The notes beneath the pieces were generated by a model that did no database searches, had not been told where the DNA came from, and was given only the letters and a program-made list of their open reading frames with translations. Of a stretch of DNA of 64,000 nt, positions 1 through 64,000 are shown piece by piece (the stretch's first letter is position 1; every line of letters starts with the position of its first letter). The DNA comes from Acidimicrobiia bacterium. GTDB taxonomy: Bacteria > Actinomycetota > Acidimicrobiia > Acidimicrobiales > Aldehydirespiratoraceae. The stretch is from positions 109,604 through 173,603 of the forward strand of contig JAJEDD010000014.1 in NCBI GenBank assembly GCA_022821685.1, in the 5' to 3' direction. A program made the translations under genes and the position numbers.

Positions 1-563
1 GTGGCCGCATCGATCAGATCGCCGAGGTAGTGGAGTTCCCGGGCCCGCTTGTAGCCGATGATCCACGGCATGATCAGGCCGGGCCCCGGATCGGAGAACC
101 GGACTTCGGGCTCGCCGAACTTGGCGTCGGCGGCCGCGATGGTGATGTCGCACAGCATGGCGATCTCGCAGCCCCCGCCCAGCGCGTGGCCCTGCACCGA
201 GGCGATGACCGGCTTTCGCAGATACCAGTGGGCCAGCATGAACTCCATGCCCTCGGCCAGCATGGCGTGTCTCGACAGGACGTCGGGGCCGTAGACCTTC
301 TGGCCCGGCTCCGGGTCGGCCCCTGAGATATCGAACCCCGCGCAGAAGCTGGGGCCCTCCGAGCGCAGCACCACCACGCTGGTGGACTCGTCGGCCTCGG
401 CCGTGCGCAGCGCCTCCCACCAGGCGTGCATCAGCCGCGGGCTGATGGCGTTGAGCTTCTGGGGACGGTTGACGGTGACGATCCCCACCGGGCCGTCGGT
501 GGAATACCGCGCAAGATCATCGGGCGTCTGTGCCTCATCGGGCCCGGCTTGGTTGTCGGACAT
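1..563 (-). CDS. enoyl-CoA hydratase/isomerase (crotonase) family protein, partial; C-terminus runs off the left edge
   Basis: Absent from the supplied track because there is no stop inside the window. My reverse-strand translation from ATG 563-561 reads MSDNQAGPDEAQTPDDLARYSTDGPVGIVTVNRPQKLNAISPRLMHAWWEALRTAEADESTSVVVLRSEGPSFCAGFDISG... VTVNRPxxLNA and FCAGFDI are classic crotonase-fold motifs. Confidence 0.8.
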   Translation of the reverse strand, partial: MSDNQAGPDEAQTPDDLARYSTDGPVGIVTVNRPQKLNAISPRLMHAWWEALRTAEADESTSVVVLRSEGPSFCAGFDISGADPEPGQKVYGPDVLSRHAMLAEGMEFMLAHWYLRKPVIASVQGHALGGGCEIAMLCDITIAAADAKFGEPEVRFSDPGPGLIMPWIIGYKRARELHYLGDLIDAA

Positions 564-604
564 AGCTCTCCTTTGGTGTGTGTGTCACGTGGTGTGTTTG
601 TGTG

Positions 605-2713
605 TCACGGGTTGTGGGTGACGATCAGGGCGTCGACGGCCACGCAGCCCTGGCCCTCGCGCAGCACCATCACCGGATTCAGGTCGATCTCGGCGATGTG
701 GTCGCGCTCAGCCCACGCGAACCCGGCCAGCGCCTCGATGCAGGCGATCAAGGCCGCGGCATCGGCCGGTGGCCGCCCTCTGAATCCAGCCAGCAGCCGA
801 GCCAGCCGCGGTGATTCTGCGATCATCTCGGCGGCGTCGCCGACCCGGAGCGGAAGCACCCGCAGGGCCACATCGCCCGCGCTGGACAGGTCGGCGTCCA
901 CGCCGCCGGGGCCGAGGGCCAGCGTCAAGCCGAAGTCCGCGTCGCGGCTCACCCCCACCAGCGCCTCCACCCCGTCGCTCACCATCTCCTGAACCAGGAT
1001 CTCGGTGCTGTGGCCCGACCGGGCGATGCGCACGGCCAGGCTGTTCCAGGCCCGCTCCACCGCCTCGGCGTCGCCCAGCGCCAGCTCCACCAAGCCGTGT
1101 TCGGACTTGTGGGCGACGCGGTCCGACACCGCCTTCAACACCACCGGAAACCCGATCTCGACCGCGGCAGCGACCGCCTCAGCCGCACTGTTCGCCAGCA
1201 TCTCGGTGGCCACCGGCACGCCGTAGGCCTGCAGCGCTCGCCCCGAATCGTGCTCATGGATCGTCGGCCGGGCGCCGTCGGCCAGCAGCGCGGGCACGCA
1301 TCCCAGGTTGGGCCGCTCGTCCAGCGCCGGGCGGGGTTGCCAGCGCGAGAACTCCGCCAGCCGGGCGATGGCCGACAGCCCCTGGTGCAATCCCCCGAGA
1401 GTGGCACCGCCGGATTCGGCCAGCAGCCGCACCTGGACGCGGTGCATGAGGCCGGGGCGGGTGTTGAGCTGGTAGTGGGGCTTGTCACTGACCGCCGCCG
1501 ATGCCGCCACATGCGGCGTGTACGCCGGCCCGAAGTCGCAGCCTCCCATGGGCTGGCCGTCGCAGGCGTCGTTGGGGAACACCACCACATCGGTGTCGTC
1601 GCTGGCTCGGGCCACCTCCAGCGCTTTGGGCAGGTTGGAATCGAACTGGCCGCTGCCCCACGCATCCAGCGGATTGCCGTCGCCGGACACCGGCCCCATG
1701 AAGCTCTCCACCGCGGCCCGATCCGTCGCCGACAACCGGGGCAGCTCGATTCCGGCGGCGGGCGCGGCGTCGAGCATGAGCTCGGCCAGCCCTCCCGACG
1801 CAGTAACCACCGACGCCCGGTGGCCGGCCGGCAGGTGCGCGGCCCCGCAGGCGGCTAGCACTTCGGTGAACTCGTCGAGCCCGTCCACCTCGATGGCCCG
1901 ATGGGCTCGCAACAGCGCCGAGAAGACGCGGGCCTCACCGCACAGGCCGCCGGTGTGGCTGGTGACGGCCCGCTGGGAGCGAGCGGTGCGCCCCGCCTTG
2001 AGCACCACGACCGGCTTGTCGGCCCCGGCGGCGCGGTCAAGGGCCGCCACGAACTGCTCGGGATCGGCGATGAACTCGCTGAACACCGCTATCACCTCGG
2101 TAGCCGGGTCATCGGCGAGGTATTCGATGTAGTCGGCGGTTGTCGCCACCGCCTCGTTGCCCGACGAGACGACGGTCGAGAACCCGAATCGGCGAGTGTC
2201 GCTCATCAGCCCGATGCATACCGAGCCGCTCTGGGATATGAGGCCCACGTTGCCGTGAAGCTTGCCGGGGTCGTGGATGAGCTGGGCGTAGGCGGCGGAA
2301 GCGCTGGCCGGATTGAAGAACCCCATGCAGTTGGGCCCGCACAGCGAGATCCCCGCAGCCCGGCTGAAAGCCGAGATCTCGGCCTGGAGTTTCCGCCCGT
2401 CGGGTCCCGCTTCGGCGAAGCCGCCGTCGAATATCACCGCCGCGGCCGCGCCGATGTCACCGAGAAGCCGGTAGCCCTCCAGCACCCGTCGCGCCCCCAC
2501 GCAGAACACCACCAGGTCCGGCCCTTCAAGCTCGCGCAACGACGGGCGGCACCCGTAGCCGAGCACCTCGTCGTAGTTGGGGTTGACGGGCAGGATCTCG
2601 CCGGAATATCCGACGAGCTGGAGGTTCTCGATCACCGACCGGCCGATCGAGGGCTTGGGAGAGGCCCCGACCACCGCCACCGAGGCGGGCTTGAGCATGG
2701 CTTCGAGGCTCAC
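605..2713 (-). CDS. ADP-forming acetyl/acyl-CoA synthetase family protein (CoA-binding + succinyl-CoA-ligase-like + ATP-grasp)
   Basis: 702-aa ORF. It has an N-terminal CoA-binding Rossmann motif (SVAVVGASPKPSIGRSV), a central ligase-CoA-like region and a C-terminal ATP-grasp region (GFPVVLKAVSDRVAHKSEHGLV). The start could be GTG 2713 or ATG 2698. Confidence 0.85.
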   Translation of the reverse strand: MSLEAMLKPASVAVVGASPKPSIGRSVIENLQLVGYSGEILPVNPNYDEVLGYGCRPSLRELEGPDLVVFCVGARRVLEGYRLLGDIGAAAAVIFDGGFAEAGPDGRKLQAEISAFSRAAGISLCGPNCMGFFNPASASAAYAQLIHDPGKLHGNVGLISQSGSVCIGLMSDTRRFGFSTVVSSGNEAVATTADYIEYLADDPATEVIAVFSEFIADPEQFVAALDRAAGADKPVVVLKAGRTARSQRAVTSHTGGLCGEARVFSALLRAHRAIEVDGLDEFTEVLAACGAAHLPAGHRASVVTASGGLAELMLDAAPAAGIELPRLSATDRAAVESFMGPVSGDGNPLDAWGSGQFDSNLPKALEVARASDDTDVVVFPNDACDGQPMGGCDFGPAYTPHVAASAAVSDKPHYQLNTRPGLMHRVQVRLLAESGGATLGGLHQGLSAIARLAEFSRWQPRPALDERPNLGCVPALLADGARPTIHEHDSGRALQAYGVPVATEMLANSAAEAVAAAVEIGFPVVLKAVSDRVAHKSEHGLVELALGDAEAVERAWNSLAVRIARSGHSTEILVQEMVSDGVEALVGVSRDADFGLTLALGPGGVDADLSSAGDVALRVLPLRVGDAAEMIAESPRLARLLAGFRGRPPADAAALIACIEALAGFAWAERDHIAEIDLNPVMVLREGQGCVAVDALIVTHNP

Positions 2714-2801
2714 CGCATCGAGACGCTAGTGCTGTGACACCGCTGTGGGTAGACGGCCGCAACTCTCGGTGCAGGAGGGGTAGGCGACTACTGTCGCCGG
2801 T

Positions 2802-3266
2802 GTGATCTTCCGGCTGGTGGTCAACGGGTCGCCGACGACCATCGACACTGCGCCGGCGACCAGGCTCCTCGATGTGCTGCGCGACCGGCTGGGGCTGACC
2901 GGGGCGAAGGAGGCCTGCGGCCGGGGCGACTGCGGCGCTTGCACGGTTCTGATCGGCGAGCGGGCCGTGCCGTCGTGTCTGGTGCTGGCCGCCCGGGTGG
3001 ACGAGCCGGTGCAGACCGTGGAGGGCATCGCCGCCGAAGCCGCCGGGCTGCGGGAGGCACTGGCCGATATGGGCGGGCTGCAGTGCGGGTATTGCACCCC
3101 AGGACTGGTCGTGCGAGCCCACCAGCTCGTCACGTCCCGCGAGTGCGACCTCTCCGATCCTGACAACATCCGGCGGGCACTGGCCGGGAACTTCTGCCGC
3201 TGCACCGGCTACAACGGCGTAGTCGCGGCTATACAGCACGCCGCCGCAGGGGGCGGCAAGCCTTGA
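2802..3266 (+). CDS. [2Fe-2S]-binding small subunit of a xanthine dehydrogenase / CO dehydrogenase family molybdoenzyme
   Basis: 154 aa. The Cys clusters CGRGDCGACTV and CGYCTPG...CRCTGY are typical of CoxS/XdhC-type iron-sulfur subunits. GTG start. The stop overlaps the next gene start. Confidence 0.9.
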   Translation: MIFRLVVNGSPTTIDTAPATRLLDVLRDRLGLTGAKEACGRGDCGACTVLIGERAVPSCLVLAARVDEPVQTVEGIAAEAAGLREALADMGGLQCGYCTPGLVVRAHQLVTSRECDLSDPDNIRRALAGNFCRCTGYNGVVAAIQHAAAGGGKP

Positions 3267-6200
3267 CCGTTCTCGGCCGGCGGGTGCGGCCCGACCAGTG
3301 GGACGAGCGGAGCTCGGGGGCGGCCGTCTACACCACCGATGTGGCCCGGTCACAGATGCTCGAGGCCCGCATCCTGCGCAGCCCCCATCCCCATGCCGAC
3401 CTTCGCAGCATCGACACGGCCCGGGCCGCCGCCCTCGACGGCGTGGCCGCGGTGATCACCGCCGACGACCTCTCCGAGCGCACCTACCTGCATCTGGGCG
3501 AACCGTTCCGCGACCGCACCGCGCTGGCCCGGGGCCGGGTCCGCTTCGTGGGCGAGGAAGTGGCCGCGGTGGCAGCCGTCAGCCGATCCACCGCCGACGC
3601 CGCGCTTGATCTGATCGATGTCACCTACAAGCCGAGAGCCAGCGTGGTCACTGCCAAGTTCGCCCGAGTCGGTGAGGCCCCGCTGGTGCACGACGATGCC
3701 GCGGGCAACTTGGCCCTGCAGACGGTCCGCAGCTACGGCGACCCCGACACCGCCCGCGCCGAGGCCGAGGTGGTGGTCAGCGGCCATTACATCTACAAGC
3801 CAGCCGCCCATGTGTGTCTGGAGCCGCACTCGGTGATCGCCGACTGGGACCCGGCCCGCCAGCAGCTCGATCTCTGGGTGTCGACTCAGGCACCCTATTT
3901 CGTGCGCAAAGAGGTGGCCCACATGCTCGACCTGGACATCAACCAGGTCCGCACCCACCCCGTGGCCGTGGGAGGCGGCTTCGGGGCCAAGGCCAAAGCC
4001 GGCTGCCACGAGGTGATCGCGGCCGCGCTGGCCATCCGGACCAAGCGGCCGGTGCGCCTCGTGCTCGACCGCGACGAGGAGTTCGCGGCCACCGCCGTGC
4101 GCCACGCCTTCGAGGTCGAGCTGGCCACCGGCGCCCGGCGCGACGGGACGCTCACCCACCGCGACGGCTACGTGACGGTGGACAACGGCGCCTACAACCA
4201 CGCCGGGCCGTCGGTGGCCGTCTATGCCACCATGCTGGCCGCGGGGCCCTACCGGCTCGGCGGCTGCTCCACCGCGGTGTCGCTGGTCTACACCAACAAG
4301 CAGCCGGGGGCGTCGTTCCGAGGCTACGGCAACCCGCAGATGACCTTCGCCACCGAGTCGCAGATAGACGAGTTGGCCGACCGGCTGGACATCGATCCCA
4401 TCGAGCTGCGCCTGCTCAACGCCCCCGGCTCCGGGGACGTGACCCTTACCGGCTGGCGCCTCGGCTCGGCCCGCTTAGCCGAGTGCCTGCGGCGGGCCCG
4501 CACCGAGATCGACTGGGACGCCAAGCGGGTTCTGGCCGGCAGCGGGCGCGGGGTGGGCGTGGCCGCCGCAGTCCACGTCTCGGGCGCCAACGCCTTCGAG
4601 CACTCCGAGTTGAGCGAGGCCGCGGTGGAGGTCCGCGACGACGGCACCGCTCGGGTGTGCTTCGCCGGCGCCGACGCGGGAACGGGCCAGGCCGCCCTGC
4701 TGCGCCAGATCGCAGCCGAGGAGTTGGGAATCGCCTTCGCTGACGTGTCGGCAACCATGATGGACAGCCATGACGCGCCCCAGGATCTGGGGGCGTGGTC
4801 GTCGCGGGGCACGATGTGGGGCGGCCACGCCACCGCCGACGCGGCCCAGGCCGCGGCCCAGGCGCTGCGGGCAGCTGCGGCGGCCAAGTTCGGTGTGGAC
4901 TCCGCCGGAGTGCAGCTGGCCGGCGGCGAGGCCCGGGCCGGCGCCGACGCGGTGCCGATCGGCGACCTGGTGGCGCTCACCGAGGGCTCATCCGACGGAT
5001 GTCTGCGCGTCGAGGGCCGCTACCTCACCGACGTCGACAAGATGGACAAGGTGCACGGCCGGGGCCACTTCTCGCCCGCCTACTCCTTCTGCGTGCAGGC
5101 GGTGGAGGTGGAGGTCGACTACGCCACCGGCGGTGTGAGGGTGCTCGACGCGGTGACGGTGCACGACTCCGGCGCGGCGCTCAACCCGGCCGCGGCCGAA
5201 GGTCAGGCCGTCGGGGCCATGGCCATGGGGCTGGGCGCCGCGCTCGGCGAGGAGCTCGTCTACGAGCAGGGCCGCATGGTCAATCCAAGCCTGCTCGAGT
5301 ACGCCGCGCCGAGGGCGCCCGACCTGCCGCCGATACGAGCCGTCCTGCTCGACGGGCACGACCCGGCCGGACCCTACGGCGCCAAGGGGATCGGCGAGAT
5401 CGGGGTGGTGCCCGCCCCGGCCGCGGTGGCCAACGCAGTGGCCCACGCCACCGGCGTGCGGGTCCGGCAGGTGCCCATCACCCCCGAGAAACTCCTGCCG
5501 CACTTGAATCCCGACACGTCGACCGCTCGCCTGAGCCAGCACCGACCGCTGCCCGACACCATGAGTCTGGACTGGATCTGGATCGCCATGATGCGCAGCC
5601 TGTACGGGCGGGGCCTCCTGAGGCTCCTCGACCGGCGGGCTCGCAAACGGCGACCGCCGGCGCCGGTGCCTGACATCGAGGCCATCACCCGACCCGAGAC
5701 GGTGGAGGCCGCGGTGGCGCAGCCTCCGGGCTCGGCCTTCCTGGGGGGCGGCACCGACCTGCTCGTCGCCCGACAGCAGCGGCTCGCCGCGCCGGTCCGA
5801 CTCATCGACACCACCTCGGTGCGCGAGCTGCGACAACTCGATGAGCCGCCCGACGGCGACCTGGGCATCGGCGCGTCCGTAACCCTCGAGGAACTCCGCC
5901 GCCTTATGTCCGAACCGGATCGTACGCCCGGAGACGCGATGCTGGCCGAGTTGCTGGAGGACCTGGCCACCGCCCAGATCCGTGAGCTGGCCACCGTCGG
6001 CGGCAACCTCCTGCAACAGAAGCGCTGCTCCTTCTTCCGCAACGGCTTCAACTGCTACAAGCGCAGCGGATGGACGGCGCCGTGCTACGCGGTGCTCGGC
6101 GATCACCGGTTCCATCACGCCGTGCTCGGCGGGCATCGCTGCCAGGCCGTCACCCCGTCGGATCTGGCCACCGGCCTGCTGGCCCTCGACGCGGTCGCCG

Positions 6201-6661
6201 TGAGCGTGCCGCCCGCACCGAAACCGCCCCGCCGACGAACGATCGACGAGCTCTATTCGGGTCCCGGCGAGCCCGACCTAGCCACCGCTGAGCTGCTGAC
6301 CCAGGTTCGGGTGCCAGCCGAGGCCCGGGCCCGCCCCGCCGCCTTCGAGAAGCTGAGGCTCTACGCCGGCGACTTCGCGGTGTGCTCCGCGGCGGTGTCG
6401 CTGGAACTCGACGACGACGACACCACCATCGCCGACGCTCGCGTGTCGCTCGGCGCGGTGGCGCCCAAGCCGTATCGCGCCAAGCGCACCGAGAAGCGGT
6501 TGCTCGGCGCCAGCCTCCACGACGCCGACGCCCTCAGGGAGGCCTCTTGGGCATGGGTCTGCGAAACCCAGCCCCTGCCCGCCAACGCCTGGAAGGTAGA
6601 GGCCGCCTGCGGGCTGCTGCGTCGAGCCCTAACCCGCATCGCCGATTCGATCAACCCATGA
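3263..6661 (+). CDS. xanthine dehydrogenase family molybdopterin-binding subunit fused to a CoxM-type FAD-binding subunit
   Basis: Single 1132-aa ORF. The first ~780 aa have aldehyde oxidase/xanthine dehydrogenase a/b-hammerhead and Mo-pterin features (RILRSPHPHA, GGGFGAK, GIGEIGVVPAPAAVANAV). The last ~300 aa carry a PCMH-type FAD domain (FLGGGTDLLV, ATVGGNL). TTG start overlaps the upstream stop. Confidence 0.85.
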   Translation: MTVLGRRVRPDQWDERSSGAAVYTTDVARSQMLEARILRSPHPHADLRSIDTARAAALDGVAAVITADDLSERTYLHLGEPFRDRTALARGRVRFVGEEVAAVAAVSRSTADAALDLIDVTYKPRASVVTAKFARVGEAPLVHDDAAGNLALQTVRSYGDPDTARAEAEVVVSGHYIYKPAAHVCLEPHSVIADWDPARQQLDLWVSTQAPYFVRKEVAHMLDLDINQVRTHPVAVGGGFGAKAKAGCHEVIAAALAIRTKRPVRLVLDRDEEFAATAVRHAFEVELATGARRDGTLTHRDGYVTVDNGAYNHAGPSVAVYATMLAAGPYRLGGCSTAVSLVYTNKQPGASFRGYGNPQMTFATESQIDELADRLDIDPIELRLLNAPGSGDVTLTGWRLGSARLAECLRRARTEIDWDAKRVLAGSGRGVGVAAAVHVSGANAFEHSELSEAAVEVRDDGTARVCFAGADAGTGQAALLRQIAAEELGIAFADVSATMMDSHDAPQDLGAWSSRGTMWGGHATADAAQAAAQALRAAAAAKFGVDSAGVQLAGGEARAGADAVPIGDLVALTEGSSDGCLRVEGRYLTDVDKMDKVHGRGHFSPAYSFCVQAVEVEVDYATGGVRVLDAVTVHDSGAALNPAAAEGQAVGAMAMGLGAALGEELVYEQGRMVNPSLLEYAAPRAPDLPPIRAVLLDGHDPAGPYGAKGIGEIGVVPAPAAVANAVAHATGVRVRQVPITPEKLLPHLNPDTSTARLSQHRPLPDTMSLDWIWIAMMRSLYGRGLLRLLDRRARKRRPPAPVPDIEAITRPETVEAAVAQPPGSAFLGGGTDLLVARQQRLAAPVRLIDTTSVRELRQLDEPPDGDLGIGASVTLEELRRLMSEPDRTPGDAMLAELLEDLATAQIRELATVGGNLLQQKRCSFFRNGFNCYKRSGWTAPCYAVLGDHRFHHAVLGGHRCQAVTPSDLATGLLALDAVAVSVPPAPKPPRRRTIDELYSGPGEPDLATAELLTQVRVPAEARARPAAFEKLRLYAGDFAVCSAAVSLELDDDDTTIADARVSLGAVAPKPYRAKRTEKRLLGASLHDADALREASWAWVCETQPLPANAWKVEAACGLLRRALTRIADSINP

Positions 6662-6698
6662 GCGCGAGCGAATAGGCCTCACAGAGCTCTCAGGGCGG

Positions 6699-7118
6699 TC
6701 AGGCGCTGGCGAGGCTCTCGACCTCAGCGATGTAGTCGAGGGTGTCGTGGATGAGGCGCTCGGTGTCTGCGATCAGCTCGCAGGAGGCCCGATACAAGCA
6801 GCAGCCGTGCAGGGCTTCACGAGCCGCGTAGTAATGAGTCATCGAACCGCGAACCTCTTCGTCAGCGCCCAGGCTCCGCAGCCCGCGGGTGGTGTCGGAC
6901 GCTTTCTCGGGCTCGTCGCCGGTGCGGGCCAAGACGAGGCCGTCGGCGGCCCGCTTGGTGGCGCACCAGGCCTTCTCGGCCGCGTCGCGGATGTCGCTGG
7001 CGTCCAATCGGGCCAGCGCCGCGTCGTGCAGGGCTCGGGCGTCGGCGAACAACGCGGCGACCCGCTCGGCGGTGGGGGCTTGCTGTGTGACCGTGCCGCT
7101 CGTGCTGGCGGATGTCAT
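6699..7118 (-). CDS. hypothetical protein, HEPN/PaREP1-like helical protein suspected
   Basis: The track ORF 6699..7364 overlaps the next gene. A shorter form starts at ATG 7118 (MTSASTSGTV...) and is preceded by GAGGAGAA. The motifs DAAEKAWCATKRAADGL and AREALHGCCLY resemble PaREP1/HEPN-type helices, from memory of the family. Function is uncertain. Confidence 0.55.
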   Translation of the reverse strand: MTSASTSGTVTQQAPTAERVAALFADARALHDAALARLDASDIRDAAEKAWCATKRAADGLVLARTGDEPEKASDTTRGLRSLGADEEVRGSMTHYYAAREALHGCCLYRASCELIADTERLIHDTLDYIAEVESLASA

Positions 7119-7234
7119 CGGGTTCTCCTCGGTGTCGCGGTTTGAGTCTTGAGCGAACGTAGCGACTCGAAGCAGCGATGGCAATAGAAAGTCGTGAGAA
7201 GCACCGTTAGGGGCTGAGCGGATAGACGGGCGGG

Positions 7235-8776
7235 TTATGACGGCTCGTGGTTGGCTTGCTCGGCTAGCAGGAACTTGCGGATCTTGCCGACGCTGGTGCG
7301 GGGCAGCTCGTCGATCAGGGTGACCGCGGCGGGACGCTTGGCCTTGGCCAGGCGCCCGGCGCACCAGGCGTCGAGCTCGGCCACCGAGGGCGGCGCCGAC
7401 ACATCCGCGGCGACCACAAACGCCACCGGCACTTCGTCGCGGATCTCGTCGGGGCGGCCCACCACCGCAGCCTCCAGCACGGCGGGATGCTCGGCCAGGG
7501 TCGACTCGACCTCGACTATCGAGACGTTCTCGCCCGACACCTTGAGCACATCGGAGCGGCGGCCGTCGAAGAAGTGGCGGCCATCTTCATCGCGCCTGGC
7601 CCGGTCGCCGGTGCAGAACCAGCCGTTGCGGAAGCTGGCCGCGGTGATGTCGGGCGCGTCGAGGTAGCCCGCGAACAGGGTGGTGCCCGGCTCGCCGCCC
7701 ACCATCACCTCGCCCACTTCGCCGGGAGCCACCGAGTTTCCGGCTGCGTCCTGCACGTCCACCTCGCAGCCCGGCGACACCCGGCCCATCGAGGCGTGGT
7801 GGGGGTCGGCCCGATCGTCGGTTAGGACCGCGGGGATGGTCTCGGTCATGCCGTAGAGCTGGCGGGGACGGCAGCCAAACCAGCGGGCGGCAGTGGCGTA
7901 CTGGTCGGCGGAGATGTTCTGCGCATACCAGCAGTGGCGCAGGGCCGCACCGTCGACGGGTCCGCCGCGGGCCAGGATCATGCGGATCGGCGCCGCGAAC
8001 AGGCTGGCGCAGGTGGCCGAGTGGCGGGCGGCGGCCCCCAGGAACCCCGACGCCGAGAAGGCCGGCATCAATGCCACGCTGGCCCCGACCCAGATCGCCG
8101 ACGCGAACGAGTAGTACTGGGCGTTGGCGTGGAACAGCGGCAGCACCACCAGTTGCCGGTCGTCGGGCGCCAGATCGGCCGCTTCGGCCATGACCTTGCC
8201 CGCGAAGGCGTAGTTGGCCTGGGTCACCTCCACGCCCTTGGGCCGCCCGGTGGTGCCCGAGGTGAACATCACCGCGGCCCTGTCCCGCACCCCGACGGCG
8301 GGCCGCTCGGCCAGCGGCGCGGCGTCGAAGGGCGCCAGCGACGTGTCGGCCTCGTCGATCTCGATGACGGGCAGGTCGTCGCGGCCGGCTTGCGAGGCCG
8401 CGGCCCGGTAGGTGTCGCCTCTGGCCCCGGCGCAGAGCCCCACCGCCGGGCGGGTGCGCTCGATGTGGCCGGCCAGCTCGGGGGTGCGTCCCATCGGATC
8501 CGACGGCACGATCCAGGCGCCCAGCCGCGAGGCGGCCAGCCAGGCGGCCACGAAGGTCGGCGAGTTGGTCAAGGCGAGATGCACGGCCGCGCCGGGTTCT
8601 GCTCCCAGCCCGGCCAGCGTCGCCGCCACCCGGTCCACCGACTCGTCGAAGTCGCCGTAGCTCCAGCGGACCACCTCGCCCGACGGCGTCTCGAAGACCA
8701 GGAACGTCTCGTCGGCGCGTCCGGCCACCGCCCGGTCCCACACCGCAGCAAAGGACACCGGATCCCAAACAGTCAC
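7235..8776 (-). CDS. AMP-dependent acyl-CoA synthetase/ligase
   Basis: Adenylate-forming superfamily motifs are present: MFTSGTTGRPKGV (A3), YGMTE (A5), TGD and SVGKIRK (A10). The track gives a TTG start at 8842. I prefer GTG 8776 (VTVWDPVSF...) because of the upstream AAGG and the duplication described in findings. Confidence 0.85.
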   Translation of the reverse strand: MTVWDPVSFAAVWDRAVAGRADETFLVFETPSGEVVRWSYGDFDESVDRVAATLAGLGAEPGAAVHLALTNSPTFVAAWLAASRLGAWIVPSDPMGRTPELAGHIERTRPAVGLCAGARGDTYRAAASQAGRDDLPVIEIDEADTSLAPFDAAPLAERPAVGVRDRAAVMFTSGTTGRPKGVEVTQANYAFAGKVMAEAADLAPDDRQLVVLPLFHANAQYYSFASAIWVGASVALMPAFSASGFLGAAARHSATCASLFAAPIRMILARGGPVDGAALRHCWYAQNISADQYATAARWFGCRPRQLYGMTETIPAVLTDDRADPHHASMGRVSPGCEVDVQDAAGNSVAPGEVGEVMVGGEPGTTLFAGYLDAPDITAASFRNGWFCTGDRARRDEDGRHFFDGRRSDVLKVSGENVSIVEVESTLAEHPAVLEAAVVGRPDEIRDEVPVAFVVAADVSAPPSVAELDAWCAGRLAKAKRPAAVTLIDELPRTSVGKIRKFLLAEQANHEPS

Positions 8777-8921
8777 AGGCGCCTTGAGGGAAGGCTTCGT
8801 GGCGACCGCGGCCACACCGCAGCGAAGGACACCGGATCCCAAGCAGTCACAGGCAGTGCGAGGGACGGGTCAGTGGTGACCACGGCCGCACCGCCGCCAA
8901 GGACACGGGTACCCCCCACGG

Positions 8922-10547
8922 TCACGGCGCGACTGGGTGATCCTCGTTCGCAGGCTGGCCGTAGCCGCCGCCGCCGGGCAGCTCCAGGCGCACCGTGTCT
9001 CCGGGCTGCAGCGTGATGCGAGTCTGGGTGGTGACCGGCTCGCCGTTCACCTGGAACGACCCCGATGCACCCGGCTCGCCGCCGAAGATGCCCTGGGGCG
9101 GCTCGGTGAGGCGGCTGGTCACCGCGTTGAGCTGCCAGGGCCGGGCCGTGTCCACCTCGAACTCGATCACCTGGCCCAGCCCGCCCGGCTGCGATCCGGC
9201 GCCCCCCGAGCCGGGGCGCAGCGCCTTGCGCAGGAACCGCACTGGCGCCGAGGCCTCCACCACCTCGATGGGCACCGCCGACACCCCGGTGGGATACGAG
9301 CAGGCATCGAGGCCGGGCTTGGCCGCCCGGGCGCCCACACCGCCCGCGTAGGTGAACATGGCGGTGATGAACGGGGAGCCGTCGTCGTGGTGGCCGTTCA
9401 CCTGCATAGTCCACACCGCGCCGGCGCCCTCGGCCATGGCCCCAGAGGGCTTCACCTGGGCCAGCGCCTTGAGCAGGGCGTTGGGCAGGAACATGCCCAC
9501 CACATGGCGGGCGGTGCCGGGCTGCGGGGCCACGGCGTGCACCACCGTCCCCGCCGGGGCCCGCATCTTGATGGGGGCCAGGCTGCCGTGGTTGTTGGGG
9601 ATGTCGGGGTTGAGCACCGACCGCACCGTGAAGGTGGTGTAGGCGTGGGTGTAGTTGCGGACCACGTTGATGCCCCACGGGCTGGCCTCGCTGGAGCCCT
9701 CGTAGTCGACCGTGATCTCCCCCGCGTCGGGATCGACCCGCATCGAGCACACGATGTCCACCCGGCTCCCGTCGGCCAGGTCGAGCACGGCCGACGCCTC
9801 GTAGCTGCCCTCCTCCAGCTCGCGGATGGTGGCCCTGGTGGCCGCCTCGGACCGCTCGATGATCTCGTCGGCCAGATCCTCTATGTCGTCGAGGCGGTGG
9901 GCGTCGCACAGCGCGGCCAGCCGCTGCGCCCCCACCTCGCCCGAGGCCATCTGGGCGTGGAGGTCGCCGGCCATGTGGTCGGGCTGGCGGACGTTGGAGA
10001 GGATGAACTTCCAGACGTCGGGGTTGCGCTGCGAGCGGCCGGCCCCGTCGCCGGACATGAGCTTGCAGATGGGGATCCACAGCCCCTCCTCGAAGCAGTC
10101 CCGGCCGCCGGCGCCGATGCCGTAGCCGCCCACGTCGGTGTGGTGGATGGTGGAGCCGAACAGGGCGATCAGGCGGGGCTCGCCCCCCGCCGCGGGCCTC
10201 CGCCAGGCCGGCACCAGCACGGTGACGTCGAGGAGCTGGCCCGCGGTCTTGTAGGGATCGTTGGTGATGAGCACGTCGCCGGGCGCCAGCGACTCCACCG
10301 GATACTCCTCCAGCATGGCCGCCGCGCCCAGCGCCAGGCTGTTGATGTGGCCCGGCGTGCCCGTCACCGCCTGGGCCACCATGCGGCCCCGCCGGTCGAA
10401 CACCGCGTTGGCCAGATCCCCGGCCTCGCGCACGATCGGGCTGAACGCCGACCGCTGCAGGGCCCGGGCCTGCTCGTTCACGGTGGAGATCAGCGACTGC
10501 CACAGGATCTCCAACTCGACCGGATCAAAACTGCGGATGTCGCTCAT
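8922..10547 (-). CDS. hyuB: hydantoinase B / oxoprolinase family protein
   Basis: The N-terminus DPVELEILWQSLISTVNEQARALQRSAFSPIVREAGDLANAVFD is typical of HyuB. ATG 10547 is preceded by GCAGGAG. The alternative ATG at 10577 lies 3 nt after the hyuA stop. Confidence 0.88.
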   Translation of the reverse strand: MSDIRSFDPVELEILWQSLISTVNEQARALQRSAFSPIVREAGDLANAVFDRRGRMVAQAVTGTPGHINSLALGAAAMLEEYPVESLAPGDVLITNDPYKTAGQLLDVTVLVPAWRRPAAGGEPRLIALFGSTIHHTDVGGYGIGAGGRDCFEEGLWIPICKLMSGDGAGRSQRNPDVWKFILSNVRQPDHMAGDLHAQMASGEVGAQRLAALCDAHRLDDIEDLADEIIERSEAATRATIRELEEGSYEASAVLDLADGSRVDIVCSMRVDPDAGEITVDYEGSSEASPWGINVVRNYTHAYTTFTVRSVLNPDIPNNHGSLAPIKMRAPAGTVVHAVAPQPGTARHVVGMFLPNALLKALAQVKPSGAMAEGAGAVWTMQVNGHHDDGSPFITAMFTYAGGVGARAAKPGLDACSYPTGVSAVPIEVVEASAPVRFLRKALRPGSGGAGSQPGGLGQVIEFEVDTARPWQLNAVTSRLTEPPQGIFGGEPGASGSFQVNGEPVTTQTRITLQPGDTVRLELPGGGGYGQPANEDHPVAP

Positions 10548-10580
10548 GATCGGCTCCTGCGCCTCATCGTCTCCCATGCC

Positions 10581-12677
10581 TCACGGTCTCGCGTTCCCCG
10601 CCGCTCTAGTGGCCACCAGGCTGCCGTCGGGGACCACCTCGGCATGCCAGCCTGGTCGGATCACGGTGGTGGTCTCGCGCTCCTCCACGATGGCCGGGCC
10701 GGCGAAGGCCGCGCCCACTCCCAGATCCTGACGCCGGTAAACGGGCACCTCGACCGGGGCCGAGCCGCGGGAGAACACCACCGGCCGACGCGAGGCAGGC
10801 TCGGGCTCCCCACCCGACACTGAAACCCCGGTATCGGGTCGGACCGGCACGCTCTCGGCGTAGGCCGACAGCCGCCAGGTAACCGCCTCGATGGCCACGT
10901 CGGGGATGGTCATGCCGTAGATCCGCCGGTACTCCGACTCAAAGGCCGACCGCACGTCGTCATCGCCAGCCGGCCAGGCCTCGCCGGTGCCCACCCAGAC
11001 GGTGATCTCGTTGCCCTGGCCCGAGTACCGGGCATCGAGCCCGTAGCGGAACCGCACATCGCCCGCGGGCACGCCGGCCGCCGACAGCACCCGGCGGCCC
11101 TCGGCCCGCAGTTCGTCGAGCAGTCCGTCGCGCTCGGCTGCGTCGAGATGGTCGAGCAGCCGGGGCATGGAGCGGGCCAGGTCGATGCGCACCGGCGACA
11201 CCAGCGTCCCGAAAGCGGAGAGCACGCTGGCGTTGACCGGGAAGATCACCCTGTCGCTCTCCAGCAGGTCGGCCACCCCGCAGGCGTGCACCGGGCCGGC
11301 GCCGCCAAAAGCCAACACGGTGACCCCCCGAAGGTCCACCCCCTGCTCCACCCCGTGCATGCGGGCCGCGGCGGCCATGTTCTGGTTGACGACCTCATGG
11401 ATCCCCGCCGCGGTGTCGATCGGCGACAGCCCCAGCCCCTCGGCCGGGCCGGCCGTCGCCCCGGCGGCTGCGGCCGCGTCGAGGGGCATGTCACCGCCCA
11501 GGAAGGCATCGGGGTCGAGCAGCCCGAGCACGACGTCGGCATCGGTCACCGCCGCGGTGTGGCCGCCCCGGCCGTAGCAGGCCGGTCCCGGATCGGCCCC
11601 CGCCGACTCCGGCCCCACCTTGAGTAGGCCGAAGCGGTCGAGGCGGGCCAGCGATCCCCCGCCCGCGCCGATCTCGACCAGATCGACCGACGGCACCGAC
11701 ACCGGGAACCCCGAGCCCTTCTTGAACCGGTAGATCCGGGCCACCTCGAAGGTGTTGGTGAGAGCGGGCTCGCCGTTCTCGATCAGGCAGGCCTTGGCGG
11801 TGGTGCCGCCCATGTCGAAGCACAGCAGCCGCTCCGAGCCCAGGCGCTGGGCATACCAGGTGCCGGCCAGGGCGCCCGCGGCCGGACCCGACTCCACCAG
11901 GCGGATCGGGCCTCGGGCCGCGTCGTCGGCCGACACCACGCCGCCGTTGGACAGCATCATCAGCACCGCGCCGCCGAACCCCTCCGCCGCCAGCCACTTC
12001 TGCAGCTCGTCGAGGTAGGGGCCGATCACCGGCATGGTGGCCGCGTTGCAGGCCGCGGTGATCATGCGGGGGTACTCGCGGATCTGCGGCGAGATCTCCG
12101 CCGAGATGCACACCGGCACTCCGAGCCGCCGGCGCAGGTGCGAGGCCACGGCCTGCTCGTTGGCCGGGTTGACGTAGGAGTTGAGCAGGCACACCGCCAC
12201 CGACTCCGCCGCCGCGTCGGCCAGCTGCGCCGCCAGCCGGTCCAGGTCGGCCTCAGACGGCGCGACCATCACCGCGCCCTGCGCCGAGGTGCGCTCGTCG
12301 ATCTCGAAGGTGAGGTCCCGTCCGATGGGCGGATCGGGGAACTCGATCTGCAGGTCGTACATGTCGTAGCGATGCTCGTCGCGGATCAGCAGGGTGTCGC
12401 CGAAGCCGGTGGTGGCCACCAGCGCGGCCCGCCCGGTGCGGCCCTCGATCAGCGAGTTGGTGATCAGGGTGGTGGCGTGGACGATGGGCGCGGTGATCTC
12501 GGCGGGCGACACACCGGCCTTGGCCAAGAGCTGGCTGACCCCGCCCCGCACCCCATCGAGCGGCGCGGCCGGTGTGGTGAGGGTCTTGTCCACCACCACC
12601 CGGCCCGAGGCGGTGTCGAGCAGCACCACATCGGTGAAGGTTCCGCCAATATCGACGGCGAGCCGCCAGTCAGCCAT
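10581..12677 (-). CDS. hyuA: hydantoinase A / oxoprolinase family protein
   Basis: MADWRLAVDIGGTFTDVVLLD is the canonical HyuA N-terminal ATPase motif. The long track form (start 12797) would overlap the upstream cupin gene, so ATG 12677 is chosen. Confidence 0.88.
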   Translation of the reverse strand: MADWRLAVDIGGTFTDVVLLDTASGRVVVDKTLTTPAAPLDGVRGGVSQLLAKAGVSPAEITAPIVHATTLITNSLIEGRTGRAALVATTGFGDTLLIRDEHRYDMYDLQIEFPDPPIGRDLTFEIDERTSAQGAVMVAPSEADLDRLAAQLADAAAESVAVCLLNSYVNPANEQAVASHLRRRLGVPVCISAEISPQIREYPRMITAACNAATMPVIGPYLDELQKWLAAEGFGGAVLMMLSNGGVVSADDAARGPIRLVESGPAAGALAGTWYAQRLGSERLLCFDMGGTTAKACLIENGEPALTNTFEVARIYRFKKGSGFPVSVPSVDLVEIGAGGGSLARLDRFGLLKVGPESAGADPGPACYGRGGHTAAVTDADVVLGLLDPDAFLGGDMPLDAAAAAGATAGPAEGLGLSPIDTAAGIHEVVNQNMAAAARMHGVEQGVDLRGVTVLAFGGAGPVHACGVADLLESDRVIFPVNASVLSAFGTLVSPVRIDLARSMPRLLDHLDAAERDGLLDELRAEGRRVLSAAGVPAGDVRFRYGLDARYSGQGNEITVWVGTGEAWPAGDDDVRSAFESEYRRIYGMTIPDVAIEAVTWRLSAYAESVPVRPDTGVSVSGGEPEPASRRPVVFSRGSAPVEVPVYRRQDLGVGAAFAGPAIVEERETTTVIRPGWHAEVVPDGSLVATRAAGNARP

Positions 12678-12694
12678 GCCGGGCCGGCCTCTGG

Positions 12695-13093
12695 TCAGCC
12701 CGTGTCGGCCAGGTCGGAGCGGGGCGGCGCGAACACGTCGAGGATCCAGCACTCGCCGTAGTCGTCGTCGCCGATGAACACCGAGTCGCCGTGCCACACC
12801 GAGCGGGGCGCCAGATACGAGTCGCCCTCGCTGAGCACCACCCGCTCGTCGTTGGCGCCCTCGGGACCGATGCGGAAGTCGAGCTTGCCCCGCATGATCA
12901 CGCCGAGCTGCTCGTTCTCGGTGTGGTTGTGCAGCACTGAGCCGGTCGCCCCGCCAGCGATGCGCCAGAAGCAGAACTGCAGGTGCTCGCCGGTGATCAC
13001 CCGATGCCTGAAACCGGGCCGGGCGGTCTCGACGAAGGCGTCGTCGTCGAGGAAGTGGCAGTACGGGTTGCCGAGACTCTCGGCGATGCTCAT
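12695..13093 (-). CDS. cupin domain protein
   Basis: 132 aa. It has a cupin-type His cluster (GSVLHNHTENEQLGVIMRG ... VWHGD). It sits first in the cupin-hyuA-hyuB-ligase operon. Confidence 0.75.
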   Translation of the reverse strand: MSIAESLGNPYCHFLDDDAFVETARPGFRHRVITGEHLQFCFWRIAGGATGSVLHNHTENEQLGVIMRGKLDFRIGPEGANDERVVLSEGDSYLAPRSVWHGDSVFIGDDDYGECWILDVFAPPRSDLADTG

Positions 13094-13132
13094 GGCGCTG
13101 CTCCTCCTTGTCTGGTGCCGAAGCCCGCCGGG

Positions 13133-13606
13133 TCAGCTCAGCGCGGCGAACCGGGCCCGGTCGGCTTCGAGGTCGAGGGGGCGGATGATGGCCTGGTGCT
13201 CCTCGTCGCCCCAGTGCTCAGGCGGCACCAGCCACATCACCTCGAACTCCAGGCCGTCGGGATCCTTGGCGTAGAGGCTCTTGTTGGGGCCGTGATCGCT
13301 CTGGCCTACCAAGACGCCGGCCGCGGCCAGCCGCTCGCGCATCTCGATCAGCTCGTCAAGGGTGCCGACCTGCCAGGCGATGTGGTACAGGCCGACGGTG
13401 GACCGGCCGGCCTGGGAGTCGCCCGCGGCCTCGCCGATCGAGAAGAACACGATGTCGTGGTGGTTCTGCGAGCGGGGCGCTCGCATGAAGACGTAGGCGC
13501 CGGGGCCGTCGATCACGGTGCTGAAGCCGAGCACATCGGCGTAGAACTTCTGGTGGCGGCGGGCATCGCGCACATAGAGGACCGCGTGGTTCATGGTCGA
13601 GATCAT
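13133..13606 (-). CDS. VOC (glyoxalase / extradiol dioxygenase-like) family protein
   Basis: 157 aa. MNHAVLYVRDARRHQKFYADVLGF ... HIAWQV ... SLYAKDPDGLEFEV is the paired beta-alpha-beta-beta-beta VOC pattern. Confidence 0.8.
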   Translation of the reverse strand: MISTMNHAVLYVRDARRHQKFYADVLGFSTVIDGPGAYVFMRAPRSQNHHDIVFFSIGEAAGDSQAGRSTVGLYHIAWQVGTLDELIEMRERLAAAGVLVGQSDHGPNKSLYAKDPDGLEFEVMWLVPPEHWGDEEHQAIIRPLDLEADRARFAALS

Positions 13607-13751
13607 CGCTGCGCAGCCTCCTCCCGCACCGGGGCTCGACGATAGGTCCGCTCCGTTGCCGCAACCTAACCCGGTGGAGCATCTCCCGCTGCAAGCTCGG
13701 CCTCTGGGGACCCGGTAGGGAATCGTCCGTTGAGTCTGGCATTATCGGGGC

Positions 13752-14402
13752 ATGGCCCTCGCGGAAGCCGCCGACAGCATCGACCGGGACCTCGCCGACG
13801 CCCTGGCCACCGAGGAGGTGTGCCGGGTGGTGGGCAGCCGGGTGCGCGAGTTCCGTCGGGCGCTGAACATGACCATGTCGGCCTTCGCGGCCAGCGCCGA
13901 GATCTCGCTCGGGATGCTGTCCAAGATCGAGCACGGCCAGAGCGCGCCCAGCCTGTCCACCCTGGTGCGCCTGGCGACCACCGCCCGGGTGCCGGTCACC
14001 GCATTGTTCCGCGGCCTCGACGAGGAGCACGACCTGGTGATCGTGCGCTCGGGCGAAGGCCACGAGATCCACCATCAGGGGGGCGGTCCGGGTCGGCTAT
14101 ACCAGGATCTGGGCGCCCTGCGCGGCCCCAACCGGGTGATCGAGCCGATGATCACCACCATCACCGAGCCCGGCGGGGTGTTCCCCCTCTACCAGCACCC
14201 CGGCGTGGAGTTCATCCACATCTTGGAGGGCTCGCTCGACTACGGCTACGGAGGCACCGCCTACCGCCTCAACCCCGGCGACACCATGCAGATCCACGGC
14301 GAGGTGGCCCACGGCCCGGTCGAGCTGGTCGAGTTGCCGATACGGTTCATCTCCATCAAGGTGTATCCGGCCAGCGAGCCGCCCACCGCGGCAGGGGGCT
14401 GA
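13752..14402 (+). CDS. XRE-family HTH transcriptional regulator with C-terminal cupin sensor domain
   Basis: It has an N-terminal HTH_3 region (VREFRRALNMTMSAFAASAEISLGMLSKIEHGQSAPSLSTLVRLA) and a C-terminal cupin_2 region (HPGVEFIHILEGSL...IHGEVAHGP). It is divergent from the VOC/cupin/hyuAB operon. Confidence 0.85.
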   Translation: MALAEAADSIDRDLADALATEEVCRVVGSRVREFRRALNMTMSAFAASAEISLGMLSKIEHGQSAPSLSTLVRLATTARVPVTALFRGLDEEHDLVIVRSGEGHEIHHQGGGPGRLYQDLGALRGPNRVIEPMITTITEPGGVFPLYQHPGVEFIHILEGSLDYGYGGTAYRLNPGDTMQIHGEVAHGPVELVELPIRFISIKVYPASEPPTAAGG

Positions 14403-14447
14403 AGACGTGCGCTCTTGCCCGCTGGCGACCCGAGAGGGGACGAGCCC

Positions 14448-14666
14448 ATGGGCCTGATGCTGCTGCTGGATCGGATCACCGACAGCGGCATCAGCGGCAG
14501 CTTGGTGCTGTGGATCCTGCTGGCCGGAGCGCTGGGACTGACGCTGTGGGAGTGCCGCGAGCGCGCCTACCGCCTCAAGGTGCTGCTGTGGTGGATGTTC
14601 TTCGTGTTCCTCACCCATGTGGTCGGCTACATCGTCCTGCGGCTCGTCCGGCCCCGCGATGCCTGA
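14448..14666 (+). CDS. small two-TM membrane protein (PLD-nuclease-N-terminal-like motif suspected)
   Basis: ATG 14448 is preceded by GAGGGGA. Two hydrophobic helices are present (SLVLWILLAGALGLTLW and VLLWWMFFVFLTHVVGYIVL). The track form starts at TTG 14415. Confidence 0.55.
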   Translation: MGLMLLLDRITDSGISGSLVLWILLAGALGLTLWECRERAYRLKVLLWWMFFVFLTHVVGYIVLRLVRPRDA

Positions 14667-14687
14667 CCGCCGAGCCTGGAAGCAACC

Positions 14688-15104
14688 GTGACCGCGCCGA
14701 ATCCCGACGAGAATCCCGAAGGCTCGAGCCCGGAACGGAGCGGGCTGCTGCGGCGCCTGCTGTCGATGTCGGGACGGGGCCGGCTGCTCATCGCCACCGC
14801 CATGCTCCTGCTAGTGGCGCTGTTCGTGTTCGACGGCTGCTCCGGCGTGGAGATCGACGAGGACATCGCCGTCGCCAACGCAAGAATCGCGCTCGAGGAA
14901 TCACCCGAGAGCTTCGTCCCCGATTTTGTGGACGTGCGGCTGATCCGCCAGGGATTCCCGCCCCAGCCCAGATGGGCCGTGGCCCTGGTGATCCGGGATC
15001 CCGAGGGCGGGCGGTCGTCCTATCTGCGCCGCGCCGCCGTCACCGTGGACGCCCGAACCGGTGAAGTGCTCGAGATCGACATAGCCGGATCCGACGAGGA
15101 GTAG
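14688..15104 (+). CDS. membrane-anchored protein with PepSY-like C-terminal domain
   Basis: 138 aa. It has one TM helix (LLIATAMLLLVALFVF) and a C-terminus ending AAVTVDARTGEVLEID, which is typical of PepSY-type domains. The start is uncertain (GTG 14688 or ATG 14766). Confidence 0.55.
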   Translation: MTAPNPDENPEGSSPERSGLLRRLLSMSGRGRLLIATAMLLLVALFVFDGCSGVEIDEDIAVANARIALEESPESFVPDFVDVRLIRQGFPPQPRWAVALVIRDPEGGRSSYLRRAAVTVDARTGEVLEIDIAGSDEE

Positions 15105-15149
15105 CGTCCGGCGAGGAGTAGCGTCCGACCGCGCCGCCGATGCGGGAAC

Positions 15150-15189
15150 GTTCGCGAACCCTGGGAAAGCTTCGCGAACTCCAGGAAAG
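15150..15189. promoter_or_regulatory. two tandem 20-bp repeats, each containing the palindrome TTCGCGAA, upstream of amt
   Basis: GTTCGCGAACCCTGGGAAAG / CTTCGCGAACTCCAGGAAAG. The TTCGCGAA copies at 15151-15158 and 15171-15178 are exactly 20 bp apart. They lie about 90-130 bp upstream of the amt ATG. Confidence 0.4.
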
Positions 15190-15280
15190 GCACAATAGGG
15201 ACCCGAGCCTCCATTCGTGCTAGTGTCTGCGGATTCCGGCCCAACCGGTCGGAGCGGACAAGAGAATTGGGGGTGAGTTC

Positions 15281-16684
15281 ATGGTCCTTGCACAGGCGAC
15301 AACTGACGTCGTGTTGACCGAGGCTTACTACTACTTCACCGTCGCGATCATGTGGCTTCTGCACGTGGGATTCATGACCTACGAGGCTGGCGTCAGCCGC
15401 CGCAAGAACATCATGTCGACGGCGATGAAGAACATCATGACCATTGCCGTGGTGACACCGACGTTCTACTACGTGGGCTTTTGGGTGTACTTCTGCATGC
15501 AGGAGGGCCTGTGGTTCACCATCGACGGCACCGGACAGGGCAACGCCGGGGAGGGCGCCTACTTCTGCGGCGACGGCTACGTCGTTCCGTGGGACGCCAG
15601 CTTCGCGCCGAATGTCGGAGACAACCTGACCGGCGTCTTCTGGGCGGCCTTCGTGCTGTTCTCGTGGACAACCGGATCGATCATGTCGGGATCGGTGCTG
15701 GAGAGGATCCGAATATCGGGCTACTTGTGGCTGACCGCCCTGATGGGCGGCATCGTCTGGGTCGTGGCCGCAGCCTGGGGATGGAGCTACGGCGGCTGGC
15801 TGGTCGTCCACTTCGGCTACCACGACTTCGCCGCGTCGGGGGTGGTGCACGGCATTGCCGGCATCTTCGCGTTGGGCGTGCTGTTCAACCTGGGACCGAG
15901 GATCGGCCGCTACGACGAGAACGGAGGCACACGGGTCTTCAAGCCCCACAACCTCCACCTCACCCTGATGGGGCTGATGATCATCTTCACCGGGTTCTAC
16001 GCCTTCTATGCGGCCTGCCTGTACATCCAGGCCGGAACGGTGGGCGGCTTCGTGAACATCTACTTCATCCCGACCACGCTGTCGGCCATCACCTACACCA
16101 TCACCATGGCCTTCGCGGGCGGCTTCGCCGGCGGGTACGTCTTCAGCCGGGGTGACCCGTTCTGGACCATCTCCGGCGGCCTGGCCGGCGTGGTGGCCGT
16201 CTCTTCGGGCGCCGACATCTACAGCCCGTCGCTGACCCTGCTGCTGGCCTTCTTCTCGGCCGGACTCTGCTACTACATCGGCGGCTGGATCGAGAGCAAG
16301 GCCCGCATCGACGACTGCGTCGGAGCAGTTGCCGTGCACGGCGTCATGGGCTTCTGGGGCGTGCTGCTCCTGGGCATCTTCGCCAGCGGGTTCCCCGCCA
16401 GCGGCGTGGTCGACGTCGAGACGTCGCTCCTCGGCCAGATTGTGGGGGCGGCAGCCTTGATACCGCTGGCCTTCTTCACCGGCTACATCGGATCGTGGAT
16501 CCTCAAGCAGTTCAACCTGCTGAGAGTTCCGCCCGAAGTGGAGATGGAGGGCCTCGACATGGCCGAGTACGAGATGGACTTCTATCCCGAGCACGCTCGG
16601 GCCGAAGAACCAGTGGTCCACGCCGACGGCTCCGAGGAGCCTTCGGCCGCGACCCTGCAGTCGGCCTACGCCGCCAACCGCTAA
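15281..16684 (+). CDS. amt: ammonium (possibly methylammonium) transporter, Amt family
   Basis: 467 aa and polytopic. The Amt signature region is DDCVGAVAVHGVMGFWGVLLLGIFA. GGGGGTGAG lies before the ATG. Confidence 0.92.
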   Translation: MVLAQATTDVVLTEAYYYFTVAIMWLLHVGFMTYEAGVSRRKNIMSTAMKNIMTIAVVTPTFYYVGFWVYFCMQEGLWFTIDGTGQGNAGEGAYFCGDGYVVPWDASFAPNVGDNLTGVFWAAFVLFSWTTGSIMSGSVLERIRISGYLWLTALMGGIVWVVAAAWGWSYGGWLVVHFGYHDFAASGVVHGIAGIFALGVLFNLGPRIGRYDENGGTRVFKPHNLHLTLMGLMIIFTGFYAFYAACLYIQAGTVGGFVNIYFIPTTLSAITYTITMAFAGGFAGGYVFSRGDPFWTISGGLAGVVAVSSGADIYSPSLTLLLAFFSAGLCYYIGGWIESKARIDDCVGAVAVHGVMGFWGVLLLGIFASGFPASGVVDVETSLLGQIVGAAALIPLAFFTGYIGSWILKQFNLLRVPPEVEMEGLDMAEYEMDFYPEHARAEEPVVHADGSEEPSAATLQSAYAANR

Positions 16685-16688
16685 CCGG

Positions 16689-16829
16689 GTGTCCGCCTCA
16701 TGGCTCCAGTTCGGCGCAGCGCTCATCCTCATGTACGCGGTGGTGGCATCCGCCGGGTACTGGGCGCAGCGGCGACGGCGCCAGCAGGGGCACCCGCCAA
16801 AGCGCAGTAACGACAAGACTCGGAAATAA
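16689..16829 (+). CDS. putative 46-aa single-pass membrane microprotein
   Basis: Below the track cutoff. My translation from GTG 16689 reads MSASWLQFGAALILMYAVVASAGYWAQRRRRQQGHPPKRSNDKTRK. It has one TM helix plus a basic tail, and third codon positions are mostly G/C. There is no clear SD, so the call is tentative. Confidence 0.35.
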   Translation: MSASWLQFGAALILMYAVVASAGYWAQRRRRQQGHPPKRSNDKTRK

Positions 16830-16840
16830 GGAGAATCCGA

Positions 16841-17062
16841 ATGGACACCTTCATGTACGACAGCCTCGATGAGGCCGTCGAGGCCGCCGGCGGCTATTCC
16901 ACCTGGGTGGAGGCCTCCGGTACCAATGAGATATCGGTCATACTCTCACTGCTCGCGATCGCCGTATCGGTGATCTCGATGCTGTTGATAACCATGCGCG
17001 AGGACAGCAAGCTCAACCAGGCCGCTGACCGCCTCGCCGACAAGTACAACGGGGAGGGCTGA
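16841..17062 (+). CDS. 73-aa single-pass membrane protein, hypothetical
   Basis: A strong RBS AAGGAGAA lies 5 nt before the ATG. It has an acidic N-terminus, one TM helix (ISVILSLLAIAVSVISMLLI) and a charged tail. Confidence 0.65.
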   Translation: MDTFMYDSLDEAVEAAGGYSTWVEASGTNEISVILSLLAIAVSVISMLLITMREDSKLNQAADRLADKYNGEG

Positions 17063-17065
17063 CCG

Positions 17066-17209
17066 ATGGCTCGACGCAAGCAAATCCAGTTCAAGGGCAA
17101 GCAGGGCCACGACAAGGCCGTCGAGATCGCCACGGTGATCTTCTGCCTCGCCTGCATCGTGTTTGTGATCATCGCTGTCAACGTGGTCGGCGGAGGCAAC
17201 TTCCGCTAA
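17066..17209 (+). CDS. 47-aa single-pass membrane microprotein, hypothetical
   Basis: Below the track cutoff. The ATG lies 3 nt after the previous stop, and GGGGAGGG is upstream. My translation reads MARRKQIQFKGKQGHDKAVEIATVIFCLACIVFVIIAVNVVGGGNFR. Confidence 0.55.
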   Translation: MARRKQIQFKGKQGHDKAVEIATVIFCLACIVFVIIAVNVVGGGNFR

Positions 17210-17236
17210 CCGTCTCAGCAGCGCTGCTCTGACGCA

Positions 17237-17273
17237 GCCGGTGCCGCGTCGCCGACGGTGGCGCGGCACCGGC
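17237..17273 (+). terminator. GC-rich hairpin ending the amt-microprotein operon
   Basis: A perfect 12-bp stem, GCCGGTGCCGCG (17237-17248) / CGCGGCACCGGC (17262-17273), encloses a 13-nt loop. It lies 28 nt after the last stop. There is no U-tract, which is common in GC-rich actinobacteria. Confidence 0.5.
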
Positions 17274-17322
17274 TCGCGCCGAGCGGTATTGAGAGCGTGC
17301 GCGGGTAGGTGCAAGCCCGCGT

Positions 17323-17787
17323 ATGGGCCGGAATCGCTCGCCTACCCGCCCGGCCTCTAGCATGACGAGCGTGCACATCCCTCGGTGCCGCGTGGCGCAG
17401 GGCTGCCTGGCCGCGGCTGCGGCGGCAATGTTCCTGCCGTGGCAGACGGTCGCCGAACAGGGCGCCGACTCCCAGCTAGGGACCGGTTCCAGCGAGGGAC
17501 AGATCATCTTCATCGTCAGCTTGGTCATGATCGGGCTGATCCAGGTTGGCTGGCGACCGGCCTGGATTGGGGCTGGCTTCGTCGGCGCCATTACCGTGCG
17601 GGAGATTCTCGAACTGGCGGGAGACGATGCCGCCAGCCCCGCTATCGGTCTCTGGATCGCGACGATCGCCGCCGTCGCGGCCGTCGTGCTGCTGGTGTGG
17701 GACATGTTCGCCAATGTCTCGGCCCCCGACGACGACGGGCCGGAGGGGCGCGGACTGTCGGGACCGCTGGGCCGACGCCGGCGCTGA
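17323..17787 (+). CDS. hypothetical polytopic membrane protein
   Basis: 154 aa with 3-4 hydrophobic helices (IIFIVSLVMIGLIQV, WIGAGFVGAITV, LWIATIAAVAAVVLLVW). It ends 19 nt before tdm. The start is uncertain (17323, 17362 or 17428). Confidence 0.55.
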   Translation: MGRNRSPTRPASSMTSVHIPRCRVAQGCLAAAAAAMFLPWQTVAEQGADSQLGTGSSEGQIIFIVSLVMIGLIQVGWRPAWIGAGFVGAITVREILELAGDDAASPAIGLWIATIAAVAAVVLLVWDMFANVSAPDDDGPEGRGLSGPLGRRRR

Positions 17788-17806
17788 ACACGACGGGGAG
17801 GCGGCC

Positions 17807-20164
17807 ATGACGATGACTGCGCCGCCGTTGACATCGCTCGGACCGGGGGTGGAGCGCTATCGGGTGACCGGCGGCGGCGCCACCGTTGTGGCCCTCGACC
17901 CGGGCGATGAGTTGGAGATCGTCGATCCCGAGGGACGCCAGCGCTGCGAGCTGGTGGCCTTCGACGCCGACGGCCGACCCGACCCGAGCCTGCTCGGCCC
18001 GCCAGACGCCTCAGACGGCAGCCGGGGCCGGTCCGCCGAGGAGCCGGCCGCATTGGGCGTCCTCTCGGCCGAGGTCCATGACGCCCGCCGGGTGCGGGCC
18101 GGACTCGAGCGCGTCGGGATCGGCATGGAAGCGCTGCGGGCCGCCACTCCATGGAGGATCCTGAGCGACGAAACCGACCCCGGCACACGAGCACGAGCGG
18201 TGGCCCACGACAGCCTCACCTGTGTGATCGCGGCACCGGGCCGGCCGATGTCGGCCCACGGCGGCGAACCGCCCACCGACCTGATCGCCTACCTGCACCG
18301 CCAACACCCCGCCGACGGGGCCGAGCCGCGGCTGCCCGCGCCGCTGGCCGATCCCAGCCAGGACTTCATCGTGGCCCGCAGCACCGCTCGGGCCTACGAG
18401 GTGGCCAAGGGCGACTGGTTCCAGGTCGTCGACGTGGAGGGCCGGCAGTGCTCAGACTTCCAGTGCTTCGCGGCCGCCGACCTCGAAGCCGGTGCCGAGC
18501 TGTCGCTGGACGCCACCATCACCCGCACCCTCATGGGAGCAACCTGCCCCGCGCCCGGCCTCTACTCGAAGTTCTTCAACGCCAGGATGCAGCCCCTGGT
18601 GGAGGTGATCCAGGACACCGTGGGCCGCCACGACACGTTCAACACCGCCTGCAACGCCCGCTACTACGAGGAGCTCGGCTATCCGGGCCACATCAACTGC
18701 ACCGACAACATCAACGACGTGCTCGACCCCTACGGCGTGGCCCGCCGCCGGGGCTGGGAGGCCGTCAACTTCTTCTACAACACCAACCTCGACGACCACA
18801 ACCAGATCTACCTCGACGAGCCGTGGTCCCGACCGGGCGACTATGTGCTGCTGAGAGCCCTGGAAGACCTGGTGTGCGTGTCCACCGCCTGCCCCGACGA
18901 CATCGACGCGGCCAACGCCTGGAACCCGACCGACATCGCGGTGCGGGTCTATCCCTCCGCCAACCGGTTCAAGAAAGCGACGGCCATCCGCATGACCGCA
19001 GACTCCGAGCCCCAGCTGACCAAGGAGACCGGATTCCATCCCCGCACCTCCGCCGCGACCCGCAGCTTCAGCGAATACTGCGGCTACTGGCTGGCCGACC
19101 ACTACACGGCCCACGGCCCCATCGCCGAATATTGGGCCTGCCGGCAGGCCGCCGCGGCCATCGACCTCTCGCCGCTGCGCAAGTACGAGGTCACCGGCCC
19201 CGACGCCGAACAGCTGTTGCAGACCTGCGTCACCCGCAACGTGCGCAGGCTCACCGACGGCCAGGTGTCGTACACCGCGGTGTGCCACCACACCGGCGGC
19301 ATGATCGACGACGGCACCGTGTTCCGGCTCGGGCGCGAGAACTTCCGCTGGATCGGCGGCCAGCTCGGCTACAGCGGGGTGTGGCTGCGCGAGCAGGCTG
19401 AACGGCTCGGGCTGCGGGCCTGGGTGCGCAGCTCCACCGAGCAGCTCCACAACCTACAGGTGCAGGGACCCAACAGCCGCGGCATCCTCGAGCGGGCCAT
19501 CTGGACCCGCCCCGACCAGCCGACCATCGCCGAGCTGGGATGGTTCCGCTTCACCATCGCCCGCATCGGCGACTACGACGGCATTCCGCTGGTGGTGTCG
19601 CGCACCGGCTACACCGGCGAGCTGGGCTACGAGGTGTTCTGCCATCCCCGCGACGCGCCCGCGGTGTGGGACGCCGTCTTCGCCGCCGGCACCGACCACG
19701 GCCTGGTGCCCATGGGATTGGCCGCGCTCGACATCCTGCGCATCGAGGCCGGCCTCGTCTTCGCTGGCCACGAGTTCTGCGACCAGACCGACCCCTTCGA
19801 GGCCGGGATCGGCTTCACCGTGCCGCTCAAAACCAAGGAAGACGACTTCATCGGCCGCGAGGCCCTGCTGGCCCGCCGCGACAACCCGCAGCGGCGGCTG
19901 GTAGGCCTTGAGCTCGACGGGGGCGAGCCCGCCGCCCACGGCGACGGCGTGTACGCCGGGCGCAACCAGGTGGGCGTGGTCACCAGCGGCACGGTCTCGC
20001 CCATATTGCGCACGAACATAGCCCTGTGCCGCATGGCGGTCGAGCACGCCACCGCCGGCACTGCGGTGGAGGTCGGCAAGCTCGACGGCCACGAGAAGCG
20101 CATCGCGGCCACCGTGGTGCCCTACCCGTTCTACGACCCCGACAAGACCCGAGTCCGCAGCTAG
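17807..20164 (+). CDS. tdm: trimethylamine-N-oxide demethylase-type protein (DUF1989 domain + GcvT-like tetrahydrofolate-binding aminomethyltransferase domain)
   Basis: ATG 17807 follows GGGAGG. The track start at 17546 overlaps the upstream gene. The DUF1989-like region includes AYEVAKGDWFQVVDVEGRQCSDFQCF...NTACNARYYEELGYPGHINCTDN...DYVLLRALEDLVCVSTACPDD. The GcvT fold includes YEVTGPDAEQLL...GYTGELGYEVFC. The gene is adjacent to tmm. Confidence 0.85.
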   Translation: MTMTAPPLTSLGPGVERYRVTGGGATVVALDPGDELEIVDPEGRQRCELVAFDADGRPDPSLLGPPDASDGSRGRSAEEPAALGVLSAEVHDARRVRAGLERVGIGMEALRAATPWRILSDETDPGTRARAVAHDSLTCVIAAPGRPMSAHGGEPPTDLIAYLHRQHPADGAEPRLPAPLADPSQDFIVARSTARAYEVAKGDWFQVVDVEGRQCSDFQCFAAADLEAGAELSLDATITRTLMGATCPAPGLYSKFFNARMQPLVEVIQDTVGRHDTFNTACNARYYEELGYPGHINCTDNINDVLDPYGVARRRGWEAVNFFYNTNLDDHNQIYLDEPWSRPGDYVLLRALEDLVCVSTACPDDIDAANAWNPTDIAVRVYPSANRFKKATAIRMTADSEPQLTKETGFHPRTSAATRSFSEYCGYWLADHYTAHGPIAEYWACRQAAAAIDLSPLRKYEVTGPDAEQLLQTCVTRNVRRLTDGQVSYTAVCHHTGGMIDDGTVFRLGRENFRWIGGQLGYSGVWLREQAERLGLRAWVRSSTEQLHNLQVQGPNSRGILERAIWTRPDQPTIAELGWFRFTIARIGDYDGIPLVVSRTGYTGELGYEVFCHPRDAPAVWDAVFAAGTDHGLVPMGLAALDILRIEAGLVFAGHEFCDQTDPFEAGIGFTVPLKTKEDDFIGREALLARRDNPQRRLVGLELDGGEPAAHGDGVYAGRNQVGVVTSGTVSPILRTNIALCRMAVEHATAGTAVEVGKLDGHEKRIAATVVPYPFYDPDKTRVRS

Positions 20165-20246
20165 AGGATCGCCTGCGTCTTGCCAAGCAGCGCTCAGAGT
20201 TTTACTGTAGATATAGACATACCTAACCACAGGGGGGAATCCAGAC

Positions 20247-21578
20247 ATGACACGAGTGGCTGTCATCGGTGCCGGTCCGTGCGGCTTGTCGCAGCTCCAC
20301 GCCTTCGCCAGCGATCCGCAGAGCAGCGCCGAGGTCGTCTGCTACGAGAAGCAGGACGACTGGGGAGGGCTGTGGAACTACAGCTGGCGCACCGGCCTCG
20401 ACGAGCACGGCGAGCCCTGCCACGCCAGCATGTACCGCTATCTGTGGTCCAACGGGCCCAAGGAGTGCCTGGAGTTCGCCGACTACGGCTTCGAGGAGCA
20501 CTTCGGTCGCCCCATCGCCTCCTTCCCGCCCCGCGAAGTGCTCTACGACTACATCGTGGGCCGGGCGAACCGCAGCGGCTTCCGCGACCAGATCCGCTTC
20601 AACCATGCGGTGCGCCGGGTGAGCCGCAACTCCGGCGGCGGCTTCACGATTGCCGCCCACGACCTGGCCCGCGACTGCGACGTGAGCGACGACTACGACT
20701 ACGTGGTAGTCGCCTCGGGCCACTTCTCCACCCCGAACATGCCGCACTATCCGGGCTATGAGACCTTCGGCGGCACGCTCATGCACGCCCACGACTTCCG
20801 CGACGCGGCCCAGTTCGCGGGCCGCACCGTGCTGGTGATCGGGTCGAGCTACTCGGCTGAGGACGTGGCCTCGCAGTTGTGGAAGTACGGCGCCCGGTCG
20901 GTGGTCTGCTCCTCTCGCAGCGGCCCGATGGGCTTCGACTGGCCCGACGGCATCACCGAACGACCGATCCTGACCCACATCGAGGGCCGCACCGTCCATT
21001 TCGCCGACGGCACCACCGCCGACGTGGACGCCATCGTGTCATGCACCGGCTACTTGCACCACTTCCCGTTCATGGACGACGAGCTGCGGCTGGTGACCAC
21101 CAACCGGCTGGCCACGTCGGACCTGTACCGCGGCGTGGTGTTCGTGCCCGACAACCGGGTCATGTATCTGGGGATGCAGGACCAGTGGTACACGTTCAAC
21201 ATGTTCGACGCTCAGGCCTGGTACGCCCGCGACGTGATCCTGGGCCGCATCGAGCTGCCCGACGCCGCCGAGCAGGCCCGCTGGGTGAGCGAGTACCAGG
21301 CTCTCGAAGACCAGGTGGCCGACGACTACGGCCTGATCGACTTCCAGGGCGCCTACACCCAGGATCTGGTGGATCAGACCGACTATCCCGATTTCAACAC
21401 GCCGCTGGTCAACAAGATGTTCAAGGACTGGAAGAAGCACAAGAAGCAGTCGATCATCGGCTACCGCGACAACGGCCACACCTCGCCGCTGACCGGCACG
21501 GTGGCCCCGATCCACCACACCGCCTGGTCCGAAGCCCTAGACGACTCCCTGGAGTCCTACCTGGCCGACTCCGCCTAA
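20247..21578 (+). CDS. tmm: flavin-containing monooxygenase, trimethylamine monooxygenase type
   Basis: 443 aa. Motifs present are the FAD motif VAVIGAGPCGLS, then WGGLWNYSWRTG, SGHFSTPNMPHYPGYETFGGTLMHAHDFRD, and the NADPH motif VLVIGSSYSAEDV. This closely matches the bacterial Tmm pattern as I remember it. Confidence 0.9.
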   Translation: MTRVAVIGAGPCGLSQLHAFASDPQSSAEVVCYEKQDDWGGLWNYSWRTGLDEHGEPCHASMYRYLWSNGPKECLEFADYGFEEHFGRPIASFPPREVLYDYIVGRANRSGFRDQIRFNHAVRRVSRNSGGGFTIAAHDLARDCDVSDDYDYVVVASGHFSTPNMPHYPGYETFGGTLMHAHDFRDAAQFAGRTVLVIGSSYSAEDVASQLWKYGARSVVCSSRSGPMGFDWPDGITERPILTHIEGRTVHFADGTTADVDAIVSCTGYLHHFPFMDDELRLVTTNRLATSDLYRGVVFVPDNRVMYLGMQDQWYTFNMFDAQAWYARDVILGRIELPDAAEQARWVSEYQALEDQVADDYGLIDFQGAYTQDLVDQTDYPDFNTPLVNKMFKDWKKHKKQSIIGYRDNGHTSPLTGTVAPIHHTAWSEALDDSLESYLADSA

Positions 21579-21601
21579 CGACCGGCCAGCTTGCAGGTCT
21601 G

Positions 21602-22411
21602 TCAGCCTGATTTCAGGTGGGGGCGCAGCCAGTCGAGGGTTGTCTGGTTGAACTCTTGGGAGTTCTCCATTGTCACTAGGTGGCCGCAGCCCTCGAAGAT
21701 CACCAGCTCAGACCCGTCGATGGCCGCGTGGAGCTCCTGCGAGCACGACACGGGCAGCACATAGTCGAGATCACCGACCGTTATGAGCGTGGGCGCCTTC
21801 ACCCGACCGGCCTCGGCGCTCAGGTCGTAGCTGAGATTGGCCTCGATCTGCCCGAGCAGCCCTTCCTTGGTGGCGGAGTGGGCCTGCATGTGGGCCAGGA
21901 TCTTCATGAGGTGATCGAAGTTGTCCATCATGAACGAGCAGCTGAACAGCAGCGGCAGGGTCGCCTCGTAGTAGAAGTCGGTACCCCCGGTAACCAGGAA
22001 CTTCTTGAGCAGACCCAGCGAGTAAGCGGTGAAGCCCCTGGTGGCCAGCCAGCTTGAGTGCAGCTGCAGCGTCAACACTCGGGCCGGGGCATAGACGGCC
22101 AGGTGCAGCCCGATGGCTCCTCCCAGCGAGGAGCCTGAGACGTGGGCGGCGTCGATGCCGATCTCGTCCATGACTGCGAGGGTGTCGCCGGCCATCTGCG
22201 CCACCGTGTAGGGAGCCGGGGTGCTGTCACTGCGGCCCACGCCGCGCCCATCGAAGATCACGCACGGAACCTCCGGCGAGTAGGCCTCCACCTGGGGCAT
22301 CCAACGGGTTCCGTCGGCTCCGGTGCCGCGAATCAGCACCAGGGGCGGGCCCGAACCCGCGCCGTGCTGCTCGAAATAGATCTGCGCGTCGTTGGAAGTT
22401 GCGTAGGGCAT
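21602..22411 (-). CDS. alpha/beta-fold hydrolase
   Basis: 269 aa. The nucleophile elbow is HVSGSSLGGAIG and the C-terminal His is in GCGHLV. Confidence 0.85.
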   Translation of the reverse strand: MPYATSNDAQIYFEQHGAGSGPPLVLIRGTGADGTRWMPQVEAYSPEVPCVIFDGRGVGRSDSTPAPYTVAQMAGDTLAVMDEIGIDAAHVSGSSLGGAIGLHLAVYAPARVLTLQLHSSWLATRGFTAYSLGLLKKFLVTGGTDFYYEATLPLLFSCSFMMDNFDHLMKILAHMQAHSATKEGLLGQIEANLSYDLSAEAGRVKAPTLITVGDLDYVLPVSCSQELHAAIDGSELVIFEGCGHLVTMENSQEFNQTTLDWLRPHLKSG

Positions 22412-22422
22412 GGTTGGACTCC

Positions 22423-23865
22423 CTATCCGCCTGCCGTCTCAACCGGCAAGTCCGGGAAGGCTGCCGGAAGCGACCCGGCGGCCCCGGCGAGGGCCGACCC
22501 GCTCTCCACCGCCGTGGCCTCCTGCCAGCGTCCGGCCATCAGCTGAACGCCCACCGGAAGTCCGTCTGCATCAACACCAGCGGGCACCACGCTGGTGGGA
22601 AGCCCCGTGACGTTGTTGGGCACCGTGAAGATCATCACTGCGTCGCGCAGCGGTCTTGTCTGACCGTTCCAGATTGTGCTGTCGCTGTTGTCGACGCGGC
22701 TCGGCCCGACCCCCGACACCGGGCTCAGAATGACGTCGACGTTCTGCAGGCTCCGCTCGAACTCGGCCACGATGCGGCGACGCTGCTCGACCGCAGTCAG
22801 GTAGTCGCCGATCGACACGTCGGCAGCCAGCGCGAGCCGGGCCCGCACGTCGGCGCCGTAGTCGTCGGCCCGCTGCGGATACAGCCCCATCGATCGGTGG
22901 TGTACGTGGTAGGCCTCCGCCATCTGGAGAGGCACGAACGTCGCCAGGATCGACTCGGCATCGGGCAGGGCGACCTCGACGACCTCAGCGCCCAGTGCCA
23001 CCAGGTGAGCTGCCGCGGCGTCGAACACGGCCTGAATGGGCGGGTCCAGCCCGACCGCGGCGAGGCCGGCGGAGATGCCGACCCGGATCCCGTCAAGCGA
23101 ACTGAGTGCCGCCGCGGCCGCCGTTGCGGGCTGTTGCGGCGGGCAGGCCGGATCGATGCCGTCGGCGCCGCTCATGGCGTCCACCACCAAGGCGGCGTCG
23201 GTGACCGTGCGGCCCAGTGCTCCCGCCGTGTCGAACGACGGCGCCAACGCCACGCCACCGGTGCGGCTGATGCGCCCGAAGGTGGGCTTGAGACCGGCCA
23301 CCCCGCAGAAGCTGGCCGGGATCCGGATCGAGCCTCCCGTGTCGCTGCCGACAGCTGCCGGCACCATTCCAGACGCGACCGCGGCCCCGGATCCGCCGCT
23401 GGACCCGCCGGGAATGCGGTCGAGATTCCAGGGATTGCGAGTGCTGGCCCGGCGCTCGTGCTGGGTGGTGATGCCCCATCCGAACTCATGGGAGCGGGTG
23501 GTCCCCACAATCAGCGCACCGCGGTTGCGGAGCCGGCGGACCAACTCGGCGTCGGCGGTCGCCACCCGGCCCGACAGCGCATCGGATCCATAATCGGCGG
23601 GAGCGCCCTCAACGTCGAACAGTTCCTTCACCGCCACCGGAACCCCGTGGAGCGGCCCACGGCTTTCGCCTCGAAGGAGTTCGGATTCGAGGCGGCGCGC
23701 CGCGGCATTCGCAGTCTCGTCGAGCACGCAGGCGAACGCTCCAACCGCGCCGTCCACCGCTTGTATGCGCTCAAGCGAGGACTCGAGCACCTCTACCGGG
23801 CTGGCTCGGCGGGACTCATAGAGTTGGGCGAGAGCGCGGACCGGCAGCTCCCAAAGCTCGGTCAT
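22423..23865 (-). CDS. amidase (amidase-signature family)
   Basis: The AS signature is GGSSGGSGAAVASGMVPAAVGSDTGGSIRIPASFCGVAGLKPTFGRIS. Confidence 0.92.
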   Translation of the reverse strand: MTELWELPVRALAQLYESRRASPVEVLESSLERIQAVDGAVGAFACVLDETANAAARRLESELLRGESRGPLHGVPVAVKELFDVEGAPADYGSDALSGRVATADAELVRRLRNRGALIVGTTRSHEFGWGITTQHERRASTRNPWNLDRIPGGSSGGSGAAVASGMVPAAVGSDTGGSIRIPASFCGVAGLKPTFGRISRTGGVALAPSFDTAGALGRTVTDAALVVDAMSGADGIDPACPPQQPATAAAAALSSLDGIRVGISAGLAAVGLDPPIQAVFDAAAAHLVALGAEVVEVALPDAESILATFVPLQMAEAYHVHHRSMGLYPQRADDYGADVRARLALAADVSIGDYLTAVEQRRRIVAEFERSLQNVDVILSPVSGVGPSRVDNSDSTIWNGQTRPLRDAVMIFTVPNNVTGLPTSVVPAGVDADGLPVGVQLMAGRWQEATAVESGSALAGAAGSLPAAFPDLPVETAGG

Positions 23866-24266
23866 CGATCAGGCAGGATCGTCGGCACGGCCAGGTAGCC
23901 GGCCTTCGCCAGCGACGGAGCACCTCCGAGGATCCACAGAATGACCATCAGCTCGTCGGGATCGGCGCCCGCGGAGTGCGCCGCGTTGGCGGGAATGAAG
24001 ACGATGTCTCCGGGGCCGATGTCGTAGAACTCCGATCCGACCCGGTGCCAGCCCCGGCCCGACATGACAATCACCACTTCTTCCGCGTCGGGGTGGAGAT
24101 GGTGTTCGTGAGTGCTCCCAGGCGGATAGATGGTCTGGCCCACCATCGTCCGCTCCGATCCATGGCGCTCCTCAGAAATCAGCGTCCGCACATCGAGATG
24201 CGCGAAGGCGGTTCCCGACCAGTCATCGGGCTCTGTCGTGTCCGCTCGAACCACTTGCTCAGCCAA
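23862..24266 (-). CDS. cupin domain protein
   Basis: 134 aa. The cupin His motifs are STHEHHLHPDAEEVVIVMSGRG ... IPANAAHS. There is a 4-nt overlap with the amidase start. Confidence 0.8.
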   Translation of the reverse strand: MAEQVVRADTTEPDDWSGTAFAHLDVRTLISEERHGSERTMVGQTIYPPGSTHEHHLHPDAEEVVIVMSGRGWHRVGSEFYDIGPGDIVFIPANAAHSAGADPDELMVILWILGGAPSLAKAGYLAVPTILPDR

Positions 24267-24339
24267 GTTCTCCCCCGTCTCGGATCGTGGATGCGGTCGG
24301 ACCCGACATCCTGCGCCAACAGTTGCGAAAGTTACCCCA

Positions 24340-24472
24340 AGAGGCCGAGCGAATAGGGAAGCGAGTCAGTCTCATACGGGCGAGGCCGTGGCCCGAGCGG
24401 CCCGTGAGCGCAGCGAACAAGAGCGGGAATGACACCGCTGCCGCCCGCGGGACTTGCCATCAATCCGCGCAT
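24340..24472 (+). repeat. intergenic repeat element, copy A
   Basis: The 62-bp core GCGAGGCCGTGGCCCGAGCGGCCCGTGAGCGCAGCGAACAAGAGCGGGAATGACACCGCTGC (24380-24441) is identical to 46332-46393. The flanks AGAGGCCGAGCGRATAG and CAATCCGCGCAT are shared too. Confidence 0.8.
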
Positions 24473-24477
24473 ACCCT

Positions 24478-25347
24478 ATGGGGGTGCCTGGAGCGGCGGC
24501 CCGGAACGAGCCCCTGAGCGGGCCGGAGATTCTCGAGTTCTACGAGTCCGGGTTCCTGTGCCCGGGCCGCGTCTTCGGCGACAACGAGATCAGCGTTCTT
24601 CGCGGCCTGGTCGCTTCAGTGGAGGACCGAGAACGCAACGAGGGGCGGGTCTATGACCTGCTCGATCCCGACCTTTGGCCCGACGTCGACGAACCCCGGC
24701 CCGAGGGGGCCGGCCCGGTGGAGTTCCTGTTCAATCTTTGGCGAGTCGAGCCCGAGATCCGGCCCTTCGTGTTCAATCCGATCCTGGCTCGCTGGGCCTC
24801 GCAACTCATCGGCGCCAGCAGGGTGCGCCTGCTTGAGGACAATGCTCTCAGCAAAGCCCCGCGGTCGGGGGGCGAGCTGAAATGGCATCAGGACTTTCCC
24901 TACTGGCCGCTGGCGCAGCCCAACGCAGTGACCGCGTGGGTCGCCCTCGACGACACCGACGCCGCCAACGGCGCCATGCACATGGCCGTCGGCAGCCACC
25001 TCACCGGGGAGCGCCTGCCCTCGGTCTTCGGCACCGGCACGCCGTACCTGCGAGATCAGCGGCCCGCCGCCGTCAGGCCCATCGAGGATCCCGCCGCCCT
25101 GAACTTCGACGTGCGGACCCTCACCCTCGCCGCGGGCGAGGTGTCGTTTCACTCGTCGCTGGTGTGGCACGCGTCGGGAGCGAACCAGACCGACCAGCCC
25201 AGACGGGCCCTCGTGGTGCGTTTCGTGGGAGACGGAACCATCTGGCTCGGATCGCAGCGATACGAGTACAACTACAGTGACGCCGAGGTCGGACTGCGGG
25301 CCGGAGAGCCCATAGGGGGCGAATACTTCCCGCCCATCCCGTTCTGA
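24478..25347 (+). CDS. phytanoyl-CoA dioxygenase (PhyH) family Fe(II)/2-oxoglutarate oxygenase
   Basis: WHQDFPYWP (H-x-D) and HSSLVWHASGAN are PhyH-type motifs. I chose ATG 24478. The track form starts at TTG 24454 inside the repeat element, so the start is uncertain. Confidence 0.82.
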   Translation: MGVPGAAARNEPLSGPEILEFYESGFLCPGRVFGDNEISVLRGLVASVEDRERNEGRVYDLLDPDLWPDVDEPRPEGAGPVEFLFNLWRVEPEIRPFVFNPILARWASQLIGASRVRLLEDNALSKAPRSGGELKWHQDFPYWPLAQPNAVTAWVALDDTDAANGAMHMAVGSHLTGERLPSVFGTGTPYLRDQRPAAVRPIEDPAALNFDVRTLTLAAGEVSFHSSLVWHASGANQTDQPRRALVVRFVGDGTIWLGSQRYEYNYSDAEVGLRAGEPIGGEYFPPIPF

Positions 25348-25379
25348 CAGAGCGGGAGCCACGTCGAGAAGGAGCAACG

Positions 25380-26705
25380 ATGAACAGTCCAGGTCCCCGG
25401 TTGCGGCGCATCGACAACGCCCGCCTGCTTCCCTGCACCGACGAGACCGTCATCACCGACGGCACGGTGGTGATCGACGGCGAGCTGATCGGCTGGATCG
25501 GGCCGTCGCATGATCTGCCCCGCGAGTTCCAAGACGAGGCGATGCCGACGGTGAACGCGGGCGGCGCCACCGTCATGCCGGGACTGGTCGACGGCCACAT
25601 GCACATCAGTTTCGGCGAGCCTCACACCGAGGAGGAGCTGTACATCTATACGCCGTCGCCGTATCGAGCCATCCGGGCCGCCGCCAGCGCCGAGACCGTG
25701 CTGCTGGCCGGAGTCACCAGCGCCTGCGACCCGGGCGGGCCCACCGGAATCGCCCCCGCGGTGCGCGACGCGGTTGCGGCCGGGCTCATCCAGGGACCCA
25801 GACTCTCAGCCGCGGGCCGGCAGATAACCACCCAGCAGGGCATTGGCGACACGCTGCCTCGCTGGATCGATGTGGCCGAATCGTCGTTCGGGGCGCTGGT
25901 CCACGGTCGCGGCGAGCTGCTGAGCGAGATACGCGACCAGGTCAAGGACGGGGTGGACCTGATCAAGATCGCCGGGTCCGGTCCGGGAACCACCGAGTGG
26001 GCCGCGTTCCGGCGCGACGAACTCGAGCTCGCGGTAGACGAGGCCCACCGGCTCGGGCGTCCGCTGGCCATGCATGCCCGGTCCCGCCAGTCCGTGGCTG
26101 ACGCGGCCGCCGCCGGCATCGACTGGATCATGCACGCCTCCTACATGGACACCGAGACCCTCGACCGGGTGCTGGAACGCGACATCCCGCTGCTTCCGGC
26201 CATGACGCTGCTCGTCAACTCGCTGGAGGCGGGCGGGATGCGGCCCGCCGCCAACGACGCCATCCGGCGAGAACTGGACGCGGCCGTCTCCATCCTCTCC
26301 AAGGCCCACGAGCAGGGCGCCACGCTGATAGCCGGATCCGAGAGCGGGTTCGCCATGACCCCCTACGGCCAGTGGCACACCCGGGAGATGGAGTTGTTCG
26401 TCAGCCACCTCGGCATGAGCGATATGCGTGCCCTGCTGTGCATGACCCGCGACGCCGCGGTGGCCGTGCCCCGGGACGCAGCCATGATCGGCACTCTGAC
26501 CCCCGGCAAGTACGCCGACATGCTGATAGTGGACGGGCGGCCCGACGAGAACGTGTCCATACTGGCCGACCGGCGGCGCTTCCGAGTGATGAAGGGCGGA
26601 CAGGAGGTCGAGCTGTGGCGGCCCGATTCGGTGCCGACCCGGCGCATGCCCTTCGAGCAGGCCCGTCCCTACGTGCCAGCCCGATTCGAGCGCGAGCTTC
26701 CGTGA
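25380..26705 (+). CDS. metal-dependent amidohydrolase family protein
   Basis: 441 aa. It has the PGLVDGHMHISFG metal-binding motif, an internal LAMHAR motif, and a C-terminus with ADMLIVDG. These are typical of the amidohydrolase_1 superfamily. Confidence 0.85.
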   Translation: MNSPGPRLRRIDNARLLPCTDETVITDGTVVIDGELIGWIGPSHDLPREFQDEAMPTVNAGGATVMPGLVDGHMHISFGEPHTEEELYIYTPSPYRAIRAAASAETVLLAGVTSACDPGGPTGIAPAVRDAVAAGLIQGPRLSAAGRQITTQQGIGDTLPRWIDVAESSFGALVHGRGELLSEIRDQVKDGVDLIKIAGSGPGTTEWAAFRRDELELAVDEAHRLGRPLAMHARSRQSVADAAAAGIDWIMHASYMDTETLDRVLERDIPLLPAMTLLVNSLEAGGMRPAANDAIRRELDAAVSILSKAHEQGATLIAGSESGFAMTPYGQWHTREMELFVSHLGMSDMRALLCMTRDAAVAVPRDAAMIGTLTPGKYADMLIVDGRPDENVSILADRRRFRVMKGGQEVELWRPDSVPTRRMPFEQARPYVPARFERELP

Positions 26706-26775
26706 CCACCGCCGTCCATCTCTGGTCGCGGCGGGACTCGGGCTGCCAGCACCCGAACCAGCGACTCACAGCCCG

Positions 26776-27609
26776 ATGACTCCCCTCGCCGATCTGTGGT
26801 CGCTGGCAGGCCGCGTCTGCGTTGTCACCGGCGCCGCTCAGGGGTTCGGAGCCGCCATCGCCGGGCGCCTGGCCGAGGCCGGAGCGGTCGTCGCCGTCGC
26901 CGACATCAACGAGACAGCCGCCCGGGCCACCGCGGAGCGGATCGCGGCCGAGACCGGAAGCGCCTGCATCGGCCACCGCGTCGACGTCTCGGACGAAGCC
27001 TCCGTCAGCGCTCTGTTCGAGGCTGTCGAGTCACGGCTCGCGCCGGTGGATGTGCTGGTCAACAACGCGGGCGTCTTCTCCAACTATCTGTCCACCGAGA
27101 TGCCCCGCGACGAGTTCGCCCGCATCCTCGACGTGAACGTGACCGGCGGCTTCCTGTGCGCACGCGCCGCGGCCCTCACCATGAAGCCTCGAGCCGCTGG
27201 AGTGATAATCAACGTCGCCTCGGTCGATGCCCAGGCACCATCGGCGGAGGGGCTCCTTCACTACACCACCTCCAAGCACGCCATCGCCGGGCTGACCCGG
27301 TCGCTGGCCATGGAGTTGGCGCCCCACGGGATTCGCGTCAACGCGGTGTGCCCGGGCGCGGCGATGACCGAGGGCACCATCGAGTTCGTGAAGGCCGGAG
27401 CTCCCCAGGGCATCGATCTCAAGGCGCAGTGGGCCGGCATAGTGGACCGAACCCCGCTCGGGCGCCTGTGCCGGCCCGACGATGTGGGCCGGGCGGCCGT
27501 CTTCCTGGCGTCCGACATGGCCGAGTTCATAACCGGGACGCTCCTCGCGGTCGACGGCGGGATCCTGGTCCAGCCGTTGGAGGGCTACGTGTCGGCCGGC
27601 CATGACTGA
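26776..27609 (+). CDS. SDR-family NAD(P)-dependent oxidoreductase
   Basis: Motifs present are TGAAQGFGAAIA (TGxxxGxG), NNAG and YTTSKHAIAGLTRSLA (YxxxK). Confidence 0.9.
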   Translation: MTPLADLWSLAGRVCVVTGAAQGFGAAIAGRLAEAGAVVAVADINETAARATAERIAAETGSACIGHRVDVSDEASVSALFEAVESRLAPVDVLVNNAGVFSNYLSTEMPRDEFARILDVNVTGGFLCARAAALTMKPRAAGVIINVASVDAQAPSAEGLLHYTTSKHAIAGLTRSLAMELAPHGIRVNAVCPGAAMTEGTIEFVKAGAPQGIDLKAQWAGIVDRTPLGRLCRPDDVGRAAVFLASDMAEFITGTLLAVDGGILVQPLEGYVSAGHD

Positions 27610-28348
27610 CCCGGTCCTCGAAGTCCGCAACATCGAGAAGTCTTTCGGAGCAGTCCAGGCCCTGCGCCAGGTAAGCCTCAGCGTGCATGCGGGCGAGGTG
27701 CTGGGACTGATCGGCGACAACGGCGCAGGCAAGTCGACCCTCGTCAAGTGCGTGGCCGGGATCATCAAGCCCGACGAGGGCGAGATCCTCATCCACGGCG
27801 AGAAGATCGAGTTGACCTCGCCGCGCGACGCCCACGAGCGAGGCATCGAGACCGTCCATCAGGACCTGGCCCTCATCGACACGCTCGATGTGACCGGCAA
27901 CATCTTCTTGAACCGGGAGCTCACCCGTCAGCCGAGGTTCGCGGGCTGGATGGACAAGCGGCGCATGCATCGCGAGGCGAGGCAGATCCTTGAGGGCCTC
28001 CACATCAACATCCCGTCGGTGCGCCATCCGATCGAGAAGCTGTCGGGTGGTCAGCGCCAAGCGGTGGCGGTGGGCCGATCGGTGGCCTGGGGACGGCGGA
28101 TCGTGCTGATGGACGAGCCCTCGGCCGCGCTCGGCGTGGAGCAGTCGCGCCTGGTGATGGAGCTCATCAAGACGCTGCGCGACCGCGGCCTGGCCGTGGT
28201 GTTGATCAGCCACAACATGCAGGAGGTGCTCGACGCCTGCTCTCGTGTCCTGGTGCTGCGCCACGGTGCCGCCGTGGCCGACATCGCACTGGACGGTGTG
28301 ACCACCAGAGACCTAGTTCAGCTCATCACCACGGGAGCGATGAACTAA
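27602..28348 (+). CDS. ABC transporter ATP-binding protein (single-domain, sugar/CUT2-like)
   Basis: Walker A is GDNGAGKST, the signature is LSGGQRQAVAV and Walker B is IVLMDEP. There is an 8-nt overlap with the SDR gene. Confidence 0.9.
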   Translation: MTDPVLEVRNIEKSFGAVQALRQVSLSVHAGEVLGLIGDNGAGKSTLVKCVAGIIKPDEGEILIHGEKIELTSPRDAHERGIETVHQDLALIDTLDVTGNIFLNRELTRQPRFAGWMDKRRMHREARQILEGLHINIPSVRHPIEKLSGGQRQAVAVGRSVAWGRRIVLMDEPSAALGVEQSRLVMELIKTLRDRGLAVVLISHNMQEVLDACSRVLVLRHGAAVADIALDGVTTRDLVQLITTGAMN

Positions 28349-28411
28349 GAGGCCAAGCGCCCACAATTGGCACCCGATGTGAGAGTCTTCTAGTGTGACC
28401 TCTCGCCGCAG

Positions 28412-29290
28412 ATGCCGCTTGTCGGCAGGAAGGATTCGCGCATGCCGCAGCTGATGGTCGGCTATGACGTCGAGTCCTTCGCCATAGGCGAGGGACTGGC
28501 CCGGATCGGCGACCACGGCATCGTCCAGGCCACCGAGCCGGACTCCACCCCTCAGGGCATCGAGGTGATCCTCCGCAACCACGAGGAGTTCGACGCGCCC
28601 GCCACGCTGTTTGTGTGCGGCCGCACCCTCGTGCATCATGTCGCTCTGTTCCAAGATCTCGTCCGTCACCCGTTGATCGACATCCAGCAGCACACCTACA
28701 GCCACGCCCTCTTCAAGCCCGACTACTGGAACGGGGGCGTGTTCCTGGCCTCGCCCGCCGAAGCGCTGGAGACGGAGCTGATGACCACTTCGTCCGCCAT
28801 CGAGAGCCACCTCGGAGTCGAGTGCATCGGGCTGCGCACACCCCACGGCCACTACCTCGGGCTCAGCGACCGACCCGAACTGCTCGACATTCTCCAACGG
28901 TGCGGCATCCGATACGTAAGTTCCTGGGGACGCGGCCCCAACGGGGCGAACCCCACCCCAATGTCGACCCAGCCGTTCTGGTATGCCGAGCAGGGGCACC
29001 CCGAGATCCTCGAGATCCCGTTCCAGCACTGGCTCGACGGCATCTGGTTCGAGGCCAACGGCATCGACAGGGGCCGCGAGTTCGGCCAGATTCTGAGCAG
29101 CGCCATCGACGAGATCGTCGCCGACGACCTCGCCTACGGCGCCTGCTTCCACGACTGGGCCATGCTCCGCTACGACGAGGCCGGCACACAATGGGTGCGC
29201 ACCCTCCTCGCTCGCGCCCGAGCCGCGGGTGTGGAGATCGTCTCGTACACCGACTACTACCGGTCGATGCCCGCCCTCGTGCCCGCCTGA
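28412..29290 (+). CDS. polysaccharide deacetylase (NodB/CE4-like) family protein
   Basis: 292 aa. It has GYDVES in place of TFDDG, plus a QQHTYSH His motif. The start is uncertain (ATG 28412 or 28442). Confidence 0.7.
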   Translation: MPLVGRKDSRMPQLMVGYDVESFAIGEGLARIGDHGIVQATEPDSTPQGIEVILRNHEEFDAPATLFVCGRTLVHHVALFQDLVRHPLIDIQQHTYSHALFKPDYWNGGVFLASPAEALETELMTTSSAIESHLGVECIGLRTPHGHYLGLSDRPELLDILQRCGIRYVSSWGRGPNGANPTPMSTQPFWYAEQGHPEILEIPFQHWLDGIWFEANGIDRGREFGQILSSAIDEIVADDLAYGACFHDWAMLRYDEAGTQWVRTLLARARAAGVEIVSYTDYYRSMPALVPA

Positions 29291-29338
29291 CCGACGCCAC
29301 CGCACCTTTCAGCAAGAAATACAACCCAGGGGGATCCC

Positions 29339-30346
29339 ATGTTCAGAACCACTGTTCGTCTATTCGCAGCACTGTTGACGCTGGTGCTGATCGCGGCCGC
29401 ATGCAGCGGCAGCGGCGACGACGGCGACTCGTCGAATGGCACGATTGCCTTCAGCTACGGCAACGAGACGGCCGGCATCTATCCCATCGTGGCCGGCCCG
29501 GCCCGGATCCAGGCCGAATCCCGCGGCTACGAGTTCGTCGAGGGTGCCGCCAACGGCGACTGCGAGCAGCAGGTCCAGGATGTGGAGAACTTCATCGTCC
29601 AGCAGGTGGACGCCATCGTGGCTCTGCCGCTGTGCGGCATCGAGCCGCTCCAGCCCACCATCGACAAGGCCAAGGAGGCGGGCATCGTCTTCGTCGGCTA
29701 CTCGACCGAGGTTCCCAACGGTGACGCGGCCGTCGTCTACCAGAACGTGGCCGGCGCCGAGAAGGTCGCCAACGAGGCCCTCAGATGGCTGGAGGAGGAC
29801 TTCACCGGCGACCGCAACGACTTCTCCTGGGTGCTATTCACCTTCGACCAGTGCGGATCGGCCTGCACGCAGCGCACCGACCCGATCCGGGAGATCATCG
29901 TCAACGCCACCGGCGTCGCCCCGCTCGAAGCCGAGGTGGTGGCCGAGGATGCGGGCTTGGAGGCAACCGAGACCTTCTTCCAGTCCAATCCCAACATCGC
30001 CATGATCATCGGCATCAACGACGCCGGCGCGCTGGGCGCCTACCAGGCTGTGCTGGCCCAGATGCGGGCCGGACGCGACGCCAGCGAATTCTTCGTGGCC
30101 GGGATGGACGGCCAGAACGAGGCCCTCGAACTGCTCGCCAACGGCGGCGGCGAGGGCGGCATCTACCGGGCCAGCGGCGCTCTGGTTCTCGACGACCTCG
30201 GACGAGCGGTTGCCAACCTGCCCATCGACATTCTCGAGGGCACCACCACCGAGAACCTGGAACTCCCCTACGAGCTGGTGACGCCCAACGATGCGGCCCG
30301 GGCTCAGGAGATCCTCGACGCCTACAACGAGTTCACCGGCGGCTGA
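29339..30346 (+). CDS. sugar-type ABC transporter substrate-binding lipoprotein (RbsB/PBP type I)
   Basis: It has a lipoprotein signal with lipobox LIAAAC. The type I periplasmic-binding fold pattern is VDAIVALP ... GIVFVGY ... IIGINDAGALGA. Confidence 0.85.
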   Translation: MFRTTVRLFAALLTLVLIAAACSGSGDDGDSSNGTIAFSYGNETAGIYPIVAGPARIQAESRGYEFVEGAANGDCEQQVQDVENFIVQQVDAIVALPLCGIEPLQPTIDKAKEAGIVFVGYSTEVPNGDAAVVYQNVAGAEKVANEALRWLEEDFTGDRNDFSWVLFTFDQCGSACTQRTDPIREIIVNATGVAPLEAEVVAEDAGLEATETFFQSNPNIAMIIGINDAGALGAYQAVLAQMRAGRDASEFFVAGMDGQNEALELLANGGGEGGIYRASGALVLDDLGRAVANLPIDILEGTTTENLELPYELVTPNDAARAQEILDAYNEFTGG

Positions 30347-30395
30347 TCCCCCGCCAGCAGGGGGCCGCTCCAACCGGAGACGATCCCAGCCAGCA

Positions 30396-31439
30396 ATGAG
30401 CACACCGGCAGACCTCTCGTCGGAGGCGCGCGCCGTCACAGCTAGTGCGGTCGGAATCGACCTTGAGTCCCGGCTGGCGCGCACCCGGGCCGTGTTCCTG
30501 CGCAACGGGATCGTCCTCGCCCTGATCGCGGAGGTGCTGTTCTTCTGGTCTCAGTCCGAGAAGTTCATGACCGGGCCCAACATCCGGCTGATCTTCTTGC
30601 AGGTGGCCGTGGTCGGGATCATGGCCGTGCCCACCGCGCTGCTGTTGATGTCGGGCTACATCGACTTCGCGGTCGGATCGACCCTCGGCTTGAGCGCAGT
30701 GGTGCTGGGCAAACAGCTCGAGGCTGGAGTCCACCCCGTCACCGCCTGCACCGCAACCATCGCAGTGGCTGCCGCCGTCGGCGGGTGCCAGGGCACCCTG
30801 GCCACTCGAGCCCGGTTCGCGCCGATCATCGTGACTCTGGGGTTCTTCACCGCGGTCCGCGGGCTGACGTTCGTGGTCAACGACGGCAACCTGGCCAGCG
30901 GATGGACCGGCCGATTCCAGGAGATCGGACAGGGGATCGTGCCCGGCGTCGGAATTCCGAACCCGGTGCTCATCACCGGGGCGGTGTTCGTGATCGGCGG
31001 CCTGTTCCACACCAAGACGGTGTGGGGCCGCCACATGGTGGCGCTGGGCGTGAATGCGGAGGCTGCCCGCCGGGCCGGCATCAACCCGTGGCGGCTCCCG
31101 CTGCTGCTCTACGTCGCCAGCAGCGTCGGCGCGGGCGTGGGCGCGATCGTGCTCGTGTCTCGGCTCAACTCGGCGCCCCCAACCCTGGGCGAGGGCATCG
31201 AGATCGAGGTTCTCAGCGCCATCCTGCTGGGAGGGGTGGCCTTCGGGGGCGGCAAGGGCAACCTCCTCGGAGTGGCCGCCGGGGTATTGTTCATCGGCGT
31301 GCTCAACGACGGGCTGCTGTTGCTCGGGGCCAAGCCCTTCTGGGTGCGGGTGAGCGCCGGGCTTGCCCTCGTGGCCGCCGCCGCCTTGGACGCCACCAGC
31401 CGATACTTCGAGCGCCGAGCCTCTGGAGGAGAGGAATGA
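30396..31439 (+). CDS. ABC transporter permease (RbsC/AraH-type)
   Basis: ATG 30396 (MSTPADLS...) avoids overlap with the SBP gene. The protein is polytopic, and LSAILLGGVAFGGGKGNLLGVAAGVLFIGVLNDGL is typical of this family. Confidence 0.85.
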   Translation: MSTPADLSSEARAVTASAVGIDLESRLARTRAVFLRNGIVLALIAEVLFFWSQSEKFMTGPNIRLIFLQVAVVGIMAVPTALLLMSGYIDFAVGSTLGLSAVVLGKQLEAGVHPVTACTATIAVAAAVGGCQGTLATRARFAPIIVTLGFFTAVRGLTFVVNDGNLASGWTGRFQEIGQGIVPGVGIPNPVLITGAVFVIGGLFHTKTVWGRHMVALGVNAEAARRAGINPWRLPLLLYVASSVGAGVGAIVLVSRLNSAPPTLGEGIEIEVLSAILLGGVAFGGGKGNLLGVAAGVLFIGVLNDGLLLLGAKPFWVRVSAGLALVAAAALDATSRYFERRASGGEE

Positions 31440-31675
31440 CCCATGAGGTCATCCTGCCCAAGACGGGAATGTACGAGGGCAGCGTGACGCTGACCGAGTG
31501 GCTCGTAGATGACGGCGACGATGTGATCGAGGGTGAGCCGCTGTTCGTGATGGAGAGCGACAAAGTTGAGATGGAAATAGAGGCCGAGGCCTCGGGCCGG
31601 GTCCAACAGGAGGCGGAGCCGGGCTTCGAAGCTCCCATCGGCACCCGCATCGGCGTGATCATCGAAGCACCCTGA
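31436..31675 (+). CDS. free-standing lipoyl/biotinyl attachment domain protein (79 aa)
   Basis: ATG 31436 overlaps the permease stop (ATGA). My translation is MTHEVILPKTGMYEGSVTLTEWLVDDGDDVIEGEPLFVMESDKVEMEIEAEASGRV... The ESDKV motif contains the modifiable Lys. Confidence 0.8.
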   Translation: MTHEVILPKTGMYEGSVTLTEWLVDDGDDVIEGEPLFVMESDKVEMEIEAEASGRVQQEAEPGFEAPIGTRIGVIIEAP

Positions 31676-31701
31676 ACAGTCAGGCGAGAAGGTCGACAGG
31701 T

Positions 31702-33738
31702 GTGAAGCAGTCCTCAGGCCAATCTGGAACCGAGCCTGCCACCCGCCAGGCATCCGCGGCGGCGCGGGAGGCCGGGCTGCGGACGATGCTTCGCATCCGC
31801 GGGTTCGAGGACCGGCTGCTCAAAGAGTTTGCCAAGGGTGACATGCCCGGATTCGTTCACACCTATCACGGGGCTGAGCCCGTCGCGGCGGGGGTGTGCG
31901 CTCATTTGAGCGACGACGACATCATCACCAGCACCCACCGAGGCCACGGCCACTGCATCGCCAAGGGCTGCGACATTTCGGCCATGGTGGCCGAGCTCTA
32001 CGGACGGGAGACCGGCCTGTGCCGGGGCCGGGGCGGATCGATGCACATCGCCGATTTCAGCCGGGGCATGCTCGGCGCCAACGCCATCGTGGGAGGCGGC
32101 ATATCGCTGGCCGTGGGCGCCGCGCTCGCTTCGGAGGTGCTCGGCGACGGCCGGGTGGCCGTTTCGTTCTTCGGCGATGGAGCGGCCAACCAGGGCATCT
32201 TCCACGAGTCGCTGAACCTGGCCTCCATCTGGCGCCTGCCGGTGGTGTTCGTGTGCGAGAACAACGGCTGGGCCGAGTCGACGCCGACGGAGTACGCCAC
32301 CAGCGTCGCCGACATAGCGGTCAGGGCCCAGGCCTACGACATGGCCGGGGTGGTGGTCGACGGATCGGACTACCTCGATGTGTTCGCACAGGCCGGCCTC
32401 GCCATCGACCGGGCTCGGCGAGGCGAGGGCCCCACGCTGATCGAATCCAAGGTGACCAGGATGCGCGGCCACTATGTGGGCGATCCCGAGCAGTACCGGT
32501 CCCGCGAACAGCGCCGCTCCGCTCGCAAACTCGACCCGGTCGCCAGCTTCGCCGCCGACGCGGGCTTCGACCTCGAAGCGTGCCAAGCCGAGATCGACCG
32601 CGAGCTCGACGAGGCCTATGCCGCAGCCCGAGCCGCGCCCTGGCCTGATCCCGCCGACGTGGAGCGCTATGTCCTCAGCGAGCGCCTACCCGACCCGAGG
32701 CTGTCGGTCGCCGCTCCGACCACGGAGCGGGAAGGCTCATACGTCCAAGCCGTTCACGAAGCACTGGCCGAGGCCATGCGGGCCGACGCCCGCGTCATCA
32801 TTCTCGGTGAGGACATCGCAGGCGGCGCCGGGCTCGGACCCCCGCTCGAGGGTGCCATGGGCGGGACGTTCGGCGCCACCAAGGGACTCATCGAAGAGTT
32901 CGGTTCTGAGCGGGTCCGCGACACTCCGATTTCAGAGGCCGGGTTCGTGGGTGCGGCCGTGGGGGCGGCCATGGCCGGGCTGCGGCCCGTGGCCGACATC
33001 ATGTGGGCCAGCTTCTCGCCCTACTGCTTCGACCAGATCTTCAACCAGGCCGCCAAGATGCGCTACATGTTCGGCGGCCAGGCCACCGTACCGATGGTGT
33101 TGCGCATGGCGATGGGGGCCGGGCTGCGGGCCGGGGGCCAGCACTCCGACACGCTGCAGCAGATCTTCACCAGCATCCCGGGCCTCAAGGTGGTGGCTCC
33201 AGCCACTCCGGCCACGGCCAAGGGGCTGCTGCTTCGAGCCATCCGCGACGACGATCCTGTGGTGTTCCTCGAGCACATGAGCCTGTACCGGACCCGTGGA
33301 CCGCTGCCCGAGGGCCGCTACGAGTTGCCGATCGGGAAGGCGGCCATTGAGCGCCGCGGCGACGACGTGAGCCTGATCGCCGCCGGCGCAGCAGTGTTGC
33401 TGGCCCTCGAAGCCGCCGAGCGGCTGGCCGTCGAGCACCAAGTCTCGGCCGAGGTCGTCGACTTGCGCACGCTCTCACCGCTCGACACCGCCACAGTGGA
33501 GGCCTCAGTGAGACGGACCAGGCGGGCAGTCGTCATCGACGAGAGCCCGCCCCGATGCAGCGTGGCCTCCGAGCTGGCCGCCACCATCTCCGAATCGGTG
33601 TTCGATCAGCTTCGCGCTCCCGTGGCCCGGATCACGGCCGCGAACTCGCCAGTGCCCTTCAGCCCACCCCTGGAGGACGCCTACCTGCCCTCAGCCGATC
33701 AGGTGGTGGACGCCGTCCTGCAAATGAACCGCGACTGA
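31702..33738 (+). CDS. thiamine-diphosphate-dependent 2-oxoacid/acetoin dehydrogenase E1 component, fused alpha-beta
   Basis: 678 aa. The E1-alpha half contains YHGAEPVAAGVCAHL...HRGHGHCIAKG...GDGAANQGIFHESLN. The E1-beta half contains VIILGEDIAGG...DTPISEAGFVGAAVGAAMAGLRP. Confidence 0.88.
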   Translation: MKQSSGQSGTEPATRQASAAAREAGLRTMLRIRGFEDRLLKEFAKGDMPGFVHTYHGAEPVAAGVCAHLSDDDIITSTHRGHGHCIAKGCDISAMVAELYGRETGLCRGRGGSMHIADFSRGMLGANAIVGGGISLAVGAALASEVLGDGRVAVSFFGDGAANQGIFHESLNLASIWRLPVVFVCENNGWAESTPTEYATSVADIAVRAQAYDMAGVVVDGSDYLDVFAQAGLAIDRARRGEGPTLIESKVTRMRGHYVGDPEQYRSREQRRSARKLDPVASFAADAGFDLEACQAEIDRELDEAYAAARAAPWPDPADVERYVLSERLPDPRLSVAAPTTEREGSYVQAVHEALAEAMRADARVIILGEDIAGGAGLGPPLEGAMGGTFGATKGLIEEFGSERVRDTPISEAGFVGAAVGAAMAGLRPVADIMWASFSPYCFDQIFNQAAKMRYMFGGQATVPMVLRMAMGAGLRAGGQHSDTLQQIFTSIPGLKVVAPATPATAKGLLLRAIRDDDPVVFLEHMSLYRTRGPLPEGRYELPIGKAAIERRGDDVSLIAAGAAVLLALEAAERLAVEHQVSAEVVDLRTLSPLDTATVEASVRRTRRAVVIDESPPRCSVASELAATISESVFDQLRAPVARITAANSPVPFSPPLEDAYLPSADQVVDAVLQMNRD

Positions 33739-33771
33739 GAGCGGACACGCCCACCCCCGAACATCCACCAC

Positions 33772-34167
33772 CTAGCAGCCAGGCGGCTGACCAGACGCCT
33801 CCGCGAGCATCTGATCGAAGGTCTTGACGGTCTTGACGCCCCGGCGGCGGCAGCTGGCCAGGCGGCACAGGTCCCGAGCCTGCAAGTCCCGATGTTGCTC
33901 ATGTAGCTGCCGGGCCAGCACCACATCGGCTTCCTCCAGCGGCCAGACTTCGATCTCGGCGCTGCGAATCAGTTCCAGGGCCGCGTCGAGCGTTCCTAGC
34001 CGCCCGGTGGCGAGGTACATATGGGCAAGCTCCTGCATGACCTCGGCGGAGGTGCAGAGTCGCTCGCCTGAGTCAACGGCATCGACGAAGAACCGCTGCG
34101 CCGCCACTCTCAGAGGGTGGGGTCTCCCCACTGCGTACATGAGGACGTTGGTGTCCACAAAGATCAC
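33772..34167 (-). CDS. vapC: PIN-domain toxin
   Basis: 131 aa. MIFVDTNVLMYA carries the first PIN acidic residue. There is a 4-nt overlap with the upstream antitoxin gene. Confidence 0.85.
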   Translation of the reverse strand: MIFVDTNVLMYAVGRPHPLRVAAQRFFVDAVDSGERLCTSAEVMQELAHMYLATGRLGTLDAALELIRSAEIEVWPLEEADVVLARQLHEQHRDLQARDLCRLASCRRRGVKTVKTFDQMLAEASGQPPGC

Positions 34168-34439
34168 GCCCTCGAAGCCCCCCGACTCTTGGCCTCGCTC
34201 ATGACCTGCAAGTGCTCGCTCCAGTCCGGTTCCGTCTCGGGCCCGTCCAGCTGCTCCAGCGTCTTGAAGAACTCCCTGACCTGTGCGGAAGACTCGAACC
34301 GCGTGGCACTCTGCCGGGCTTCAAGACGCTCGCGCGCCGCGCCGCGCAGCCAGGCACTGAACGACATGCCCTCTCGCTGAGCCTGTTCGACGTAGCGATC
34401 CCGGTCCTCGTCGGGCATCACCAACTGCACCCTGGCCAT
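34164..34439 (-). CDS. vapB: ribbon-helix-helix antitoxin
   Basis: ATG 34439 is preceded by AAGGAGGG. MARVQLVMPDEDRDRYVEQAQREGMSFSAWLRGAARERL is a CopG/RHH pattern. Confidence 0.75.
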   Translation of the reverse strand: MARVQLVMPDEDRDRYVEQAQREGMSFSAWLRGAARERLEARQSATRFESSAQVREFFKTLEQLDGPETEPDWSEHLQVMSEAKSRGASRA

Positions 34440-34462
34440 GTCACCCTCCTTTGGTTCCTGAG

Positions 34463-34481
34463 TGTGTAAGAATGTTACACA
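34463..34481. promoter_or_regulatory. inverted repeat TGTGTAA-N5-TTACACA upstream of vapB
   Basis: A perfect 7-bp inverted repeat lies in a locally AT-rich stretch about 25 nt upstream of the vapB start. It is a candidate autoregulatory operator or promoter element. Confidence 0.45.
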
Positions 34482-34555
34482 TGCCAACGGCCGGCACCGC
34501 CAACTGGTCCACTGGGATTTGGAACGGGGGGCGGCTCGTGATTGGCTAGCACTCC

Positions 34556-36721
34556 ATGCGGGCCGGGATGCTTGAGATCGATCCTCTTCTCTATGACTTC
34601 ATCGCTGAGGAGGCGCTGGCTGGATCGGGGGTGACGGTGGATGAGTTTTGGGGTGCGCTGGAAGCGATCCTGGCTGACCTCGGGCCTCGTAATGCGGCCT
34701 TGATGGCTCAGCGCGACGAGCTTCAGGCCCAAATCGACGACTGGCACCGCTCCGCCCGGGCCGAGGGGCGGGGTCACGACGCTGAGGCCTATGCCGACTT
34801 TCTGCGCGACATCGGATATCTGCGCCGCAGCAACGACCCCGTGGCCGCGGCCACTGCTAATGTCGATCCTGAGATCGCCGAGGTGGCCGGGCCGCAGTTG
34901 GTGGTGCCCCTCGACAACGCCCGCTATGCGCTGAACGCGGCCAATGCCCGCTGGGGCAGCCTCTACGACGCGCTCTACGGCACCGACGTGCTCAGCGAGG
35001 CCGACGGCTGCGGACGCGGCAGCGGATACAACCCCGTCAGAGGCGACCAGGTGATCGCGGCGGGGCGCGAGTTCCTCGACGCCCACTTCACCCTCGACTC
35101 CGCCAGCCACCGCTGGGCTGCCCGCTACTGCGTGCACAACGGGACGCTGAAGGTGCGCAGCGGCGACGGCACACAGAGCACGCTGCTGCGGCCCGGACAG
35201 TTCGCTGGCCACCGCGGCCCCACCGAGCGCCCAACCTCAATCCTGCTGCGCAAGCACGGCTTGCACTGCGAGCTGCTAATCGACGCCGACCACCCCGTGG
35301 GGAGGCGCGACCACGCCGGCGTGTGCGACATACGCCTCGAGTCGGCGGTCACGGCCATCATGGACTTCGAGGACTCCGTGGCCGCCGTGGACACCACCGA
35401 CAAGGTGGCGGTGTACCGGAACTGGCTGGGCCTGATGCGGGGCACGCTGGAGACGGCCTTCGAGCGCGACGGCGCCACCGTCCATCGGACCCTCAACCCG
35501 GACCGCAGCTTCACCGGACCCAGCGGTACCCCGGCAAAGGTGCCGGGCCGCTCGCTGATGCTGGTCCGCAACGTGGGCCCCCATCTCAGCACCGACATGG
35601 TGACCCTCGACGGCGAGCCGGTGAGCGAGACCATGGTCGACGCCATGGTGACCGCGCTCTGCGCCCTCGACGATGTGCGCGGACACAGTCGGCACCGCAA
35701 CTCGGCAGCCGGCTCGGTCTACATCGTCAAGCCCAAGATGCACGGCCCCGACGAGGTCGAGCTGGCCTGCGAGCTGTTCAGCCGAGTCGAAGCCGCCCTG
35801 GGCCTCGACCCGCACACCCTCAAGATGGGGATTATGGACGAGGAGCGGCGCACATCGCTGGCCCTCGCCGAGTGCATCGCCCGGGCCCGCCACCGGGTGG
35901 TTTTCATCAACACCGGCTTCCTCGACCGCACCGGCGACGAGATCCACACCGACATGGAGGCCGGACCGGTGGTCCCCAAGGCCGAGATGCGCACCGCCAC
36001 CTGGCTCGGCGCCTACGAGAACTCCAACGTCGATGCCGGCCTGGCCTGCGGGCTGCGGGGACGGGCCCAGATCGGCAAGGGCATGTGGACCATGCCCTCA
36101 GAGATGGCGGCCATGGTCACCGCCAAGGTCCAGCAGCCGATGGCCGGCGCCAGCACGGCCTGGGTTCCTTCGCCCACCGCGGCCACACTCCATGCCCTGC
36201 ACTACTTCCGGGTGGACGTGGCCGAGCGCCAGCGCGACCTGGCCGACCGCGCCCCGTCCCCGCTGGCCAGCCTGCTCGACATCCCGGTGCTGGCCGACGG
36301 CCGACGGCTCAGCGCCGGCGAGATACAGCGCGAACTCGACAACAACGTGCAGGGCATCCTCGGATATTTGGTCCGCTGGGTGGGTCAGGGAGTGGGCTGC
36401 TCCACCGTGCCCGACCTCGCCGACGTAGGGCTGATGGAAGACCTAGCCACGCTGCGCATATCCAGCCAGCACATCGCCAACTGGCTGCACCACGGGCTCG
36501 TGTCGGCCGATCAGGTGCACGCCACCATGCGCCGCATGGCCAACCTGGTCGACCAGCAGAACAGCGGCGACGGGGCCTATGAGCCCATGGCCCCCGACTA
36601 CGACTCCAGCATCGGGTTCCAGGCGGCGGTGGAGCTGGTGTTCTCGGCGAGGGACGAACCCAACGGCTACACCGAGAGAGTGCTCCGCAGCCGGCGCCGC
36701 CAAGTCAAAGCCCTCTCCTGA
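34556..36721 (+). CDS. glcB: malate synthase G
   Basis: 721 aa. The N-terminus LEIDPLLYDFIAEEALAGSGVTVDEFW and the length are typical of GlcB. Internal conserved blocks are present, for example IMDEERRTS and the NTGFLDRTGDEIHT region. Confidence 0.93.
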   Translation: MRAGMLEIDPLLYDFIAEEALAGSGVTVDEFWGALEAILADLGPRNAALMAQRDELQAQIDDWHRSARAEGRGHDAEAYADFLRDIGYLRRSNDPVAAATANVDPEIAEVAGPQLVVPLDNARYALNAANARWGSLYDALYGTDVLSEADGCGRGSGYNPVRGDQVIAAGREFLDAHFTLDSASHRWAARYCVHNGTLKVRSGDGTQSTLLRPGQFAGHRGPTERPTSILLRKHGLHCELLIDADHPVGRRDHAGVCDIRLESAVTAIMDFEDSVAAVDTTDKVAVYRNWLGLMRGTLETAFERDGATVHRTLNPDRSFTGPSGTPAKVPGRSLMLVRNVGPHLSTDMVTLDGEPVSETMVDAMVTALCALDDVRGHSRHRNSAAGSVYIVKPKMHGPDEVELACELFSRVEAALGLDPHTLKMGIMDEERRTSLALAECIARARHRVVFINTGFLDRTGDEIHTDMEAGPVVPKAEMRTATWLGAYENSNVDAGLACGLRGRAQIGKGMWTMPSEMAAMVTAKVQQPMAGASTAWVPSPTAATLHALHYFRVDVAERQRDLADRAPSPLASLLDIPVLADGRRLSAGEIQRELDNNVQGILGYLVRWVGQGVGCSTVPDLADVGLMEDLATLRISSQHIANWLHHGLVSADQVHATMRRMANLVDQQNSGDGAYEPMAPDYDSSIGFQAAVELVFSARDEPNGYTERVLRSRRRQVKALS

Positions 36722-36782
36722 TGCCAGGTGGGGCTGGCGAGCGGGGTGCAAGCGTGACGCCGGGCGAGGGGCAGCGCTCCTG

Positions 36783-37979
36783 ATGCCCGCAATTCCAGCC
36801 GAGGCCGACGTTGTGGTGATCGGTGCCGGGGTGACCGGCGCCAGCATCGGCTATCAGCTCGCCCGGACCTCGAATCGCCGGGTGGCGGTGGTGGACGCCC
36901 GGCCGCCGGTGGGCGGCATCTCGGGACGCACCTTCGGCCAGATCCGCCAGCACTACTCCAACGAGCTGATGGTTCGTATGGCGCAGCGAGGCTTCCACTG
37001 CATCCGCAACTGGGCCGACGAGGTGGGCTACGGCGATCCGGGCTATGTGCGCCTCGGCTACATGCTCATCGTCACCGAGAACCAGATCGAGGGCCTGAGG
37101 CGCAACGTCGAGCTGGGCCGCCGCCTCGGAGTGGACACCCGCTTCGTGGGCCCCGACGAGATCGGGGCCATCGAGCCGCTAGTGAACGCCGACAGCCTGG
37201 CCGGCGGCGCCTATGAGCCCGACGGCGGCTACATCGACGTGACCCGGATGGTGTTGAGCTGGCTGGGCGCGGCCCAAGCCCACGGCGCCGACGTGATCGC
37301 CCCGCTGACGGTGACCGAGATCACCACTGCTGCCGGCGCGGTCACCGGCGTGGCCACCGCCCAGGGCACGATCTCGGCGCCAACGGTGGTGGTGGCCACC
37401 GGCGCCTGGGCCACAGACCTGCTGGATCCGCTCAAGGTCAACGTGCCGGTGCAGCGGCGGCGGCTCGACCTGGCCATGCTGGAGCAGGCCCCCGGCACCG
37501 GGGCGTTGCACACCTTCATCACCGACGGGAACTCCAACCTGGTGATCCGCCCCGACATGGGCCGCCGCGTGCTAGCGGTGGCCTACCCGCCGCAGATGCC
37601 CGAAGTGGAGGACCCGCTCGCAGACGCTGGCGATGCTGGCCACGCCGAGCACGCAGCCCGGATCCGGGCCGCGGTGGCCGAACGGCTCCCCGCCCTGGCC
37701 ATCGCCGAGACGGTGTCGACCACCAGCGGGGCCTACGACGTCACCCCCGACTACCACCCCATCCTCGGCTGGGCTTCGGAGACCGCCGATGTGTCCGGCC
37801 TGTACCTCGCGGTCGGATTCTCAGGTCACGGGCTCAAGCTGTCGCCCGCGGTGGGCGAGATAGTCGCCGCCCACGTCCTCGGCACACTCCCGCCGCTGGA
37901 CGCGGGCCCGCTGCGGCCCAGCCGCTTCGCCGACGGCGACCTGATGCACCTCACCTACGGCCCCAGCGCCCGCGCCTAG
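36783..37979 (+). CDS. FAD-dependent oxidoreductase (DAO family; glycine/sarcosine/D-amino-acid oxidase-like)
   Basis: ATG 36783. The dinucleotide motif is DVVVIGAGVTGASIGYQLA and the C-terminus has GFSGHGLKLSPAVG. The track form from 36579 overlaps glcB. Confidence 0.85.
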   Translation: MPAIPAEADVVVIGAGVTGASIGYQLARTSNRRVAVVDARPPVGGISGRTFGQIRQHYSNELMVRMAQRGFHCIRNWADEVGYGDPGYVRLGYMLIVTENQIEGLRRNVELGRRLGVDTRFVGPDEIGAIEPLVNADSLAGGAYEPDGGYIDVTRMVLSWLGAAQAHGADVIAPLTVTEITTAAGAVTGVATAQGTISAPTVVVATGAWATDLLDPLKVNVPVQRRRLDLAMLEQAPGTGALHTFITDGNSNLVIRPDMGRRVLAVAYPPQMPEVEDPLADAGDAGHAEHAARIRAAVAERLPALAIAETVSTTSGAYDVTPDYHPILGWASETADVSGLYLAVGFSGHGLKLSPAVGEIVAAHVLGTLPPLDAGPLRPSRFADGDLMHLTYGPSARA

Positions 37980-37984
37980 CTTGT

Positions 37985-38050
37985 GAGCTGGGCCCGAGCG
38001 GCCCGCAAGCGCAGCGAAGACGCGCGAAAAGGACAAGACCCGAGCGGCGT
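37985..38050 (+). repeat. degenerate copy C of the intergenic repeat element
   Basis: GGCCCGAGCGGCCCG (37991-38005) and AGCGCAGCGAA (38008-38018) match the 62-bp core of copies A and B. The rest has diverged. Confidence 0.5.
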
Positions 38051-38109
38051 GTCGGCGCGGCTAGAGTCCACCCTGGCAACCGAGGCTCTATTCCTGCGGG
38101 GGACGCACT

Positions 38110-38448
38110 ATGCCGATCGACACTGAGCGAGACAACGGAACGGTGGTGGCTCGCCCCAGCGGGCGCATCGACAGTTCCAACTCGCGGGAGTTCCAGTCGG
38201 AACTGGAGGCAGCGCTGACGGACTCCGACACTGCCCTGGTGTTGAGCTTCGAGAACGTCGACTACATCAGCAGCGCCGGCATGCGGGTGGTCCTGCTGAC
38301 CGCTAGAGGCCTGCAGCGCAGGCGGGCGAAGATCGCCCTGTGCTCCATGAACGAATCGATCCGGGCCGTCTTCAAGATCAGCGGATTCGACAAGATCGTC
38401 CCCATACACGAATCGACCGCAGAGGCCGTCACCGCATTGGGCGCATGA
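38110..38448 (+). CDS. STAS-domain anti-sigma-factor antagonist
   Basis: 112 aa. The SpoIIAA/RsbV-like pattern has the phosphorylatable Ser region VDYISSAGMRVVL. Confidence 0.88.
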   Translation: MPIDTERDNGTVVARPSGRIDSSNSREFQSELEAALTDSDTALVLSFENVDYISSAGMRVVLLTARGLQRRRAKIALCSMNESIRAVFKISGFDKIVPIHESTAEAVTALGA

Positions 38449-38471
38449 GCAGCTGACAGGGGCACACCATC

Positions 38472-39647
38472 GTGACCGACACGACCGAATCGACCGACAC
38501 CCACCGGATCCTGGTTGTCGACGACGAGCCGGACCTTGAGCCGCTCATGCTGCAGCGCATGCGGCGCTACATCCGCAAGGGCACCTACGAGTTCGTGTTC
38601 GCCCACGACGGCATGGAGGCGCTCGACGCTCTCAGCCTCGACAGCAGCATCGATATGGTGCTCTCCGACATCAACATGCCCAGGATGGACGGGCTCACGC
38701 TGCTCGAGCGGATCCCCGACGTGGCCCCCGACATCCGGGCGGTGATCATCTCGGCCTACGGCGACATGAAGAACATCCGGATCGCCATGAACCGGGGCGC
38801 CTTCGACTTCGTCACCAAGCCCGTCGACTTCGACGACCTCAAATTCACCATCGATCGGACCCTGCAGCACATCCGGGAATGGAAGGAGGCGCTCAGCGCC
38901 CGCGACAAGCTCGTGGTTCTGCAGAACGAGCTCAATGTGGCGAGCATGATGCAGCAGTCGATCCTGCCCAACAAGTTCGCCCGCAGCGACGACTACAAGC
39001 TCTTCGGCACCATGCAGCCGGCCCGCAACGTCGGCGGAGACTTCTTCGACGTGATCGGCCTGGCCGACGGCAAGGTGGGGCTGGCCATCGCCGACGTGTC
39101 GGGCAAGGGCGTGCCCGCCGCGCTGTTCATGATGTCGAGCCGCACCCTGCTGAAGGGCGCCGCCATGCGCTCCGACGGACCGGCCGAGGCGCTGTCGGAA
39201 GTGAACGACGTGCTCAACGAGGACAACGACGCCTGCATGTTCGTCACCATGATCTACGCCGTGTACGACCCCGCCACCGGCGAGCTGGTCTACGCCGACG
39301 GCGGTCACGACCCTCCGCTGGTGGTGCACGCCGACGGCAGCACCACCCAGCTCGCCATGACCGAGGGAATCGCCCTGGGAGTGCTGCCCGAGCACGAGTA
39401 TCTCCAGGACTCGTACCGGCTCGCGCCGGGCGACACCGTGGTGCTGTACACCGACGGCGTCACCGAGGCCATCAACGCCGAGGACGAGCAGCTCGGGCTG
39501 CAGCGCCTGCGGCGAGCGTTCGAGCTGAGCCCGCCCACCGGCGCCGAGGAGGCCGGCCAGCGGGTCATCGACCTCGTTAACGACTTCGCCGGAGACGTGC
39601 CCCAGTTCGACGACACGACTTGCCTGGTTCTGCGCCGGGAGAGCTGA
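38472..39647 (+). CDS. response regulator receiver fused to PP2C (SpoIIE/RsbU-type) phosphatase
   Basis: The receiver region is ILVVDDEPD...DMVLSDINMPRMDG. The PP2C region is GGDFFDV...IADVSGKGVPAALFM...LYTDGVTEA...DDTTCLVL. Confidence 0.9.
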   Translation: MTDTTESTDTHRILVVDDEPDLEPLMLQRMRRYIRKGTYEFVFAHDGMEALDALSLDSSIDMVLSDINMPRMDGLTLLERIPDVAPDIRAVIISAYGDMKNIRIAMNRGAFDFVTKPVDFDDLKFTIDRTLQHIREWKEALSARDKLVVLQNELNVASMMQQSILPNKFARSDDYKLFGTMQPARNVGGDFFDVIGLADGKVGLAIADVSGKGVPAALFMMSSRTLLKGAAMRSDGPAEALSEVNDVLNEDNDACMFVTMIYAVYDPATGELVYADGGHDPPLVVHADGSTTQLAMTEGIALGVLPEHEYLQDSYRLAPGDTVVLYTDGVTEAINAEDEQLGLQRLRRAFELSPPTGAEEAGQRVIDLVNDFAGDVPQFDDTTCLVLRRES

Positions 39648-39657
39648 GGCCGGGCCG

Positions 39658-40089
39658 ATGCTGTTTCTGACGGCCGACATCGGCGGCGAGGTGCACCAGA
39701 CGAGCCACGAGGAGCTGACCGACCTCGTGTCGGCCGTCGAAGTGTTGGCCGCCGCCGACGGCTGGGCCGACGATCTGACCTTCAAGGTCACCCTGGTCGT
39801 CGACGAAATAGGGCAGAACGCGGTGGACTATGCCTACGGCAACGGCGTCGGCGATGTGGAGGTGTTCGTCACCTCCTGCGCCGAGACGCTGGAGATCGAG
39901 ATTGTCGACTCCGGCGAGCCGTTCGATCCGCTGACCGAGGCCCCGGCCCCGGACTTGACCTCGGGAATCGAAGACCGGCCCATCGGCGGCCTGGGAGTGC
40001 ACCTCACCAAGTCCCTCATGGAGGACGTGACGTACCGCCGCGAGTCGGGAAAGAACCGTCTGAAGGCCGTCACCTCCAAGCTGGGATGA
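39658..40089 (+). CDS. RsbW/SpoIIAB-like anti-sigma serine kinase (HATPase domain)
   Basis: 143 aa. Features are VDEIGQNAVDYA (N-box-like) and GGLGVHLTKSLMEDV (G-box-like). It sits between the PP2C and SBP genes. Confidence 0.78.
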   Translation: MLFLTADIGGEVHQTSHEELTDLVSAVEVLAAADGWADDLTFKVTLVVDEIGQNAVDYAYGNGVGDVEVFVTSCAETLEIEIVDSGEPFDPLTEAPAPDLTSGIEDRPIGGLGVHLTKSLMEDVTYRRESGKNRLKAVTSKLG

Positions 40090-41363
40090 TCAGTGCGCTG
40101 ATGCCGGGCCGGGGCCGCTGGTGGGCAGCCGCGGCCGCGGTGGCGGTGTTGGCCGCAGCCTGCACCGACGGTGGCGAGTCCGGCGAAGATGTCGAGGCCC
40201 CCGCCCCGAACGGATCGGAGTCGGTCGCGCCGGCCGCGGGGCCGGACCCGGACACCATGGGCATCTCCGAGGACCGCATCCTCTTCGGCCAGTCGGCCGC
40301 CTTCAGCGGTCCCGCCAAGGAGCTGGGCATAAACATGCGGCTCGGCATCCTGGCCGCCTTCGATGAGGCGAACGCCGACGGCGGGGTGAACGGCCGCCGG
40401 TTGGAGCTCACCTCGCTCGACGATGCCTACGAGCCCACCGACGCCATCGTGATGACCCGCAACCTGATCGAGCAGCAGAACGTGTTCGCGCTCATCGGAG
40501 CGGTCGGCACGCCCACATCGCGCTCGGTGACGCCGCTGGCCCGCGCCGCCGGGGTGCCCTACATCGCTCCCTTCACCGGAGCCGCCTTCCTGCGCGCCGA
40601 CGAGTGGGACAACATCATCAACCTGCGGGCCTCGTACAACCAGGAGACCGAGGAGATGGTGGCCCGCCTCACCGACGACCTAGGCATCAGCCGGATCGGC
40701 GTGATGTATCAGAACGACTCCTTCGGCCGGGCCGGGTTCCGGGGCGTGGTCGCGGCCCTGGAGCGCCGCGGCATGGCCCCCGTGGCCATCGGGATCTATC
40801 CCCGCAACACCACCGCAGTGAAGACCGCCCTGCTCGACCTGCGCCGCAGCGATCCCGAGGCGGTGATCATGGTCGGGGCCTACGAGCCGGTAGCCAGGCT
40901 GATCTCCTGGGCCCGCCGCATCGACATGGACCCCGTCTTCATGACCGTCTCCTTCGTCGGCAGCAATGCCCTGGCCCAGGAGCTGGGTCCCGACGGCGCC
41001 GGGGTGCTGGTGACCCAGGTCGTGCCGTTCCCCGAGGACGACTCGCTCCCGGCGGTGCGGGCCTATCTCGACGCCCTGGCCAGCCACGACCCCGAGGCGG
41101 AGCCGGGCTTCGTCTCTCTGGAGGGCTATCTGGCCGGCAGGCTGGTGATCGCCGCGCTCAAGAACTGCGGTCCCGAAGTCGATCGGTCGTGCTTGCAGGA
41201 GCATCTCATCGACCTCGGACGCGTCGACATCGACGGACTCAGCCTGCAGTTCGGCGAGGGCGACAACCAGGGCTCCGACGAGGTTTTCCTGACCGTGATC
41301 GGCACCGACGGCGAGTACCACCCGGTGCAGACCCTGCACGAGATCCCCCGGTGGACGAGCTGA
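40086..41363 (+). CDS. branched-chain-amino-acid-type (LivK/PBP type I) substrate-binding lipoprotein
   Basis: The lipobox is LAAAC. FGQSAAFSGPAKELGINMRLGILAAFDEANADGGVNGRRLEL is typical of the Peripla_BP_6 family. The ATGA overlap with the upstream gene implies co-translation. Confidence 0.85.
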   Translation: MISALMPGRGRWWAAAAAVAVLAAACTDGGESGEDVEAPAPNGSESVAPAAGPDPDTMGISEDRILFGQSAAFSGPAKELGINMRLGILAAFDEANADGGVNGRRLELTSLDDAYEPTDAIVMTRNLIEQQNVFALIGAVGTPTSRSVTPLARAAGVPYIAPFTGAAFLRADEWDNIINLRASYNQETEEMVARLTDDLGISRIGVMYQNDSFGRAGFRGVVAALERRGMAPVAIGIYPRNTTAVKTALLDLRRSDPEAVIMVGAYEPVARLISWARRIDMDPVFMTVSFVGSNALAQELGPDGAGVLVTQVVPFPEDDSLPAVRAYLDALASHDPEAEPGFVSLEGYLAGRLVIAALKNCGPEVDRSCLQEHLIDLGRVDIDGLSLQFGEGDNQGSDEVFLTVIGTDGEYHPVQTLHEIPRWTS

Positions 41364-43573
41364 TGACGGACCATCCGACCGATTCGCTCGATGAGCTGCC
41401 CCCGGACATGTCGTCGCGGCCGGCGCTGGGGATCTGGTCGCGCATATCCACCAAGCTGTTCCTGGGCATCGGCGGCGCGGTGGCCCTGACTCTGGCCGCC
41501 AGCGTCGTCGGCTGGTACTCCTTCAACCGGGTGGGCGACGCGCAGCGGCGCGTCAACGAGGGCAGCGTGCCCGAGCTGGCCGCCGCCTTCGGAGTGGCCC
41601 AGTACGGCGGTATCCTGGCCAACGCGGCCCCCAGCCTGGCCGCGGCCTCCACCTCGCTGGAGCTGTTCCAGGTGGGCCAGCGGATCGACCAGACCGCGCT
41701 CCGCTTCGAGGGCCAGATGGAGGCCCTGGAGCAGAGCGAGAGCGACGACGCCAGCATCGCCGGCATCAGACAGAGCGCCGACATGCTCCTCGCCAATATC
41801 GAGGAGATCCGCTCCGAAGTGGGCACGAGGCTGGAGATCGCCGAGCAGCGGAGCGCGCTGCAGGGCGAGCTGGCCGGGCTGCGCAACCAGGTGAGCGGGG
41901 CGCTGATCCCCGCCATCGACGACCAGTTCTTCTACACGCTGACCGGCTTCACCGAACTCGACGCGCCGCCCGCGGGCCGCACCGAGCACTTCTCGGAGAC
42001 CGAGGTCTTCCGCTACCGGAGCCTGGCCGAGCTGGAGGCCGACGCCAACGTCGCCTCGGATCTGCTGGCCAGTGCCTTCGCGCTGTCCGACGCCAGCCTG
42101 CTGGAGCCGCTGCGGGAGCGCTTCGAGGCCGCCGCCAGCCGGATCGATCAGAACCTCGCCGCACTGGCGGGCGCCGACTTCCACGCCGACGCCGAGCCGA
42201 TCTTCGCGCGGCTGCTCGAGCTGGGACTGGGTGCCGACAGCGCGTTCGACCTGGCCGCCAGCGAGTTCCAGATCCTGGAGCACCACCAGGATTCGCTCAC
42301 CCAGAACAGCGATCTGTCGGTCACGCTCGGCGACGAGGTCGACAGCCTGGTGCGGACCTCCCAGGAGCGGGCCTCCGAGGCCACCACCGCCTCCGAGCAG
42401 GCCATCAGCACCGCCCGCAGCGCGCTGTTGGCCATCAGCGCGGCCAGCGTCGTGGGCGCCATCCTGCTCATCTGGCTGTTCGTGGGCCGGATCCTGGTGC
42501 GGCGCATCGCCCTGCTGTCGGACTGGATGCGGCGCATGGCCGGCGGCGACTTGGAGGCCACCGCCGAGATCAGCGGCCGCGACGAGGTGGCCGACATGGC
42601 CGCCAGCCTGGAGGTGTTCCGGCGCCACGCCCTGGAGGTTCAGCGCCTCAACCTGGTTGAGCAGCTCGCCGACGAGCTTCAGGGCAAGAACGAGGAGCTG
42701 GAGGGAGTGCTGGCCGAGCTGGAGAAGGCTCAGGACCAGATCGTCACCCGTGAGAAGCTGGCCGCCCTGGGCGAGCTCACCGCGGGCGTGGCCCACGAGA
42801 TCAAGAACCCCCTGAACTTCGTGAAGAACTTCGCCGAGGCCTCCGGCGAGCTCATCGACGAGCTCAAGGAACTGCTCGAGGATGTCGGCGACAGCCTGAG
42901 CGACGACGACAAGTCGTACATCAACGAGATCGCCGGCGACCTGACCGGCAACGTGGAGCGCATCCGCTCCCACGGCGAGCGGGCCGACCGCATCGTGCGC
43001 GACATGCTGATGATGGGCCGCGACTCCGGCGAGTGGCAGCTCACCGACATCAACGGCCTGATCGAGCAGCACGCCCAGCTCTCGTTCCACAGCGCCCGAG
43101 CGCTCGATCCGGATTTCCAGCTCGACATCCAGCAGGACTTCGATCCCGCCGTCGGCCAGCTCAAGGTGATCGCCCAAGATTTGGGGCGAGTCTTCTTGAA
43201 CATGGTCACCAACGCGGGCCATGCCACCAACGACCGCCACCGCGCCGAAGCAGCCGCGGGCAACGAGGAGTTCCAGCCCACCCTGTGGATCAAGACGGTT
43301 CGGGCCGGCGACGAGGTCGAGGTTCGGGTCCGCGACAACGGAACGGGCATGCCTCCGGAAGTGGTGGAGAAAATCTTCAATCCCTTCTTCACCACCAAGC
43401 CCACCAACCAAGGAACCGGCCTCGGCCTGTCGATCTCAAGCGACATCGTCCGCCGCCACGGCGGGCAGATTCAGGTCGAGTCCGAGCCGGGATCCTTCAC
43501 CGAGATGATCATCACCCTGCCGGTCGAGGCCCCCGAAGAAGCCGAGGCGACCGCGGGCGACTCCTGGGTCTGA
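41363..43573 (+). CDS. sensor histidine kinase with large extracytoplasmic helical domain and HAMP
   Basis: ATG 41363 overlaps the SBP stop. Two TM helices bracket an extracytoplasmic region of ~330 aa. The H-box is LTAGVAHEIKNPLN and the ATPase boxes are RDNGTGMP and GTGLGLSIS. The longer track form (40604) runs in another frame through the SBP gene. Confidence 0.88.
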   Translation: MTDHPTDSLDELPPDMSSRPALGIWSRISTKLFLGIGGAVALTLAASVVGWYSFNRVGDAQRRVNEGSVPELAAAFGVAQYGGILANAAPSLAAASTSLELFQVGQRIDQTALRFEGQMEALEQSESDDASIAGIRQSADMLLANIEEIRSEVGTRLEIAEQRSALQGELAGLRNQVSGALIPAIDDQFFYTLTGFTELDAPPAGRTEHFSETEVFRYRSLAELEADANVASDLLASAFALSDASLLEPLRERFEAAASRIDQNLAALAGADFHADAEPIFARLLELGLGADSAFDLAASEFQILEHHQDSLTQNSDLSVTLGDEVDSLVRTSQERASEATTASEQAISTARSALLAISAASVVGAILLIWLFVGRILVRRIALLSDWMRRMAGGDLEATAEISGRDEVADMAASLEVFRRHALEVQRLNLVEQLADELQGKNEELEGVLAELEKAQDQIVTREKLAALGELTAGVAHEIKNPLNFVKNFAEASGELIDELKELLEDVGDSLSDDDKSYINEIAGDLTGNVERIRSHGERADRIVRDMLMMGRDSGEWQLTDINGLIEQHAQLSFHSARALDPDFQLDIQQDFDPAVGQLKVIAQDLGRVFLNMVTNAGHATNDRHRAEAAAGNEEFQPTLWIKTVRAGDEVEVRVRDNGTGMPPEVVEKIFNPFFTTKPTNQGTGLGLSISSDIVRRHGGQIQVESEPGSFTEMIITLPVEAPEEAEATAGDSWV

Positions 43574-43605
43574 TTCAGGCCTCCCACGGCCTCACAAGCT
43601 CGGCC

Positions 43606-44835
43606 TCACCACTGGCGGGACTGCTCGGCGTAGACGTGGTCGGGCAGCCGGTAGTCGATGCCGAGTTCCTCTAGGGACGACACCTCCAGCAGCGTGTTGA
43701 ACGCGGTGAAGTTCGACTCGCGGGTCAGCCTTGGGAACCGCTTGCGCATGAACTGGTGATACCGCCGCTGCAGCCGGAACCATCTAAGAACCCCGATGGT
43801 TCGAGAGGGCGGGTAGTTGAGCTGATCGGCCACCTCGCTGCCGATCATGGCCCGCGACACCTCGAAAATGTACTTGGTCAGCTTGCGGCGAGCGTCCCGC
43901 TCGGCGATGCCCGCCACCACCGGGGCCGAGTTGATCAGCGCGTTGGCCAGCACGATCGACTCCATGCCCGGATCGGGCTCGCACAGCCGGCCGATCTCGA
44001 ACAGTGCCAGGGCGTCGTCGTAGTCGCCGCAGAGGATCGTCTCGGGTATCCCCATCAGGTGGCCCGAGTAGCGCCAGACGTCCATGAAGCTGTCGCGCTC
44101 GGACTCGCTGTAGTCGGCGCCCATCTTCTTCATGTGCTGGAGCATCCGGGCCGAGAAGGCGGTGAGGGCGAAGCCGACCTGGGCGGCGCTGAGCGGCTCG
44201 CCCCACGCCTCGGTGTCCCAGTCGTCGGAATGGTTGAACAGGTGCCTGACCTTGGCGTGGATCAGCCGGATCCGGATCGACAGCCTCCAGCCGTCGCCCC
44301 TGAAGTCCAACCCGCCCGGCAGCAGGATCTCGATCATGTGGCGGTTGTTCTGGTGCAGGCGCCTCACACCCTGGTCGCGCAGCCTGCCGGTGATGAAGAA
44401 CGACCGGGCGATGGTGGTGGTGAATCCCTCCACCAGCACTCCGCCCAGCATGGAGGCCAGACACGCGCCCGAGTCCCGGTGGAAGGCCCGGATGCCTCCG
44501 TCGAAGCTGGCCGACTCGACCCAGGCGGGAACGGTCTGCAAGTCCTCGACGAAGGCATGCACCGCGGCCGGGGCATCGCGCAGCACCGGATCGTCGGGAT
44601 TCTCGATGGCGGCGCGGATCAACCGATCCGAGTCCCGGGCCGAGACCTCGCTGAGCTGCTCCATCATCTCGTCGCACAGCGGATCACCAATGGTGGTGTG
44701 AACGATGTAGTTGCGGGCCCGCACCGGATCCACCGCGCGCGCCCGGGCATACGTGGCGAGATAGTCGGTCGGGATGGTCAGCGGTTCAGAGCCGTCGGAG
44801 CCTCCGTTGGCACCGTTCGAGATGAGTTGCCCCAT
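43606..44835 (-). CDS. oxygenase MpaB / DUF2236 family protein
   Basis: 409 aa. Blocks such as GVRRLHQNNRHMIEILLPG and RIRLIHAKVRHLF match my recollection of DUF2236 (MpaB / latex-clearing-like) proteins. Confidence 0.7.
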   Translation of the reverse strand: MGQLISNGANGGSDGSEPLTIPTDYLATYARARAVDPVRARNYIVHTTIGDPLCDEMMEQLSEVSARDSDRLIRAAIENPDDPVLRDAPAAVHAFVEDLQTVPAWVESASFDGGIRAFHRDSGACLASMLGGVLVEGFTTTIARSFFITGRLRDQGVRRLHQNNRHMIEILLPGGLDFRGDGWRLSIRIRLIHAKVRHLFNHSDDWDTEAWGEPLSAAQVGFALTAFSARMLQHMKKMGADYSESERDSFMDVWRYSGHLMGIPETILCGDYDDALALFEIGRLCEPDPGMESIVLANALINSAPVVAGIAERDARRKLTKYIFEVSRAMIGSEVADQLNYPPSRTIGVLRWFRLQRRYHQFMRKRFPRLTRESNFTAFNTLLEVSSLEELGIDYRLPDHVYAEQSRQW

Positions 44836-44866
44836 ACGGAATACATGCCTCGGTCGCTTCTACAGG

Positions 44867-44880
44867 CCCCCCCCCCCCCC
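44867..44880. repeat. homopolymeric C14 tract (G14 on the mpaB-like coding strand)
   Basis: Counted directly from ggCCCCCCCCCCCCCCaacg. It lies 31 nt upstream of the mpaB-like ATG (44835) and 38 nt downstream of the stop of the preceding minus-strand gene. Confidence 0.9.
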
Positions 44881-44918
44881 AACGTTATCCACAATCGCCT
44901 CTGCAACCGTTATCGCGT

Positions 44919-46238
44919 TCAGCTCCATGGGTAGGGCGAGTTGCTCACCGGGTGGAGCTTGCCCTCGGCGTAGCGCGACCACCGGAACGGCGCCAGCAAC
45001 CCTTGGGGCTCCCCCAGCAGCTCGGCGGCCACCAGCGGGCCGACGCCGATCATCTTGTAACCGTGGTTGGAGTCGGCGATGAAGTAGACGTTGTCGCAGA
45101 ACGTGTCGAACACCGGGAAGTTGTCGGGCGAAAAGCTGCCGATGCCGCCGGAGGGCTCGGTGCTCATGAGATGCGACTTGCCCTCGAAGCGCTTCTGGCA
45201 GTGGGCCAGCGCCGCGGTCCAGGTGCGGTAGAAGTCCTCGCCCACGATGAAGTCGGGGGAGTCGGGTCCGTAGGGGTCGACAGCCACCTGGTCCGCCGGC
45301 TTGTCCACCACGTAGGGCATGTAGCCGCCCTGCACGCCGCCGAAGTTGAAGTCGGGCTTGTAGTACACGCCCCACGGCGCATCGGTGACCAGCCCGGCCT
45401 CGTCGTACAGCGGGGCGTCGGTGTCGATGTGCACCACCGGCGGCATGGTGCCGTCGTTGGCGGTGAGGTAGCCGGGATCGACCTCGAGGGTGCCCTCCTG
45501 CAGGCACATGTAGGTCCAGGTCGGGCGACGATGCAGGCACCCGTCGCCGCCGAGCACGTCGGTCTCGAACGGCAGGTCGAGCATGGCCCAGATCTGCTGC
45601 ACCCACGGCCCCACCGCCACCACCGCCTGCTCGCAGGCCACCGGGCCCTGATCGGTCAGCACCGCGGCAACCGCTCCGGAGGCGTCGCGGTCGAAGCCGG
45701 TGACGGTGACGCCGCCCACCACCGTCACCCCCTGGGCCTCGGCCTTGCCGAGCAGCCCTTTGAGCGAAGCCATGTTGTTGGCGTAGCCGCCGCGGTGCTC
45801 GTGCAGCACGCTGGTGACGCCCTGGGCCTGCCAGTCGTCGAAGATTCCCCGCATGTACGCCGCCGACTCGTCGGCGCCCTCCACGAACGTCGAGGAGTAG
45901 CCGATGGCCTGCTGCTGCTCGTGGATGGAGGCCACATCGGCTCGCATGGCCTCATGGCTGATCTGCAGGTAGCCCACCGGGTGGTAGGAGAACGCCTCGG
46001 GGTCGCTCTCCCACACGTCGACGCAGTGGGCCATCAGCTCGCGCATGGCCGGCTGGAAGTAGTTGTTGCGCACCACGCCGCAGGCGATGCCGGAGGCGCC
46101 CGCGCCGACGCCGGTCTTGTCGATCACCACCACGTCGTCGCCCGACACCCGCGGGTCTCGGGCCAGGCTCCAGGCGGTCGACAGGCCGTGGATGCCTGCG
46201 CCGATGATCACATAGCGCGCTGAGCTGGGAAGTCCCAT
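44919..46238 (-). CDS. FAD-dependent oxidoreductase (DAO family, sarcosine-oxidase-beta-like) with long insertions
   Basis: 439 aa. The dinucleotide motif is YVIIGAGIHGLSTAWSLA. AAGGAGGG lies before the ATG. It is the last gene of the gmaS-mgs strand block. Confidence 0.85.
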   Translation of the reverse strand: MGLPSSARYVIIGAGIHGLSTAWSLARDPRVSGDDVVVIDKTGVGAGASGIACGVVRNNYFQPAMRELMAHCVDVWESDPEAFSYHPVGYLQISHEAMRADVASIHEQQQAIGYSSTFVEGADESAAYMRGIFDDWQAQGVTSVLHEHRGGYANNMASLKGLLGKAEAQGVTVVGGVTVTGFDRDASGAVAAVLTDQGPVACEQAVVAVGPWVQQIWAMLDLPFETDVLGGDGCLHRRPTWTYMCLQEGTLEVDPGYLTANDGTMPPVVHIDTDAPLYDEAGLVTDAPWGVYYKPDFNFGGVQGGYMPYVVDKPADQVAVDPYGPDSPDFIVGEDFYRTWTAALAHCQKRFEGKSHLMSTEPSGGIGSFSPDNFPVFDTFCDNVYFIADSNHGYKMIGVGPLVAAELLGEPQGLLAPFRWSRYAEGKLHPVSNSPYPWS

Positions 46239-46279
46239 TGGCGCTGCCCTCCTTGTGTTGCCGCCCCGCCTTGTGCCTT

Positions 46280-46424
46280 AGAGGCCGAGCGGATAGACCC
46301 CGCCCCGCTTGCGGTTCCTGCAGTGCGCATAGCGAGGCCGTGGCCCGAGCGGCCCGTGAGCGCAGCGAACAAGAGCGGGAATGACACCGCTGCACCGCGA
46401 AACGTTTGGGAGCAATCCGCGCAT
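46280..46424 (+). repeat. intergenic repeat element, copy B
   Basis: The core 46332-46393 is 62/62 identical to 24380-24441, and both flanks are shared. It sits in the 190-bp spacer between two co-oriented minus-strand genes. Confidence 0.8.
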
Positions 46425-46428
46425 GTTC

Positions 46429-46884
46429 TTAGTGGCCGGCGGGGGCGGTCCAGCCCTCCAGCACCGGCTGTCGCCAGTCGGCGCCCACCACCGGTGAGTC
46501 GTCCACCCACGGCCCCAGCTCCACCTGCGGGAACTTGCAGTGGATGTCCTTGAGGGTGATCCCGTAGGAGTTGCCCTCGGTGAGATGCTTGACCAGCACC
46601 TTGCGGGCGATCTCGTCCTCTCGGCCCGCGGGGATGTCGAAGTAGATCTTCAGGAACGAGTTGGAGTAGCGGTCGAACACCGCGGGCACGCCGTCCTCCT
46701 CCAGCAGGTTGATGTCCTCCAGCCAGTTGATGTCCTGTCCGGGAGTGGCGGCCAGCAGGTCGATGTCCTCCACCAGCGACATGTCCTCCTGGTAGGCGAA
46801 ACGCTTGCCCGCCAACACCTCGGCATCGATGGCAACCGTTCGGGTCTCGCGCGAGCTCTCGCCCGTGCTCGCCGATCCAGCCAT
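46429..46884 (-). CDS. hypothetical 151-aa acidic protein, no family recognised
   Basis: ATG 46884 lies 2 nt after the mgsC stop. The sequence looks like a normal protein (MAGSASTGESSRETRTVAIDAEVLAGKRFAYQEDMSLVEDIDLLAATPGQDINWLEDINLLEEDGVPAVFDRYSNSFLKIYFDIPAGREDEIARKVLVKHLTEGNSYGITLKDIHCKF...). The N-terminal 112 aa of the track ORF overlap mgsC and are rejected. Confidence 0.7.
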   Translation of the reverse strand: MAGSASTGESSRETRTVAIDAEVLAGKRFAYQEDMSLVEDIDLLAATPGQDINWLEDINLLEEDGVPAVFDRYSNSFLKIYFDIPAGREDEIARKVLVKHLTEGNSYGITLKDIHCKFPQVELGPWVDDSPVVGADWRQPVLEGWTAPAGH

Positions 46885-46886
46885 TC

Positions 46887-48281
46887 TCACGTACCTCCGT
46901 CGATCACGTGCTTCTCGAACAGATCCCGGATCTCGGCCAGGGTGCGCTCCTCGGTGACGCCCGGGATGTAGTTGGTTCCCGCCAGCGGCACCTTGGCCAT
47001 GGCCGCGGCCTCGTGGGTGAGGGCGGCCAGATCCTCGGGCTCCAGCGAGTGGATGTCGGTCTTGCCGCAGGCCCGGGCCAGCATCTGCACTTCCATGGTG
47101 AGGGTGATCAGGAAGTTGTAGACCCGCAGGGCGGCCTCGTCGACGTCGAGGCGCTTGCGCAGCTCCACATCCTGGGTGGCCACCCCCACCGGGCAGCGGC
47201 CGGTGTGGCAGTGGTAGCACTCCCCCGCGGGCACGCCGATGGTGCCCTCATAGTCGGTGACGCCGGGAATCTCCTTGTTGCAGTTGAGCGCCATCAGCGC
47301 GGCCGTGCCCAGCGCCACCGCGTTGGCGCCCAGGGCCAGGCACTTGGCCACATCGCCGCCGTTGCGGATGCCGCCCGCCACCACGAGGTCGATGTCGTCG
47401 GCCAGGCCCACGTCCTCCAGGGCCCGGCGGGCCTCGGGGATGGCCGCCATCAGCGGGATGCCGGTCTCCTCGGTGGCGAGGTGGGGTCCCGCGCCGGTGC
47501 CGCCCTCGGCGCCGTCGAGGTAGATCACGTCGGGGCCGCACTTGGCCGCCATGCGCACATCGTCGTACACCCGGGCCGAGCCCAGCTTGAGCTGGATGGG
47601 GATCTGGTAGTCGGTGGCCTCGCGGATCTCCTGGATCTTGAGCGACAGGTCGTCGGGGCCGAGCCAGTCGGGATGCCGGGCCGGGGAGCGCTGGTCGATG
47701 CCCGCTGGCAGCGAGCGCATCTCGGCCACCTGCTCGGTCACCTTCTGGCCCATGAGGTGGCCGCCCAGACCGACCTTGCAGCCCTGGCCGATGAAGAACT
47801 CCACCGCGTCGGCCAGCATCAGGTGGTGGGGGTTGAAGCCGTAGCGGCTCTGGATGATCTGGTAGTACCACTTGGTGGACAGGTCGCGCTCGGGCGGGAT
47901 CATCCCTCCCTCGCCCGAGCAGGTGGCGGTGCCGGCCATGGAGGCGCCCTTGGCCAGCGCCATCTTGGCCTCCAGCGACAGCGCGCCGAAGCTCATGCCG
48001 GTGATGTACACCGGGATGTCGAGCTCCAGCGGCTTGGCCGCGAAGCGCGATCCGATCACCGTGCGGGTCTCGCACTTCTCCCGGTAGCCCTCGATCACGA
48101 ACCGGGTGAGCGTTCCGGGCAGGAACACCAGCTCGTCCCAGTGGGGGATCTTCTTGAAGATGGAGAAGCCCCGCATCCGGTAGCGGCCCAGCTCGGCCTT
48201 CACATGGATGTCGTTGATGACCTCCGGGGTGAAGATCCGGCTCTTGCCGAGAACGTCGGTGCTCTTGTTCACCTCTGCCAT
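46887..48281 (-). CDS. mgsC: FMN-binding glutamate-synthase-family protein, N-methylglutamate synthase subunit C type
   Basis: 464 aa. Motifs present are GMSFGALS, LDGAEGGTGAGP and GGIRNGGDVAKCLALGANAVALGTA. The assignment rests on its context with gmaS, mgsA and mgsB. Confidence 0.85.
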   Translation of the reverse strand: MAEVNKSTDVLGKSRIFTPEVINDIHVKAELGRYRMRGFSIFKKIPHWDELVFLPGTLTRFVIEGYREKCETRTVIGSRFAAKPLELDIPVYITGMSFGALSLEAKMALAKGASMAGTATCSGEGGMIPPERDLSTKWYYQIIQSRYGFNPHHLMLADAVEFFIGQGCKVGLGGHLMGQKVTEQVAEMRSLPAGIDQRSPARHPDWLGPDDLSLKIQEIREATDYQIPIQLKLGSARVYDDVRMAAKCGPDVIYLDGAEGGTGAGPHLATEETGIPLMAAIPEARRALEDVGLADDIDLVVAGGIRNGGDVAKCLALGANAVALGTAALMALNCNKEIPGVTDYEGTIGVPAGECYHCHTGRCPVGVATQDVELRKRLDVDEAALRVYNFLITLTMEVQMLARACGKTDIHSLEPEDLAALTHEAAAMAKVPLAGTNYIPGVTEERTLAEIRDLFEKHVIDGGT

Positions 48282-48312
48282 GGCTGCCCCTCGTATCTGT
48301 CTCAGTCGTGCT

Positions 48313-49107
48313 CTAGTGGATGACCAGCTTGCGCTCGGAGGGCTCCAGCGCGTCGTAGTTGTGGAGCTGCTTGCCGCACACGAACTTCTGGAACTCGGGC
48401 GGGTCGCCGAGACTGTGGATACCGAACTTGCGCTCGATCAGCTCGGTGTCGGCGTCGTCCCACTCGCCGGGCACGCAGTCCACTCCCAGCGAGCGCACCT
48501 TGCCGGCCACATAGATGGCGCCGTCGTACATCGAGTCGCCCAGGTTCATGCCCGCGTTGCCGCAGATGATCTGGCGGCCCCGCTGCATCATGAACCCGGT
48601 GTTGATGCCCACGTCGCCGGTGACGATGATCGTGCCGCCCTTCTGGTCGATGCCGGTGCGAGCCCCCACGTCGCCCTTGACGATCAGGTCGCCGCCCCGG
48701 ATGGCCGCCCCGGTGAGCGACCCCGCGCTGCGCTCCACCGTCACCACTCCCGACATCATGTTCTCGGCCACCGACCAGCCCACCCGGCCGTTGATGGTGA
48801 CCTCGGGGCCGTCGATCAGCCCGCAGGCGAACCAGCCCGGGCTGCCCTCGAAATGGATGCGGCAGCGCTTGAGGATGCCTACTGCCAGCGAGTGCTTGGA
48901 CGCCGGGTTGAGCACGGTCACGTCGGCGATGCCGTCGTTGTAGATGAGTTGGCGCAGCGCCATGTTGATCTGGCGGATGGTCAGCTCGGAGGCGTCGAAG
49001 CGGGCCCGGTCACCGTCGACCTCGATGTTGTCGGGCATGTCGGCGTGGGGCTCCACCAAGCCCCGGGCGTCGTAGCTGATGCCGCTGCGCGACCCTGAGC
49101 CAGGCAT
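48313..49107 (-). CDS. mgsB: GXGXG-motif (glutamate synthase alpha C-terminal domain-like) protein, N-methylglutamate synthase subunit B type
   Basis: ATG 49107 follows GAGGGGAG. It has repeated beta-helix Gly motifs: GDVGARTGIDQKGGTIIVTGDVGINTGFMMQRGRQIICGNAGMNLGDSMYDGAIYVAG. Confidence 0.82.
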   Translation of the reverse strand: MPGSGSRSGISYDARGLVEPHADMPDNIEVDGDRARFDASELTIRQINMALRQLIYNDGIADVTVLNPASKHSLAVGILKRCRIHFEGSPGWFACGLIDGPEVTINGRVGWSVAENMMSGVVTVERSAGSLTGAAIRGGDLIVKGDVGARTGIDQKGGTIIVTGDVGINTGFMMQRGRQIICGNAGMNLGDSMYDGAIYVAGKVRSLGVDCVPGEWDDADTELIERKFGIHSLGDPPEFQKFVCGKQLHNYDALEPSERKLVIH

Positions 49108-49159
49108 TACTGCTCCCCTCTTCGGCGGTGGCTCCGACGGCTGCGGCGTGGACGTGAAC

Positions 49160-50089
49160 TCAGACCTGCCACACCAGCACCTCTCGCTCGTAGGGGTCGC
49201 GGGTCTCCACCTCGCGCTGCACCAGCGCCCGGATGGCGACCTCCTCGGTGGCCACCGCCACCAGCGGCTCCGACTCGAACAGCACCAGCGGCTTGGCCGC
49301 CATCTCGTCTTTGGCGATGCCGAGTTCGTTGCCGGTGACACACACGTAGGTGAACACGCCGTCGAGGTCGTCGAGGCTGTGCTTCATGGCCGTCTCCAGC
49401 GTCAGGCCGCGGGACATGTACTCAGCCAGGTACACCGCGATGATCTCGGAGTCGCACTCGCTCTGGAAGCGGTGGCCGTGCTGTTCGAGGCGGCGGCGCC
49501 ACTGGTGGTAGTTGGTGAGCTGGCCGTTGTGGACCACGGCCACGTCCGCGAAGGGGTAGGCCCAGTAGGGGTGGGCGCTGGCCAGGTCGACCTCGGACTC
49601 GGTGGCCATGCGCACGTGGCCGATGCCGTGGGTGCCCCGGAACGAGCCCAGACTGTACTGGCCGCTGACCGTCTCGGCGTCGCCGAGGTCCTTGATGATC
49701 TCCAGCGAGCTGCCCAGCGACAGCACCTCGCAGCCGTCCACATCCTCGAGGTAGTCGGCCAGCGCCTTGAGGTCGCCGCCGTAGCGGATGGTGGCCCGGA
49801 AGGCGTAGCCGGTGTCGCTGCTCACGGTGGCCACCTCGGCGCCGATCTTGGCCAGGCGGCTCTCGACCTCGGCCCGGTTGCGCTCCAGGCGCTCCTCCAT
49901 GCCGAAGCCGGTGCTCTTGTTGGGCTCGGCCAGCACGAACCGGACCACGACGAGGTCGTCGGCCGGTCCGTACACCGCGTAGCCGGTGGAGTCCGGCCCG
50001 CGGTGCTTCATCGACTGGAGCATGGCCGTGAGCTCGGTCCCGACGTCGGCGGCGCCATCCCGATGGATTACGCCCGCTATGCCGCACAT
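49160..50089 (-). CDS. mgsA: class-II (Ntn) glutamine amidotransferase-like protein, N-methylglutamate synthase subunit A type
   Basis: 309 aa. It starts MCGIAGV, with the catalytic Cys right after Met. Confidence 0.82.
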   Translation of the reverse strand: MCGIAGVIHRDGAADVGTELTAMLQSMKHRGPDSTGYAVYGPADDLVVVRFVLAEPNKSTGFGMEERLERNRAEVESRLAKIGAEVATVSSDTGYAFRATIRYGGDLKALADYLEDVDGCEVLSLGSSLEIIKDLGDAETVSGQYSLGSFRGTHGIGHVRMATESEVDLASAHPYWAYPFADVAVVHNGQLTNYHQWRRRLEQHGHRFQSECDSEIIAVYLAEYMSRGLTLETAMKHSLDDLDGVFTYVCVTGNELGIAKDEMAAKPLVLFESEPLVAVATEEVAIRALVQREVETRDPYEREVLVWQV

Positions 50090-50117
50090 GGTGCTGCCTC
50101 CTTGTTTGGGTCGCCCG

Positions 50118-51518
50118 CTAGGGGAGGACGTCGAGGTACTCCTCTACGTCCCAGTCCGAGACGGTGTGCAGGAACCGCTCCCACTCGTCGTTCTTGTAAT
50201 GGAAGAACACGTTGCTCATCTCGCCCGGCAGCGCCCGCATGACCACCTCGTCGCTGCGCAGCGCCTCCAGGGCCTCGCCCAGGGTCAGCGGGATCTTCTG
50301 CACGTCCTTGCCGGCCTCCATGGCCTCGTAGATGTTGCGCTCCTCGGGCTGGCCCGGATCGAGGCTGCGGTCGAGGCCGTCGTCCATGGCCTGCAGCAGG
50401 CCCGCGAACGACAGGTGGGGGTTGACCGCGCTGTCCACCGAGCGGTACTCGAAGCGGCCCGGCGCGCTGACCCGCAGGGCGGTGGTGCGGTTCTGGAAGC
50501 CCCAGTCGGCGAACACCGGCGCCCAGAAGCCGGTGTCCCACAGCCGGCGGTAGGAGTTCACCGTGGGCGAGGTCAGGCAGGTCAGGGCCCGCACATGCTC
50601 GAGGATGCCGCCGATGGCCTTCATGCCGACCGGGCCGGGAAGCTGCGGGTTGTCGCCTTCGGGCATGAACTTGTTGTTGCCGTCGCCGTCCCACAGCGAG
50701 ATGTTGTGGTGGCAGCCGTTGGCCGACACTCCCATGAACGGCTTGGGCATGAAGCACGGGAAGGCTCCGAGCTCGCGGCCCACCTGCTTGCAGACCTGGC
50801 GGTAGGTGGTGAGCCGGTCGGCGGTGAGCTCGGCCCGGTCGAAGTTGAAGTTCAGCTCGAGCTGGCCGGGGGCGTCCTCGTGGTCGCCCTGGATCATGTC
50901 GAGCCCCATGGCCTCGCAGTACTCGATCACTTTGTGGATCAGGGGCTGCAGCTCGGCGAACTGGTCGATGTGGTAGCAGTTGGGCTTGGTCATGCCCTCC
51001 ACGGTGGGCTTGCCGTCGGCGTCGGCCTTGAGCCACATCATCTCGGGCTCGCAGCCGGCCCGCAGGTGCAGCCCGTGCTTGGCCTCGAAATCGGCGTGGA
51101 GCCGCCGCAGGTTGCCCCGGCAGTCGGAGGTCAGGTAGGCGCCGCCGTCGACCTCCTCCTCGCGGCCCCTGAACAGGGTGCACCACACTCGGGCCGTGCG
51201 GGTGTCCCAGGGCAGCGGCATGAACGTCTCGGGCTCGCCGATGCCGACCAGCTCGCGGGCCTCGGGGCCGTAGCCGATGTAGTTGCCGTGCCGGTCGATG
51301 AACAGGTTGGCGGTGGAGCCGTACACGAGCTGGAAGCCCTTGCGAGCGATCATGCCGAAGTGCTTGGCCGGGATGCCCTTGCCCATGATCCGTCCCGTCA
51401 CCGAGACGAACTGGCAGTACAGGTAGCGGATGTCGTCGGCCTCGATGCGGGCCTCCACCTCGCGGATCTGCTCCTCGCGTCCGTCCGCTGCGACGAACCG
51501 CTCTAGGTCAGTGGACAT
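50118..51518 (-). CDS. gmaS: glutamine-synthetase-family protein, gamma-glutamylmethylamide synthetase type
   Basis: ATG 51518 (MSTDLERFVAADGREEQIREV...). GS catalytic-domain blocks are present (CEPEMMWL, GDHEDAPGQLELNF, MPKPFMGVSANGCHHNISLW). It lies directly upstream of mgsABC. Confidence 0.82.
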   Translation of the reverse strand: MSTDLERFVAADGREEQIREVEARIEADDIRYLYCQFVSVTGRIMGKGIPAKHFGMIARKGFQLVYGSTANLFIDRHGNYIGYGPEARELVGIGEPETFMPLPWDTRTARVWCTLFRGREEEVDGGAYLTSDCRGNLRRLHADFEAKHGLHLRAGCEPEMMWLKADADGKPTVEGMTKPNCYHIDQFAELQPLIHKVIEYCEAMGLDMIQGDHEDAPGQLELNFNFDRAELTADRLTTYRQVCKQVGRELGAFPCFMPKPFMGVSANGCHHNISLWDGDGNNKFMPEGDNPQLPGPVGMKAIGGILEHVRALTCLTSPTVNSYRRLWDTGFWAPVFADWGFQNRTTALRVSAPGRFEYRSVDSAVNPHLSFAGLLQAMDDGLDRSLDPGQPEERNIYEAMEAGKDVQKIPLTLGEALEALRSDEVVMRALPGEMSNVFFHYKNDEWERFLHTVSDWDVEEYLDVLP

Positions 51519-51708
51519 TTCTTTCCCCCTGCGGGTGAGCTTGTGAGTGCGGCGAAACCGTAGCGCTCGGGGCGCTAGTGGTTCCACCCCTCACGCAGGC
51601 TCAACCGTATCACGACGAGCGTCTCGATGTCTAATCAGGGTAGAGACGCTTTACTGACATTAGATACCTGATTCATCTGCTGCGCTCGGACTCATAGGGT
51701 TGTGTGCT

Positions 51709-53091
51709 ATGGAACCGGTCTCTCGGTCGGCCTGGATGACCCTGGCGGTGGTGTCGACCGCGGTGTTCATGGTGTCGATGGAACTCACCATTATCGCTCT
51801 GGCCCTGCCCGAGATCCGGGCCGCACTGGCCGGCGCCACCCCCGCCGCGCTGTCGTGGGTGGTGAACGCCTACTCGATCGTGGTGGCCGCCCTGCTGCTG
51901 CTGTCGGGCTGGCTGGCCGACCGCTTCGGCCGGCGGCGGATCTTCCGCCTCGGGTTGATGGTCTTCGCACTGGGGTCGGTCGCCGCGGGCGCCTCCAACA
52001 GCATGGGCATGCTGATCGCGGCCCGCGCCCTGCAGGCGGTGGGCGGATCGATGCAGTACCCCGCCGGACTGGCCCTGCTGCTGGCCGCCTTTCCTCGGAG
52101 CCGCCACCAGACCGCCATCGGCACCTGGGGGGCCATGGGCGGGCTGGCCGCCGCGCTGGGGCCGACGCTGGGGGCGCTGCTGATCGAGGCCTTCGGCTGG
52201 CGGGCGGTGTTCTTCGTAAACGTGCCGGTGGCGGTGGCGGCGCTGCTGCTGGGCGCCCGCTTCCTGCCCGAGAGCCGGGGCGACCGCGGCCGCGGCGGCG
52301 TCGACGTGATCGGGGTGCCGCTGGCGTCGTGCGGGGTGGGCGCCGTGATCCTCGGCATCGTGCAGGGCGAGGCTTGGGGCTGGGCCAGTGGATCCACCCT
52401 GGCCGCGTTCGCGGCCGGGGCCTCCATGATCGCCGCCTTCGTGGCTCGAAGCCTGCGGCATCCGGCCCCGCTGTTCGACCTGGGGCTGTTGCGGATCCGC
52501 ACCTTCGCGCTGGGCAATCTGGGCTCGCTGTTCTTCTCGTTCGGGTTCTTCGCGCTGCTGGTACCGCTGCCGTCGTTCATCCAGGACCAGTGGGGCTGGT
52601 CGGTGGTCGAGACCGGCCTCGCCTACGCGGTCGGGCCGGTGGTGTCTTTCCTGGTTGCGCCCCAAGCCGGAAGGCTGGCCGACCGCATCGGCAACGCGCC
52701 CCTGCTCACGGCGGGATCAGCCTGCGGCGTGGCCGGGCTGCTGTGGCTCACGCTCACCATCTCGGCCGAGCCCGCGCTGGGCTCGCTGCTGGTGGGCACC
52801 ATCCTGGTGGGAGTGTCGGCCGGCACCGGCTTCACCCAGTTGGTGGGCGCCGCCCTGGTTGATGTGCCGGCGTCCCGCTACGCCATGGCCACCGCGGGGC
52901 GCACCACCTTCTTCCAGTTGTCGGTGGCGTTCGCCATCGCAGTGGCGTTCACAGTCATAGGCCAAGACGGCGACCTCGGCTCCTACCGCATCACCTGGAC
53001 CCTGTGCGCCGCCGCCTACCTATGCAACCTCGCCCTGTTCGGCCTCATCTACCCCCGCCACCCGATACCCGGCTCGCCCCGGTCAAGGTAG
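51709..53091 (+). CDS. MFS transporter (DHA2/EmrB-like, about 14 TM)
   Basis: The MFS loop motif is GWLADRFGRRRIF. The protein is polytopic throughout. ATG 51709 is preferred over TTG 51700. Confidence 0.85.
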   Translation: MEPVSRSAWMTLAVVSTAVFMVSMELTIIALALPEIRAALAGATPAALSWVVNAYSIVVAALLLLSGWLADRFGRRRIFRLGLMVFALGSVAAGASNSMGMLIAARALQAVGGSMQYPAGLALLLAAFPRSRHQTAIGTWGAMGGLAAALGPTLGALLIEAFGWRAVFFVNVPVAVAALLLGARFLPESRGDRGRGGVDVIGVPLASCGVGAVILGIVQGEAWGWASGSTLAAFAAGASMIAAFVARSLRHPAPLFDLGLLRIRTFALGNLGSLFFSFGFFALLVPLPSFIQDQWGWSVVETGLAYAVGPVVSFLVAPQAGRLADRIGNAPLLTAGSACGVAGLLWLTLTISAEPALGSLLVGTILVGVSAGTGFTQLVGAALVDVPASRYAMATAGRTTFFQLSVAFAIAVAFTVIGQDGDLGSYRITWTLCAAAYLCNLALFGLIYPRHPIPGSPRSR

Positions 53092-53146
53092 AACCCGCCC
53101 GCTGGTGCGGGCCGCATTGGAGTGCGGGTCGTCTAGCGTCGGTTGG

Positions 53147-54442
53147 GTGAAGTTTGGGATCTTCTATGAGCACCAGCTGCCTCGGCCCTGGCACGACGGG
53201 GACGAGCAGCGGCTCCTCGACGAGGCGCTGGAGCAGGTGGAACTGGCCGACCGGCTCGGCTTCGACTACGCCTGGGAGGTCGAGCACCACTTCCTGGAGG
53301 AGTACTCGCACTCCTCCGCTCCGGAGGTGTTCTTGGCTGCGTGCAGCCAGCGCACCCGGCGCATCCGGCTGGGCCACGGCATCGTGTTGATGCCCCCCGG
53401 CTACAACCACCCCGCCCGGGTGGCCGAGCGGATCGCCACCCTCGATCTGGTGTCGGGCGGGCGAGTGGACTTCGGCACCGGCGAGTCGTCGTCGATCCTG
53501 GAGTTGGGCGGCTTCGGCGTCGGCATCGACGCCAAGCGCGCCGCCTGGCGGGAGGCTGTCGAGCAGTGCTGCAACATGTTGGTCATGGACCCCTATCCGG
53601 GCTACGACGGAGAGTTCTTCTCGATGCCGTGCCGCAACGTGGTGCCCAAGCCGGTGCAGAAGCCCCATCCGCCGCTGTGGGTGGCCTGCTCCAACCGGGA
53701 GACGATCAAGCTGGCCGCCCGGCTGGGCATGGGTGCTCTCACCTTCTCGTTCGTCGACCCCGGCGACGCGTCCGCTTGGGTGCAGGACTACTACCGGATC
53801 CTGGAGACCGAGTGCGTGCCCATCGGCCACGCCGTCAACCCCAACATCGCCATGGTTACCGGCCTGTCGATCCACCCCGACGCCGACGAGGCCAGGCGCC
53901 GGGGCCTCGACGGCTTCCAGTTCTTCGGCTACGGCCTCGGCCACCACTACATATTCGGCCGGCACCAGCCGGGCCGCACCGACATCTGGGCCGACTATCT
54001 GGCCGCTAGACCGACCATCGAGGACCGGGGCGCCCAGAGCGGTATCGGCACCCCCGAGCAGGTTCGCACCCATCTGCGGGGCTACGCCGAGGCCGGGGTC
54101 GATCAGGTGGTGTTCATCCAGCAGGGCGGCAACAACCGCCACGACCACATCTGCGACACCCTCGAGCTGTTCGCGGCCGAGGTGATGGGCGAGTTCGCCG
54201 AAGCCGAGGCTGTGCGCGAGCAGGCCAAACTGGAGCGCATGGCCTCCGCCCTCGACGCCGCCATGGCTCGCAAGGTGCCGATGCCGGCCCTCGAAGACGA
54301 CCAGATCCCGACCTTCGATGCCCTGGGCCGCAGCATCGTGGACGCCCTCCCGACCGAAGAGGCCTCCCAGGTGGCCAAGACGGTCAAGGAGTGGGCCAAG
54401 ACCGACATGCCCATCCACGTCCCCGAAGACTTCGGCGCCTGA
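53147..54442 (+). CDS. LLM-class (luciferase-like) flavin-dependent oxidoreductase
   Basis: GTG 53147 gives VKFGIFYEHQLPRPW..., the typical LLM N-terminus. Also present are LGFDYAWEVEHHF and a conserved-looking C-terminal half. Confidence 0.85.
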   Translation: MKFGIFYEHQLPRPWHDGDEQRLLDEALEQVELADRLGFDYAWEVEHHFLEEYSHSSAPEVFLAACSQRTRRIRLGHGIVLMPPGYNHPARVAERIATLDLVSGGRVDFGTGESSSILELGGFGVGIDAKRAAWREAVEQCCNMLVMDPYPGYDGEFFSMPCRNVVPKPVQKPHPPLWVACSNRETIKLAARLGMGALTFSFVDPGDASAWVQDYYRILETECVPIGHAVNPNIAMVTGLSIHPDADEARRRGLDGFQFFGYGLGHHYIFGRHQPGRTDIWADYLAARPTIEDRGAQSGIGTPEQVRTHLRGYAEAGVDQVVFIQQGGNNRHDHICDTLELFAAEVMGEFAEAEAVREQAKLERMASALDAAMARKVPMPALEDDQIPTFDALGRSIVDALPTEEASQVAKTVKEWAKTDMPIHVPEDFGA

Positions 54443-54534
54443 CTCCCTTCCATCACAAGACCGCGGCGGGCTGCCCGGCCGGGCATCACCCAGGTCAGTT
54501 CGATCTGGGCGTCGCCGGGGTCGTAGCCCCCGGG

Positions 54535-55821
54535 CTAGATCTGGGTTTGTTGGCTTAGGAAGGACCGCTCGGCTAGGCCGTGCCACTCGGCTATGCCGTC
54601 GCGGAACTCGCGCCAGGGGCCGAGGATCCGGGCGAAGTGCTCGTCTTCGGCGGCCACGCTGTCGAGCACGTTCTCGGTCTCGGCCTTGAACGCGGCCATC
54701 AGGTCGGGCGAGAACTCGCGGATCTCGGCGAACTGCTTGATCCTCTGGAGGTCGGCCTGGTTGAGCACGTCGTAGGTGGCCATGGTCCGCATGTTGGCGT
54801 CGGCGGCGGCGGTCTGGACGGCGGCCTGGTACTCCGGCGGCAGCTCGTTCCAGCGGTCCAGCGACATCTGCACCTCGAGCGCGGTGCCCGGCTCCCACCA
54901 GCCCGGGTGGTAGTAGTAGAGCTGGCCCTCGAACTGGTCGAGGCCCAAGATGAGGTCGTCGGTCGGGCCCACGAACTCGGCCCCATCGATGGCGCCGGTC
55001 TGGATGGCCTGCAGGATCTCGCCGCCGGCCAGCGAAACCTGCTCGCCGCCGAGGTTGGCCAGCACCCGCCCGGCCAGGCCGGGGATGCGCATCTTGAGGC
55101 CGTTGAGGTCGGAGACCGCGTTGATCTCCTTGGTGAACCAGCCGCCCATCTGGCAGCCGGTGGCGCCGGCGGGGAACGAGATGGTGCCGTGCTCGGCCGC
55201 GTAGAACTCGTTGAGCATGTCGATGCCGCTCTGGCGGCCGTCGTTGTCGAAGGTTCCGTACAGCCAGGCGTTCTGCTGGCGCTGGTTGAGCCCGAACGGG
55301 ACCGCGGTGCCGAACTGCTGCACCGGGCTGATGCCGACGTAGTAGTAGGAGGCGGTGTGGCCCATCTGCACCCCGAGGTCGCGCACCGTCTGCAGCACCT
55401 CGAGTCCGCCGACGATCTCGCCCGCGGGCCGGGCGTGGATGACGAAGCGCCCGCCGGTGAGCTCGCCCACCCGCCGGGCGAAGTACTGGGCCGAGCCGAA
55501 CAGGGTCACCAGCGCGGTGGGCCAGCTGGTGGCCATCTCCCACTCGATCTCGGGTCCCTGCGCGGTCACGGCCACCGTGTCGGTGGGCTCGGTCGCAGTG
55601 GTTGTGGTCTCGGCCGGTTCGGCATCGCCGGACGCAGCCGGTGTCGGGGCCTCCTCGTCGTCGTCGCCGCACGCGGCCAGAATGGCCGAAGCGGCCGCGA
55701 ACCCGGCTACCCCGAGTCCGCCTTTGATAAACCCCCGCCGGGCCAGACCCGAGGAGTCCGCCTCGTCGAGAATTGTGTCCACGGCCGATCCGTCGGCCTG
55801 GGTGGAGTCGTCCAGAGTCAC
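54535..55821 (-). CDS. dctP: TRAP transporter substrate-binding protein (DctP family) with Tat-like signal and acidic/Thr-rich tether
   Basis: GTG 55821 lies 7 nt after GGAGGG. It has a twin-Arg signal ARRGFIKGGLGVAGFAAASAILAAC. The mature domain is DctP-like (GVQMGHTASYYYVG...). The track form from 55965 overlaps dctM. Confidence 0.82.
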   Translation of the reverse strand: MTLDDSTQADGSAVDTILDEADSSGLARRGFIKGGLGVAGFAAASAILAACGDDDEEAPTPAASGDAEPAETTTTATEPTDTVAVTAQGPEIEWEMATSWPTALVTLFGSAQYFARRVGELTGGRFVIHARPAGEIVGGLEVLQTVRDLGVQMGHTASYYYVGISPVQQFGTAVPFGLNQRQQNAWLYGTFDNDGRQSGIDMLNEFYAAEHGTISFPAGATGCQMGGWFTKEINAVSDLNGLKMRIPGLAGRVLANLGGEQVSLAGGEILQAIQTGAIDGAEFVGPTDDLILGLDQFEGQLYYYHPGWWEPGTALEVQMSLDRWNELPPEYQAAVQTAAADANMRTMATYDVLNQADLQRIKQFAEIREFSPDLMAAFKAETENVLDSVAAEDEHFARILGPWREFRDGIAEWHGLAERSFLSQQTQI

Positions 55822-55961
55822 TTTGTTCCCTCCATGGTTAACGCGGTTGGACTGTGCCGGCGACAACCCCTCGAGGAACCCGAAGATCCCGAGCCGGCCG
55901 CCGCCGGGCGGGATGCTACACCGGCCACCGCCGATGCGCCCGCAAACTTCCCCGGCCCGCG

Positions 55962-57566
55962 TCAACCGAATCGGAATGTTTCGATCGAGGTGTAGGTGAT
56001 GGCGGGGAAGGCGGCCAGGATCACCAGGGCCAGCGCTTGCAGGCCCATGAACGGGAAGGCGCCCTTGTGGATGTCGGACGTCTTCACCTCCGGCGGCGCC
56101 ACGCTCTGCAGATAGAACAGCGAGAACCCGACCGGCGGTGAGATGAACGCCATGTTGAGGTTGACCGCCATCAGCACCGCGAACCAGATCTTCTCATCGG
56201 CGGTGAAGCCGAGATAGTCCATGGCCGGCACGAAGATCGGCACCACGATGAAGGTGATCTCCAGGAACTCCAGGTTGATGCCGAGCAGGAACACCGCCAC
56301 CATGGCGATGATCACGAAGCCCCACTTGCCGCCGCCGATGGAGGTGAGCCACTCGGAGGTCTGGTCCGACCCGCCGAGCTGGAAGAACATGGCGCTGAAG
56401 AACGTCGAGCAGAACAGCAGCGTCATCACCAGCACCACCACGTTGGTGGTGGAGTGGGCCGCGTCCTTCACCGCCTGCCAGTCGAGCCGCCAGCCCTTGT
56501 TGATGTGGGTGGCGCCCCCCTTCACCAGCAAGTCGTCGAACAGCCAGTTCAGCCCGGTCAGCAGCAGCGCCCCGAAGACGCCCACCGCCCCCGACTCCGA
56601 CGGCGTGGCGATGCCCGCGAAGATCGACAGCAGCACCCCGAAGATCAGCGCCAGGATGGGCACGATGGCCACCATCACCTCGGCGGCCAGCATCCGGGTG
56701 CGCAACAGGATGGCGAGGAACACCGCGAAGTGGGCTACCACCACCACCAGCAGCGACCATCCGCTGGACAGCCAGCCGATCCCGCTGGCTCGGGCCAGCA
56801 GCGTCACCGCTCCCACCATCAGCGCCAGAATCACTGCGATCAGCACCTTGGTCCGCAGCGACGGGTCGCCAGTGAGGGTGCGCTGCGCCGCGGGCATGGC
56901 CGGCCCGGTTTCGGGTTTGAGCCAAGCCAGGATCAGCACATAGGCCACGTAGAGCCCGCTGAGCAGCAGACCGGGCAGCAGCGCGCCCGCGAACAGGCCC
57001 AGGATGCCCACGCCCAACTGCTGGGCCAGCAGGATCAGCACGATGCTGGGCGGCAGCAGCTGGGCCAGGGTGCCCGAGGCGATGATGGCACCGGTGGAGA
57101 GCTTGTTGTCGTAGCCGAGGCGCACCATGGCCGGCAGCGACAGCAGCCCCATCACGATCACGGTGGCGGCCACCACGCCGGTGGCCGCGGCCAGCAGCGT
57201 GCCGACCACCACCACTGCGGCGGCCACGCCGCCTCGCAGCCGGCCCATGAGCATTCCGAAGGCGTTGAGCAGTCGCTCGGCCATGCCCGAGCGCTCGAGG
57301 ATGGCGCCCATCAGCACGAACAGCGGCACCGCCAGCAGCGTCGGATCGCTGATCGCCTTGTACCACCGTCCCGGCAGCGTGTTGAGGGTGTTGGGGTCGA
57401 ACACGCCGAGCAGGTCGCCCACGAAGCTGAAAAACAGGGCCGTGGCCGCGAACGAGAAGGCCACGTTGTAGCCCGACAGGATCACCAGCATGAACACCGC
57501 AAACATGGCCAGGGCCAGGAACACCCCGGCGTCCATGCCCAGAATCGTCTCCAGCGCCAGCACCAT
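55962..57566 (-). CDS. dctM: TRAP transporter large permease
   Basis: 534 aa and highly hydrophobic, with DctM-like repeats. It sits between the small permease and SBP genes. Confidence 0.88.
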   Translation of the reverse strand: MVLALETILGMDAGVFLALAMFAVFMLVILSGYNVAFSFAATALFFSFVGDLLGVFDPNTLNTLPGRWYKAISDPTLLAVPLFVLMGAILERSGMAERLLNAFGMLMGRLRGGVAAAVVVVGTLLAAATGVVAATVIVMGLLSLPAMVRLGYDNKLSTGAIIASGTLAQLLPPSIVLILLAQQLGVGILGLFAGALLPGLLLSGLYVAYVLILAWLKPETGPAMPAAQRTLTGDPSLRTKVLIAVILALMVGAVTLLARASGIGWLSSGWSLLVVVVAHFAVFLAILLRTRMLAAEVMVAIVPILALIFGVLLSIFAGIATPSESGAVGVFGALLLTGLNWLFDDLLVKGGATHINKGWRLDWQAVKDAAHSTTNVVVLVMTLLFCSTFFSAMFFQLGGSDQTSEWLTSIGGGKWGFVIIAMVAVFLLGINLEFLEITFIVVPIFVPAMDYLGFTADEKIWFAVLMAVNLNMAFISPPVGFSLFYLQSVAPPEVKTSDIHKGAFPFMGLQALALVILAAFPAITYTSIETFRFG

Positions 57567-57642
57567 GTCGGCCGCCTACTCGATCCTCTGGCGGTTCACG
57601 ACCGCACCCCTTCGATGCCCGAAAGGCCTCTCACGACCACGG

Positions 57643-58455
57643 CTACTCGATCCTCTGGGGGACGTCGCGCTCGACGATGTCGCCGTAGTCGTCGCGGCCG
57701 ATCAGCACGAATCCGGTCTTGATCACCTCGGCCAGCACCTGCAGGCCGAACAGGCAGAAGCCCACCAGCAGCATCGTCTTGATCGGGCCCACCGCCAGGC
57801 CGCCCGCGTCCACGGCCTCCTCCCAGCTCTGCCACACCCGCCAGCCGGCGGGCCACTCGCCGTTGTGGCGCCGGCCCAGGGCGGCCGCCGCGTAGTGCTG
57901 CAGGATGCGGATGCTCATGAAGATGAACGGCAGCAGCAGCACCGTGTGCATGGCGAAGTCGAGCCCGGCCTTGGTCTTGTTGCGGAAGTTCACCCACCAG
58001 AAGTCGATGCGGGGGTTCACGCCGTCGCGCACGCCGACGTTGATGGCTACCAGGAACATCAGCCCGAACGACTGCCAGGCCAGGCTGACCACCTCGCCGT
58101 AGAGGATGTCCTGCTCGATGTATTCGTTGCTGTAGCGGGTGACCACGTTGAAGAACTGCAGGATGAACACGGCCCAGGCCAGGATCATCGCCAGCTTGAG
58201 CGTGAACTTGGGGATGGCCTCGATCCCCAGCCGCAAGCGGTGGAGCCCGTCGTGCCAGGCCGACAGGGCGACGCCCACAACCAGAAGCAGCCACCACCAC
58301 CACTCCTCGAAGTGGCCGATCAGGTACGAAGTGTCACTGAACAGGTGGGCGAAGATGGCGGCCAGCAGTGTCGCCACCGCCACCCACCCCGACGGATGCA
58401 GTGTCCGCCAGGCCAGCCGCCGCTGACCGGACTCGACCGACATGGACTCGACCAT
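57643..58455 (-). CDS. dctQ: TRAP transporter small permease
   Basis: It has four TM helices, and its position upstream of dctM fits. The start is uncertain (58443, 58455 or GTG 58470). Confidence 0.72.
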   Translation of the reverse strand: MVESMSVESGQRRLAWRTLHPSGWVAVATLLAAIFAHLFSDTSYLIGHFEEWWWWLLLVVGVALSAWHDGLHRLRLGIEAIPKFTLKLAMILAWAVFILQFFNVVTRYSNEYIEQDILYGEVVSLAWQSFGLMFLVAINVGVRDGVNPRIDFWWVNFRNKTKAGLDFAMHTVLLLPFIFMSIRILQHYAAAALGRRHNGEWPAGWRVWQSWEEAVDAGGLAVGPIKTMLLVGFCLFGLQVLAEVIKTGFVLIGRDDYGDIVERDVPQRIE

Positions 58456-58488
58456 AGTGCTCGGTGGCACAAGCCGTAGGGTTGAAGG

Positions 58489-58959
58489 GTGGTGACAGAC
58501 GCCGACCGGATCGGCGGCGCCGATGTCGTCGAGGCTCTCAGGGCGGTGGACGACCCCGAGTATCCCGGCGTCAGCGTGGTCGACATGGGCATGATCGCGG
58601 CGGTAGAGGTGGCCGACGGGCGGGTCGCCGTCGAGCTGATGACCACCTTCAGCGGCTGCCCGGCGCTGGAGGTCATCTCGTCGGAGATCGCCGCCGTGGT
58701 CGGGACGCTCGACGGGGTCGCCGAGGTGGTGGTACAGCGCAGCGCCGAGGCCTGGGGCACCGCCCGGCTCAGCCCGCGCGCCCGGGCGGTGATGGCTCGC
58801 GACTTCACGGTGGCGGTGGCACTACCTGGCCGGCCGTCGGAGTGCCCCCGCTGCGGTGACGCCGCCCTGGTGGAGCAGTCGCCGTTCGGTCCGGCCCGGT
58901 GCCGGGCCGTGCACCGCTGCGGCGCCTGCGGCGAGGTGGTGGAGGTGTTACGCGCCTGA
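58489..58959 (+). CDS. PaaD-like protein (DUF59/MIP18 Fe-S-assembly-type domain + C-terminal Cys4 zinc ribbon)
   Basis: 156 aa. The DUF59 part is ALRAVDDPEYPGVSVVDMGMI...TFSGCPA. The C-terminus is ECPRCGD...CRAVHRCGACGE. No other paa genes are in the window. Confidence 0.75.
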   Translation: MVTDADRIGGADVVEALRAVDDPEYPGVSVVDMGMIAAVEVADGRVAVELMTTFSGCPALEVISSEIAAVVGTLDGVAEVVVQRSAEAWGTARLSPRARAVMARDFTVAVALPGRPSECPRCGDAALVEQSPFGPARCRAVHRCGACGEVVEVLRA

Positions 58960-59127
58960 GCCCGGACAGATCGGGCCGCAGTGGCGGCATTTGGCCGTCC
59001 AGCCCGCAGGGGTGACCGCGGTGGCCAGCCACGCCCCGCACCGGCCGCAGTAGCGGGGCGGGTCCAACTCCGGCAGACAGCCGGGACAGTCGCGTCGCCC
59101 ACAGCCGCGACAGCACGGCTCAGCCAC
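58948..59127 (-). CDS. bsaP: 59-aa Cys-rich protein, candidate biotin synthase auxiliary protein
   Basis: Below the track cutoff. My translation from GTG 59127 is VAEPCCRGCGRRDCPGCLPELDPPRYCGRCGAWLATAVTPAGWTAKCRHCGPICPGSGA. It starts 9 nt after the bioB stop, in the same frame. It has 11 Cys, including CxxC pairs. Third codon positions are G/C-rich. Confidence 0.6.
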   Translation of the reverse strand: MAEPCCRGCGRRDCPGCLPELDPPRYCGRCGAWLATAVTPAGWTAKCRHCGPICPGSGA

Positions 59128-59136
59128 AACGAATGC

Positions 59137-60135
59137 TCAAACCGCGGCCGATAGGCTGCCGATGGGCATGCGAAGGTCGGCCAGCATGTCCAGATCCTGT
59201 TGGGGCGAACGGCCCAGCGTGGTCAGGTAGTTGCCCACGATCAGGGCGTTGATGCCCGCCGTCATGCCCATGGCCTGCAGGTCGCGCAGGGTGATCTCGC
59301 GACCGCCGGCGTAGCGCAGGATCACCGAGGGAAGCGCCAGCCGGAACAGAGCGATCCAGCGGATGGCCTCCAGCGCGCCCACCGGTTTGCGGATCTGCAG
59401 CGGTGTGCCGGGGCGGGGGTTGAGGAAGTTGAGGGGCACCTCGCACGGTTCCACCGCCCGGATCTGCTCGATCAGTTCCAGACGCTGCTCGACGGTCTCG
59501 CCCATGCCCAGCAGCACCCCGCAGCACAGCTCCATGCCCGCCTCCCGCACGTAGCTGCAGGTGTCCACCCGCTCGTCGAAGCTGTGGGTGGTGACTACCC
59601 GGCCGAAGAACGACCGGCTGGTCTCTAGGTTGTGGTTGTAGCGATGCACTCCGGCCGCGGCCAGCTCGTGGGCCTGCTCCCGGGTGAGGATGCCGGCGCT
59701 CACCGCCACGTTGAGGCCGGTGCAGTCCGACACCAGCCTGGTCAGCTCGATCAGCCGGTCCATGGTGCGACGGTCGGGGCCGCGCACCGCCAGCACCATG
59801 CAGAACTCGCTGGCCCCCAGCGCCTCGGTCTCGCGGGCCGCGGCCAGCACCTCGTCGGTGTCGAGGAACGGAGTGGCCTTGACCTGCGTGTCGAAGGCAG
59901 CCGACTGGCTGCAGAAATGGCAGTCCTCACCGCACCCGCCCGTTTTGGCCGACAGGATGCCCTCCACCTCGACCGTCGGCCCGGCATAGGCCAGGCGGAC
60001 CTCGTGGGCCAGCGCGGCCAGCGCGGGCACCGCCGAGTCGTCGACCGCGGCCAGTTCGGTCAGCTCTTCCGCGCTGAGCTGGCGGCGCTCGGCCAGCAGC
60101 GCCGCCGAGGCCCGAGCGACGGCGGCCTCAGTCAT
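59137..60135 (-). CDS. bioB: biotin synthase (radical SAM)
   Basis: ATG 60135. The radical-SAM motif is [13 protein letters not shown], followed by BioB blocks ([30 protein letters not shown]). Confidence 0.93.
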
Positions 60136-60202
60136 TCGGGAACCCCGATGACGGCGAATGAGCGCCGCGCACTCGAGATGGCCCGGACAATCGCGGCGAC
60201 GG

Positions 60203-61030
60203 TCATTCGGAAGTCTGCACGTCAAGTTCGGTGCCGCCCAAGTAGGCCGCGATCACGTTGGGGTCGCGCTGCACCTCGGCCGGGGTCCCCTCGGAGATCC
60301 GCCGTCCGAAGTCCAGCACCATCACCCGGTCGGCGATGTCCATCACCAGGCCCATGTCGTGCTCCACCATAAGCAGGGTGATGCCGAGCTCGCGGCGGAT
60401 GTCGAGGATGAAGCGGGCCATGTCCTCGGTCTCTTCCAGGTTCATGCCCGCCACCGGCTCGTCGAGCATGAGCAGTTCGGGCTCCATGGCCAGGGCCCGG
60501 CCCAGCTCAACCCGCTTCTGGATGCCGTAGGGCAGCAGCGCCACCGGATGCTTGCGCCAGCCCTCGATCTCCAGGAAGTCGATGATGTCCTCCACCTTGC
60601 GCCGGTGCTCCATCTCCTCGCGCTTGGCCTTGCCCACCCACAGCGCGCCGGCCACAAACGACCCGGTCATGCGGATGTGACGACCGGTGAGCAGGTTGTC
60701 GAGCACGGTCATGTGGGAGAACAGCTCGATGTTCTGGAAGGTGCGGGCCACCCCGAGCTGGGCCACCCGGTCGGGGCGGGTGCCCATGATCGAGGCGCCC
60801 TTCCAGCGGATGTCGCCCGACTGGGGGCGGTACACCTGCGAGATCGAGTTGAAGATCGAGGTCTTGCCGGCCCCGTTCGGGCCGATGACCGCGAACAGCT
60901 CGCCCTCGCGGACCCCGAACGACACCGAGTCGAGGGCGGTGACCCCGCCGAAGCGCAGCGAGATGCCGTCCACTTCGAGCAGAGCCTCGGAACTAGTCGC
61001 GGCAGTCATGGCAGCCAGCTCCGCCGACAA
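60203..61030 (-). CDS. livG: branched-chain-amino-acid-type ABC transporter ATP-binding protein (LivG-like)
   Basis: Walker A is GPNGAGKTS, the signature is [15 protein letters not shown] and Walker B is LLMLDEP. Confidence 0.88.
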
Positions 61031-61043
61031 GGGGCCGTATCGG

Positions 61044-61835
61044 TCATGACAGCCAGCGCTTGCGGCGCTTGTAGTGCTTCACGTCGCGGAACGACTTGCG
61101 GTCGCCCTCGGCCCGCAGCCCCAGGTAGAACTCCTGGACGTCCTCGTCGGCCAGCAGCTTCTGAGGCTCGCCGTCCATCACCACCTTGCCCGACTCCATG
61201 ACGTAGCCGTAGTGGGCGATGGACAGGGCCATCACCGCGTTCTGCTCGATCAGCAGGACGCTGGTGCCGTCGGCGTTGATGTCGACGATGATGTCGCGGA
61301 TCTGCTGGATGAGCATGGGAGCGAGCCCCAGGGAGGGCTCGTCGAGGATCAGCAGCTTGGGGTCGGCCATCAGCGCCCGCCCGATGGCCAGCATCTGCTG
61401 CTCACCGCCCGACAGGTAGCCGGCCGTGTGGCGGCGGCGGCTCTTCAGCAGCGGGAAGAGCTCCATCACCCGCCCATAGGCCTGCTCGTTGGCCTTGCGG
61501 TCGCGCACGGTGAAGGCGCCCGCGTTGAGGTTCTCGTCCACCGAGAGCTCGGCGAAGATCCGCCTGCCCTCCATCACCTGGGTGATGCCGGCCTCGACGA
61601 TGCGCGACGGCTTGTGGTTGGAGATGTCGGCGCCGTTCCAGATGATCGAGCCTTTGGTGATGTCTCCCTCATGCACATCGAGGAGCCCGGTGACGGCCCG
61701 CACCGCGGTGGTCTTGCCCGCTCCGTTGGCGCCGAGCAGGGCCACGATGCTGCCGTCGGGCACCTCGATGGACAGGCCGCGCAGCACCAGGACAACCTCG
61801 TTGTACACAACCTCAAGGTTGGCGACTTCAAGCAT
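61044..61835 (-). CDS. livF: branched-chain-amino-acid-type ABC transporter ATP-binding protein (LivF-like) with basic C-terminal tail
   Basis: ATG 61835 (MLEVANLEVVYN...) is preferred over TTG 61847. Walker A is GANGAGKTT, the signature is LSGGEQQMLAIGRAL and Walker B is LLILDEP. The tail reads VKHYKRRKRWLS. Confidence 0.88.
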   Translation of the reverse strand: MLEVANLEVVYNEVVLVLRGLSIEVPDGSIVALLGANGAGKTTAVRAVTGLLDVHEGDITKGSIIWNGADISNHKPSRIVEAGITQVMEGRRIFAELSVDENLNAGAFTVRDRKANEQAYGRVMELFPLLKSRRRHTAGYLSGGEQQMLAIGRALMADPKLLILDEPSLGLAPMLIQQIRDIIVDINADGTSVLLIEQNAVMALSIAHYGYVMESGKVVMDGEPQKLLADEDVQEFYLGLRAEGDRKSFRDVKHYKRRKRWLS

Positions 61836-61889
61836 GAGCAGCCTCAAGCATGGGCGACGACTTCAAGCATGGGCGACGACTTCGGGCAT
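61818..61889 (-). repeat. tandem array of the livF start region (four ATGCYYGARG units, periods 19, 19 and 16 nt)
   Basis: The minus strand reads ATGCCCGAAGTCGTCGCCC ATGCTTGAAGTCGTCGCCC ATGCTTGAGGCTGCTC ATGCTTGAAGTCGCCAAC. The last ATG is the livF start. Confidence 0.85.
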
Positions 61890-61965
61890 CGGCAGCACAG
61901 AGGGCAGGCCCGCTGGGGGCGGCCCGCCGAAACGGGCCGCCCCAGCGATGGCTATCGCTGTGCCT

Positions 61966-63606
61966 CTAGGAGGCCAGGAAGCAGGGCTCGTACTCCCAGT
62001 TGAGCGCGGTCTCAGAGGCGTAGGGGCCCCTGATCAGCGAGAAGCCGCTGTTGCCGTCCTCGTCGGAGACGGTGGCGCCGGGCGTGTACAGCGACAGGTC
62101 GACGTCGTAGAGGTAGGTCTCACGCACGACGTTGTCGTTGGGGTTGCCCCGCCAGCTCTGATCCGGGGCGAGACCCTTGAGGTCGGCGGTGATCGAGTTG
62201 GCCGCAGCCAGCACGCCGGCCCGGGTGAGGTTGCCGTTGCTGATGGCCTTGTCGAGGATCTGGTGCACCACGTAGCCCTGGATGAAGCTGATGATGTACA
62301 CGTCGTCGAAGGGCGCGTCCGGGCGGTACTCCCGCATCACGTCGATCATCTCCTGCATGCCCTCGGCTTCGCCCACGTCCCACAGCACGGTGTAGGTGGA
62401 GTGGGTGTAGAACTTGTCGGCGAGGGGACCGACGGCGGTGTTGAGCAGGGCCGGGTTCCAGCTCGGCGAGCTGCCGATCCACTGGCCGGTGAAGCCGGCC
62501 GCCACCGCGCCGCCCATCAGCTCGGCGGTGTGGCCCGGATTGAGGGTGACCCACACCCAGTCCGCGCCGGAGTTGACGATCCCGGTGATGACCGGAGTCT
62601 GGTCGGCACCGGGGATCACCGCGCCCTCGCCGTCATAGACGATGTTCAGGCCCAGAGCCTCGGCCGCGACCTTCACGCCTCTGGCGCCGTCCTGGCCGTA
62701 GTCGCCAGGGAAGGTGGCGATGGCGACGTTGTCGCCGTAGGTCTCCGACATGTAGGTGGCGCCGTTCATAGCCTCGATGCAGTAGTTGGTCTGCACCTCG
62801 AACAGGTTCTTGCCGATCGACGGGTCGGCCCAGCCCGAGTACCACGACAGCGGGATGGCCGCCATGTTGTCCTCGATCAGCCGCTCGGCGGTGGCCGCCG
62901 AATGGGGCGAGCCGGTCGAGGTTGCGAACATCACCACGCTCTCGGGGCCGTCGCCCGCCATGATCTCGTAGTTCTCTACGTGGGTGGGCACGTCGTAGCC
63001 GTTGTCGAGCACGACCGGCTCGATGGTCCAGCCCTGGACGCCGCCGTTGTCGTTGACCCACTCCCAGTAGGCGGTATGGCCGTCGGTGATCACGGTGGTG
63101 AGCGGGGCGAAGATCCCGGTCAGGTCGGTGTTCAGCCCGACCCGGATGACCTGGTTCTCGACATCGACCCCGAAATCGTGGGCGATGGTGCCTGCCGCCG
63201 CAGCCAGGGCCTCCTGGGCGGCAGCCGCCTCTGCCGCGGCCTCCTCAGCCTCGGCCTGAGCCGCAGCCGCAGCATCCGCAGCCGCAGCCGCCTCAGCCTG
63301 GGCCGCCTCCAGCTCGGCCTGCGCCGCGGCCTGCTGCTCGGCGCTGGCCTCAGCCGCAGCAGCCTCGGCTTCAGCCAGCCTCGCCTCCGCGTCCGCAGCC
63401 GCCTCAGCGGCAGCCGCTGCATCGGCAGCCGCTGCATCGGCCTCAGCCTGCGCGGCCGCTCTCGCCGCATCGGCCTCCGCGGCCTCCGCAGCAGCCGCCG
63501 CGGCGGCGGCGTCGGCTCCCGACGTGTCGGGCTCGTCGTCGCCGCAGGCCGCGGCTACCAAGGCCACGGCGCACAGCACTGCGAGTAGCCATCTCGTTCG
63601 TTTCAC
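61966..63606 (-). CDS. LivK-type ABC substrate-binding lipoprotein with ~108-residue Ala/Glu/Gln/Asp-rich tether
   Basis: GTG 63606 lies 7 nt after GGAGG. The lipobox is LVAAAC. A low-complexity helix-prone linker follows, then a Peripla_BP_6-like domain (IRVGLNTDLTGIFAPL...). The track form from 63927 overlaps the permease gene. Confidence 0.85.
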   Translation of the reverse strand: MKRTRWLLAVLCAVALVAAACGDDEPDTSGADAAAAAAAAEAAEADAARAAAQAEADAAAADAAAAAEAAADAEARLAEAEAAAAEASAEQQAAAQAELEAAQAEAAAAADAAAAAQAEAEEAAAEAAAAQEALAAAAGTIAHDFGVDVENQVIRVGLNTDLTGIFAPLTTVITDGHTAYWEWVNDNGGVQGWTIEPVVLDNGYDVPTHVENYEIMAGDGPESVVMFATSTGSPHSAATAERLIEDNMAAIPLSWYSGWADPSIGKNLFEVQTNYCIEAMNGATYMSETYGDNVAIATFPGDYGQDGARGVKVAAEALGLNIVYDGEGAVIPGADQTPVITGIVNSGADWVWVTLNPGHTAELMGGAVAAGFTGQWIGSSPSWNPALLNTAVGPLADKFYTHSTYTVLWDVGEAEGMQEMIDVMREYRPDAPFDDVYIISFIQGYVVHQILDKAISNGNLTRAGVLAAANSITADLKGLAPDQSWRGNPNDNVVRETYLYDVDLSLYTPGATVSDEDGNSGFSLIRGPYASETALNWEYEPCFLAS

Positions 63607-63680
63607 GGTGTTGCCTCCAAGGTTGTCCATTGGGCTATGAGCACCCCGATGGCGCTCACATCTTGATGGAGGATGGCGGA

Positions 63681-64000
63681 TCAATAGCTGAACGGCCACC
63701 TCTTCCAGTAATTGCGGATGCGCACCCAGATGCCGAAGATCCCGAGCGGCTCCGCGATCAGGAACACCACGATGAGCGCGCCGAACAGCACGATGTTCCA
63801 GGCGTCCACGCTGAGCGTCCATCCCGGTGTCTGGATGGCGGTGTTGATCACACCGAAGTCGTCGCCCTCGGTGAGCACCAGGCGCGACAGGATCTCGGCG
63901 GGACCGCTCTCTGCGCCTTCGAGCCACTTGGTGAAGGCTTTCACGAATTCGGGCACCATCACAACAAAAAAACTGCCGATCAGGGGACCGGCGGTGGTGC
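63681..64000 (-). CDS. branched-chain-amino-acid-type ABC permease (LivM-like), partial; N-terminus beyond right edge
   Basis: The frame stays open to position 64000 (...TTAGPLIGSFFVVMVPEFVKAF...). The C-terminal TM helix and the ending RIRNYWKRWPFSY are typical of LivM-type permeases. Confidence 0.75.
   Translation of the reverse strand, partial: TTAGPLIGSFFVVMVPEFVKAFTKWLEGAESGPAEILSRLVLTEGDDFGVINTAIQTPGWTLSVDAWNIVLFGALIVVFLIAEPLGIFGIWVRIRNYWKRWPFSY

Follow-up and report, generated by a model that had tools for sequence, protein, structure and literature searches.

The locus studied here raises the question of what an acidic 151-aa protein and a single flavoprotein are doing at the end of a gene block that recalls the gamma-glutamylmethylamide/N-methylglutamate (NMG) module, gmaS-mgsABC. 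The window (the whole 64,000-nt stretch analysed, from an Acidimicrobiia bacterium) contains the six-gene minus-strand block described in an earlier note, and all six open reading frames were recovered with the domains claimed for them. From high to low coordinates, they encode a GmaS-like gamma-glutamyl-amine ligase (466 aa, 50118-51518; PF00120, E = 1e-83), an MgsA-like Ntn (class II) amidotransferase subunit (309 aa, 49160-50089; N-terminal MCGIAGV, GATase_6 and GATase_7), an MgsB-like GXGXG beta-helix subunit (264 aa from an MPGSG start, 48313-49107; PF01493, E = 1e-14), an MgsC-like FMN subunit (464 aa, 46887-48281; PF01645, E = 2e-93), the 151-aa protein (orf151, pI 4.4, 46429-46884) and a DAO-family flavoprotein (439 aa, 44919-46238; PF01266). 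The ATG of orf151 lies 2 nt past the TGA of mgsC, as first described, and is preceded 9 nt upstream by GGAGG. Between orf151 and the DAO gene, the 190-nt spacer (46239-46428) likewise holds the repeat reported in it: an inserted intergenic element whose 62-nt core (46332-46393) is an exact copy of positions 24380-24441, with a partial third copy at 37991-38018. No terminator-like site was found on the minus strand of the spacer, which measures only about 45 nt in close relatives (L001-L006).

orf151 is a real gene. Its GC3 (0.91) and GC2 (0.41) resemble those of the neighbouring genes, its dN/dS against relatives (0.05-0.16) indicates purifying selection, and its homologues form 7,518 clusters at 90% identity. 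Across classes the protein is 68-95% identical, with about 55 invariant positions spread over its entire length; the corresponding values are 85-99% for MgsC across Actinomycetota classes, and 59-97% and 68-97% to relatives for MgsA and MgsB. The impression that it belongs to no recognised family held up, with no match in Pfam, NCBIfam or PDB sequences and none between its AF2 model (pLDDT 80.8) and PDB folds, sarcosine oxidase structures included. In the model, long extended arms and termini project from a small alpha/beta core. The protein carries no cofactor motif, and a direct electron-transfer role is therefore unlikely.

The earlier note had left two roles open for orf151, as one half of a simpler NMG-oxidising pair with the flavoprotein or as a fourth synthase subunit, and gene linkage favours the second. 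The gene lies directly downstream of mgsC in 74/74 genome loci and in all 73 metagenome loci, which were drawn independently, by MgsC. In 41 of the 74 genome loci the stop of mgsC and the start of orf151 share 4 nt, and almost all other gaps are 27 nt or less; wherever a genome locus includes upstream DNA, the order is gmaS-mgsA-mgsB-mgsC-orf151. Pairwise distances of orf151 also track those of MgsC, MgsA and MgsB (mirror-tree correlations of 0.80, 0.79 and 0.78) more closely than those of the DAO protein (0.69) or GmaS (0.58), but these differences are slight, and shared phylogeny confounds them. Since its gene directly follows that of the flavin subunit without exception, orf151 most likely represents a further, so far unrecognised subunit of the enzyme.

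The synthase to which it would belong differs from the one first assumed. The block had been taken for the established NMG signature, and the four protein types are indeed present; on sequence comparison, however, it is a separate paralogous set, here called type II, rather than the canonical proteobacterial gmaS-mgsABC. Type II sets occur in Acidimicrobiia, Thermoleophilia and other Actinomycetota. The ligase scores 324 bits against TIGR03105, below the cut-off of 469.6. Aligned to E. coli GlnA, it has Tyr in place of Asp50 and Trp in place of the flap Glu327 (GFWAP), the same flap Trp as in canonical GmaS (PMC7948447). It is only 28% identical to canonical, characterised GlnT/GmaS, a distance that bears on the proposed substrate and counts against the explanation favoured below. 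In MgsC, four cysteines (C334, C355, C358 and C363) are conserved, three of which (C334, C358 and C363) align with C1102, C1108 and C1113 of E. coli GltB; the motif was present in 72/74 genome and 78/80 metagenome copies, the remaining copies being unreadable, and was not present in the canonical MgsC sequences compared. One Acidimicrobiales genome (L018) encodes a type II set with orf151 alongside a canonical-type set, with a Cys-less MgsC, that has no orf151. This pair serves as a within-genome control for the association of orf151 with type II, and it suggests that the two types are not redundant.

Taken together, these data make it reasonably probable, though far from certain, that type II is an Actinomycetota-wide version of the gamma-glutamylmethylamide/N-methylglutamate module in which the synthase requires orf151 as a stoichiometric partner and so in effect has four subunits. 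Under this model, the GmaS-like ligase would use ATP to couple glutamate to a small amine (most probably methylamine), MgsA (through its Ntn Cys1) would hydrolyse the amide and hand the amine to MgsC, MgsB would act as the GXGXG scaffold, and FMN-bearing MgsC would form the N-alkyl-iminoglutarate and reduce it to N-methylglutamate. Where present, the DAO protein would oxidize the N-methyl group, regenerating glutamate and releasing formaldehyde. We infer that orf151, made by translational coupling with MgsC, binds onto it as a structural, capping or docking subunit, a role that its predicted alpha/beta core, extended arms and want of a cofactor motif would fit. Because the GltB [3Fe-4S] cysteine triad is kept, together with a fourth cysteine, electrons can probably pass between the FMN of MgsC and an outside partner, by analogy with glutamate synthase, in which the role of the cluster has been described (PMC8097209).

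The wider gene context points to methylated-amine catabolism. Positions 15281-21578 of the window encode an Amt transporter, a protein of Tdm architecture (DUF1989 and GCV_T) and an FMO/Tmm-like protein, DUF1989 being the N-terminal domain of the TMAO demethylase Tdm (PMC12560246); Tdm-like, FTHFS and APC permease genes lie near the block in relatives. This context bears on the strongest competing explanation, to which we give a minor share of the probability: orf151 would still partner the Mgs proteins, with the type II set acting on an amine other than methylamine (dimethylamine, ethylamine or ethanolamine being candidates) and yielding another N-alkyl-glutamate. The divergence of the ligase, with its 10-residue insertion in the Asp50-loop region, the coexistence of both sets in L018, the lack of visible dmm genes next to tmm/tdm in the window and the Puu-like neighbours at some loci (Peptidase_C26, ALDH, a PuuB-like DAO and a second GS-like gene) all fit such a shift. 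However, the recurrent Tdm-architecture, FTHFS and Amt neighbours point to C1 units and methylated amines, and characterised GmaS already accepts a range of small amines (PMC7948447), which leaves no obvious need for a second system.

Rather improbable, in our view, is a role of orf151 outside the mature enzyme, either as a regulatory inhibitor or as a factor dedicated to assembly or maturation, such as the insertion of Fe-S or FMN into MgsC. Strict linkage and translational coupling suit such a factor equally well, as do the acidic character, the extended arms and the lack of catalytic or cofactor motifs, and as far as sequence data go the assembly-factor or inhibitor role and the fourth-subunit role fit alike. 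Nonetheless, coupling by a 4-nt overlap and near-invariance over the full length are more typical of stoichiometric subunits, and a cyanobacterial four-Cys MgsC does without orf151. This protein, from plasmid pA of Kovacikia minuta (L086), is 51.5% identical to type II MgsC and flanked by mgsA and mgsB; neither orf151 nor gmaS was found in the 9.3-kb locus, which includes a possible SoxG-like reading frame upstream and a putative Mrr-like one in the 1.5-kb mgsB-mgsC gap. The Fe-S site alone thus does not require orf151, a point that also counts against the favoured explanation.

We consider it distinctly unlikely that orf151 is instead a small subunit of the DAO protein (like SoxD/SoxG or MgdB/MgdD), the two forming a simplified N-methylglutamate dehydrogenase. 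The DAO gene does follow orf151 directly on the same strand in the window and in 19/77 loci (1-210 nt downstream, with gaps down to 1-15 nt in Thermoleophilaceae), and the mirror-tree correlation between the two is 0.69. But an ortholog lies within 10 kb of the block in only 45/77 loci (58%), at variable positions, and within 5 kb in only 23/73 metagenome loci. About 16 loci with full 10-kb flanks have orf151 and no DAO gene; in Solirubrobacterales the DAO gene is divergent and upstream of gmaS while orf151 remains joined to the end of mgsC; and, in Gemmatimonadota and Gammaproteobacteria, the surroundings of DAO homologues of 73-75% identity contain neither orf151 nor mgs genes. Nor does orf151 match a SoxD or SoxG Pfam family. 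What survives of the proposed pair is the lone DAO protein as a plausible NMG-oxidising step, some of its homologues being named 'methylglutamate dehydrogenase subunit A' by JGI, and it is best read as a frequent but separable single-subunit N-methyl-amino-acid oxidase.

Least credible of all is that the block is a split GS/ferredoxin-type glutamate synthase (GS-GOGAT) operon for ammonium assimilation with orf151 as an accessory GOGAT subunit: the GltB cysteine triad, the amidotransferase, FMN and GXGXG domains of the three Mgs proteins, and the similar scores of the ligase against PDB structures of GS and of GmaS agree with it, but the ligase is without the Asp50 that is strictly conserved in GS and carries the GmaS-type Trp for the catalytic flap Glu (PMC7948447), MgsC is 54% identical to canonical MgsC and only 32% to GltB, and the genes around the loci are of a catabolic kind (Tdm-like, FMO, FTHFS, DAO, amine oxidase and permease).

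Compared with known systems, the FAD-binding half of the DAO protein (PF01266 covers residues 9-221 only) resembles the beta subunit SoxB/MgdA of the SoxBDAG and MgdABCD complexes. Its best PDB sequence matches are SoxB and DMGO (E about 3e-8), and it scores 76.6 bits against TIGR01373 (soxB; cut-off 529). Unlike those complexes, the window has no alpha, gamma or delta subunit genes (no soxA-, soxD- or soxG-like gene within its 64 kb) and no tetrahydrofolate-binding (GCV_T) partner beside the DAO gene. With GltB and Fd-GOGAT, the type II synthase shares its domain types (Ntn amidotransferase, FMN barrel and GXGXG beta-helix), the [3Fe-4S] triad and a CHxxxCPxGxATQD motif. By contrast, its domains are split over three polypeptides with no central domain, the 32% identity of MgsC applies to the GltB FMN domain, MgsC has a fourth cysteine and 18 inserted residues separating its first cysteine from the later ones, the partner ligase resembles GmaS and is not a true GS, and neither GltB nor GltD has anything corresponding to orf151.

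The canonical module of Methylocella, Methyloversatilis, Methylobacterium and Roseobacters clusters the same four protein types in a methylated-amine gene context, and its ligase shares with type II the loss of Asp50 and the flap Trp. Identity between the two types nevertheless amounts to only 54% for MgsC, 33-41% for MgsA and MgsB and 28-30% for GmaS. The order gmaS-mgsABC of the window and the Actinomycetota loci contrasts with mgsABC-glnT on a Methylobacterium plasmid, whereas Acinetobacter also has glnT first. The four MgsC cysteines are kept in type II and missing from canonical MgsC; orf151 is an obligatory fifth gene in type II, found neither in the canonical loci examined nor on any PLSDB plasmid; and where the canonical module has mgdABCD, type II loci have no visible mgdBCD-like genes and, in 58% of cases, the single DAO protein instead. 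In type II, hundreds of Actinomycetota species would have a distinct iron-sulfur-type enzyme set leading from methylamine to N-methylglutamate.

The minus-strand block at 44919–51518 comprises six ORFs that all match the description in the earlier note: a GS-like protein with a Gln-synt_C domain (50118–51518), an Ntn amidotransferase starting MCGIAGV (49160–50089), a GXGXG protein (48313–49107), an MgsC-like FMN glutamate-synthase-domain protein (46887–48281), an acidic protein of 151 aa and pI 4.4 (orf151, 46429–46884) and a 439-aa DAO-family flavoprotein (DAO, 44919–46238). The ATG of orf151 indeed lies 2 nt past the mgsC stop, with GGAGG 9 nt upstream of it. orf151 is a real gene, with a third-position GC of 0.91, similar to that of neighbouring genes, and a dN/dS of 0.05–0.16 against relatives, indicative of purifying selection.

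With one genome scanned per GTDB species, at least 593 species have an orf151 homologue, and the best 80, from Acidimicrobiia, Thermoleophilia (Solirubrobacterales and Gaiellales) and other Actinomycetota, were examined as loci. The mgsA/B/C trio next to gmaS is kept in these 80 genome loci, and the order gmaS-mgsA-mgsB-mgsC-orf151 on a single strand, hereafter type II, holds in every genome locus having upstream DNA. Specifically, orf151 directly follows mgsC in 74/74 genome loci, the mgsC stop and orf151 start overlapping by 4 nt in 41 of the 74 and nearly all remaining gaps being 27 nt or shorter. Among metagenome contigs sampled independently, by MgsC rather than orf151, and counted if their downstream sequence sufficed, orf151 is found immediately 3' of mgsC in 73/73 loci. 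The co-occurrence check proposed in the earlier note thus ties orf151 to mgsC in relatives, and these counts do not describe a three-subunit MgsABC with no further obligatory gene. Across classes, the window proteins are 85–99% (MgsC), 68–95% (orf151), 68–97% (MgsB), 59–97% (MgsA) and 50–97% (GmaS) identical to those of relatives. Pairwise distances of orf151 correlate with those of MgsC (0.80), MgsA (0.79), MgsB (0.78), DAO (0.69) and GmaS (0.58), which is weak evidence, in agreement with the linkage, that orf151 goes with the Mgs subunits.

The family comprises about 7,500 sequence clusters (7,518 at 90% identity). A HMMER scan over 1.8 billion cluster representatives returned only 186 clusters at 50% identity, mostly frameshifted fragments, and its full-length members are at least about 67% identical; about 55 invariant positions are distributed along the entire length. 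The source names of homologues are all ‘hypothetical protein’, and the named ones come from Acidimicrobiia MAGs, ‘Candidatus Poriferisodalis’ among them. Neither the cluster members nor a second homologue search provided a cultured host or an annotation, yielding only MAG or metagenome entries, and no orf151 was found on plasmids in PLSDB. Searches against Pfam, NCBIfam and PDB sequences gave no match. A first AlphaFold2 model built from 11 sequences (pLDDT 56.8) was too poor for use; a model from an 86-sequence alignment (pLDDT 80.8) displays three short helices at its N terminus, a sheet of three strands, two helices and a long coil at its C terminus, and Foldseek found no match for it in the PDB (best E 0.7, TM ≤0.21). 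Fold and profile searches therefore connect orf151 to no known unrelated family. A remnant of the GltB central domain and a SoxD- or SoxG-like subunit were considered as identities; Pfam gave no match even at E up to 1, and Foldseek gave none in the PDB library, which we assume to include the GltB and sarcosine oxidase structures retrieved by the sequence searches. For lack of any sequence or fold match, orf151 is not a recognizable SoxD, SoxG or GltB central domain.

The genes preceding orf151 carry the hallmarks of an NMG synthase and its ligase. An Ntn amidotransferase gene with Cys1, a GXGXG gene and an FMN-domain gene are adjacent to one another beside gmaS. Aligned with E. coli GlnA and canonical GlnT, the ligase has Tyr in place of Asp50 and Trp in place of the flap Glu327; in the crystal structure of GmaS, the GS fold likewise lacks the ammonium-binding Asp50' and has the catalytic flap Glu replaced by Trp (PMC7948447). 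The ligase, as judged by these residues, is GmaS-like and not a true glutamine synthetase. Type II MgsC (MgsC-II) contains the motif ALNCNK...G[EQ]CYHCHTGRCPVG[VI][AT]TQD, in which C334, C358 and C363 align with C1102, C1108 and C1113 of E. coli GltB, presumably the residues that ligate the [3Fe-4S] cluster in glutamate synthase. By alignment, MgsC-II thus appears to possess the three cysteines of GltB, and a fourth, C355, is also conserved. The role of the glutamate synthase Fe-S cluster is treated elsewhere (PMC8097209).

Of 77 loci, 45 (58%) have a DAO ortholog within 10 kb, placed in one of four ways: on the same strand directly 3' of orf151 with gaps of 1–210 nt (19 loci), divergent and upstream of gmaS (Solirubrobacterales), convergent and downstream (Gaiellales), or some kilobases distant. 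It is absent from about 16 loci with full flanks, and many of these instead have genes for an ACAD-like protein, a Tdm-architecture protein, a flavin reductase and an APC permease, in some cases also for a flavin amine oxidase. Homologues at 70–75% identity exist in MAGs of Gemmatimonadota, Gammaproteobacteria and Verrucomicrobia, some of which JGI labels ‘methylglutamate dehydrogenase subunit A’; two such contexts contain neither mgs nor orf151, and one adjoins a Peptidase_M24 gene. Given its variable position, the DAO-less loci and the homologues without mgs or orf151, DAO is, on this genomic distribution, a separable N-methyl-amino-acid-oxidase-like enzyme, often recruited to the operon and not an obligate partner of orf151. 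Its homologues in a Gemmatimonadota genome (‘Ca. Palauibacter’) and a gammaproteobacterial MAG are 73–75% identical, above the expectation for vertical descent, and such identity across phyla suggests horizontal transfer. PF01266 matches only the N-terminal half of the protein, the SoxB model TIGR01373 scores 76.6 bits, below its cut-off of 529.45, over residues 10–229 only, and its best PDB matches by sequence are SoxB and dimethylglycine oxidase (E ~3e-8).

The 190-nt spacer between orf151 and DAO (46239–46428) holds a repeat, as the earlier note had it, with 62 nt at 46332–46393 identical to 24380–24441 and a partial third copy at 37991–38018; the intergenic repeat as a whole is about 150 nt long (in the regions 46239–46428, 24330–24445 and 37991–38018). 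In close relatives the spacer is about 45 nt long and lacks the repeat, so the length in the window reflects repeat insertion, and the element looks like a small mobile or REP-like insertion. An RNA element was considered and set aside: the spacer has no Rfam match and its fold stability does not exceed that of shuffled sequence (z = -0.02). No terminator-like site was found on its coding strand. The equivalent spacer of one relative (L008, 10454–10666) holds about ten 16-nt units in tandem (GGCTCCCGTTTCGTCC), which suggests that this spacer is a hotspot for insertions.

The window contains a methylated-amine island. About 25 kb from the operon, an Amt-family transporter (15281–16684), a DUF1989+GCV_T+GCV_T_C protein with TMAO-demethylase architecture (17546–20164) and an FMO-like, Tmm-like monooxygenase (20247–21578), all on the plus strand, resemble a cluster for TMA/TMAO catabolism; TMAO demethylase has this DUF1989+GCV_T pairing (PMC12560246), and no dmm-like genes were seen beside the cluster. 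Malate synthase G (34556–36721, plus) is followed by a second full-length DAO-family oxidoreductase (36783–37979, plus), 26% identical to the operon DAO; the pair keeps its relative position in several Acidimicrobiia relatives, and the second enzyme may be an oxidase that forms glyoxylate and is paired with malate synthase. Next to the operon, but on the other strand, a regulatory block (38472–43573, plus) encodes a response regulator–SpoIIE phosphatase fusion, an anti-sigma-type HATPase_c_2 kinase, a Peripla_BP_6 protein and a TorS-like HAMP histidine kinase, the last two about 80% conserved at the same position in relatives L001–L011; the block is a candidate amine-sensing system. Directly 3' of the DAO gene, an MPAB_Lcp_cat-family (oxygenase-like) gene (43606–44835, minus) is kept in place at 73–97% identity in L001–L006 and L011. 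Genes for hydantoinase/oxoprolinase A and B, an amidase and an amidohydrolase (8922–12797, minus; 22423–23865, minus; 25380–26705, plus) could degrade creatinine, N-methylhydantoin or lactams to sarcosine-type products, which would be an alternative substrate source for the DAO enzymes. In Thermoleophilia, a recurrent trio of an ACAD-fold protein, a Tdm-architecture protein (DUF1989+GCV_T) and a flavin reductase stands beside the type II operon (L019, 12920–17186; L026, 15460–19589; L069, 13484–17820), often near an APC permease, a 131-aa membrane protein and Usp; it may constitute a two-component flavin monooxygenase route for methylated amines, replacing FMO-type Tmm.

The best-supported reading of this comparative evidence is that orf151 would be an obligate, stoichiometric partner of a distinct NMG-synthase-like enzyme that retains an Fe-S site, serving as its fourth subunit or as a dedicated cap or dock. 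The fourth synthase subunit put forward in the earlier note is favoured by the strict linkage and coupling to mgsC, which predict a partner that would physically bind the synthase; methylamine would be the substrate, and DAO, acting on its presumed substrate, would supply the oxidative step where present. Given the methylated-amine neighbourhood of the operon, we consider it rather unlikely that the type II system acts on an amine other than methylamine, and improbable that orf151, for all its coupling to mgsC, is an assembly factor. Slightly more doubtful still is a redox-coupled, GS-GOGAT-like cycle of methylamine nitrogen, in which methylamine would be delivered to MgsC-II as gamma-glutamylmethylamide and reductively condensed with 2-oxoglutarate, the Fe-S cluster taking up electrons. 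orf151 would then be a cap or docking subunit at the cluster, linking MgsC to an electron donor, possibly DAO, so that electrons from N-methylglutamate oxidation might return to N-methylglutamate synthesis. Canonical NMG synthase is redox-neutral; such a cycle, if true, would mean a chemistry and subunit make-up unlike the canonical ones in very abundant soil and marine Actinomycetota. A true GS-GOGAT is disfavoured, the active-site residues of the ligase and the gene context speaking against it, as is the earlier proposal that orf151 and DAO work as a pair in a simpler NMG-oxidising system, since the linkage of orf151 holds without DAO.

The NMG pathway is held to be genetically complete, and orf151 would add to it a new, universally unannotated family without known fold. 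In the literature searched, we found neither the fifth gene nor NMG genes of these lineages described, and no account of gmaS or the NMG pathway in Acidimicrobiia, Thermoleophilia or Poriferisodalis. Soil, marine and sponge-associated habitats harbour Solirubrobacterales, Gaiellales and Acidimicrobiia as abundant but poorly cultured lineages. Should these rely on the five- or six-gene module for methylamine or some related small amine, amine degraders have probably been missed in large numbers. Surveys with gmaS or mgd markers may well overlook type II carriers because the ligase shares only 28% identity with canonical GmaS and does not reach the cut-off of the curated model. The sole study in Gram-positive bacteria describes Gma-MgsABC in Mycobacterium, with MgdABCD elsewhere and an extra gene unmentioned (PMC5023230).

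Type II is a variant of the known NMG system that contains a protein family without known fold. The ‘established gmaS-mgsABC signature’ of the earlier note holds for the gene types but not for the canonical module: canonical proteins encoded on one Methylobacterium and one Acinetobacter plasmid are only 54% (MgsC), about 33–41% (MgsA and MgsB) and 28–30% (GmaS) identical to those of the window, the ligase scores 324.2 bits against TIGR03105 (GmaS/GlnT), below the equivalog cut-off of 469.6, with 28% identity to canonical GlnT, and both plasmid loci lack orf151. At 54% identity, the window MgsC is not a close ortholog of the characterized proteobacterial MgsC, whose Cys-less ‘AGAYDDWHEGKDPAG’ region contrasts with the ‘GECYHCHTGRCPVG’ of the window protein with its four cysteines; canonical MgsC has Asp, Tyr/Trp and Asp where MgsC-II has these cysteines. 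One Acidimicrobiales contig (1673–12602) has a type II set, with four-Cys MgsC, orf151 and DAO, adjoining a canonical-type gmaS/mgsABC set whose MgsC is Cys-less and which lacks orf151; the DAO gene lies between the two sets. The oxidative side departs from MgdABCD and heterotetrameric sarcosine oxidase, with their SoxB-like beta, SoxD-like delta, SoxA-like alpha (with a THF-binding domain) and SoxG-like gamma genes: one DAO gene only is found beside the operon, and no SoxA, SoxD or SoxG domains or genes in any scanned ORF of the 64-kb window. GltB, for its part, is a single four-domain polypeptide with a central domain (PF04898) and a true GS partner, all of which the window operon lacks; PF04898 had no match among the operon proteins, orf151 being checked at E up to 1. 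A GltB-type Fe-S site, by cysteine motif, survives in one branch of N-methylglutamate synthases, which raises the question of whether type II enzymes are redox-neutral like the classical one. Plasmid pA of the cyanobacterium Kovacikia minuta (125–5290) carries mgsA-mgsB...mgsC with a four-Cys MgsC, and neither orf151 nor gmaS in the locus; by eye, an upstream ORF (125–775) may be SoxG-like and another in the 1.5-kb mgsB–mgsC gap (3010–3888) looks Mrr-like. Strict co-variation of orf151 with the Fe-S cysteines holds within Actinomycetota and is broken by this cyanobacterial protein, so we refrain from attributing the existence of orf151 to the cluster. The MgsC cysteines are probably ancestral, and orf151 is a trait of the actinobacterial branch, not of the Fe-S site itself.
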